Positions 1 to 52,280 of a stretch of 52,280 nucleotides of DNA are shown here, piece after piece (position 1 is the first letter of the stretch; each line of letters starts with the position of its first letter). Location of the stretch: contig NC_081355.1 of assembly GCF_030684315.1 (NCBI RefSeq), positions 84,654,924 to 84,707,203 on the forward strand, written 5' to 3'. This stretch comes from Stegostoma tigrinum (lineage: Eukaryota). A program made the translations under genes and the position numbers. Under the pieces are notes generated by a model that saw only the letters and a list, made by a program, of their open reading frames with translations, was not told the DNA's origin and did no database searches.

Positions 1-490
1 CCCTTACACTCCATTCTGCCAACCTTGGATAACCCTTGTAAAAAGAATCAATCTACCTATGTCTCAGCAATATTCAAGGACTTTGTTTGCACAACCTTAC
101 CAGGAAGAGAGTTTCAAAGACAATGGTCTGAAAGAATAAAATTCCTCAACTTTTTTTTAAATGGGTAGCCCTCAAAATTTTCAAAAGTAGCTCCTAGTTC
201 TAGATTCTCCCATAAGAGGAAATATCTTTTCCATATCTATCTTGTAAAAACCTTCAAGATATTATAGATTTCAAAAGTTTCCTCAAACTCGTCTAAACTT
301 CAGCAGATACGAGCCTAACCTGTTCAACCTTTTCTCAAAAGACAATCTGTCCTTTCCAGATATTAGTCCAGTAAAGCTTCTCTGAACTGCTTTCAACGTG
401 TGAAAACTTTCTGAAATAAGCATACCAATTCGGTACACAGTACTTCAGATGCTGTCTCACCAGTGCCCTATATAACTGAAGTGTAGCCTC
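1..490 (-). mobile_element. Decayed CR1-type LINE 3' fragment (intron 45)
   Basis: Minus strand resembles CR1 ORF2 C-terminus and 3' end (…HLKYCVPNW…-like); boundaries approximate. Confidence 0.6.
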
Positions 491-1074
491 CCTACTCTTC
501 TTTGTTCTTTGTCCTGTTGCCTTCCTATAGACTGTTCTGTTTGAGAGGAATTCTAGTACAAAATCCAGGACAGATTTTTAGAGTACCATTGTAAGTGAAA
601 ATCCCAGTAAGATTAGCAGTGAAAAGTGAGATGGCAGAGTTAGAAATGCCCATTCAATTACATCATTACATTGCCAAAGTTCGAGATGCAATTTGTTGTG
701 GATGTAGGCCCCTGCTGCTTCTTCGGAAAACCTCCAGAAATCCAACATAACATCAGACTCAACATCTCCAAACCCTTCATTCTCCACAGCACTTCAAAGA
801 ATTTTATCACAGAATTATTACAGTGCAGGAGAAGTCCATTCATTCCGTAAGGTCAGGACCTCCTGTCTGAATGAACATCATGGCTTATTGTCCTCTTCTT
901 GCACGTTCCTACAAACTTGCACTCTACCTCTTTTAAATCACCATCCAAAGCACTCTTGACTGCCTGCAAAATGATTGTTTATTTATTGCATAGGGGAGAC
1001 ATTTTCTAGCTTGCATCATCTAACCTTTCTGTTTTAATATGAATGTAATTACAAAAGCTTAAACATGTACTCAC

Positions 1075-1128
1075 AGCAAGACCTCTTGCACCCATTGGAC
1101 CAACATGACCAGTTGAACCTGCTGCACC
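1075..1128 (-). CDS. COL1A2: COL1A2 exon 45 (54 nt) [18 protein letters not shown]
   Basis: taag/…/gtgagt, Gly-X-Y. Confidence 0.95.
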
Positions 1129-4100
1129 CTTAATGTAAAAGGAAACAAAGAAGTATTTTTATTATAAATTACAAAATGTGGAACATCAACTTACTATTAC
1201 ACACCTCCTTGACTGAAATGAAAATAAAACTGTAAACTTACAGCCTCACCACGGTTGCCGGCCTTGCCAACGGGACCAGCAGGACCAGAAGCACCAGGTT
1301 GACCAACAGCACCAGCAGAGCCAATCCTACCAGGATCACCACGTTCGCCCTGAATACAAGGGAAAGAGACAAAAAAAACGTTCATGAAGGTAAGTCATAT
1401 TCATTCAAAACCTGAAAAGTTATTAAGGATAAACTTTACGACTGCACATACCTTAGATCCAGGAAGGCCAGCACGTCCAGGAGGACCATCACTGCCAGGA
1501 TTTCCCTTAAAAATAAAAGAAAGGATAAACCATGATCATGAAGTGCTGTACATGTATTATCTACTCATTTGGGGTATCATGTACATAATAAAAACATTGA
1601 CAAAAGTGACCTATTTTGTTACTTACATCACGGCCATTTTCACCATGTTGACCAGTCAGACCGCTAGGACCAACTGCACCAGCAGGACCACGTTGTCCAG
1701 AGGCTCCTGCAGGACCAGTTGGGCCAGGTAGACCCTAGAAATAAATAGCAAATAAGATTAAATACGTAAGTATCTGAGTGAGATCACTTCTATCAGAAAG
1801 TGTGATATTTCATAAACAAAAAAAGCATTACAACACTCAATTCAAAGGAAATACTGCAGATGTTCTAACCAATCTCCCAGAAGAAATCAGATGAACAGCT
1901 GTTTACATGTTATCTCTATTGTCTCTTGTTAGTCCTCAATTGAAATTATGATAAGAAATGGGTAACACCTGCATGAGATATCAGGGCTATTATGACTTAA
2001 AGGTGTAAATTTCATAAATAGCTGTCTCCTGTCAATGCCTAATAGTGAAAGCCAGAATGTGTTTACTACTAAAAGAAAGTCCTACCCGAGATTGTTAAAT
2101 TAGAGGAATATAGTTTTTAAAATATTGTTTCATTACAAATTCCAAGGCAACAGACGTTGAAAGTATCTAAAAAATTATACATTGACATTTAATATTGAAA
2201 TTTCAGATTGATCTCTCTTTCTACACATACCACAATGTTTCAACACAAATAAAAGTGTGATTATTTTGTTCTGGATAATAGTAGCAACAGTAATATATCT
2301 GAAAGAAATGAAGTAAGCTTACAGGTTGATTAAATATTCAGAAATTCCCAGATAGGAACACAGTGAGCATTTTTCAAGGAATTTCAGGCCCTGATTTTCT
2401 ATCCACTTAAATGAATGGGGAGACCATTAAGGCTGATGATTCATGATTCCTGGCTAGGGTTACCTGTTGGTGCTTTTTTTTTCACTTAAGAAATCCTGTA
2501 TTTCCAAGTTAATGGTTCAGATAATAGAGACCTGATTTTAACTTTGTGGAAGTAGGCAGGTTTTGAAGGAGTTAAAATTATCCCTTAAGTGTTTTATTTG
2601 CGCTAGTAGAGGACAGGACCAGGCAGCTCTAATTTTAAGGGAACAATGACCCACTCTAAAACGCAGTTGTGAAGAGTAACCCAGCTTGCAACTAATACCT
2701 CAAAACCTATCACTGTGTCTGCAAAGCCTAAACAAATGACCTGCCACAAACTTGTACTGGCATACACAGGGGATAAATTTCCCCATGTACTTGCTTGATG
2801 GGAACTCTTGGATTTTTAAATCTGAATTTTGCTAGTACCATGCATAAGTTCACAGTTAAAACTGATAATAGTCTTTTTCTATTCGTTCCAAGCAGATTTA
2901 TAGAATGTATGAACGTACACTGACACTAATTGACTGAATTGTTGAAGAAGGTACTGCTTTGTGAAATGAGATACTTACAGCAGGACCTGAGACACCTGGG
3001 AGACCAGAATCACCTCTAGCACCTGGAAGTCCAAGTGTACCTGGTGCACCAAGGAAGCCTTGAGGACCAGGAGTGCCTGGAGGACCCTGTACAGAAATAT
3101 TAACAAAAGTGGATAAGTAACAATGTTTATTGAGTGAAGTAATGGAAGTTATAATTATACATCCTTTAAATAGCTACTTTATTACTGGTTCAAAGTAACT
3201 TACAGCAGGACCTGATTCACCAGAGGCACCCCTGTCTCCAGCAGGACCTTGCATACCAGCAGGACCTGATGAACCCGAACGACCTTGTGGACCTGAATCA
3301 CCTCTTGGACCTTGTGGGCCAGGATTACCAATTGGACCAGCTGGACCTTGTGGACCTTGAGGACCCTATAAGAGAGCAATGCATTCATCACTTATATTTT
3401 TGATTACAACCTCTGATGCCTGCTTATTTTCTATTGTTCATCTCTTGCCAAAATATGTTGCCAAAGGTGTATACTCTATGACATATTTACAGAGTATGTA
3501 TTCGAAAAACAAAACCCCACATATGGGCCTAATCTGCTTTTGGATGACATCTCTGCAATACATTGTTAAAACAACCTGAAATTTGTACAGTAAACTCCAT
3601 GACTGTTTAGCAAAGTCAATATTTTAAGCAGGAACAAGAACTTTGAAATTAACAAAACAAGTATAGATACTGGAAACATTAAGCATACTGGACAACATCA
3701 GTGCAACAAGGAAGATAGGGCCAATATTCCAAGTTTATGATCCTGTAGCAGAATTGATTACTAATTATACAGTTGAAGTGTTGAACCTACCTTCCTTTCC
3801 CTACTGATACTGCCCACCTGCTGAGAACTTTCAGTATTTTCTACCTATGTTTCAGATTTTAAATATCTGTAATATTTCATTTTTTGACAAGAAGAATGAT
3901 GTTGGCACTCGCTTCTTGTGCAATTTTTCTTTCTTCTCCCACCCTGACATGGGACCTTCTTTCTTTCTGGTAATTAGGCCAACTGTTTAACATAACAGAA
4001 AATTCACTACATGCAGGAAGACTTCAATATCTGTGTGCCCCTAACTCAATCCCCATTGGTTGAAAATGTAGATGTAGTGAATTAAATTGAGACATAATGC

Positions 4101-7100
4101 TGAGGATATCTGCAAATAGTGAAATAATAAATCAACATGTCTTTCTTAATTATCCTCAGATCCAATTTATTTAATTGAACACAGAATCACCATTAATGTA
4201 CAACTGATACTGGTTTTGACTCTGTAAAATAAATCTTTAGTCTAGATTTGATATTTTTACCATCATACCCTGAAGTTATCACTTTGTAAAGTCAGACCCA
4301 TATTGCCGTATTCACCAGAAACAGGTATAATTGCTTACAGTAACTTAAGCTACTGAATGCTGTATATCAGTTTAATCACGGTGTCAAAGTTGAATATTTT
4401 GCTTATTCAGAGAGAAGGTGCAAATATGAAATAAGAAAAAGTACTTACGGCTGGACCAGGTGTACCTACTCTCCCAGCTGGGCCAGAGAAACCTGTCATA
4501 CCCTAGGAAGTGTAAAGTAGTCACTGAAATTAGTCATTTATAGTCCAATGCACATTTCACAAATTGATCAAATAAGAGCAACATTCGGTGTTACCACCCC
4601 AGGGCTAACCCCACCTTTGAAAAAGATTATGGGTGAATTTTTACATCAGCTCCATTTCCCCCCCCCCACTTTATTCCTGGTATCCATTAGTGCCCAAAAT
4701 TTTCCATCTTAGTTCTGGCGATGCTCACCAATTGAGGACCTATGACTCTCTGGTGTGCAGAATTCTAAAGATTCACAACCTCTCAGCAAATAACGTTTGC
4801 CTTATCTCTGTTCGAATTGGCTGAATAGCTTATCCTGGGTCTATGAATGCTAGTTCAAGGGGAAAAAAAATTTCTGCACATCTAGCCTGTCAAACCCTCA
4901 AATAATTATTCATTTTTTATGACATTACCTCTTATTTTGTAAACTCGACAGAACATAGACCCAATCTATTCAAATAAATGTTTGTGGTATAATTATTAGT
5001 TACTTACTGCTGGCCCAGTGGAACCAACAGGTCCTTGTAGACCAGGAGCTCCAGCGGGACCCTAGGAAGAGAAATACAAATAATTATGAACATTGGATTG
5101 TAAACAGTGATAATAATATTGCACTAGATAATTACAAACAGCTTATTTCCTGAGTACTGCAGGAAACACATACTACCTACTTTGAGAAGGTCGAAAATAG
5201 TGTAGCTGATCACCTAATTTCACCCAGTCATAAGTGTCTAAATCCAAATTGTACAATTTGCTATATTATTGTTTGCATGTGTGCTGAATTGAAATTTTAT
5301 TTATAACTGCTCTATTCAGATAAAGATCAGATCGGACAAGCAAGCGAGGACTTTAAAAGCATTGAAGCAACAAGTAAAGCTATATTCAAGTATGCAAATT
5401 TGCAGTTAAATTGCAAAACTCTAGGGGATCTCATATATCTACTGATTTAAGACCTAGGCTATACTTGGATACAGCACTACCAATTTCAGTAAAAGTCATT
5501 TGAATTACTGGTGAGAAGGGGGCAAATTTCTCTTCAGAACCAACATACCACATTATCTCTCCCTCTTGCTATCTCCACAGAAGGGGAAATTGTCCGCAAA
5601 GAGACCCATAGGGGGAACAACCCAACATATTTCAATGAAACTAGCAGAAGAAAGTTCACTGGAGTCAGTGATATGTTCAAACAGGTAGGTGGAATTCCTG
5701 CACATGGTATCTTTGCTAATGATAATAGTGAAGAGGAAAATCTAGCCTTCATGGATGATAGTGAAATGTCAACTTTCATATGACTCATGCAATGCCAAGA
5801 ACTGCCCTACAGAAGCCAACTTTGCTCACTTATCCCTTTCCCTGACTGGTAAACCAGGCACTTGTATGGAATAGAACCATTCTGCAGTTTGGTGATATCA
5901 CTTGGTACCTTTATGCTCTTCATCAGTGCCCCAACTCACAATTGTTCCAGTGAAATTGCCTTAGGACACAGCTGTACTGAAGTGACATATACAAATTTCA
6001 TAGCCTAAGTGGGTCTCTAGCACACTAAAAAGACAGTGGACAAGATTAATGCTGCCAAAATTTCATTGCCTATTATGTTGCAGTGTGCTCATTATGGCGC
6101 ACAGAACTGAGAATTAAACAAATCTACAGAATAATGCTGAAATAATATGACAAAACTCACTTCTGTTTCTCTACTTACAAAGGTTTCTAATTTAAAAATA
6201 TAAATTATTTTGATCATTCACTAATAAATACGAAAGGGAAAATGACCTAGATAAGGGATTGAGGCATATGTAAGAAAATTAAACATTTGTCTGCATAGCA
6301 ATCTAAATCATATGCTGTGCATAATTTTGTTCAGGTAAGTTGTGCCTTTTTGCATTGGAACAATTTATTTCAATATCCTTAGGATTATAACCCCAGATAA
6401 TATTCGATCCTCAGCCAAGAATATCTCAAGGTGGACCAAAACAATGTTATATTTTGGATGGCTCAGGCAGGACTTTTCTGTTGTCTACCCCACTATTAGT
6501 TACAGTAATGGGGATTGTGGTGGCAGAACGTTGGCCAGGGATGTATTATGCCTGACCACTGCCCATTTTAATGCCAGATGATTTATATCATTTTAAACAT
6601 GATATTGATACAAAGAAGTAAAATATTCGCGAATGAATTGTCAACTAGTTAGGGTAGAGTTACTCTTTAATTGAATGATTTTAAATCAGGATACTTACTG
6701 GAGGACCGGCAGCACCAGCTAGACCAACAGAACCAGCAGGACCAACCTCTCCTTTGGGACCGGTGACACCTTTGTCACCTTTAGCTCCAGAGTGTCCATC
6801 TGCACCCTATCATAGAAGAAAGCAGTGAGCATTTTTAAAGGCTTATGTTTCTAAAAAGAATGGAAATATTTAAAATAAGATAAAAGAAAGTTTTGAAACT
6901 CACAGGTGGACCAGCAAATCCAGGGGGACCAGCACGACCAGCTTCACCACGTTCACCCTAGGTAGAGAGAAACCAAACCAACAGTTTTTTTGCCCATGCT
7001 TCTTTTCACATAGTAGCCGGATTGAAATGTGTCATTGCTATTACTTTTAATTACACTAGACATTTTCTTCATTGCATTGTCGACAACTGATAACATGGTC

Positions 7101-10100
7101 AGAAGAAAATAAAACAACAGAAGCTCAGTCTAAATTCATTTGACCACATATTGCTTTTATTTTACTTACTGCAGCACCACGAGCACCAGCTGGACCAGAA
7201 TGACCAGAAGCACCAGTTTCACCCTGAAAAGAAGAAGCTATAAGTCAGTCGATGATGATTACAAAAAGTTATAGATGTGAAAAATATTATGAGCATTGTG
7301 ACATTGATGAGAACAATGATGATATGTGTGTGAATTGTAAAAACAGCAATGGACAACATGGATGATGGTGACATTAATAGAAAGATCATGTAAGCTTCAG
7401 AAACTTACCCTATCTCCAGGAGGACCACTGGGGCCAGGAGGACCACCAGGACCGGGAACACCCTATCAGAGAGAAATTTGACAATGTTTAGACAAAATGA
7501 AGGATAAGTTCAGGTTTGGTTGGTGTGTACTTGCAGACACAATGGTATGAAATGCTTAACTTTATTGCAGAGAACAATTATTGGGCACTTACCCGTGCGC
7601 CATCTGGACCTGGACTTCCTTGAGGACCTGCTGGACCTACATCACCCTATAAACACAAATAATCAGATTTAGACAGTATGCAAGATAATGCAGCTACAAG
7701 AAATAACAATGTATATTGGTGCTTAATATCTTGATGAATTCTTTAAAGAATTGTCTTAAAAGTACTAATAATATTATACTTCTTTGTGGATTATATCTTG
7801 TGACCACCAGTTGAATTTGCTCTGTTTATGCTTCCACTATAAAGTATCTTTAAATCATTAAAAAGATACTAAAAGATTGAAACACATAGAATGAGCCATA
7901 ATTATAAAGTGTCCAAAATGAAGCACAGAACACATTTCAACAGTTCTTATTTAAATTGGTAGTAGTGCATTCTATTGAAGAAAGCAAGGCCTATAGAAGG
8001 CTGCGATATGAATCTGTTAGAAACCTAGGCACCACTGAAAGGAAAATAGAAAATATCTTTATATTGTTTAAAAATATATTGAGAATTTTTAAAAAAAATT
8101 ACCTTTTCACCTTTGATACCAGCAGCGCCAGCAGCACCTCTCTCACCTGGTGCACCCTGAGCACCTGGGGCACCTACAAAACCAGGCAGACCAGTCACAC
8201 CAACTTCACCCTAAAGAGGAGTAAAGATTAACTGGTAAGTTTCTGACAGTTAATTAATACAAAACCCAACTTAAACCACTCAATACCCATTGATACCTCT
8301 TTCTAAGAAATTCAAAGCTCGAATGTGGAAGGCCAGCAGCCCTGCTGGGAGAGGTAGGTGCAGCAGGGCACCACAAAGGCTCCTCAAATTGGAGTCATCC
8401 TCAAAAGTGTGAATGAAGTTTTGAAAATAAACAATGAGGCCAATTGAGGGGGGAAGCCCTCCAGATAAATGGCATTAGATGTATTGTGATCTTTCATCCT
8501 CACAGTCCTTACTTTGAGGTACGAAGCCTCTCACTCCCATAGTCCATTGGATTGCTGCCTGTAGGCAATTTCCACAGACCTAGGTTTATGCTTATACCGG
8601 GCGATTGCAGCAAAGTACCCGCCAATGCCCCAATTATGCACTTAATTAATTGGCTACCCATCATTGCTTGTAAGGTAGTCAGTGCTACATTGACCCTGTG
8701 ACCAGTCTTACTGCCCAGAAGGAGAAATATGTCAGGTCAATGACCCAATGCTCTCATTTCTGATTTCATTCCAAAACCTGCCTCAAGGGATCAGGAGATT
8801 TTGCCCTAATGGTCAATAAGACATGCAGCACGTTACTAGCACAACTTAGATATGGTAGATAATGATATGAAATTTGAAGGTCTTTATGCTAGAAGAATGG
8901 GATAAAGTAAACCAGTTCCCCTTTGAGTCATGTTGTTAATAAATGTTGTGGGTCAGTCCAGTTGCCTGATGGCTGACTTGCAATGCAGAGTGATGCAAAC
9001 AGTGCGGGTTCAAATCTCACGCCAGCTGAGGAGGACTCTCTTTTTCAACCTCTCCCTTCATCTAAAGTGTGGTGACCCTCAAGTTAAATCACCATCAGTT
9101 CTCTCTCCGTTTTGAGAAACAGCCCTATAGACCAGTAGAACTATAGTAACTTTGTTATGAGGCTTATATTTAAATATTTCAAACAAATACGACAATAGGT
9201 CAAGAAATTGACATCAAAGCGTGGGCTGAATAGTGATGGAATTTAAGTTTTAAAAAGTTAAGAGCTCATATTTTTCAAAACTTGTTGGGAAATGTGAAAA
9301 GTGTTTCATTTTTGAATGACTCATAGGAGATCTTTCTCTGAAAGTTTTCATTGCATTCATAGTGCAGAGTGGTTTCACTTTGTATTGACACAACATCTAT
9401 AATGAAAATGTAATCTACATCCGATATCATGGGTCAGCTAACATTGGATAAAGTGGAATGAGGCACATTGACAGGGTTTCCACACTCACATTTAAGAGGC
9501 AGTTTAGGCTTTAAGCTTGATTTATAATACACAAGAGCATTTGGTGTAATACTGGAAAATAGTACCTCATTAAGTCTAAATTCTACTTTAGATATATTAT
9601 ATTTATGATCCTTTATAGTATAGTATTACAGATATATATATTTCTTTGCCGAAAACAATTCATATGGTATGAACAAAATTAATTTTCATTTCGTTAATTC
9701 ATAATTGACCTAAACCTGATAGAACATTATTAAATGTCTAGGCACATGCAAACAGTAGTGACAGCTATTTCAATATCAGATAATTATTTAATGTTGACTC
9801 TGAATTTATTTAATTTTTTATGTAGACAAGGGAAATATAGTCGATTTGCTTCCCGCCTTGTGGTGCAATAATATCATGGATTAATTTTAACAAGTGTCAT
9901 AACTTTTAAAGTGAAACAAACTTCAGTAGAATTATCAAAATGTAGTGTAGGAAGCAACCTATTCGTGTATTACAGTTATCTGCAGGAATTTAAAAAGTGA
10001 GCAATCAGATATTGTGAGAGTTTAAGAGTTACTAATTAGTTGCACATTGGCGATGTAGATAATTATATTTTGAGATATAAATCAAGTATTCTCCTTGCTT

Positions 10101-13100
10101 TCAGAGAGCTTTTAAAAAGGCATCAGTAGTTCAACATGATTTGTTGCTTCACCCTACCTTTCCACCATCAGGACCAGGAGAACCAGAGGAACCGCGAACA
10201 CCAGGAAGACCTTGTGCACCTGGACTGCCTCGTTCACCTGGAGGACCTCGTTCGCCCTAAACAGGAAATTATGAATCATGATGCATTAATCATGATGTTA
10301 TCACATTACATAGATTGCAAGTGTGAAACAGAGAAACTTAAACTTACTCTTGCACCAATTGTACCAGGACTGCCAGCATCACCTCGTAGACCCTGTGGAG
10401 AAATTGACATACTAATAAGACATTGCAACATTAAAATGCATTACAAAGTAAAATCTGTAAAGAAAAGAAAAAAAAATTTCCCATTATGAGGAAGCTATTT
10501 TATGAATGCTATTTAGCCCTTTGGATTTATAATTACACAATTCTAAAGTATTGGTAAATTTTCAGCTTTTCTGTCTGGGTTGTAACTAGGCAGAATTAAT
10601 AGTTTGCATAGAATTCAATCCATTTGATTTTAATTCAACTGAAATCAATGCTATGAAAATTAGACGGATTCTAAAAAAGGCACGCAATTTACTGCAGTAA
10701 ATTATCAAACAGCTAGTGAAGATGAAATTCTGCTCCAATATCCTTCAACAAAGTTAATATATACAGTGCATATAGAATGACTATTGCTAAGTTTGTTTAT
10801 CTTAAAGCAAATATGTAAATTTGACATACTTATCTAAACTAGAATCTTATCGCATGAATCCATGCATGTCAGGATATGATAACATGGATAAGAATCTGAA
10901 GTATTTTCAATAGTGCGGCACATGGCACATACAGTGTGCAAGCATTACTCAGTAGAACTCAACATGAAGTGACAAGACCATTAGCTCTTTAAGATTTCCT
11001 TTAAAATGTATCCCAGGTAAGCATTTTTTTTTTACCTACGATTGCAGACAGATTGCTGATAATGTTTTCTTAAGGTTCAATGTGAGAATGGGATGGACCT
11101 CTGGTTATGTTCATTAGCAAGTTGCGCCTGACGTATTCTGCCAATACTTGCTCAATAGACTGGATAGTGTGTGGTTTAGTTCACAGCTTTACAAAATTGT
11201 TATGATGCAGAGGATGATATTTGGCCCATTGTGTTTGCTCTGGCTTTCAGGAACATAGACTATAAGAACAGGGAAGCTATGCTGAATTCGTATATGGCTC
11301 TGAGAGACCTAAATTGGAATATTGTGTACAGTTCTGTGCACCACACTTTTAGGAAGGATATGATGCATTTGAAAGAATGGAGAAGACCTTTTTCCCTGTA
11401 ACCTTGCACTTTGTTTCTCTTTAAATAATTATCCAACCTTCTCTTGAATGCCTTAATTTTACCTGCCTCCACCACATTTGTTGGCCATGCATTCTAGAGT
11501 ATACTTATTTGCTCTATCAACAAATTTTCTCTCACTTTACATTTGCTTTTTTTGCAAATCATTTTAAAACTCTGGCCTCTGCATTTTGATTAATTTACAA
11601 GTAGGAAAACCTCCTTATCCACTCTGTCTAGATCCATCATGATTCTGTAAACAGCTATCATGTCACCTCTCAGCCCACTTCTCTCCAAAGAAAACCGTCC
11701 AACTTCTCCAATCTTACCTCATAATTGAAATGTCTCATCCCTGGACTATTCTTGTAAATTTATTTTATATTCTCTCCAGTGTCTCACATCCTTCCTGAAG
11801 TGTGGTGCCCAGAACTGTACACAATACTCCAGCTGTGGTCTAATCAGAGTCTTACATAAATTCGTCATGACCTCCCTGCTTTTGCACTCTGCTCCCATTT
11901 ATGAGGCCCAGAGCACTGTATGCTTTATTGCCTGTACTACATGTACATCCAACTGTCTCTCAGCCTGCTTTAAGAGAATGTCCTTTATTCTATATGCTGC
12001 TCCATGTTCTTTGTATCAAAGTGCATCTCCTGTTGTATTGAGCTTCATCTGCTAAATATTCATCTACTCCACTAATTTGTCAACGTCCTTCAGAATTTCT
12101 ACACTGTTCCCTTCAGTTTACAATTCATCTAAGTTTTATGTTATCCATAAATTTTGAATCTCTTTCGTGCTCACCAAGACATAGATCATTTATATATTTA
12201 TCAAGGGTTCAGTCCTGAGGAACTCCACTCCTTCCAGCTCAAAAAAACCCATTAACCATTATTTTCTGTTTCCTATCCCTTGGTCAATTTTACATCCATG
12301 TTGATACTGTTGCCTTATATTCTATGAGCTATAACTTCCCTCACAAGTCTGCTGCATGGCACCGTATTGAATGCCTTCTGGGAGTCCATGCATACCACAA
12401 GAATAACTGTGCCCTCATCAACCTTCTTTGTTACCTCTTCTAAAAGCTTCAGCAAGTTAGTTAGAACAATTTTATCTTAAGAAATCCGTGCTAACTTTTC
12501 TGAAACAACCACAATGTCCCATATCAATATTATTTCTCCCTAAACAACTGTTTTGAGACATTGACCGACCATCAAAGATAAACTGACTGGCCTGTAATTC
12601 CTGGGTTAATCTTTACAACCTTTCTGAACAAAGGCCTAATGTTTGTTGTTTCAAAGTTCATATTGGCATAATTTTGAATCAGACATTTCAGATCATTGAA
12701 GTTCATACATGGAGATCATATACGTCTTGGAGTGGGCAATTTATTATTTGTCTTACCTGATTACCTGGTTTGCCAGGTTCTCCAACAGCACCAGAAGGTC
12801 CAGGCATCCCCTACAGTGACAGAAAGAAAAGCAGTTCAGCACTACAATAACAGATAGAAGGGACTTTATTTGTGAAAACATGCAGCTGGCAGACAAAACT
12901 AGTATTGCATATTTATAGAATCCTTTATTGTCTAAAAATAAAAAGAAGTAAATTTTGGAAAATTAATTTATTCTACATTCTTCTCTGGAACTACATCAAA
13001 TCTTTAATAAAATATAATACAGATACTGTTGTTGGACGTATTTCTTAATCAGTTTATACCAACAGCTTCCTTTTACTATTTCAAAAAGGAATTAGTCCAG

Positions 13101-16100
13101 TATTTTTAATAAAGAGAGGAACTTGTTCTGAGTATGTTAAATGTTTGAGTAGTTATAATATGGACAATAATTTGGACCCTTAAGACTTGAAATTCGTATT
13201 TGTTGCTTTTGACTAAAGTTGATGATATGAGAAATCTTTTAAATCCATCTATTTTGTAACAAGAGCGTATCTTATCAATTTAACACTTAGCAAATGCTGT
13301 TGTATCAACATTTCAAAAACAGATTGCTTTAATGCAGAATTATATTTATTAGTAATGCATGTATTTTATTTGTTGGACACAATACAATATCTTTTGGAAA
13401 CTAAGATTTAGTTCATGGGACGAATGGATAGGTAGAAAATGTCATGGTTGGCTAACTACAAGCTGCAGCTGCTTGTGCTCTGTTCTTTCTCTGAAATTCT
13501 GTGTCATTAACTAGGCCAGCATTTTTAGCCTTTGAACTGAGTAGCTTGCTTGGCCATTTCAGAAGTCAGTTAAGAGTTATCCACATTGCTGAGGCTTGAA
13601 ATCACAAATAGGCCAGGCCTCCTAGGGACAGTAGATTACCTTCTCTGAAAGACATTAGTGAACTATATGGATTTTTACAACATTAGATACTTACATGGTC
13701 ATCATTACTAAGACTATTCAGTTCCAGATTTCCTTCATTAAATTAAAACTCCACCAGTTGGTAATTTGAAACCAAGCCCCCTGAGCATCAGCCAATGTTT
13801 CTGTTTAACTAGTCCAGTGATAAATCCACAATTAGGATTGTTTACATCTATCAGTGATACAATATAGGTAAATCCTAATTCATTGTTTGAAGCTCATTTT
13901 GACACATTTTATTATTCACATTAGTCACATAGTGACTGTAATAAGACTCAGCTGCTCATTTACAATTTGGAAAAGATGTTTAAATACAATTGCTACAGAT
14001 ATTTTGTGCAATCAGTTAGGCACATTTCAATATAAATGTAGGAACATGCATTATTTTAAAAAAAACACATGCATTTTAAATTTAAATCAGAGTACAAATT
14101 GATTGCAACCTACCTGCATTTTACAGTAAAATGTGCAGAATTGTTTACATATTTATATGTCTCATTTTAGTCTGCCATTCCATATGAAGGTATTATAATT
14201 AATTTAGCTAGCCTATTCTGTTGGATCTGGTACCAAAAAAGGATACCCAACTTCAGATACACACCTGGAAACCAACACTGCCAGCGAGACCTGTTTCACC
14301 TCTTGGACCTGTAGGACCCTAAATAATAAGAACACTGAAATGTTTATTTGACCAAATTGCTGTATGATAACTATATCTACTTTTCAACTTTGTGTATATG
14401 GAATATATTAAAATAATTTAGTCAGTTCATTCAGCGTCAATATTTAAAACTTAAATTGCATTAGCCTTTAGCAGTCAAATAAATTTATTATTAGTTTAGC
14501 CACTGTGCAACATCAGGTATACCAATACTTATCAACATTGCATGAATAAAACATTATCACATTTCAAATAACAACCTCTAGAAAAGGTAAGATTTTCCAA
14601 ATTAAACTAAATTAAATTTTAATATAGTATGCTACATCCAATTTCTTTCCGTTATTTTAATCAAGGCGTTAACCCGGGCATTTTAAGCTTGTGAAGAACT
14701 TTGAAAGATATGTAAAGAAAAATGAATTATATAGAAGGTATTAAATTCATCAATCAATATTCATACAACATCATTTTAAGGTCTACTTCTGTATTCAAGA
14801 TCTGTAACATAGTTTTATGTTTGTAATTGTTTACTTACTGCAACACCAGGAGGACCCTGTACTCCAACTTCACCGTCTTTGCCAGGTGCCCCCTGAAAAA
14901 CAAAAGTACTAGAAAATAAATCATCAATGCTATTACTTAGCGAACACCACTTATTGCCATGTGTGTATTCCTCATAATGCATTTAAAATTCACAACAAGT
15001 AGTTTAATTACATTTTGCATCTGTCATTTTGGAGATTCGTGTGATCCTTTATCCTCCAGAGTGCTCTGCTTCCTGGATTAGTGACTTATTGCTACATCCT
15101 TTTTCCTCCAGAAATCAAGGATCATCTATAAATGTATGCATTTTCAATATGTGATAAATGTCTAATTTTGACTTGTGGTTGTTGTGTTATCCCCTAACGA
15201 ACTTTAATTACTTACAGCTGATCAATAGAATATTGATAATAATTGCTTTTTACCCCAAACACCAGTGATGATTTTTAAATGTTCCCTGTTGCCTTTGTCA
15301 GAGAAAGAAGTGTCAAGGAGAAGAAAGCCCGAAAGCCTGTCAGCTGAATTGCCTACTCCTGTTCCGAGCTCTTATGTTTCTTATGAAGGGTATTTTGGAC
15401 TGCAATTTATTCACCTGGTTTAACCTTCAAGCCTGACTCAACATCGCTGAGCAAATTCTCTCATCTGCAGTAAGCTCAAGGTCATTTTAAGTTGTAGTAT
15501 TCTGATTGTAATGCTAATCTAAACACACACAATTCAGAGCTATACCAGATATTAAGGATCTAAATAGAACAGGTATATTTCTATTTGAAAGTTTCATGAG
15601 ATCAGGACGACCACTCTGTGTGGAAGCTGCAGAATTTTCCCCAGGTCTGAAAATGGCAAACTACGTCTATTTTTCTCCTGCAATTTGCTTACAAATTTTA
15701 ACCAGAAAATGAAAATGATTGACGCCTTGTGGCTGTGGCCTTTTGTGGGGTGCTTCGGATTTACTGCAAATTTCGATATTTGTTTCTGATCGGAGTGGAA
15801 AATTGCCTATTTGGTAACACCTTGCTTAATTCACGTTCTATCAAAACTTTTCTTAAGTTTCCATTTCCATTACATGACCATTGTGAAGGAATTGAAGGAG
15901 GACAAACTCCTGAAATGCAAATCAAATTGGCATTTTTCTGCAATAAGTATGTAAATGTCTATTTCAGCTTTTCCTATTTCCTTTAGATATTTTTGAAACT
16001 GTTTTCTTTTGATTGTCTGAGTTGCTAAAGCTCAGGCAGTGTTTACTTTTTAGACAAGTAGCACTACACCTTTGAATCATATACTGAAACAATGCATATG

Positions 16101-19100
16101 AATGCTAACGCAGCTGTCTGAATCTCACCCTTTTGCCATTTTAGTAGAGTCAAGGACCCATTAAATCAATCAGTTGATCCCTCCACTAAAATGGTGATGG
16201 AAAAAAGATATGTTAAAGTTTAAATGCCTGTATTTTAAGGCAGAATTTCAGGTCAATATTTAAAATGCTTGCCATAATGATTCTGCGCTATTTTACCAAA
16301 AAATGAACTCTTGTGGATACGGGAATATTATACAAAAAAAAGTTAAGAGTTTCTCCAGTGCCATCACTCCTGCAGCTCCCACCCTTAAATGGGGTTTTAA
16401 AACTCACTGCCATTTTGAGCAACTAAGTGGGCACATTGTGTTGAATTTTCCAAACCTGGGATGGTGGGGTTGGAGATGGTAGGGTCTGAAAAAATAACAG
16501 GGAGTTGTGTTGGAACGGCCCCAAGTGCATTGGAGCCCGGTATTAAATTTACCAACAATGTCACACTTGACACTGATTATTCAGCACTGTGTGTGACAGA
16601 GACTCCATCCCTTCACATTCCAAGTCGGCAGTTTTATGGAGCTCAATGAAGCTAATGGCCTAACAAGGAGGCCAACAACATGGAAGACTTCACCCGTTGC
16701 CAAATACCTTTGGCAGTGTTTTCACCTATTGACAATAAATAGGCTCAGCCTCTCTAAAATTCTTTCAATTCAACTTTGGTCTTGAAGGAGCTATCCATGG
16801 GGATCACCATCTCCAATATTGCTTGGCAGCACATGTTCAGTTGGCATTATTGGGAGCCACCTACAGTTCTTAGTTGGGTGGTGAACACAAAGCAGGAAAC
16901 TAGGAAGCTAACTCTGGGAAGGCTTTTTCACTGTCCTTTCCCAGCAAACGATGACTCAGGGTCCCACTTGGTCCTGGTGTAGGGGTTCCAAAGACACCAG
17001 GAAAATCCAGCATTATGCATTGACTTATAACAAGTATTAAATAAGCAATATTGCTAAAATGTATACGTACACGTGGACCAGCAGGACCGACACTTCCTCT
17101 TTCACCAGGCTTGCCAGGTAGACCCTTGGAAATGAAGTAGAAATAATAAGTTACAGCCAAATTACAAACATTTTTCTCTCTGAAATTTTGAGAAAACTTA
17201 ATTTAAATTATTTATGTGAAGAATTGTTTATCTAAATTTCATTTTATTTATCAGGGTTAAAAAGGGTTTGTTTCTGAACTAAGGAACAAATACTGGACAA
17301 TATATGGTTACCGGAGAAAAAAAAATACTTTTGCATAATTTGACTTCCTGCATTGAGAATGCAAAAATTGGCATCTCTGCATTAGCATTTATAATGCTAC
17401 GGCTACCAAAAATGTGCCATTTCGCTTTCAGAGGGTTTTCCTAGCTAGCTATAAATATCACTTAGCCATAATCCTAACAGCTGACTCATTCAATGCATGT
17501 GTCACCAAACACATGGTTTGCATCTATTTAAGAGTAGAATTGACCTTAAAATCACTTGTTGTTGATCTGACTGAAGCTGTCTTTTGAACAGCAACATTAA
17601 AATCAGAACACAGCAAAGAATTGGCTGTCATAAAAAGTTATTTTATATGTTTGTGGAACATCAAAAAAATTTTCAGGCAGAAGTTATATCAACATCATTC
17701 AATTAATTTCAGTTTGTTAAAATTATTTTGTAAATCAACGGTAAAGGCTAGTCAGAAAATGTTGTGACAAAATATTTTGCAATGATGAATTTATTTACTA
17801 ATACAAGTGTAATTGTGTACTTACTGCAGCACCCTTTGGACCAGGGAAGCCCATCATACCAGCCTGACCTCTTGGGCCAGCAGAACCAGGGGGACCAGTA
17901 CGACCTTCTTCACCAGCTGCACCCTAAAATATATGATCTCTGACAATGAAACAATTCTCTTCACAAGTTACCATAGGTTATTGTTATATGTAGCAATTAA
18001 TTGTAATGTTGATTTATTATTTTACATCCATGCACGTTATTAATAATTACAAAAACATTTGGGTGAATATTCTGCATTTGTTATTCATTTGTAATTCTAT
18101 AGTAGTTGGTATTATAGCATACGGTACAATGCACAAATCTAACACATTAGTATTCTTTAGTATTATAAGAATTACTTTTTATATTGAAGAAAATTGTGGT
18201 CTGGATGACAGAAGATTCAAATTAATTGTGAATTGCTACTTATCCTATGATATGATATATGATATGTAGCGATATTTAAATCACAGCAACATTTACATCT
18301 TTAATCTGACAGTCTATTTCTTGTGTGAAATGCTGGGATGTAAATAATATTATCATCTGAATAGTTCTCTAATTATGACCAGATGGTAATACTTAAAACT
18401 GCAGCCTCATCAAAGTAAACTGGTATAACTGTATTGAGATGGTTGATATTATTAATCAATGCGACTCAAATTCAGTGTTCAATGTATAATTGGTGTTGTC
18501 ACGTGGATGCTCCTTTCTAATAAGCTGAAGGCCTGAACTTTTAAGTCATGAAATATTGCTTTGGTACATTGACCTGCTGTGTGCTGACAGTCTTAGAGAT
18601 ATTTTCTCCATTTTTTTGTAATTTCAAAGGTAAAGTTGAAAGCACTGTATTTTAAATCCAGAATATTAAGTATATGTATGGTAAGCTTAAACATGTATGT
18701 ATATATCTATATATATAGAGTAAGTATATGTGTTCATTTTAGGTAATCAATAACTAGTGTATTTAACTATATATTTGATTTAATAAAACTAATTGTGATG
18801 TGCATTTTTTGTGCAGGAAATATGTTTCTGTACAAAATTAAAAGAAAATATTATTTCATGTTACTTGTCATAGCTTTTGTTAAATAATAATGAGTATGCA
18901 ATCTTATTGCATCATAAATAAGTATTTGTTAGTATTACTGTATGGTACAGAGTTTGCAGTTTCTGTACCTACATTAATAAACAATTTGAATTGCTTCTTA
19001 ATTAAAAAAATGTTACCTTAGAGGTTAGCAAAACCTAATAATTGAAGCCTTTTCATTTTTAATGTTCTGCAAAAAGATAATGTAATATCCCCATGCATTT

Positions 19101-22100
19101 GCCATGCTTGATTCAAGCCTATTCTTAGATTGAATAAGCTGTCAAGAATGGGGAGCAGAAAACCTCAAAAACAACTTACAGCAGGACCTGATTTGCCTGG
19201 AGCACCTATAATGCCAGTACTACCTACGATACCCTGAAAAATAACACATTATTGTAAGGTGAGAAAACTTACTGGAAGACCTTGATTTCCCGCAACACCA
19301 GTCCTACCAGGTTGTCCGCTATGACCCTATATTTATTGAGGAAAGCAAAATAATTTTAGCTGTCATTCTATCATGCATTGAACTAAGATACTTCCTTTTA
19401 TGCTTATTGTGAAATCTATTCATGTTGTACGGTTATTAAAAAGACATCATGGGTTAATTTTAACCAGGATTAACATCAATCGCATCTGTGGAAATAAAGT
19501 GCATTAAATGTGTTCACAAAATACAAATAAGAAAAACTGTCAAACAGCAACTCCAAACTAAGAGACAAGAAAATGAAAATCAGCAATGCTGCAATCTCTT
19601 GATGACTTCTTTATTAGAAGAAATCAGAACTAAATTAAAACAGCCAAATAACATCATACATTTTAATAAAAATGCCATTTCTGTATTCACAACACAATTT
19701 TGGGACCTCTGCTAAAAGGAAAATTGCAATTAATTAGTATTATAAACTGCAATAGTATATCTGAGTTGACAAGTACAAACATCACATGCATCTGAAATTG
19801 TACAGGCGAATAATTCAAGTCGCTTTCCTACTTAATTCCTTACAATTTGACAAAGCCTACTGCTTTGTGGTTGTTTCAGTTTTACTTACCCGTGCACCAG
19901 GTGAACCGCTTTCACCAGGACGTCCAATATCACCAGGAGACCCTTTGGCACCGGCAGAACCAGTTTCACCACGTGCGCCAGGAAGACCCTAAAAATAAGT
20001 TAAACAATAAGGTAGCATCATTACAGGCATTCCATATGAATATACCATACTTGTCACTTAATGGAAAAAATGTCACCATGCATAAAAGCAAAACACTATT
20101 TTCAAATTATATTTGATACATTAAACCATAGCAAAACAAAGTTTACCAAGCCACCAACTGATCCGTCACGACCTGGGATACCACGGTTACCAGGAGCTCC
20201 CTGCATGGAAAAGTAGAGAAAACATTAAACATCTACTTACGGACTGTGAAAATGTGTTAAATTTGCTGGGGTGTTACTGATAAAGAACTGTAACTCAAAA
20301 TGAATATTTTCTCATTTGTTTAATGCTGTTTACTACACTATTAATTCATATATAATGTTTATAATATATAATCTAATATCATTCTGTAGATATAGGACTA
20401 TCCCACATAAAAAAAACTTATCAGCATATGAATTGTTAAAATGTGCAATTAAATAAACAGCATTAAATTTTTTTTAAAAAGCTGAATAAGCTGCAATGTT
20501 TAATATTATTCAGATTCAAATTTTGTGAATATGTTGAATTTCTTAATACACTAAGATTCATTGAACAAAACCATCATACTAGGATTTTATAATTAGCAAC
20601 AGAAGGTATTAAACATTCCTATTTCATTAAGAATCTGTAAATATTATTTCAAAATCACCATTAGTTATTGTTGTAAAATTGAAGCACCCTCCGTATTATT
20701 CAGTAATATGTTAATATAAATTAAAAATAATTGTACCCTTTCACCAGAAGGTCCAGGAAGTCCCTGAGCGCCAATTTCACCACGAGGGCCTTTCTTGCCT
20801 TCTTCACCAGATGGACCAGAAGCACCTGATGGGCCAGATTCACCCTGATTTCGGAGCAAGAAAGGCACAGACATGAGCAATGGCAATTAAAAACGTGAAA
20901 TAGAGTGCACAATTAACTGTAAAAGGCATGCTAAATACAGAGTACTCACAGGCTCGCCTTTGCCACCAGTCTCGCCCTTGACACCTTGAATACCTGCATC
21001 ACCCTGTTTTGAAAAAGAAAAGGCTTATGAGGATTTTATTCATAACTTCAGTTAAATTCCATTTCTGCAACTCACAGAGGAATTAGTTATAACAATTGCT
21101 TAGTATAGGATTTTATAGTTCACTTACAGGGACTCCCCGTGCACCTGCAGGACCAATTGCTCCAGCTGGACCAGCGAGACCACGTGGACCTGGGAAACCG
21201 GGAGCACCAGCAACACCTGCAGCACCCTACATAAAAAGACACAAAACCAACAATGAATATCTTAAAATATGAGTGGGCCTGTCAATGAGGTAGTTTATGA
21301 AAGCATTAAATAAGTGTGCAGATGTACTTACAATTTCACCCTTTGCTCCAGTTAGACCATTTGCACCTGCATTACCCTGGGATTAGAAAAAAATATCATG
21401 AATACAGTAGATGCAATTTTTCCTGTTATGCAAAATCATATCTTAAAATGTAGAATTGATATTGTCACCACAAGTACTTACGGGAAGACCCATTGGTCCA
21501 ACGGCACCTGCAGCACCAGGCTCACCTCTAACACCTTGAGCACCACTTGGACCACGAGCACCAACGGGTCCAACTTCACCCTATTTTGTACAGAGATAAA
21601 ACAAATTAAAGTTGTGCATTTAACATATGTTATTATCGTGCATAAGTGTACTTAGCAAAATGATAAAATCTCATGGTACTAAAGTAATCTGATACAAGAC
21701 TAACTTTCTTTGTAAACTTCTCTCTCAATGGTATTATTACATGGTAACTGAACATAAAAAAAACTCAGATAATTCATGCTTGCCTAATATAGATTATTTA
21801 AATTCTAATTATTTTTCATTCTGTTGCTTTTCTGGCAAGGTAAAACAAATGAAATCTTAACAGAAGTTGATTCTATCCAAAAAAAACCAAATGCTATTTA
21901 ACAATTTCAATTGAAGACTAATATTTCATTGAATATTTTGATGTTAAAATAAGCAAGTTATAACTTTATTGTTGTTATTTACATTTATTCAAATTGTGCA
22001 GAACCTTTTAAGCTTTTCAATGACCAAAGTGGCATTTTGTATATCTGAATGGTTGTATTTTCAGTCCAGAATCTATCCTATTTATAAAGTAGATGTGCAT

Positions 22101-25100
22101 TTGACTTTATTCTGTGATTTAACTTAAATGATATATAATGATCAAGCCAATCAGAGGAAGCTACCTAATGATATAGCTCAAACTCAATAAACTAATTTGT
22201 TGGAATTTGTTCAAGATTGCTATTTAGAACAGAAATGAAGAGCACAGTACTCTTATCTCTCTTCATTTCCATATGTAATAAAGATTGACATTTCTTTAAA
22301 ATCATATATATGCAACTGTATAAGTTAAAACTGCAGAACTATTTTACTTATTCATATTTTTATATATCATGTACAGTGTATATTATTACAATTAATATGT
22401 AATCTTTATAAATTACTTTAAACATGCTGAATACAATAAAATTGCTATTTCTAGAAGAAAATATAACATATTTGGTCTATGTACAGTTGCATTGAAACTA
22501 CTAAATGATTGTTGCAATGAGTTGTGAAATACCTGAATCACAAATATTTATTACCATAATCATTGTTAGACTATAAGTATATTAAAATTGTATGATAAAT
22601 TCTCACAGAACTGGAAATTTAGATTGTAAATTTTGACATATTATAATGAACTGTGGAAGAGTTTCTTTGAAGCATTCTCATAATTCCTAATGGTTTACCA
22701 CAAAGGGTATTAAAATAGAAGATTATCCCAACCTACAAATAATATTTTGATGTTATTACATGCTCACTTTTAAATAAAATTATGCTGCATTCATTTATTG
22801 TAATATTCACAACCATTACCTTGAGACCAGGGCTGCCTGGGAAGCCTGGGGGACCACCACCACCTATGGATCCCTAGAAAAGAGAAAAAAGCCAATATTA
22901 AAAGTCAGTTTTGTGTGTTCTTTTTACGTAGAATATATTATCTGTTTCCATGCTATATCAAATGTCTGTAGGGATAATCCTTATACGATACTGATGAAAA
23001 CTACATTAATTGGTTGAAAGGTCCACCAAAATAATTCAATGTTAGCAGAATGAACCTGTTTTTCTGACTATTACAAATTAGGCATCAATACCTGGCGAGA
23101 TATTGTTCCAATATTAGAGCTAACTAACCACAGTATATTATGCAATCTTTACAGAACTGCTACCATGGACAGTAACTTCTATAGAAGTCATATAACATAA
23201 ACTGGTATATTTATATCAAAAACAGAAGTTGTTGGAGAAGGTCAGCAGGTCTGGTGACATCTGTTAAGAAAAATCAAAGTCAACTTTTTGGGTCCAGTGA
23301 CCCTTCCTCAGAACTTCTGAAGAAAGGTCACAGGACCTGGAACATTAACTCTGAATTTTCTTCACAGATGCTGCCAGACCTGCTGACCTTTTCCAGCAAC
23401 TTCTGTTTTTGTTCCTGATTCACAGCATCTGCAGTTCTCTTGAGTGTACTCTTCTTGGTGTTCCTCTTAAGCCTGACCCTTTAGGGAAGGAAAGCTGTTG
23501 TCGTTATCTGGTTTTTGTTTAGTATATTTATGTCTGTTTTTCATATTATTAATGCATCGTGTCAGACTGATAGTAACATGCAAACAGATGTGGTGATGAT
23601 AATTGAGTGTAATTTGATACTATCCAACAACAGACACCCTGATTGTGATGGGTGATTAACACATGCCCATTAAATGCAATCCAAGCAACATGCTAGCTTT
23701 GTACTGCCTGCTCATTTCAAGTCATTCAGAATCCAGTCAATGCAAGCAATGCTGCTGGTTGCCTGGATATATTCTGTTAATATCATGAGTGGTTAGCTTC
23801 ATTCTAAGTTGGCCTGCAGTGCTTAAATCTTGGTCAGGTCTCTGAAAGTGGATCTGCCTTATAGTTGGTCCAGTTGCTTACAGCCATGCAGACACTAACT
23901 GTGATTAGGGAAAGATGGAAGTAAACAATTTTCAAGATTTTCCAAGGCTGCACTGCGTGTTTTTGTCAAGGAGGTACAGAGGAAAATAGGTATCATTTAG
24001 TTGCAAGGGAACTAGGATATCATTCCAACCAACTCTCCAAAGTCTGTGGGAGCTGATAGTGATGGAAGTCAGTGTCAAGAATCAATCCCTGAGGATCCAA
24101 ATATAATGTCACGAGAAGTTTAATGACCGCTCATGAATGATCAAGACAAGTGAATTCATCTCCAAACGTTATGTTCCATTAACTGCACTACTAGTCTCAC
24201 ACTGATTTATTTATTGACTTCACTTTATCTTCATCTACCAACAATTTCAATAAGGACTCAGAGTCAACATTCCTGCAGGCTATTACACCTTCATATTCTT
24301 AACACAGTAGTAAGCTTTATAACCAGATCTCACAACTTTCACACATTGGTAAGCATATAACTTTGGTCACAGCATCATCTCAACAGATTATACTCCTGTT
24401 CTATTACAAGACAAGCTGATGGATAATTGAAGACAGCAGGAGCTAAGTAGACAGGGGCAGGCCTTTCCATATCTCCTAATCCCCATGGAGGAGATGATGC
24501 CAGGTCTTGTGGGAGTGGTGACTATAAAGGTTGAAGCCAGTGGTAGGGATGTTTGTTTCATTCTTTAATGGAATGTGGGTGTAACTGATTAGGACAGCAT
24601 TTACTGCTCATCCCCAATTGTCATTGAACTGACAGCAATTAAGAGTGATCCACATTGCTGTTGGCCTACAGTCACACAGAGGCAAGACCAGATAACGACA
24701 ACAGCTTTTCTTCCCTAAAGGGTCAGGCTTAAGAGGAACACCAAGAAGAGTACACTCAAGATATGAGATCTACGTGTGACACCACACATGAGTGATCAGC
24801 TAACGGCAGGGAACAAGGAGAAGCGGGTACCAGCTTATCAAAGGTCGACATGCAGACAGGTCCTTCTGCCGAACTCAGGTGAGTATTTGAATGATTTGTC
24901 TTAAGGTGCATTCTGAATGGGTAATGCCTGATGCATTGTGAGCCTAATACAAAGTCTGTGGCCAATGTCAAGGGTATGGAGGAGTCTGGCACGATTTGGC
25001 ACAGGGCTGAGCACATATCTTGAAGCCCATTGTTTCCAACATGGAAGTGTTGTCAACATTAGGAAGACATCTTTGATGTCTTCAATGGTTTGTGTTATAC

Positions 25101-28100
25101 CTTTCTCTGAGTAGAAGCAGTCTCACTGCCTCAGTGAAAGCTTAGTCTCCTGTCATTACAAGGTCAGCTGGCATAGTTGTAGACTACAATATTAAAGGAG
25201 TTTTCAGCATTTTACAGCAGTACACCAATCTGTCTTAACATATTACTGGGATTTCTGAGGCATTAGAATAGGGAACAGGCAAGTGGCTCCAAGGAGCAAA
25301 AATGTGGTATCCTCTCTTGGGAAGACAGTATCATCACCTCATTTCAACAACTTTGCTAGTGCACTTGTTGTTACATCTTATCAGCAATCGCAGACTGTTG
25401 TCGTCTATTTCAGGTGCTGCAGTCTGCCCTCAAAGTCCAGAGTCACTGAAGGGAGTACTGCAAAGCCATTTGGAGTCTTCTATTTTCAAAGTCAGCTGCC
25501 TTCTGCTAGCTATACTGCAGTCACTGGGTAAGCACCATGTATAAGCACCAGGAGAAGCAAAAGCACACTGAGTACAGGCGCAAATGAAATGCACAGGGAA
25601 GATTATTTGGCTTTTGCGTACTATTTGGCAATATTTGACTTTTAAAAAATTGTTTGTTTTATCAATTGCTTTTATTTAGTTCCCTTATTTAAGAAATGAT
25701 GTAAATGCATTGGAGGGAGCTCAGATCAGGTTAGTTTGATTGAGAAGAGTCGTCTGTTTTATAAGGATAGATTGGGCAATCTTGTTTCTATTATAGTGCA
25801 GAAGACTGACGAGTGACTTAATTAATCCTTAATAGTCTTGAAAAATTTGGAGATGGAAAGGATGTTTCCAATTGTGGGTGATAACTAGGGGATACTGTTT
25901 TTTTAAATAAGGCTGCCTGTTCTGTGACAGAGATGAAGAGTGTTTGTTCGGAAGGTTGTGCGATTATGGAACTCTCTTCCTCGGAAGGCAGCCAAAGCAA
26001 AGCCATTGAATATTTTTAAGGTAGAGGTAGGTAGCTTATTGTTAGCAAGAGAATCAAAGATTATCTGGGGTGGACAGAAACGTGGCATTGGAACTTGATG
26101 GTAAATTAGACAGCATGCAGCAGACCACCATGTATTTTAACATACATATCATGGAATATTCTGGGATTCCTCCAGAGGACTCTAGGTAGCAGAATGTGCT
26201 CTATTACATTTTAAGTGAGAACTTGGTTTTCTGGCATGCATGAATTTGGGTTGAACAGTGCCAATAACCTTTGCTTTTCCATTGACTGTGGCTCCTGAGT
26301 GGGCTTATTGGATTGCAGAATCACTCTTATAACGTATTAGTAATTGCATATTTGCTGTTAAGATGATGGATTAAGTTTTAACTGAAAATATGAAGTGGTA
26401 TACTTACAGGAGGGCCAACAGGTCCAGGCAAACCATCACTGCCACGGGCACCCTTAAAGGAAACGCAAAGGTGGCATGTATAAACTTACTACAACCAATG
26501 AACATATAATTCTACAATACAAACAATAAGTAGACATTGAATTGATAATAAGCATAAAAGCAAAATACAAACTTTCATGAATATGTTGAAATGGATTATA
26601 ATAAAGCATTACACAGAGGCGCAACAGTTATAATCATTTGCAATATTTTAAAAATCATCTTGGAGATTCATTTTTAATGGTATATATTTAACAACATTGA
26701 AATACATTATTGGTGACCATTAAGCAGGACCTCAAATCAATGTGAAGGCAGAGGTCTGAATCAAGTGTATTGACCACCATACCCATGATTTGATCTGCCC
26801 CTGTTGTGTGAAGCTCCATGCTGGGAATACTAACAACTGGCATGTGAAACTGAGAAAACATTCAAAAATTGGAAACTTACAGCTGGGCCAGCAGCTCCAA
26901 TACCACCTCTCTCTCCTGGAGAACCACGAAGGCCCTTTTAGAAAAGAAAACAGGTTTGTTAATTCTGCATAAGAATGGATTTAGAATTTTTTACATGGCA
27001 TGTGTAAAAAATTGTTGTTAAGAAATGTGCAATGCATGATTAAAACTGCTAATATTTTAAATGATGAAACACATACCACAAGTCCAGGGCTTCCATTTGC
27101 TCCTGGGTTACCAGTTTCACCCTGGCAAAAAATGAAAACAATATTTTAGTTGTTGGCTTTTACAATATTACTAACACAAGAAAGCATATGAAACAATAAA
27201 ACTTTAATGGGTGATACTTTTTAACCCTGCCTAACAACATAATCTATAAATGTTTAATTCAAAAATGATTAATCCTTTCAAAATACTTCATTGTCTAATT
27301 TCTGACCAGCTTGGAACAAACAAAATAGAATAAAAACCTTTGTTTTGCTCAGCACACTCTTCGAGTGCGAAAACTGTTCTGAAAGTAATGGAAGAACTCC
27401 TGCAATGGTGAATGACTCAGTCACTGTTTATACAGATTGTTTGATGTCCCTCATACTTAGGAACAGGGGTGGGACATTTACAATCTAATCCTAACATTGT
27501 CAACTATTTTGATGAGAACAATGTAAAATACCCAATAATTTGAATAAAGTAATGTGACTAGCACAATAAATTGGATATTCAGCACTACAATTTGCATTGT
27601 CAGATTATGTGAATCGAACAACTTTAAATGAAGAGAAATAAGTAGGATTAAGAAAGGAAATGCTGGTAAGGTAATAATAAATAATGAAAACGACAAGTGC
27701 TGGAGATCACAGCGAGTCAGGCAGCATCCATGGAGAGAAAGCAAGCTACCGTTTCAAGTCTCAATGACTCTTCATCACAGCAAACTCACCTTCCCCTCAG
27801 TTCCCCTGTCTGCATTTCACAGGGGTTGTTCCATCTGTTCGTCAACCACTAACAACATGCCCCCTTCCCAAGGCAAATTGCCATCTTACTGCAGAAGATG
27901 CAAAACCTGCCCCTTCACCTCCTCCCTGCTCTCCATCCAAGTGCCTAAACAGTCTTTCCAGGTGAAACTGTATTTCACCTGCATCTCTTCCAATCTTGTA
28001 TATTACATTCACAGCACCCAATGTGGCCTACTCTACATTGGAGAAATCAAACACAGCGCGGGTGACTAGTTTACAGAACACCTCCAATCAGGGTGCAAGC

Positions 28101-31100
28101 ATGACCCCAACCTTCCTATAGACGGTCATGTTAACACAGTGTCCTGCTCACATGCCCTCTGGCTGTCCTTGGCATGTTGCAATGCTCCAGTGAATCACAG
28201 CAAAAACTGCAGGAGTAATATCTCATCTGCAAACTAAGATAATAAAGTGTGAAGCTGGATGAACACAGCAGGCCAAGCAGCATCTCAGGAGCACAAAAGC
28301 TGACGTTTCAGGCCTAGACCCTTCACCCCGAAACGTCAGCTTTTGTGCTCCTGAGATGCTGCTGGGCCTGCTGTGTTCATCCAGCTTCACACTTTGTTAT
28401 CTTGGATTCTCCAGCATCTGCAGTTCCCATTATCCTCTTCAAACTAGGTATTTTACAATATTCTGGGCTCAGTGTTGAGCCCAACACCTTCAAGTAGTGA
28501 ACACATTCCTTCCCTTACTTTTAGATTTACTGGTTGTATTCTTGGTCACCAAGCCCTCTCTCCACTTCCCCATCTCCAGTGGGAATGTCTGTTCTTTCCA
28601 GTTTAGTAGTCAGACACACCATTGTTCAGCCATTCTTACATTCTGATCACTTAATCTGGACTAGCAACATCCTTTCTCAAGCATCTGCAATAATTTGCTC
28701 CTACAATGATAAATAGTAATATTTTTCCATTTATGTAACAAAGAATACTGGCATGTATTCGAAAAGCACTTTGCTGTTTAATGTTGCATAATATGCATGT
28801 CTTTGTATTCATAAAATGTAAGGCTATCGATGTAAGCTTTTTTAGCACTGACTCTGATACAATACCATTACAATCTTTCCATGCTTTACTCTACACCTCT
28901 AACCTTAACCCATCAGGTCTGATATCAAGAAGAGTGGGGGCAGGTGTGAAGGGAAGAATGTTTGTTCTTATTAAATAATTTCAGTGATAATAGAGTTTAC
29001 TTGGATGCCACTTACGTGAACATTTGCCTCTTATGTCAGTAAAATGATTTTGTGTAAAGATAACACCAGATCCATACCATCCATCATGACCTTCGATAAA
29101 TCTCCATTCTGAGCACTGTTCACTGGAATCATGATGTGCAAATTATGTAACTGTTCTGATGTGTGCCCACAATGGAAAACAAGCTTCTCTGACTCTTATG
29201 GAACGTTTCTATATTTCTAAAATCCAGTTATCAAACAGAATCAATAAATATAGAAGGCTGAATTTCTTGGTTGGGTTGTAACCCCAAAGTCAATCTCAGT
29301 TTGGGATCAGGAACCTGGAGGTGAGTATGGTGAGAGGTTGAATACTATCTTCCCAGATGCGTCCAATTAAAAAGCTGCCCTAGGAAGACCCATCCATTGA
29401 ATGATAGCAGACGGAACAGTTAAGTAGGAGTGGCCATTGGGAGAAGAGGTTGCTGCCGAGGCAGGCAGGATACTTTGAGGGTGTTTCAAACTGTGCATAA
29501 AAAGGGTACAGCTGTCAGATTGTCATTGTGCAAGGGGTATCCACCCACTGTTGCAGAGTTTGGGAGGAGTATCCAATGGCTGCAGATTTGCTGCCAAAAG
29601 ATCACCTCCTGCTCCAATCTGGGCTCTGGCCTCACTGGGGTGGCCCTCTGCCATTGAAGGGAAACTGATAAGTAGCAGTAAGTACAGAGAGTATTCCTTT
29701 ATTTGCTGTTTCGTAACATACTCCCAACTAATGTTTAACAGTTCAGGTTAAAGTAACTTAATCACAACTTTATTTCTTACCTTCTCACCGGCAGCACCTG
29801 GCTCTCCCTTAATTCCATCCAAACCATTAAAACCCTGTTATGAAGTGGAGGATAATAAAAACGGCCAGTTAACAATTGTAGCGCTAATTATTTACTGCAG
29901 CAGAAAAAAGATATTCCAAGTGTCAAAAATAAGATGTTTAACTCACTCGGTGTCCTTTCCTGCCAGAGAGGCCAGGGGTTCCTGGGAAACCACGAGCACC
30001 CTGAGAAGAGGAAACAGAAACACGTCTGATGTTTTTTCAAAATGAAAGGAGTCTGGCGTTGTTACTGTGTCTGGGGCAGAAAGTACCAAATAAATATTTG
30101 CATTTAGTGCCCTCAGGTTAGATGGCGGATGATAGTAGATTTTGTATATCTGCATAAGCCTCACTGTGCAATGATTCTTACCTGAGCTCCAATAATACCA
30201 CGGTCACCAGCTTTACCAGGTTTGCCATTTGAACCCTAGGAAAAAAAAATACTTTTTGTATTAATAAAGGATTAATTAAGAAGGGATGCACATACTTTGA
30301 TAATATGAGATAAATTATATTTTTATTTAGCTAAGTTAGACTTTACATTTGCATCTTCTAAAATGCATTGCCGATGCATTTATTCATGGTATATGAATAA
30401 TTCTTAAGATAAGGAGAATGTTCATACAGTGAACATTCTCAATCAGGTGAATAGATTGATTAAATAACAATATAATTTACAGATACATGATAGATTCAAT
30501 ATTGCCCAATGGTGGTCTTCTAGACCAATTGGCAGTTTATCTTTATCTTTACTTCAAGGCTAAAATGGTCCTCTGATATCACTCAGTCATATCTGCGGAG
30601 AGGAACTATGGTTGTTTGCTACAATGAGAAAGTTAACTTGAATCCGTCATGTAGTCATGAATATTATACTGGTTATAGATGGTGGCAAAAGAAACATGGA
30701 ACTGCTGGCTAGTCATCCTCTTCGTTAGAAACTTGGACAAAATATAGAAAAACTAGAAACATGACAGGGATGGCACTAGTCTAGACCAACAAAGCAAAAC
30801 AGTCTTGTGCTGATTCGCCAGCTTATTTTTGACTGTATCAGTTTTTATTTTAATCAACTTGCAAAATATTGCCAGGATTTTAAATTTTAAACCAAATAAA
30901 GAGTTGCAGAAAATAGTTGAAATATTGTTCTGTGAGTTTTAGTAGAAAGAAGATCAGATGCAGTGAAAAATTGGCTGCCAATTCACAAAGGGCCTGTTTT
31001 GAAATGTTGGTATAGACCAATTTTACCTTTAATATTCTTTAATTTATTTATTATTAATTAATGGGACTCTTTTTATTGTATGACAGGCAAAATCAGAAAT

Positions 31101-34100
31101 ATATATTGTTGTGTGATGTGTAAACTTTGACCTGAATGAACAGATCTAGTATACAGATGATTTGATGCTTAATCTAGGATGTTTGCATCCCTAATTGTGT
31201 TCAGTTTAGATTTGTGACCTATATTATTAACATATTACATTAAGAAACCCTTTGCATTATTCTTTAGTTTATAATTGTGTGCCTGAAACATTACTTGTTC
31301 AATTGATTAAAAATTGGGAGAGTTAGATTTGCATTTAGGGAAGTTGCTGAATGTTTCCTGAAATTCACAATCCTAGTAAGGCTTCATGCATCAATATTAA
31401 TGAATTTAACATCTCTGACCATGGAACACACAGCACGTACCATATTTTGGAATTATGGTTGAAACTGGATTTAATTTCAAAACGTCCAAAGCTACAAAAG
31501 TACAAGAAGCTTGTTTTGCAATTGATAAGGCTCCATTGCATTTAATTGTCAAAATGTAATCAAAGATGTTTGTTCTAAGTATTATGGGAAGCACATACTC
31601 AGATTCTCAGAAATCAGATGATTGTTAATCACAGAAAGTAAAGGTACAAGTAATACTGTCAACGCAACTTAAGAATCATTTGGTTTCTTCCTTATATTCA
31701 AATGAAAGCTCTTTATAATCTGCAGGAAAGAGTAAAGGAAACTCAAGAAGTTACAGAAGGCCATTTATGGAATTATCTCCAAGCCAAATTCCAGGATGAA
31801 TTCACAGTTAGGTAATTCTTTAAAATATATGGCTTATTACAAATAATAAAGTCACTGTGATAGGCCTCATTTTTAAGCTTTGATAGTTCAGAGGTACTTT
31901 CTCCCTTCATTTTACTGAGCTCAATTCTGGATTAGGGATCTAACCAACATTGCAGAGTAATGAGGGGCTGTTTAAAGTTCTCAGTTTGAATTTAAGGATT
32001 ATCTGAAAACCAACTTCTAGTTTGCAGACATAAGTTTGAAGTATTCTGAACTACCTCTAATTTATTTTATCCACCTTTGCTTTACCTGAAATAAAGCTGT
32101 TGATAACCAAATTCAGTTTGGGTAAGCATCCCAACGAATGATATTACCTGACTGATACATGTGGTCATTGTTATTTAAGGAGCTAGCAGCATTTAAAAAT
32201 ATTGGTTCATACGTTACTTCTTTGAAATCCTCTGGAATTTTGTGCCTAGCAACATTGTAGCTGTACTTATGCCCATGGAGAGCCAAACCTCAAGATCGCG
32301 GCACAGTGCCAGCTTCTCAAGAGGCAATAAATTAGCAGAGCAGCCAATGAGCCCACATTTGGTAAATGAACTGTTACAAACTTATACACACTTACATCTT
32401 CACCAGGTTTTCCGGGTACACCTTGAGGACCACGAGGACCAACTGGGCCCTAGAGAATAAAAAGACAAAAAGAAAATCAATGCCAATACAAAATAGGAGA
32501 TTCACAAATCTCCTACTGTGTGGGTTTCCTCCAGGTGCTCCAGTTTCGTCCCACAGTCCAAAGATGTGCAGGCTAGGTGGATCGGCCATGCTAAACTGCC
32601 CATAGTGTTCAGGAGTGTGTGGGTTATAGGGGGTTGGGTTGGGGTGGGATGCTTCAAGGGGTAGTGTGGACTTGTTGGGCTGAAAGGCCTGTTTCCACAC
32701 TGTAGGGAATCTAATCAAATGATTTATCTTGCCACAAAATACATACTTACATTTCCACCAGGTTCTCCTGGAATGCCTGAAATTCCTGGGGGTCCAGGGG
32801 AGCCCTGAAAATGAACGCAGAAATTTTCAAAAATTCAATTCAGAACTATGTGAAAAGACTCAAACACAATAATTTCAATTGGAGGTAGTACAATGTGTTG
32901 CATAGTTTCAATTATAAATGGTGAAAAGCAGACTATCAAGAAGTTGTAAAACTTACAGGAGCACCAGAGCCTCCTTGAGGGCCTCTTGGTCCTGGTGGTC
33001 CCTGAAGAAAAATACATCATGTTAGAATTAGTGTATAATCAGTAATATAGTAACTAAACAATCTTTTAAAATATAAACACAGTATAGATGAGGATAAGGT
33101 AGACAGGACGACGATAGTACTGACGATATAACTAATCCACAGGCACCATTATGCTCTTGGCTGTCTTTCTGCTCAGTTCTTATAAACAGTTGGCACTTAA
33201 CGAAAGTGTAATCCATAAATACTAAACTACAACCTAACTTTGGGTGATCATATCACTAAATTGAAAGCATTTTAGCAGTTATAATTTTGATGAAAGTTCA
33301 CAGTCCAAATTACTCTCTATCTCCCTATACTTGCAGTTATTACAGCAGTTCCTGGTTTTATTTAGAGTGCCAGACTCTACAGTATTTTGTTTTCATGATA
33401 CTAATATTTTATCATATTTATATTTCAAACAATTTAGTCTATGGTTACGTATTAATTCTCTGCAAATTAAAGGTAAGTGTGATGACTTGAATCTTGTCTC
33501 ACATATGTTTCAAGGGCTTCACAATGAATTACTTTGAAGTGTAGTGAACTTTTATGTGAACAAAGGTCACAATTAATCATTTTTCATCAACAAACGTAAT
33601 GAATGGCCAGTTTATGTTTTGAACAACCTTGGTGTTGGTTGAAGGAAAATTGCCAGTCAGGACCCTAGAAGGATTCTCTGTTATTAAGTAGTGCTTTGGA
33701 CTTCCAACATCCAACTGAGCAAAAGAAACGTGCAAGTCGGTCAGCTGAAGGGCAGCATCTTCAATAACACTTCATCAGTGCTGCACAAAGACTGAGCTTA
33801 TATTTCTGCTGAAAAACTGGAACATTCCAGCAGAGGGAGCAGTCAACAGACACCCAAACTTAACAATGCTAAATATTCATTGAAAGAAATGTGTACATTG
33901 AAAGGAAATTGCTCAATAAAAAGTGAAAGGAAGGCAACATTTTCATCTGTTGTGTAATTATAATAATCAACAGTTCTTTCACTGCTGCAGTATTTTTAAT
34001 TAGAATATAATCTTCTGATAACCAATAGAGTTCAAGCTGCATACAATATTTTCATTCATAGTCATCTTTAATTTACTAATGGTTTATTCACCATCTTCAA

Positions 34101-37100
34101 GTTTTAATTTCACCTACATAGTTTTACTAAAATAATCTTATTCCAGAAAACTAAATAGAGCAAAAGTACTCAATGCTTTGAGTCAATGGCCTAGTGGTGT
34201 TATTGCTGGGCTATTAAAACAGAGACCAAGATAATATTCGAGGGACCTGGGTTCAAATCCTACCTGGCAGACTTTGAATTTAATACAAATACAGAATTAA
34301 GATAGTCTAAAGCTGACTGTGAATCTATTGCCAATTGTTGGGAATAAACATCTGGACCACTGGCATCCTTTAGGGACGGAAACTGCCATCCTTAACTGGT
34401 CTAGCCTGCATGTGACTCCAGATCCACAGCAATGTGGTTGACTCTTAAATGCCTTCAGGGCAATTAGGGATGGGCAATAAACATTGGCCTAGCCAGTGGT
34501 GCCCTTATCCTGTGAATAAATTTTTAAAAGCTATATATTTATCATTGGTCATTGTTTTCTGTCCCATTTTGGCAGGGAATTATGAGACGTGCTATGCTCA
34601 AAATGATTGGAGAGATTTAGCAAAACACTTTCATCATTCATATAATTGCAATTAAAAGACTATACGTAGTTTATAGTTATTTTTCAGTTTGTGGAAATAT
34701 GCGATTTGGATTTCTTCTTGCATCCAGAATTGTGAAAATTTAGCATTTCCTTTGCTGGGGTAACACCGAATTAGCATCCAATGTGGTTCAAATTCTGAAT
34801 TCTGTATCATAAACTGCATTTACTGTTGCAGGAACAATCTGTCACAAATTTCATTGGACGAGTTACATAGAATGATGCACAACATGAGAAGAAAATGGTG
34901 AATGTTCATGGTGAGAAGATGTAGTTGTAAATATGATGGTACCTTCGTAACATCTTTTTCTTCATGCATTGAACTAAATTACCTGGGGAATAATTCATAC
35001 TGATATGTTCCCTTAACATATTGTTTAAAGCGACTTACTTATGTAGAGAAATGGCACAGAAACAGTTTTGAGACATAACTGTTTCTATTCTTTCATGGGA
35101 TGTGGGCGTCACTGCCATGGCCAAAGTTTGTGGCCCTATCCTATTTACTCAGCCATTTCAGAGGGCAGTTAGGATTGCTATGAGTCAAGAGCCATATGTA
35201 GGCCAGACCAGATAAGGATGGTGCATTACCTCCCCTACTGGGCATTAGTGCACCAGATGGGCTTTTACAGCAATCAAGAATAAAATCATGGTCATCATTA
35301 CTCAGATTATCTTTCTGGTTTTTTCTTATTTAATCCTAATTAAATTCCACCAGCTGCCATGATGGATATGAACCCACGTCTCTACAGCATTAACTAGAAT
35401 CTCTGGATTACCAATGCAAGTCATCATTTCTCCTTACAGTGGGATAACTATGTACCTTGTAACACAAGAGGTAGCTTAACAGCATCAAAGATTTTTAACT
35501 TTATTCTCTCAGCTATTTTCCGGTGTTGCGCTGACACATTTTGGTACAATTTCTAGCTCATATCTGATAAGAAAAATTCTAATGTGTGTACACTTTAAAA
35601 GAACTGTATTGTTTCAGTTTTTAGTTGATTTCTGTCAATTATACATGATTCATTTTGAGGGGACTTGGAATGAAGCAAAGCATATTTAAATATGAAGTTA
35701 CATAAAGGCTAATTTTGTGATCGCACAATCCCAGTATGCAACCACATTTGCCAGGAATGCAAACTGAATCATTATTGTTACGATCTCATAATTTTATCCA
35801 GACTGCAGTCTCTTCAAATGTAGGATGCACATTGGGAGACCCGTGTTGTGAAATTTACCCAACTATGAGATGACAGTGCAAAGTTTGTAAATGCATACCA
35901 AGATTCCTGGTGTCATCTCGTCCCGTTTAATGTATTGAGCAGCAAAACTCTGAGGAGAAAAAAGAGACATTTTTCCTTACAAAGAGGCCGAAACTGATTA
36001 TGAACTTCTGTCTGGTCATGGAAATATTTGTTATGTTGAAAGCACCCTGGCTACACTAAAAAATGATGCAATCACATGCATACATACATAGGCTATTGAT
36101 CTTTAGGAATAAAAATACATATAGAAATGATAGTAACCTACACAAAATTCTCAAACAAACAGCAATTCTGACATCCTTATTAACCAGAGATGGTAGGAAC
36201 AGCAGATGCTGGAGAATCTGAGATAACAAGGTGTAGAGCTGGATGAACACAGCCAAAAGTCAGCCTTCCTACTCCTCTGATGCTGCTTGGCCTGCTGTGT
36301 TCATCCAGCTCTACACCTTGTTACCCTTGTTAACCAGTTGCCTGAAAGAATAAATGTGGGGATAAGGTAATGAAAAAAGACAGAGAAATCAAACAGTATT
36401 TTAAAATTCTTCATTATTCTTGTTTTCCTTATTGTTTATATTCGAACGTTAATTGCTATTGGTTAAAATCAAATAAGAACAGGATTGACTGAAAATTCTT
36501 CTTCAGCGATATTATGTAGCATAGGGAAGTCTGGTTCAATCCCTCGGCTGCATTGAGAGCTTAATTGAACTCAGTTAGGGTAACATGTGGAGGACCAAAA
36601 ATTAGTTCTGGCATCCAAAAGTTAATCAAGTGTACGGTTCCTTCAGTCCATTCCCCCACCTCAGTTAGGAAGATATGACGGTATGTATAATGGGTGAATG
36701 CAGGGATAAGTTTAGCTGTAATATTACAACTTTGCATTATCCTCCTGAAACTGTCTTGAGAAAATAGAAATATAAGAAATAGGATCAGGAGGAGGCCATT
36801 CAAATCTTGAAGTTGCTCTGCCATTCAATATGATTGTGGCTGATCATCCAATTCAGTACTCTGGTCCTGCTTTCTCCTCATACTCTTCAATCTCTTCAGT
36901 CTTAAGAACTATATCTCACTCCTTCGTGAAAACATTTAATATTTTGGCTTCAACTGCTTTCTGTGGCAGAGAATTCCACCGGTTCACCATTCTCTGTAGA
37001 TTAAGAAATTTTTCCTCATCTCAGTCCTAAATGGCCTACCTTAGAATATAGAGAATTGGTGCCTGGGTAATACACCAGACAACTGTCACAATACTTCAGT

Positions 37101-40100
37101 TTTCTTTTTAAATCAATATGCTACGATTTAAACCATGTATTTTTATTAAACTAATTGTATAGGAAAACCAACAACTAAATATGCTTCAAAAATAGAAAGT
37201 GCTGTGGAAACTTAGCAGGTCTGACAGCATCTGTGGACAGAGTTTAACATTTTGAATCCGGGGACCCTTCTTCAGAAATAGACTCGAAACGTTAACTCTG
37301 CTTTCTCTCCACAGTTACTGCCAGATGTGCTGAGTCTCTCCAGCTGTTTCCGTTTCTGTTTCAGACTTCCTGCATCCGGAGTTCTTTGTTTTAATTTAAC
37401 TAAATATGTCTTCTTATTGCACATGGAAGTTGGGAGATAGACTAAATGTTTAGTGTCAATTGTGCCATTTATATTAAAAATGATTGAGAACTGAGACTGG
37501 TCTGGCAGCGAATAGATTAGATCTGTTTTCGTGAATAACTTACATCGCCAGGTAGGCCTGGTGGTCCGGGAAGGCCTGGAGTGCCTGGTAGTCCATCTTT
37601 GCCATCTGGTCCTGGGGGTCCCTATAATAGAAAGAGTACAAACTGTGATTACACGCTTTCAGCATAGTTTATTAACAGTAGGATTTAACTGATATAGTAT
37701 GTAGCATCATTTAACCATCCATATTAATACGAATTTAAACTATTATAAACTCAATCAATTCCAATTTTATAAATTGAAAGCAAAACTAGACATTAGTCAT
37801 ATCATATGGCAGCAGCAGTTTTTTTTCCATAACAGGTTAAATTGAAACTTTTAATCTTAAAAAAAAAACTATTTGACATAAGCATAACCAATTCAAGAAT
37901 AAATACCCTGTCTCCAGGTGTGCCTCGATTTCCAGGGGGTCCTTGTGGTCCCTAAAATGAATATTTGAATCACATTAGGTTTACAAAGCTGTAAAGCCAC
38001 TCAAAATATTTCAGTTTAAATAATGTTTAAAAATGATTGGATGATTTATACATTACATTTCTGCTGGACTGATAAGACCCATTTATAGATATATTTAACA
38101 CGTCAGATGAAAAGAAGACCTTTGAGCGTCTTAAAACACTTTACAGTCACTGAAATACTATTGCAATATACCAGTGTCCTGTAGGGAATCGGGACAGCTA
38201 CTTTAGCAAACTCTCATAAGCAACAATGAGACAAATGATGAGGGATTCTACTTTTGGTTATATTAATTGAGGGATATATGTTGGCTGAGATGTGGAGAAT
38301 TGTTTTGATTGTTCTTTGGCTTGAGCCATGGAATCTCTTATTAATCTGGGCAGGCTGGTGGTGCTAGGTTTAAAATTATTCAAAAGACAGCACCTCTGAC
38401 AATCCAGCAGTCCTTCAGTACTGCCTCTGAAGTGTTAGCCTAGATCATGTGGACAAGCCTCTAGGGTGGAGCATGTGCGTTCAACATTCTGCTATCACAG
38501 AACCAGGGCTGACACACACCTAAGAAGCCTGTGAGTTAGTAAAAAGAGTAAAAAGGATGTTCCAAAAGACTTGGATTAAAGGAATTGGCATAAATACTTT
38601 AAAATCAAGGATGAATGATAAAATGGAACAATATAGACACTATAAATGTTGGGTTTTGCAAGGCATTTACAGGCCTTGCGAGTTTTATTATTCTAAATAA
38701 ACATCACTTCAAACTGCCCTTTTCAACTTTGCTTATTGTCACGCGCAGCCAATATATGAAGGTACTATGACAAAGTGACAAAATGAAAAGCTGCCTAATT
38801 AAAAAGCTAAGCAGACAGGATAAATGTGAGAATGTTGTACATTTGCTTCATCATACACAACAGCCAAATGTACATTCTCACATTTATCCTGTCTGCTTAG
38901 CTTTTTAATTAGGCAGCTGCTTCATACTGGAGCTCACATACTGGCCAAAATACATGAACAAGAAAGGCCTGGTGGCCTGGTGGTTAGCCCTACTGCCCCA
39001 CAGCACCGGGGACCTGGGTTTGATTCCACCCTTGGGCCACTGTCTGTGTGGAGTTTGCACTTTCTCCCTGTGCCTGTGCGGGTTTCCTCCCACAGTCCAA
39101 AGATGTGCGGGTTAGGTGAATTGGCCGCACTAAATTGCCTATAGTGTTCATGGATGTGTACATATTTGGTGGGTTATAGGGAGATGGGTCTGGGTGGGAT
39201 GGTCTGAGGGTCAGTGTGGACTTGTTGGGCTGAAGGGCCTGTTTCCAAACTGTAGGGATTCAATACCAGCTTGGCTGGGTCCATCACCTAAGTTCTGCTT
39301 CAGAACCTTTTTTGGATCATTTTGGTTACCTTTCTCAGGGATCAGCCAAGCTGTTTAATACGGCTTTAATTTTAAACAAGGAGAATTACTTCATAAATGT
39401 TGGAAAGCAAAGCAACATCATCCAATTGATCTGCAGCACCTTTAAAACATTCTTGGAAATACCAGTGCACTCAACATTATAAAAGTATGTATGATAGAGA
39501 GAGAGGTTCTACAGGATAGGTGAGCCACAGAAATCATTGACAAAAACATTTAAAATCACACCTTTTGTGTTCTTGATCACTGAACAAAAATCCAGTGTTG
39601 CTGATGCCATGGGTCAGCTTTCAAAACACGGTTGATCATTAACTGCCCCTGAAATGGTCTATCAAACCACTCTATTCAAGAAGGTGGTTCATCACCAGCA
39701 TCTTAAGGACAAGTTAGGGATGTGCATTAATTGCTGGTCTTACTGACAAAGCCCACTCCTTATCAATTAATACAAAAATAGCTAACAGGTAGGAACCGGA
39801 AGTAGAAGGTAAGGGGCAAGGCAAGTATGTTGCATGTATGTCTCACTTGTTGCAATCCTCAAATGTAAACTGAGCCTGAAATTTTTTTGTGATCTAATTT
39901 TTCTGTTACCTCTTCATTTTTATCAAGCTAGTGGATGCAATACAGACAAAGGATGTTAAAACCAATGGTATATTGTATTATGTATGCCCCATTTGTAGAT
40001 TGATGTGACAGAGACAGCATTAGTTACGGAAAACATCATGATCAAGGTAATAATCATGGCCCATGGATTGTGCCTTCATCATGCATTAATGTAGTAATTT

Positions 40101-43100
40101 TCAGTAGAAAACAAAATGTTTTTTATTGTGTCTTGAAGGCTTTGTTCAGCAATTTGTGGAAATACCGCATACCAGAGAGTGCATTGTCACACAAAGAAAA
40201 ATAATCCAATTACACATACCATTAATTCATCCTGATAGGCCTACAATAAGCAAGGAAAAAAAACAAATTAGTCAGTTATCTCCTTTTGACAAAACCAAAA
40301 TACCATGGAATTTCTTCGAATAAAGCGTGTTTGTCAATACTCACTTCACTTTCAAATGCATCTGCAGAGAAAGAGCAGAAAAGAAGATATTAGTTATGTA
40401 TCTACCATCTACGTAACTGTGATCATACAACAATACTTCATATGTAAAGCATTTTTGTTTAAACCTCGCCTGATTAATTCAATAGTATGGATAAGTAGGC
40501 AATGTATACTTCTGTTAAAAGTAACGGTATGTTTTGATGTTACTATTTCTAGTGAAACTATAAAGGTACGCTGCACTTGATGTGTGACTTTACCAAGACA
40601 AACTGAATAAAATCTTCTCCAATGTCTGAAATACCATCTAATGGATGTGAATTTGCTCGCTGAGCTGGAAGGTTAGTTTTCAGATGTTTCGTCACCATTC
40701 TAGGTAACATCATCAGTGAGCCTCTGACGAAGCCATCTAATGTTTTTTCACAATATATTATAAGACAACGACTTAAATTCTGCAAGTAATAATTTCTTTC
40801 TTATATTGGTCATGAAATTTATCATCTTAAATGCTCATCAATACTCCATAGCAGTCTTGTCTTTGCATTGTAATTTGGACAATAACAGTAATGACAACAG
40901 CTAGAGTGTTATTATTATGCATGTTCAAAGGCCCTTCGCAGGGGCTTACAAAGTAAAGTACGTCAAAAGTAAATGTAATCATTTGTAATTGGTGGAGTTC
41001 ATAATTCTTAGCATTATAACAAGAACTACAGAATCAAAATTTAAAAGAAATTCTGCATTTTTGTGCATTTTGCATTCATAGATAAATGAAACATCCTAAT
41101 TTCAGGTACACAGCATCAAATTCTCACAGATCAGATGCGTCATAACTGAAAGTTCAATGACAATTTGGTTGAACCCAATGCCCACAGTCAGAAGTTCATC
41201 CTGCAAGTTTTGCTTGAGGCTTTGAGAAGAAAGGCTGCCATTTGTTGACGAAACAGGAGAATTGTGCTCTTGAATTTGGTAACTAGTTTGCTAGACAGTC
41301 CAAATTCAGTTTATATAGATTTCTTACTGCTTATTAAGTTAAAGAAAAGAGCTGTTATCCTATCATGCTATGTTCGACTTCACTCTTGGTTCCAAAGAAT
41401 AAAAGTACAACATCTAATGCCACTACATTGCCCAATGTAATATGAAAAAGTAATTGAAAAGGAGTGGACATCTAGTGATAGTTCTTTTTGTGGTTTTATG
41501 AATATATGATGCTAAACCAAATGTAACAGTAAATACAATGTCTTGTTTATCCTTCATGCTAACTTTTTTTTCTGTTTGTTCTTAATTAGTTATTATTGCA
41601 GGATCCACACCGCTTCTGGATAGAAATAAGCTGTGAATTAAAAGAGCAATCTACCTTCAGGCAATGGGGATTGAAGGAGATATCCATTGTTGTCACTAAG
41701 GCCTATTTGCACCAAATTTGCAGAGTTTGTTTTGCAATTTATTTAAGTGAATTTTGTGACCTGATTCTATTATCTATTAGCAATTAAATATATGGTGTAC
41801 ATTAGTCTTGGCCTGAAAGTAAATAGTATAAATAAAGGACAATTTGATAAATACTCTCCATTTTTAAAAACTGTCATAAAGTTTCTTTGCTTTCTGGAAA
41901 CCCAATGATATTCTCAAAAGAAGCCCCGGTACAAGTTTTAAAAGTTCTTTCAAATGCTAATTTCAGTGAAGCAAACATTTTATATCACTCAGTGTGCATT
42001 AATTAGCAAATATTTATAATTTATTATTTATATTTAAATTAATGTCTTAATCATTGATTACCGTTTTAATTGCTGTGTATTTAGATCAGCACAAATGATT
42101 TATAGTAAATATACATTAGAAACAATGTAGATAAGATCAGATTTTACTTTGGAGTCCAGTTATATATTAACATTAATAGTCCAGTGAATCTGATGGAAAC
42201 TGCAGCAAAGCTGAGCTTGTGATCTGGAGTGCCAGCTGAGGCTAATGCTGTTAGGATCAGGTTTGACATTCAGGTGATATTTCCTCCCCCTATGGCTGTG
42301 GGAAGCACCTGCCCACTGTCCAATGTAATCACACAAGACGGGCCAACAAGGTTGAGGTTTCAACACCTTGCTCCTAATTTCCTGCACTTTGATTCACCCT
42401 GCACCGCTACAGAGATCTGTCTTGACAGGAAAATTTTGGCAAGCGGCCACAAGTCATGTGTACATCCTGATGCTTCCAACGTACTGAAACCATGTCATTC
42501 ACTAGGGCTTAATAGCATCAGGTTGTTTGGCATTTTACTGTGTATATTTGCCAGGTTGTTGGTGGCAATGATATTTGAGTATGAAACTCCACAGGCAGTG
42601 CCAGATATATCCAATTTAAGATTAAAGTATTTCCGTCATGCTGGTATAATGCTAGTCATATCACATTCAGATAGAAATAACTTGATTAATAACTTGCCCT
42701 TACGTGAGTACTGTGCAATTTGAGAATATTCTACAAATTACAGATAGGTTTTGCACTTTCAGTAGATGCGAGCTAATAGTCGCTTTCGTAAGGTGATAAT
42801 TTGCATTGTGCAAAACAATCCAGCCACGTACACAACTGACAGTTATTATTGTGGCCGCACAAATAGATGGACCAAAATATGAGAACAGCCGTGTAAGAAA
42901 TTCTCCAAGCAAAATAAAATGAAAAAGAATATCCTGTGAAAATACCGAAGATCAAATTAATCGTGTCATTTGTAATAAAGATCAAATATGTGTAATATTG
43001 CATCTATGTCCTCGCTACTGATTCCCAGTTTGTGGAATGAAAATGCTCTCTCCGACCCCAGATTTTCGGTAAAAAAAACATCGGCCCCTACTTCGAATTG

Positions 43101-44552
43101 CAGGTAGGGGGCCCCAAAGTTTCAGGGTTGGATTCAGATTTCTCAATTGCCGTGGCTATGTCCGTGTCGCTGGGCCAGTGCGTCTGGTCGCCAGTCTCAG
43201 GTGTGTCGTGTGAAACATGTCCGAGTAGGATGGTTAAAGCAGTATCAGAGACAATGGGAACTGCAGATAGGGAGTGGTGTGACCGTACTTAATTTGGACA
43301 TGTACGTTTATAAGCATATATAATTAAACATTGTTACACTGTCGGTGATATAAAAAGACACAATCTGTTACGTAAACTAAACGATCTGAAAATATATTTT
43401 GTTATTAACGAGAAAACTGTCATCACGCGGGTTCTGGATCTAAATACTTTAGGGAATTATGTTTGGGACCACTGAGATTCTGCAGATATATCCTCACTGC
43501 CGCCAACGATCAGACCTGCTGAGCTCTCACACATTGCCAGAACTCGCCTCCTCGACAAGACCACGCCCTCTTTGGGTCCAGATAAATCCCATTTGAAACT
43601 TAAGATATTTCATAAAGCGCCCTGAATTCAAGTGGGCAGATGCTAAACGGTGTTAGGTTTCCTCCAAACAGCAATGTCACTACGTGAGATGAGCAGATTG
43701 GAAGCATCCTCACGAACGAAATGTTAGCTTATTTGAGAAATTAGAACTTAAACGCCCATTCTCCAAAGAAATTATAACATTTCCTTAAAAGACGTGTTCT
43801 CAGATGCAGTAAAGGGTTCTCAATAGTCGCCAGAACAATGAAGCGAAGCGCCGAATTCAAGTGGAAGGGTGACCGCAAGGTGGCGGTATGGCGATATGCT
43901 CGCTGCCTCTGTACCCAGCCCCGCATTGTCATGGAAAAGATGACTTTCATCGACCAACATGAAGTGATCCCCTCCCAGACCAGATACTTTCTCATTTATT
44001 GTTCTTTTTTTCTTTCTGAAAGTTGACCACAGACTCCTGTGTCATCTGGCCTCGGTGACACCGAATAGCTTTAAACTGACGCCCAAAGATCCAATGGAAC
44101 ATACTAAATACACCCCGGTTAGTTTTCCTTAAAAGTTCAACGCTTGTGCGACCACACCTTTAAGTATTTCAATAAGTATTAATTTTAAGCAAATAACTAC
44201 GTATATATTTTACGAAATAAGAAGGTGCGATAGACGATTCCTTTGCTATGGTATTAACTTACTGGTCTCAGAAAGATTGTTCATTGCAAACTACCGGATT
44301 TATATAGGGTCACAATGATTTTAAACTTTATTTTTCTTGTTTCACTGCTATACTTTTTGATAAGTTGGAACGTAGGGTTTCTGAAAGAATCTGGCATGCC
44401 TTATCTTACTGGGCTGCAGCTTCGAAACAAACATATACATTATATTGTCAGATTTAAAAGGGGCACTTACATTCGTCTTCATATTGGCCTCTTGCAACGA
44501 ACGTCGTTACTGCAAGCAGCAACAAAATCCGTGTATCCACAAAGCTGAGCAT
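1075..44552 (-). CDS. COL1A2: Collagen type I alpha 2 chain gene, exons 1-45 (multi-exon; 3' end outside window)
   Basis: N-terminus [16 protein letters not shown] (COL1A2 signature); collagen 5' stem-loop; no vWC exon; micro-exons 2 and 3; FAAQY N-proteinase site; separate exons 33 and 34; helical exon sizes match human COL1A2; K87 and G775 fall at the expected helix numbers when only one exon 24 is counted. Confidence 0.97.
1242..1349 (-). CDS. COL1A2: COL1A2 exon 44 (108 nt) [10 protein letters not shown]…GNRGEA
   Basis: cag/…/gtaagt, Gly-X-Y. Confidence 0.95.
1452..1505 (-). CDS. COL1A2: COL1A2 exon 43 (54 nt) [18 protein letters not shown]
   Basis: taag/…/gtatgt, Gly-X-Y. Confidence 0.95.
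1627..1734 (-). CDS. COL1A2: COL1A2 exon 42 (108 nt) [15 protein letters not shown]…GENGRD
   Basis: tag/…/gtaagt, Gly-X-Y. Confidence 0.95.
2979..3086 (-). CDS. COL1A2: COL1A2 exon 41 (108 nt) [36 protein letters not shown]; collagenase site
   Basis: cag/…/gtaagt; G775 in GPQG-FL. Confidence 0.95.
3204..3365 (-). CDS. COL1A2: COL1A2 exon 40 (162 nt) GPQGPQGPA…GESGPA
   Basis: tag/…/gtaagt; the diagnostic 162-nt exon. Confidence 0.95.
3650..3885. mobile_element. Old Penelope-derived palindromic element
   Basis: Degenerate match to the fold-back family at 23220, 28236 and 37188 (…ctgatactgcccacctgctgag…tttcaga…). Confidence 0.45.
4449..4502 (-). CDS. COL1A2: COL1A2 exon 39 (54 nt) [18 protein letters not shown]
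   Basis: tag/…/gtaagt; GMTGF as in alpha2(I). Confidence 0.95.
5008..5061 (-). CDS. COL1A2: COL1A2 exon 38 (54 nt) [18 protein letters not shown]
   Basis: tag/…/gtaagt. Confidence 0.95.
6699..6806 (-). CDS. COL1A2: COL1A2 exon 37 (108 nt) [12 protein letters not shown]…GAAGPP
   Basis: tag/…/gtaagt. Confidence 0.95.
6904..6957 (-). CDS. COL1A2: COL1A2 exon 36 (54 nt) [18 protein letters not shown]
   Basis: tag/…/gtgagt. Confidence 0.95.
7170..7223 (-). CDS. COL1A2: COL1A2 exon 35 (54 nt) [18 protein letters not shown]
   Basis: cag/…/gtaagt. Confidence 0.95.
7409..7462 (-). CDS. COL1A2: COL1A2 exon 34 (54 nt) [18 protein letters not shown]
   Basis: tag/…/gtaagt. Confidence 0.95.
7593..7646 (-). 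CDS. COL1A2: COL1A2 exon 33 (54 nt) [18 protein letters not shown]
   Basis: tag/…/gtaagt. Confidence 0.95.
8103..8210 (-). CDS. COL1A2: COL1A2 exon 32 (108 nt) GEVGVTGLP…[18 protein letters not shown]
   Basis: tag/…/gtaatt. Confidence 0.95.
8945..9160 (+). mobile_element. tRNA-derived SINE (family unassigned)
   Basis: B-box-like GGTTCAAATC near 9007 within a ~210-nt GC-richer unit. Confidence 0.5.
10158..10256 (-). CDS. COL1A2: COL1A2 exon 31 (99 nt) [12 protein letters not shown]…GPDGGK
   Basis: tag/…/gtaggg. Confidence 0.95.
10348..10392 (-). CDS. COL1A2: COL1A2 exon 30 (45 nt) [15 protein letters not shown]
   Basis: cag/…/gtaagt. Confidence 0.95.
11180..12655 (-). mobile_element. Decayed CR1 LINE ORF2 3' part, with a short opposite-strand CR1 piece at ~11250-11380
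   Basis: Minus strand ~11780-11890 translates [33 protein letters not shown] (CR1 RT C-terminal motif); the same motif occurs on + at ~11270-11370. Confidence 0.85.
12757..12810 (-). CDS. COL1A2: COL1A2 exon 29 (54 nt) [18 protein letters not shown]
   Basis: tag/…/gtaaga. Confidence 0.95.
13490..13830 (-). mobile_element. tRNA-derived SINE, same family as 34185-34530
   Basis: Reverse complement of cagcaatgtggttgactcttaa core and of the tail. Confidence 0.65.
14265..14318 (-). CDS. COL1A2: COL1A2 exon 28 (54 nt) [18 protein letters not shown]
   Basis: tag/…/gtgtgt. Confidence 0.95.
14839..14892 (-). CDS. COL1A2: COL1A2 exon 27 (54 nt) [18 protein letters not shown]
   Basis: cag/…/gtaagt. 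Confidence 0.95.
16440..17011. mobile_element. Possible old MITE-like DNA element
   Basis: GC-richer block bounded by imperfect terminal inverted repeats gttgaattttcc…ggaaaatccagc (10/12). Confidence 0.35.
17071..17124 (-). CDS. COL1A2: COL1A2 exon 26 (54 nt) [18 protein letters not shown]
   Basis: caag/…/gtacgt. Confidence 0.95.
17825..17923 (-). CDS. COL1A2: COL1A2 exon 25 (99 nt) [33 protein letters not shown]
   Basis: tag/…/gtaagt. Confidence 0.95.
19180..19233 (-). CDS. COL1A2: COL1A2 exon 24b (54 nt) [18 protein letters not shown], candidate mutually exclusive exon
   Basis: tttttcag/…/gtaagt; six intact Gly-X-Y; the closer copy to canonical exon 24 (GLPGSPGNIGPAGKEGPV). Confidence 0.9.
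19273..19326 (-). CDS. COL1A2: COL1A2 exon 24a (54 nt) [18 protein letters not shown], candidate mutually exclusive exon
   Basis: atag/…/gtaagt; six intact Gly-X-Y; 39 nt from exon 24b. Confidence 0.88.
19890..19988 (-). CDS. COL1A2: COL1A2 exon 23 (99 nt) GLPGARGET…[12 protein letters not shown]
   Basis: tag/…/gtaagt. Confidence 0.95.
20147..20200 (-). CDS. COL1A2: COL1A2 exon 22 (54 nt) [18 protein letters not shown]
   Basis: cag/…/gtaaac. Confidence 0.95.
20737..20844 (-). CDS. COL1A2: COL1A2 exon 21 (108 nt) [18 protein letters not shown]…GPSGER
   Basis: cag/…/gtacaa. Confidence 0.95.
20950..21003 (-). CDS. COL1A2: COL1A2 exon 20 (54 nt) [18 protein letters not shown]
   Basis: cag/…/gtgagt. 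Confidence 0.95.
21128..21226 (-). CDS. COL1A2: COL1A2 exon 19 (99 nt) [15 protein letters not shown]…GARGVP
   Basis: tag/…/gtaagt. Confidence 0.95.
21332..21376 (-). CDS. COL1A2: COL1A2 exon 18 (45 nt) [15 protein letters not shown]
   Basis: cag/…/gtaagt. Confidence 0.95.
21482..21580 (-). CDS. COL1A2: COL1A2 exon 17 (99 nt) GEVGPVGAR…GPMGLP
   Basis: tag/…/gtaagt. Confidence 0.95.
22820..22873 (-). CDS. COL1A2: COL1A2 exon 16 (54 nt) [18 protein letters not shown]
   Basis: tag/…/gtaatg. Confidence 0.95.
23218..23437. mobile_element. Penelope-derived palindromic element with two decayed divergent hammerhead-like cores
   Basis: Arms aaaaacagaagttg…/…caacttctgttttt; centre …gacccttcctcag aactt CTGAAGAaaggtcacaggacctGGAAcatt. 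Confidence 0.75.
23438..24761. repeat. 75-bp inverted repeat pair (23438-23512 / 24687-24761), 74/75 identical
   Basis: Direct comparison of the two arms. Confidence 0.95.
23930..24530 (+). pseudogene. Decayed Myb/SANT-like (trihelix) gene of a PIF/Harbinger transposon
   Basis: Translates [17 protein letters not shown]…[27 protein letters not shown], then DKLMDN*RQQEL…PMEE; stops and frameshifts; element probably extends to ~25650. Confidence 0.65.
25680..26095 (+). mobile_element. CR1 LINE 3' fragment
   Basis: …[12 protein letters not shown]… start and CR1 3' motifs (tggaactctcttcc, atttttaaggtagaggtag). Confidence 0.75.
26408..26452 (-). CDS. COL1A2: COL1A2 exon 15 (45 nt) [15 protein letters not shown]
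   Basis: taag/…/gtaagt. Confidence 0.95.
26881..26934 (-). CDS. COL1A2: COL1A2 exon 14 (54 nt) [18 protein letters not shown]
   Basis: aaag/…/gtaagt. Confidence 0.95.
27077..27121 (-). CDS. COL1A2: COL1A2 exon 13 (45 nt) [15 protein letters not shown]
   Basis: cag/…/gtatgt. Confidence 0.95.
27685..28690 (+). mobile_element. Penelope-like element 3' fragment (GIY-YIG endonuclease relic) with inverted terminal piece
   Basis: ORF 27764-28069: CRRCKTCPF…[26 protein letters not shown], a PLE GIY-YIG signature. Confidence 0.88.
28236..28434. mobile_element. Young Penelope-derived fold-back element nested in the GIY-YIG relic
   Basis: 74-bp arms 28236-28309 / 28330-28403 (72/74), 20-nt loop, GAAACGTC hammerhead half-cores. 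Confidence 0.9.
29781..29834 (-). CDS. COL1A2: COL1A2 exon 12 (54 nt) [18 protein letters not shown]
   Basis: cag/…/gtaaga. Confidence 0.95.
29947..30000 (-). CDS. COL1A2: COL1A2 exon 11 (54 nt) [18 protein letters not shown] (helical cross-link Lys87)
   Basis: cag/…/gtgagt. Confidence 0.95.
30182..30235 (-). CDS. COL1A2: COL1A2 exon 10 (54 nt) [18 protein letters not shown]
   Basis: tag/…/gtaaga. Confidence 0.95.
32396..32449 (-). CDS. COL1A2: COL1A2 exon 9 (54 nt) [18 protein letters not shown]
   Basis: tag/…/gtaagt. Confidence 0.95.
32516..32717 (+). mobile_element. 5'-truncated HE1-type shark SINE (intron 8)
   Basis: gggtttcctccaggtgctccagtttc…ccacagtccaaagatgtgcagg…gtggacttgttgggctgaa…cctgtttccacactgtaggg. 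Confidence 0.88.
32751..32804 (-). CDS. COL1A2: COL1A2 exon 8 (54 nt) [18 protein letters not shown]
   Basis: cag/…/gtaagt. Confidence 0.95.
32957..33001 (-). CDS. COL1A2: COL1A2 exon 7 (45 nt) [15 protein letters not shown]
   Basis: cag/…/gtaagt. Confidence 0.95.
33490..33860 (-). mobile_element. Old Deu-domain SINE (SacSINE1/AmnSINE-like)
   Basis: Degenerate similarity to 38110-38520. Confidence 0.5.
34185..34530 (+). mobile_element. Full-length tRNA-derived SINE with LINE-shared tail
   Basis: A-box tggcctagtgg, B-box ggttcaaatcc, tail ggcaattagggatgggcaataaa…ggcctagccag. Confidence 0.85.
35085..35425 (-). mobile_element. tRNA-derived SINE, same family as 34185-34530
   Basis: Reverse complement of tail (catgggatgtgggcgtc) and core. 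Confidence 0.7.
35899..35949 (-). CDS. COL1A2: COL1A2 exon 6 (51 nt) [17 protein letters not shown]; N-proteinase site, N-telopeptide, first helix triplet
   Basis: tctcttttttctcctcag/…/gtatgc; FAAQY motif; phase 0-0. Confidence 0.93.
36188..36324. mobile_element. Penelope-derived fold-back element with central deletion and probable 13-bp TSD
   Basis: taacaaggtgtagagctggatgaacacagc / gctgtgttcatccagctctacaccttgtta; flanks ccttattaaccag (36175-36187) and ccttgttaaccag (36325-36337). Confidence 0.85.
36765..37045 (-). mobile_element. CR1 LINE 3' end fragment
   Basis: agaaataggatcaggaggaggccattc…ctgtggcagagaattccac…aaatttttcctcatctc, the reverse complement of a CR1 tail. Confidence 0.8.
37188..37392. 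mobile_element. Penelope-derived palindromic element
   Basis: cagcatctgtgg…gacccttcttcag…gactcgaaacgttaactctg…ctgccaga, same family as 23218. Confidence 0.75.
37544..37621 (-). CDS. COL1A2: COL1A2 exon 5 (78 nt) [26 protein letters not shown] (minor helix)
   Basis: tag/…/gtaagt. Confidence 0.95.
37907..37951 (-). CDS. COL1A2: COL1A2 exon 4 (45 nt) [15 protein letters not shown] (minor helix)
   Basis: tag/…/gtattt. Confidence 0.93.
38110..38520 (-). mobile_element. Deu-domain SINE (SacSINE1/AmnSINE-like)
   Basis: Minus strand cagtactgaaggactgctggattgtcagaggtgctgtctttt…aaacc…gattccatggc matches the Deu core as recalled. Confidence 0.7.
38789..38918. repeat. Perfect 47-bp inverted repeat (hairpin), intron 3
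   Basis: 38789-38835 is the exact reverse complement of 38872-38918. Confidence 0.95.
38966..39261 (+). mobile_element. HE1-type shark SINE, near full length with small internal deletion
   Basis: tRNA head (ggtggcctggtggttagc…gggtttgattcc), core ctgtctgtgtggagtttgcac, tail gtggacttgttgggctgaagggcctgtttcc. Confidence 0.9.
40220..40240 (-). CDS. COL1A2: COL1A2 exon 3 (21-nt micro-exon) AYQDELM
   Basis: ttttttttccttgcttattgtag/…/gtatgt; phase 0-0; 104 nt from exon 2. Confidence 0.8.
40345..40361 (-). CDS. COL1A2: COL1A2 exon 2 (17-nt micro-exon) (Y)AFESE
   Basis: ttctgctctttctctgcag/ATGCATTTGAAAGTGAA/gtgagt; converts the phase-1 end of exon 1 to phase 0, as the 11-nt human exon 2 does. Confidence 0.85.
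40634..40742 (-). mobile_element. 89-nt Penelope-type insert with hammerhead-ribozyme core and 10-bp TSD
   Basis: CCATCTAATG at 40634-40643 and 40733-40742; minus strand CTGATGA-t-gttacc-tagaat-ggtgac-GAAACATC. Confidence 0.8.
44471..44552 (-). CDS. COL1A2: COL1A2 exon 1 coding part (82 nt) [27 protein letters not shown], signal peptide
   Basis: ATG at 44552, donor gtaagt at 44470. Confidence 0.97.
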
Positions 44553-44583
44553 GTCTAAATGTTAGACATGCAGACTCCTTGTG
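44538..44583 (-). promoter_or_regulatory. Collagen 5' stem-loop (LARP6 element) containing uORF ATG TCT AAC ATT TAG (44555-44569) and the main ATG
   Basis: CACAAGGAGTCTGCATGTCTAACATTTAGACATGCTCAGCTTTGTG; stems CACAAG/CTTTGTG and GCATGTCTAA/TTAGACATGC. Confidence 0.95.
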
Positions 44584-44659
44584 AAAAAAAAGCCCAGCCT
44601 TTTTACCCAGCAAGCATAAAACAGAGGTGATGATAACTCCAGACTTTACAGAACCCTCC

Positions 44660-44850
44660 TGCCGTATCTCCAGCGTGATGTACCCTTCTTATAGTACAGG
44701 AGGATCCCTGTCTGCGTGTCAGGACATCCCCCTAACCAATAGAAACCCTACGACCCAATGCTTTCAACCCCAACAGGTCCATTGGAGGAGCATGTTCCAA
44801 TGCTCCCAGTCTGCCAGGGGAATACTGGCACTGCATCACTGCAGTGACGA
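44660..44850 (-). promoter_or_regulatory. COL1A2 proximal promoter: TATAAG 44688-44693, CCAAT boxes 44736, 44755, 44781, 44797, TCCTCC 44784-44789; TSS inferred ~44667
   Basis: Motifs read directly; spacing resembles the mammalian COL1A2 promoter (TATA, inverted CCAAT near -80, TCCTCC near -125). Confidence 0.75.
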
Positions 44851-47800
44851 ATCCAGAAACACTTAATTAAATCCAGCCCTTTCTGCTTTGTCGGCTCAGT
44901 CTTCGCGAGCTGGCTTGGGGTATTTAATATGTGACCCGCTTTGATACTTATCGTGTCAGCAACATTCTCTTGTCCTGCTCACTAAGCCGGACCAGGAAAA
45001 AAAAACTAGAGGCAACTTTGTATGTGAACTCGAGGAACACAACACTTGAATAGTTTGCTTTGGGTACAGTGTAGATCTGTTCGCCATCAAGGCTAGTAAT
45101 CGTCTCAGTGACATCGGAAAGAATCAGCATTTGTGGCGTTTGCTTGCCACTTATTAAATTCCGGTGGATTTAGCCGAAACTTCGACTTTATTTCAATGGG
45201 AAGAAAGGACAGCGAAATCAAAGGATGACAATTTGAACTCCACGCCCTTTCCCCCCAGAACACACGAAGCGCCCCTTCCCTCAGTCTGTGTGCTGCTTAC
45301 TCTTAACGGCTTCTTAAAATGCCTCGAGTTTCTTATCTCCTAAACGGGTTCATTGCCTTTCTTATCAGGAACAACGACACACAGACCGTGTAAACGGCAG
45401 GAGCTCAGATTACAAAGGAACAGAGGCAACTTAAAGGTGGATTCAGGTGCAGGTGTGCAGAGAAATAGGTTCTCCTTGCTTGCATCAACTTGAGAGTCAC
45501 CGCGAAGGATCTGGGACATCACAAGTTTACAATAAGATAAATCAGACGAAACGAAAAATGCACCAACTATTATAAAGAAAAAAAACATACACCATGTATT
45601 TAAAATCTGCATTTAATTTGCATTTTTTTCATTGTTTGCCGCAAATGGCTTTTAGGATTACACAGGGCAGTAAATGCACAGTGAATATTAAACCGTCCCA
45701 TCAGCTCCAATAAGAAACATTTCATCCACTTTGACCAAAATGTCGTTTTCGTTAAATGATGGTGAACAAAGCTTTATCACAAATGTCTCCTGAAAAAAAG
45801 TTACAAAACCTTTTCACAATCATGTTGCTGTTAACATTGCATTTTTTCTTGAACCCCAAAGCCATTCAGGCTGCCCTCATCAGGACGAAGTTCCGACTAT
45901 TGTCATTCGTAAACCAGAGGGTTTTCGCTCTAGTCGGAGACCATCGGACAGCCTCCATCGAAACTGTACTCGTGGCTTAACGGAAGTGCATTTAATTGTG
46001 TCAGTTCTGAAAAAAAAAGAATTCAGATCCAAATTCAAGTTCCATCACATGAAGGCAATTTGATTTGTGTGGGGAGGGGGGGGAGGGGGAGGACGGGAGC
46101 GGTGCTGCTTTCTGAGCTATTCCAAATCCAGACAGAAAGCACACATATCTACCACTTGCTTCTCGATGATTTCGTTAGCCAAGTAATTGAATTTCCAGTT
46201 CATCGTTGTATACCTATTCTATTTGGGGAAAACCACAAATGATACAGCGACTTGTTTGGAATGGGGGCTATACTTAAGTTGGAGTGCTGACTGTAATCGT
46301 GGTTTAAACTCTGCCCAGTTGACCAGACACCGTACTCTTATCGGCAGCGAAAAGCTACAAAAGATGCCACATGTTCAGATTCTTTTTCTTGTGCCGGTTG
46401 GACTGTGCATAAATCATTCAGACGTCAAACAGGAATCCTGTGCAACTGAGCATATTAATCAAATCCCAATCGCATATATTGCTTGAATAACATTTCCCAC
46501 ATTGCTGGTGCTGCATTCGAAAAATAAAACGATAAGAGATCAAGGGGTTGCATTATTCACAATGGCCCTCCTTTAACTTTAGAAAGGCTCTCATTTGGAG
46601 GAATGCAGCGTGGCTTTTATTCGGAGATGTCCAGTATTATCAGCGAATTGTTAACACAGTCGAGCGCCCAGAGGGAACAAAAATTCTGCGCTCTTGTTTC
46701 ACTTAAATAAAGAGAACAGGGCAAGAAAAATCATGTCCAGACAGAGAGAGAAGCAGGAGACGGCTCCAGCACCCTCCTTATTCAGCAGGCTCCTTATCAC
46801 TACAGAAAAGGTTCGATGTTAGCCAGATGTGTACTTGGGAGATGGAGACACGTTTGCTCTCACCGTTTGCACATTTCAACAGGCTACAAGCTCATATTGT
46901 TTGAAATATATTGAATTCTGGAATAGACAGTGCGATATGTCCGGATCCTAAAGACAATAGCACTATCGGCTGTTTTGGTTTTAGTCTGTGACCGAGTCAG
47001 CCTTTCATTCTCTATGCACATCTGGACATGTTTTTCAAATGGCTGTGATTCACAGAGAAAGGCTAGCTCTCCCTGAGCCATCCGGCAAATGAATGGACAC
47101 ATTAAGAGACAACATCGATTTTGTTTGAAACGGATCAGTTAGAAATAAAAGAAAGAACGCTTGATAAACAACTAATCTTGATACTGATTCTGAAACTTTC
47201 GGACAGATGCTGCATGAAAATTCCTGACCAATAAGAGCGCTGATGAGTCTCTTTTTCAATTGTCTGTGTTTTCATTTTAAACAAAAGACAAGAATAATGT
47301 GACACCATTAACAACGGCAAGCATCATGCCAGCGTGTCAGTTGAATTACATCATATTGATCCCATGTATCTTACAACAACTCAAGGTCAAAACTGGAGAG
47401 TGGTCGAATTCCACTTCGAAGAAAAATATTCAACGACAGCAAATGTTTGGCTGGTTTTAATGCAAAATTTCAATGGTTAAGGTTAAGTTTATTAGATCAA
47501 ATCACGCTGAAATACCAATATACCCTGCCTCTTCCTTTATTACTGTAAGGTGTATCAAAGAATCGAGCCATTAAGGATTTCCGGGTTTAAAATATCTCCG
47601 AATTTCTCCTCCGTCCTAATGGGATAGATGCTAACGCTATGTGTGAGGCAACAGATAATGTCACTCCTGGAAAAGCGAACTATTGGCTTTTCGAGAGGAA
47701 ACTTAATAATCTTATCAGAACAACCAAGATAATCAATTTGTCTGCTCCTATTAGCCCTTTCTTGATAGTGTGGTATTACCATATTCAACACACATACGAT

Positions 47801-48767
47801 GCCAGAGGAGTCATGTGCAAATAAGATCTGTCTGTGGGGAATGGCTGCTCCTCAGGCACCAGTGTCTGACTTCTGTGGCCCTGTCCCACAGGAAGCAGGA
47901 TAAGAATCCCATTCAGCTGGAACAGCACCCCGCCCCCCCCACCCCGGAAGATCTGATACAGAAGATAGGGATAATCACGGAATGCAAACCAATCCTCAAT
48001 TCCAACATGGCTGCTTGGGTCTTGATACAGCAGTCCCCAACAGTGTTCCCCAATCTATTGTGTCGAATTGTCAAACTCCTGGAGTGAGCACAGATGAACT
48101 GACTGTCCTTTTTCATCCAACACCTTGGTTGTTTCCACAAGGTTAATGTAAAACAAATCCTTCCAATGTGCATACCTTCCTCCCAGACATGAATGAACTC
48201 ATGTTACTTGGCTACTTAATAAGTGTTAATACTTACTGAAACAATGAGTGTTTTGTAAATTAACAAAGACTGAATCTGTTAGTTGCTGGATATAAGGAAG
48301 AAATAAAAATGTAACCCCCATATACACAGATTAGGAATGAGAAATAAGAATGAGAATTGAAAAAAGATATCCAGATATGTATCTAAGTTCTGTGAAGAAT
48401 AAATGATGGGTCATTGCGTTTGTTATATTAATTGATATGAGTAGCACTGATTTAATAGGTTAGACGTTAATTTTGAGTTGCTCAGCTTTGCAGGTCAATT
48501 TAAGGATTGTTGGTCTGTTTCCTTTTGTCTGTGGCCTCACTTGATTTTTGGCTTTCACAACAAGAAGGATGAGATTGACATCCTTTCACCTGCAATGCAA
48601 GGATGACTAGGGGTTGTGTCAGCTGTAACCCTCACAGCATACATCTTCATCCAATAATGGGCACAGACCAGGGTTCAAACAGGATTTTAGATCCTGTTCT
48701 TCTGTATTCTTGAAAGGGGAAAATACAACAATGGCACTTACCCGCATTGCTCTCTTTTCCGATCACA

Positions 48768-49100
48768 TTAGCATTGTTACCTCACAGCACCAGGGACCTG
48801 GTTTTGATTCGACCCTTGGGTGTCTGTGTGGAGTTTTCACATTCTCCCTGTGTCTGCATGGGTTTCCTCTGGGTGCTCCAGTTTCCTCCCACAGTCTAAA
48901 GATGTGCAGGTTAGGTGGAGTGGCCATGCTAAATTATCCTGTAGTGTTCAGGACTGTGTAGACTAGGTGGATTAGCAATGGAAAATGTGGAGTTAAAGGT
49001 AGGGTGATGGGACTAGGTGGGAAGCTCTTTGGAGTGTCGGTGCAGACTTGATGGGCTGAATGGCTTCTTTCCAGGCTGTAAGGGTTCCACAATTCTATGC
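48768..49100 (+). mobile_element. HE1-type shark SINE
   Basis: cacagcaccagggacctgg…tgtctgtgtggagtt…gggtttcctctgggtgctccagtttcctcccacagtctaaagatgtgcaggttaggtgg. Confidence 0.9.
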
Positions 49101-49599
49101 TTCATTCACACTCTGGGATAACACAGGAGGGATTAAATTTCAGTTTGTAGCAGATTTCTCTCTCTGAAGTTCTTCCCTTTGAAGCACTCATCAGGTGTGA
49201 CATTCCAGAGTCTCCCTGGAGGCTAAAGATAATCCAAACAGAATTTCCAGTTAGTCTTTGAAGGACAATGCTGGGTGTTTGCATTCTCAATAGGTTTTTG
49301 ACTGTGTGTCTTCTGTTAAAAGAAAACTGGTAATGTAAGGTTTAGTAGGTTGTGAGTGGTCCAGATTTATGCTCTGGATGGTTATCTCAAAGCAAAATAA
49401 TTTCGATTCTGGAAATATGAAGTAAGAAGCGAAAATGTTGTAAACACTCACTAATCCTAGTTGCTGATGCATAGAAAGAGCAAAAAAATGTTACCATTCC
49501 AGGTTGCAATTTTTTCTTTAGAACTGGATGAAGTAGAACTGAATTGGACTTTGTGTCAGGTAAAGTAGCCCGGGTAGAGAAGCGCAAAAGGGAAAGGGA

Positions 49600-50030
49600 A
49601 AGTCTGCTCTAGGATGTAGGAAGGGAGACATTGAATGTCAAAAGAGTTGATGGGTCAGAGAGTGATAATGGGATGGCTAAAGGATTAAAAAAAATGCCTA
49701 GAGGAGACATGAACAGTAGGATAATGAGTAGATGCTACTAAATGCAAGATTGGGGGATTACAAGATTAAGACCATTAGATGCAAAGGAAAAGAAACTAAA
49801 TGGGCAGCAGTGATTATTATCTGACATACTGAATCCTAAAGCCTGTACACTGATTAATTCAAAGATGAAGAGGTGCTGTTCCTCAAACTCACATTGAGAT
49901 TCACTGCAACAGTGCAGCAGGCCAAGGATAAACATGTCAGTGTGAGAGCTGGTGGAGAAATAAAAAGGCATGTCAAGATTGTGCTTGCAGATCGAATGGA
50001 GAAGTTACAGTCACCCAATCTGTATTTGGT
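49600..50030 (-). mobile_element. Penelope-like element 3' fragment (GIY-YIG C-terminus)
   Basis: ORF 49738-49971: ILGLLHCCSESQCEFEEQHLFIFEL, homologous to the PLE endonuclease end also seen at ~28170-28230. Confidence 0.7.
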
Positions 50031-50699
50031 CCAGAGATAACCAACCCATAACCTCGTGCAGCTGAATATGTTTTCAGCAGCAGAAAAAAATCCCCAATAA
50101 TGATATTTTCAATACATTGAGCAGCCATGCAGATGCACAGGAATCTGGTAGCTGTGCACCAGTTGACTCCTCATGTCACATTGTAAGAATAGCTGCGTAA
50201 AATAAAGTCCTATGCACTTAATTGGATAGGGAATAGACAATATAAAAAACAGACCGGCTATTGCTGATGGACACTATTCAAAGTATCAATAACTTACAGG
50301 TCTCGTGTTAATTGATTTCTCCCGGCTGTTGCTGAGTTTCTATTATTGTAGTAAGTTTTTTTAAAGTTAGTGAAGAGTACATCGAACGGTGTTACACATA
50401 CTGAAGGCTTGGACTTGGACATTGACATTTAACATTCAGATTGACCACTTGCTTCTGATCCTGGATGCTGTGGTTCCTGGCCCTCTTTGGCTGCATCACA
50501 ATAGGGTAACAGAGCAGTGACAACACAGAGAAGGACTAGTTGCTCACAATTGCAGAAGTACCCGAAGCAAAAGTGCTTATTCATCAAATGTTTTCAAGGA
50601 ACATTCTCTAACTGCAACCTCACTGAACAGAATATGCCATTTCACATTTTACAAAGCATGGTCTCACTGAAATTTGGGTGGGCACACTACTGTAAGTTA

Positions 50700-51400
50700 C
50701 TTTTATCTATTCAGTTTGTGGGATGTAAGTGTAGCTGGCTGGCCAGCATTACTTACCTGTCCCTAGTTGCCCTTCCGAAGGTGATAGTGAGCCTTCTTCT
50801 TAAACCGCTGTAGTCCTCCTGCTCTGGCTTGACCCACAATGCCAACAGGGAGGGAATTCCATGAATTGGACTTAGTGACAGTGAAGAACAGTGATATATT
50901 TCCAAGTCAGGATGGTGAGTAGCTTGGAGAGGAACTTGGAGGTAGTAGTGTTCCCATGTAGCAGCTGCTCTTGTCTTTCTCAATGGAAATGCTCATGGGT
51001 TTGGAAGGCACTGTCTGAGGATCTTTGGTGACTTTCTGCAGTGCATCTTGTAGGTAGTACACACTGCTGCTACTGAGTATCGATGGTGGAGAGAATAGAT
51101 GCTTGTGGATACAGTGCCAATCAAGCGGGCTGCTTTGTCCTGGATGGTGTTAAGCTACTTCAGTGTTGTTGGGGCTGTGCTCATCCAGGCAAGTGGGGAG
51201 TATTCCATCACACTCCTGACTTGTGCCTTGTAGATGGTGGACAGACTTTGATGAGTCAGAAAGTGAGTTACTTGTTGCAGTATCCCTAGCTTCTGACCTG
51301 CCCTTGAAGCCACTTTGTTAATGTGTGAGTCGAGCTGCATTAATGATAACTCCCATGATGTTGATAGTGGGAGATTCTGTGATGGTAACACCATTAAATG
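50700..51400 (-). mobile_element. LINE (CR1/L2-group) 3' fragment
   Basis: ORF 51155-51436: HINKVASRAGQKLGIL…IYKAQVRSVMEYSPLAW (RT C-terminal region), followed by tail ggcaactaggga…aatgctggccagccagc. Confidence 0.88.
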
Positions 51401-52280
51401 CCAAATTGCTGTAAAGGTGACTGTAACCCTGAACATCTTTGTATTGGAATCCTTTCACTTCAGAGCAGTTAACATATGTACATGTGTCGCACACTGCTGC
51501 ATAAGATAAGTGACAGATGCTCGATATGTCAGCAGAGAGAAATTGTCATGAAGACCAATCATAATCTTGAACTGCTCATGGATATATGAAATGTTTTCGT
51601 AAAGATGTGATTTTTAAAAGAAAAGTACCTATCCATATCCAAATATTGGCTGTGAATATATATTTACTGGAGTTCTCATAAAATCCATGTGTGAATTACG
51701 TTAAACCCCAAGAGGAGTTGTGGAATATTGTATCTGAAGAATGTTGGGAGAATTTTAGGAAGGAACATTTCAAAGGGAAATATGCCATTCAAAAACCTGA
51801 GTTGTGATTCCTTTGGGTTGCGTCCTATACAGGGTAAAAGACCTGATTGTGTTTTACCCTTCCAAGAACACACAAGAAATGGGATTAAAAATCAACTGCA
51901 ACCCCTAGTGTTTACATGTTAAGGTGCTGCCATGTCAGTGTCCTGGCTTGTGGCTCAAGTCTAGTGTGTCAATGTGTACTGAAAGCTTTCACAGGACAGC
52001 CTTGCATGTGCAGGTAAAAAGGAAATAAGGCAAGACAGCAAGACCACTATTGAAGACAACTAGACAAACTCCTTTCAGTTAAATGAAGAGCCAAGGATCT
52101 CAACCACGTCCTCAACTACCAATGTCAGCATACCAAAATCATCCACCTTAACAACCAGAACGTTTCACTATCTTTACATCATGGGCAAGACGAAGACCAA
52201 TTTGTACAATGCTATACAAATTTACTTTTCGGGTTCACATCTCATTCTTAATGTTGTGTGAGTGCTCAGTGTGTGTGTGT

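Follow-up and report, generated by a model that had tools for sequence, protein, structure and literature searches.

The main helix of the vertebrate fibril-forming collagens is regarded as constitutively spliced, since its chains must stay in register, and the one way to vary such a helix is to swap an exon for another of matching length. The question raised by the locus considered here, a 52,280-nt stretch of DNA from the shark Stegostoma tigrinum (the window), is whether a type I collagen gene does precisely this, two 54-nt exons (24a and 24b) being found where the canonical exon series has one. The explanation that we favor, to which a probability of roughly 0.72 can be assigned, is that 24a and 24b are tandem duplicates used one at a time, i.e., sterically enforced mutually exclusive exons of which 24a is the default, and that its probable products are two equally long alpha2(I) chains.

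Identity of the gene

A scan of both strands for Gly-X-Y runs showed that the minus strand carries the helix exons of a single collagen gene, whose portion from the start codon to exon 45 occupies positions 1075..44552 and exons 46–52 lie just past the low end of the window. The exon sizes follow the canonical fibrillar series (45, 54, 99, 108 and 162 nt), with the addition of one surplus 54-nt exon between exons 23 and 25. The gene is a shark-type COL1A2, a clade A fibrillar collagen, as indicated by its signal peptide, its exons 2–3, its exon pattern, its 1014-residue helix and its C-propeptide: exon 1 encodes a COL1A2-type signal peptide in agreement with a teleost COL1A2 mRNA; the short exons 2 and 3 stand where a cysteine-rich exon could be, such an exon being absent as judged by reading; and the best named matches of the C-propeptide exon include CO1A2 of Amia and of Polypterus. 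Furthermore, the partial catshark Col1a2 contained in the part of the PMC4584932 supplement available to us has, by eye, long stretches in common with exons 35–40. Exon 25 finds a single 100% match in the 3.2-Gb genome, the next matches being paralogues (76% and 75%).

The N-propeptide exons 4, 5 and 6 (45, 78 and 51 nt) are located on the minus strand at 37951-37907, 37621-37544 and 35949-35899, respectively, the last of them encoding a telopeptide lysine and one helix triplet. When one copy of exon 24 is counted, together with exon 6 and with exons 46–49 beyond the window, the helix is exactly 1014 residues long, exon 24 corresponds to residues 361–378 and exon 41 begins at residue 766. This count reproduces both the placement of the segment at 361–378 and that of the collagenase bond at 775/776, which had been proposed in a previous sequence-only reading of this DNA.

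The two copies of exon 24 and their spacer

On the minus strand, exon 23 (19890..19988), the upstream constitutive exon of 99 nt, is followed by 24a (19273..19326), by a spacer (19234..19272), by 24b (19180..19233) and by exon 25 (17825..17923), the downstream constitutive exon, also of 99 nt. An exon scan bore out the earlier description of two 54-nt exons at this place; they are alike in phase (0), in their AG...GTAAGT boundaries, in having 6/6 glycines and in their open frame, while sharing 0/12 X/Y residues and being identical at 28/54 nt. The segment encoded by 24a is polar (His362, Arg368 and Asn374; mean hydropathy −1.09), whereas that encoded by 24b is hydrophobic and bears a lysine (Ile362, Lys374 and Pro377; mean hydropathy +0.99), in keeping with the contrast previously drawn between them. 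Tryptic peptides of 8 and 18 residues are predicted from 24a and of 14 and 12 residues from 24b, the 14-residue one having Lys374 at its end.

The spacer is 39 nt long, is bounded by GT and AG, has a TAA in frame and contains GTAAGT, two branch-like motifs, a U-rich tract and CAG. Its two branch-like adenines (19260 and 19255), which are candidate branch points, follow the donor of 24a at distances of 13 and 18 nt and thus fall within the ~20 nt formerly indicated. The next shortest helix intron, on the other hand, is not one of 97 nt, as had been stated: within the window it is intron 30 (91 nt) and in the gene as a whole intron 47 (87 nt), which lies just outside the window. The other collagen introns measured in this genome range from 87 nt upward and the 123 measured in the paralogues all have 92 nt or more, which makes the spacer an outlier. 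The splice-site scores are undiagnostic, the acceptors of both 24a and 24b being weak (10/17 pyrimidines, the median being 13) and that of exon 25 likewise.

As the sequence-only reading had maintained, the tandem arrangement is no artefact of assembly: the stretch containing 24a and 24b has a single match in the genome, the copies differ at 26/54 nt and each of two DNA runs (X3 and X4) provides one contig across 16900-23000 with 0 differences, both runs being possibly the assembly's own source and hence not independent. That one of the two might be a copy of some other exon was likewise ruled out, DNA identity being best with exon 24 for both. Indeed, among the 37 exons compared, exon 24 of the shark's own COL1A1 is the top DNA match of 24a (35/54) as well as of 24b (36/54); at the protein level, where it ranks second for both copies by BLOSUM score, the homology signal is weak.

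Among the genes compared, the duplication is specific to COL1A2 of this shark lineage. The three paralogues of the same genome, designated by reading as COL1A1-, COL2A1- and COL3A1-like (the third over approximately exons 8–45), have no extra exon among all their detected helix exons; in particular, the species' own COL1A1, where the presence of an extra exon had been proposed as a check, has a single exon 24, and the same applies to the other two. A single exon 24 is also present in 2/2 bony-vertebrate COL1A2 genomic loci, one of teleost type (L041) and one of tetrapod type (L045), and a scan of these loci and of the three paralogues detected no degenerate second 54-nt exon. The metagenome scan yielded 16 loci, of which 10 were examined and six weaker matches left out, and an exact 20-nt pattern gave 0 matches in the metagenomes. 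The protein library searched, in which full-length clade A chains are seemingly scarce, held no shark chain spanning exon 24, nor was there a shark exon-24 sequence in the paper supplements examined; the protein and metagenome searches together yielded this region from no further shark or ray. Among the solved structures, the rat collagen I chains were not reached with 24b as a query at E up to 10; they were reached with exon 23, which returned nothing on exon 24.

Use of the two copies in RNA

Six sequencing runs were found, none of them recorded as RNA, and four were compared: X1 and X2, RNA-like by guess, and the DNA runs X3 and X4. X1 and X2 belong to two studies of a related organism whose exon pieces differ from the window at 20/536 letters, and each contains one contig with exons 16 to 26 joined at the predicted sites; since, unlike in the DNA runs, the exons are joined at these sites, the two contigs are spliced. 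The joints 23–24a and 24a–25 are present in 2/2 of these runs and 24b is skipped in both. Thus, in the related organism 24a is spliced in without 24b, and routine double inclusion of 24a and 24b is not seen.

No 23–24b, 24b–25, 24a–24b or 23–25 joint is among those listed for X1 and X2. Of the junctions that the sequence-only reading had predicted, the two involving 24a were therefore recovered in the relative, along with the expected lack of a 24a–24b joint among those listed, while 23–24b and 24b–25 were not. Because contigs lose rarer variants, a joint missing from two runs is weak evidence of absence, so that these data establish the use of 24a alone and not the disuse of 24b. Of the two length-matched isoforms earlier envisaged, the one with 24a alone is thereby observed; no transcript with spliced 24b was found, and the second isoform is one that we infer. 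The only listed piece of an RNA-like run that covers 24b is record 7 of X2 (186 nt, depth 3.8), which comprises the whole exon plus 132 nt of the next intron and is unspliced; reading on past the exon in this way is what either unspliced RNA or an excised intron would do. The statements on joints and on conservation refer to the pieces listed, 53 further pieces of the runs lying outside that list.

Origin of the copies and selection on 24b

The comparisons fit a history in which exon 24 was duplicated in tandem and the copies then diverged in different directions. The event is younger than the separation from the paralogues, and neither of the two bony-vertebrate loci shares it; no remnant of it was found in the flanks of 24a and 24b. 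Nine exon 24s (three COL1A2, three teleost alpha1-type and the three own paralogues) served as a reference, and in 9/9 of them residue 374 is lysine and residue 362 is hydrophobic. Both features are kept by 24b, whereas 24a has Asn374 and His362; furthermore, 24b outscores 24a against six of the nine references, 24a being level or ahead in the other three. Judging from these residues, 24b is the ancestral-type copy and 24a, the copy in use, is the derived one, a circumstance overlooked in the sequence-only reading: it is the ancestral-type exon that is skipped.

The copies are saturated at the X/Y codons (13/36 nt identical), yet 24b keeps its 12 glycine letters, its AG and GT and its length; according to a simple model, the chance of a neutral copy keeping those 16 sites is 0.011 at 0.3 and 0.0007 at 0.5 substitutions/site. 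The coexistence of saturated copies with an intact 24b that retains the invariant lysine implies that 24b was under selection during the greater part of the period after the duplication. In the relative, where both exons are kept (24b by virtue of X2 record 7), 24b and the adjoining 132 nt of intron (19048..19179, minus strand) differ from the window at 1/186 letters, compared with 63/1224 in four other intron pieces (Fisher p 0.002) and with 20/536 in the exon pieces (p 0.02), both figures referring to the pieces listed and the first term to a single 186-nt contig of depth 3.8 from one run. The signal is mainly intronic, the 132 nt alone giving p 0.008 and the 54 exon letters alone, with 0–1 differences by chance, p 0.06–0.23. 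The surroundings of 24b seem to be still under selection and 24b is likely to be used at present as a coding exon. The earlier claim of an old duplication of exon 24 is upheld by these comparisons.

These same data can be read as the outcome of an exon replacement, in which 24a took over and 24b is a silent or nearly silent relic not yet decayed, the conserved intron stretch either repressing 24b or serving the splicing of 24a. Skipping of 24b in both RNA-like runs, with no 24b junction listed, is what such a replacement would produce; the concentration of the conservation in the intron (p 0.008, against 0.06–0.23 for the exon alone) points in the same direction, and shark genomes evolve slowly. 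The integrity of 24b, with its family-invariant lysine, in the face of a saturated partner is, however, hard to reconcile with a relic, and the absence of a junction from contigs that lose rarer variants counts for little. All in all, we consider this replacement unlikely.

How one of the two exons may be chosen

In the reading that we prefer, exon 24 of COL1A2 would have been tandemly duplicated long ago in this shark lineage, the copies being used singly. With a single copy in use, the helix has 1014 residues and stays in register with alpha1, which has one exon 24. According to the available text of PMC5740500 and PMC7969005, a donor-to-branch distance below ~50 nt blocks the joint assembly of U1 and U2. 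The distance is necessarily smaller in the present case, the whole spacer being only 39 nt, and since this is under the steric threshold the joining of 24a to 24b should be blocked, the spacer presumably leaving a spliceosome no room to form on the donor of 24a and the branch point of 24b. U1 bound to the 24a donor would mask the branch point of 24b and thereby make 24a the default, as fits the RNA contigs, whereas the choice of 24b, in some tissue or at some stage, would be brought about by the conserved intron stretch that follows it. The products would be alpha2(I) chains differing at helix 361–378, where they would carry either the ancestral-type segment (hydrophobic, with Lys374) or the derived one (polar, with His362 and Arg368 and without Lys374).

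The switch to 24b would need a regulator, for which RBFOX-type motifs offer a weak candidate. A TGCATG is found 50 nt upstream of the 24a acceptor (19372..19377, minus strand) and two GCATG, starting at 19107 and 19096, occur past the end of 24b, at 73 and 84 nt from it and inside the conserved piece; we take both TGCATG and GCATG to be RBFOX-type motifs. Of 38 exons, 24b alone has two GCATG within 100 nt downstream; the enrichment is, however, statistically weak (p 0.04–0.06), the motif is frequent in the gene (36 GCATG in 29,155 intronic letters), and the tetrapod COL1A2 locus, which lacks the second exon, has four GCATG-type motifs in the same introns. The layout of the candidate motifs, upstream of 24a and downstream of 24b, would fit that of RBFOX-switched pairs such as egl-15, a comparable layout around the switched exons being described for egl-15 and let-2 in the accessible portion of PMC4165533. 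An RNA structure acting as a switch was considered and rejected, the fold of 19040-19400 being no better than that of shuffled sequences (z −0.71) and the inverted repeats being short and AT-rich.

A competing possibility is that the spacer is removed as an ultra-short intron in a minor form, 23–24a–24b–25, which would encode a 1032-residue alpha2 helix. The GTAAGT, the two branch-like motifs, the U-rich tract and the CAG of the spacer are elements that such an intron would have, and the start of X2 record 7 coincides with the first base of 24b (window 19233). Were this start a branch of the assembly graph, the preceding letter should not be G, and 24a ends in A while both exon 23 and the spacer end in G; the start may thus mark a graph branch generated by rare 24a–24b joining, the chance ends of two or three reads being an equally likely cause. 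The main contigs skip 24b, however, no paralogue intron (0/123) is under 92 nt, and an alpha2 chain longer by 18 residues would be out of register with alpha1 and its one exon 24, so that a minor form of this kind appears very improbable. Equally remote is an unproductive splicing from the 24a acceptor to the 24b donor, in which a 147-nt exon with the in-frame TAA of the spacer would lead to decay, to less alpha2 and to more alpha1 homotrimer, for although both outer splice sites are intact, the Gly-X-Y pattern and Lys374 of 24b lie past the stop and would not be preserved, and no 24b–25 joint is listed.

Relation to known systems

The closest precedent is offered by let-2, the alpha2(IV) collagen gene of C. 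elegans, whose exons 9 and 10 are mutually exclusive and differ mainly in a helix interruption, as reported in the consulted part of PMC2119826; their spacer is 30 nt long and was never seen excised (PMC4165533, in the portion available), and a conserved element in the downstream intron drives the switch to the downstream exon (PMC1500816, likewise in part). The shark pair resembles that of let-2 in consisting of tandem homologous collagen exons separated by a spacer presumably too short to splice and followed by a conserved stretch in the downstream intron. The let-2 exons, however, measure 108 and 111 nt, contain a Gly-X-Y interruption and belong to a nematode network-forming collagen of which both forms have been demonstrated, whereas the shark exons belong to a vertebrate fibrillar chain with an uninterrupted helix, match exactly in length and share 0/12 X/Y residues, the second form being here a predicted one.

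COL13A1 and COL25A1 are transmembrane collagens, and the C-propeptide of a fibrillar collagen is removed before the fibril forms. As far as the available text of PMC8373072 goes, these two genes and COL5A1 are the only collagens in a human catalogue of 236 tandem exon substitutions. According to the same source, COL13A1 and COL25A1 have duplicated, substituting Gly-X-Y exons dated to Gnathostomata and are, in this respect, vertebrate collagens like the one described here; they differ in not being fibril-forming and in that their exons encode 29 and 26 residues, terminate in a non-helical tail and are 483 to 979 nt apart. COL5A1 shares with the shark gene the presence of equal-length, closely spaced duplicated exons in a vertebrate fibrillar collagen, its mutually exclusive pair being 63 nt apart by coordinates (PMC8373072 and PMC5740500, as seen in part). 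This pair is non-helical and located in the C-propeptide, as the title of a reference in PMC8887668 has it, whereas the swap in the shark chain would persist in the mature fibril. COL5A1 is among the entries in the supplements of PMC5740500, from which COL1A1/2, COL2A1, COL3A1, COL11A and COL27A1 are absent.

The steric class, exemplified by exons 4a/4b of OGDH, accounts for ~9% of the human clusters according to the excerpts of PMC7969005 and PMC5740500. OGDH 4a/4b is like the shark pair in that exclusion is enforced by a donor-to-branch distance below ~50 nt, the difference being that its branch point sits far from the acceptor, within a longer intron, whereas in the shark the whole spacer is 39 nt. 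A term search of PMC9741552 returned no mention of collagen, and the available part of PMC8887668 has nothing on a helix exon swap in vertebrates. No published main-helix case in a vertebrate fibrillar collagen was found within the scope of our search, most subscription papers and the RefSeq/Ensembl shark gene models being outside it. The novelty attributed to this exon pair by the sequence-only reading stands to this extent and was otherwise overstated, since substituting Gly-X-Y exons are known from let-2, COL13A1 and COL25A1. The locus is a known mechanism in a new setting, with the half of the mutually exclusive pattern that corresponds to 24a alone being documented.

Possible function

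What could be the use of a second segment at this place? Taking the D-period to be 234 residues, the exon 24 segment is at 0.54–0.62 of it and would presumably fall in the gap zone. A tentative proposal, to which we give somewhat less than even odds, is that sharks obtain two fibril materials of type I collagen from a single COL1A2 by means of a tissue-controlled splice switch in the main helix. The presumed default exon, 24a, drops a lysine that is otherwise invariant in the clade A chains compared and puts His and Arg elsewhere, while 24b would be reserved for a restricted tissue or stage, e.g., a mineralizing one. Teleosts have an extra alpha3(I) gene. If the proposal were true, the shark pair would represent a splice-based counterpart of teleost alpha3(I) and a natural test of the role of this segment in fibril packing.

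If 24b is used, the gene offers a natural experiment in which the chains are the same apart from one 18-residue segment with its conserved Lys374; even with a silent 24b, it would still exemplify the wholesale replacement of a collagen helix segment through exon duplication. In practical terms, gene models may wrongly join 24a to 24b, and work on shark collagen peptides should allow for two sequences at this position.

Other features of the locus

The exon 24 segment had been described as adjoining a GxMGFO ligand site; the motif is indeed present, as GMMGFP, in exon 25, but occupies helix residues 400–405 and thus starts 22 residues past exon 24. It resembles that of alpha1-type chains, three bony-vertebrate COL1A2 loci having GNIGFP at this position, and to judge from these few sequences a ligand site lost from other alpha2 chains may have been retained in the shark. 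In exon 41 (3086-2979) the predicted collagenase bond 775/776 is Gly-Phe, the COL1A1-like paralogue having Gly-Leu. Exon 46 (9662-9555 of locus L002) encodes a lysine at helix 930 in the context GLKGLR, i.e., at the position of the alpha1-type cross-link lysine, without the following histidine that is present in the COL1A1- and COL2A1-like paralogues; in mammalian alpha2 the lysine sits at 933.

In intron 23, ~150–180 nt from its start (19739-19709 of the minus strand), a branch-like TACTAAT occurs together with a pyrimidine tract and two tandem AGs, an ensemble that resembles an unused acceptor; none of the joints listed for the RNA-like runs leads to it. Copies of a short interspersed repeat occur in the introns and in the upstream region (39260-38960, 32700-32520 and 49100-48780), and one copy gives rise to a false plus-strand Gly-X-Y match (39244-39209). 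Elsewhere in the genome, the interval G000:C4:57886680-57889766 (L010) contains an open frame of 617 aa with single-frame Gly-X-Y and short interruptions, resembling a one-exon short-chain collagen.
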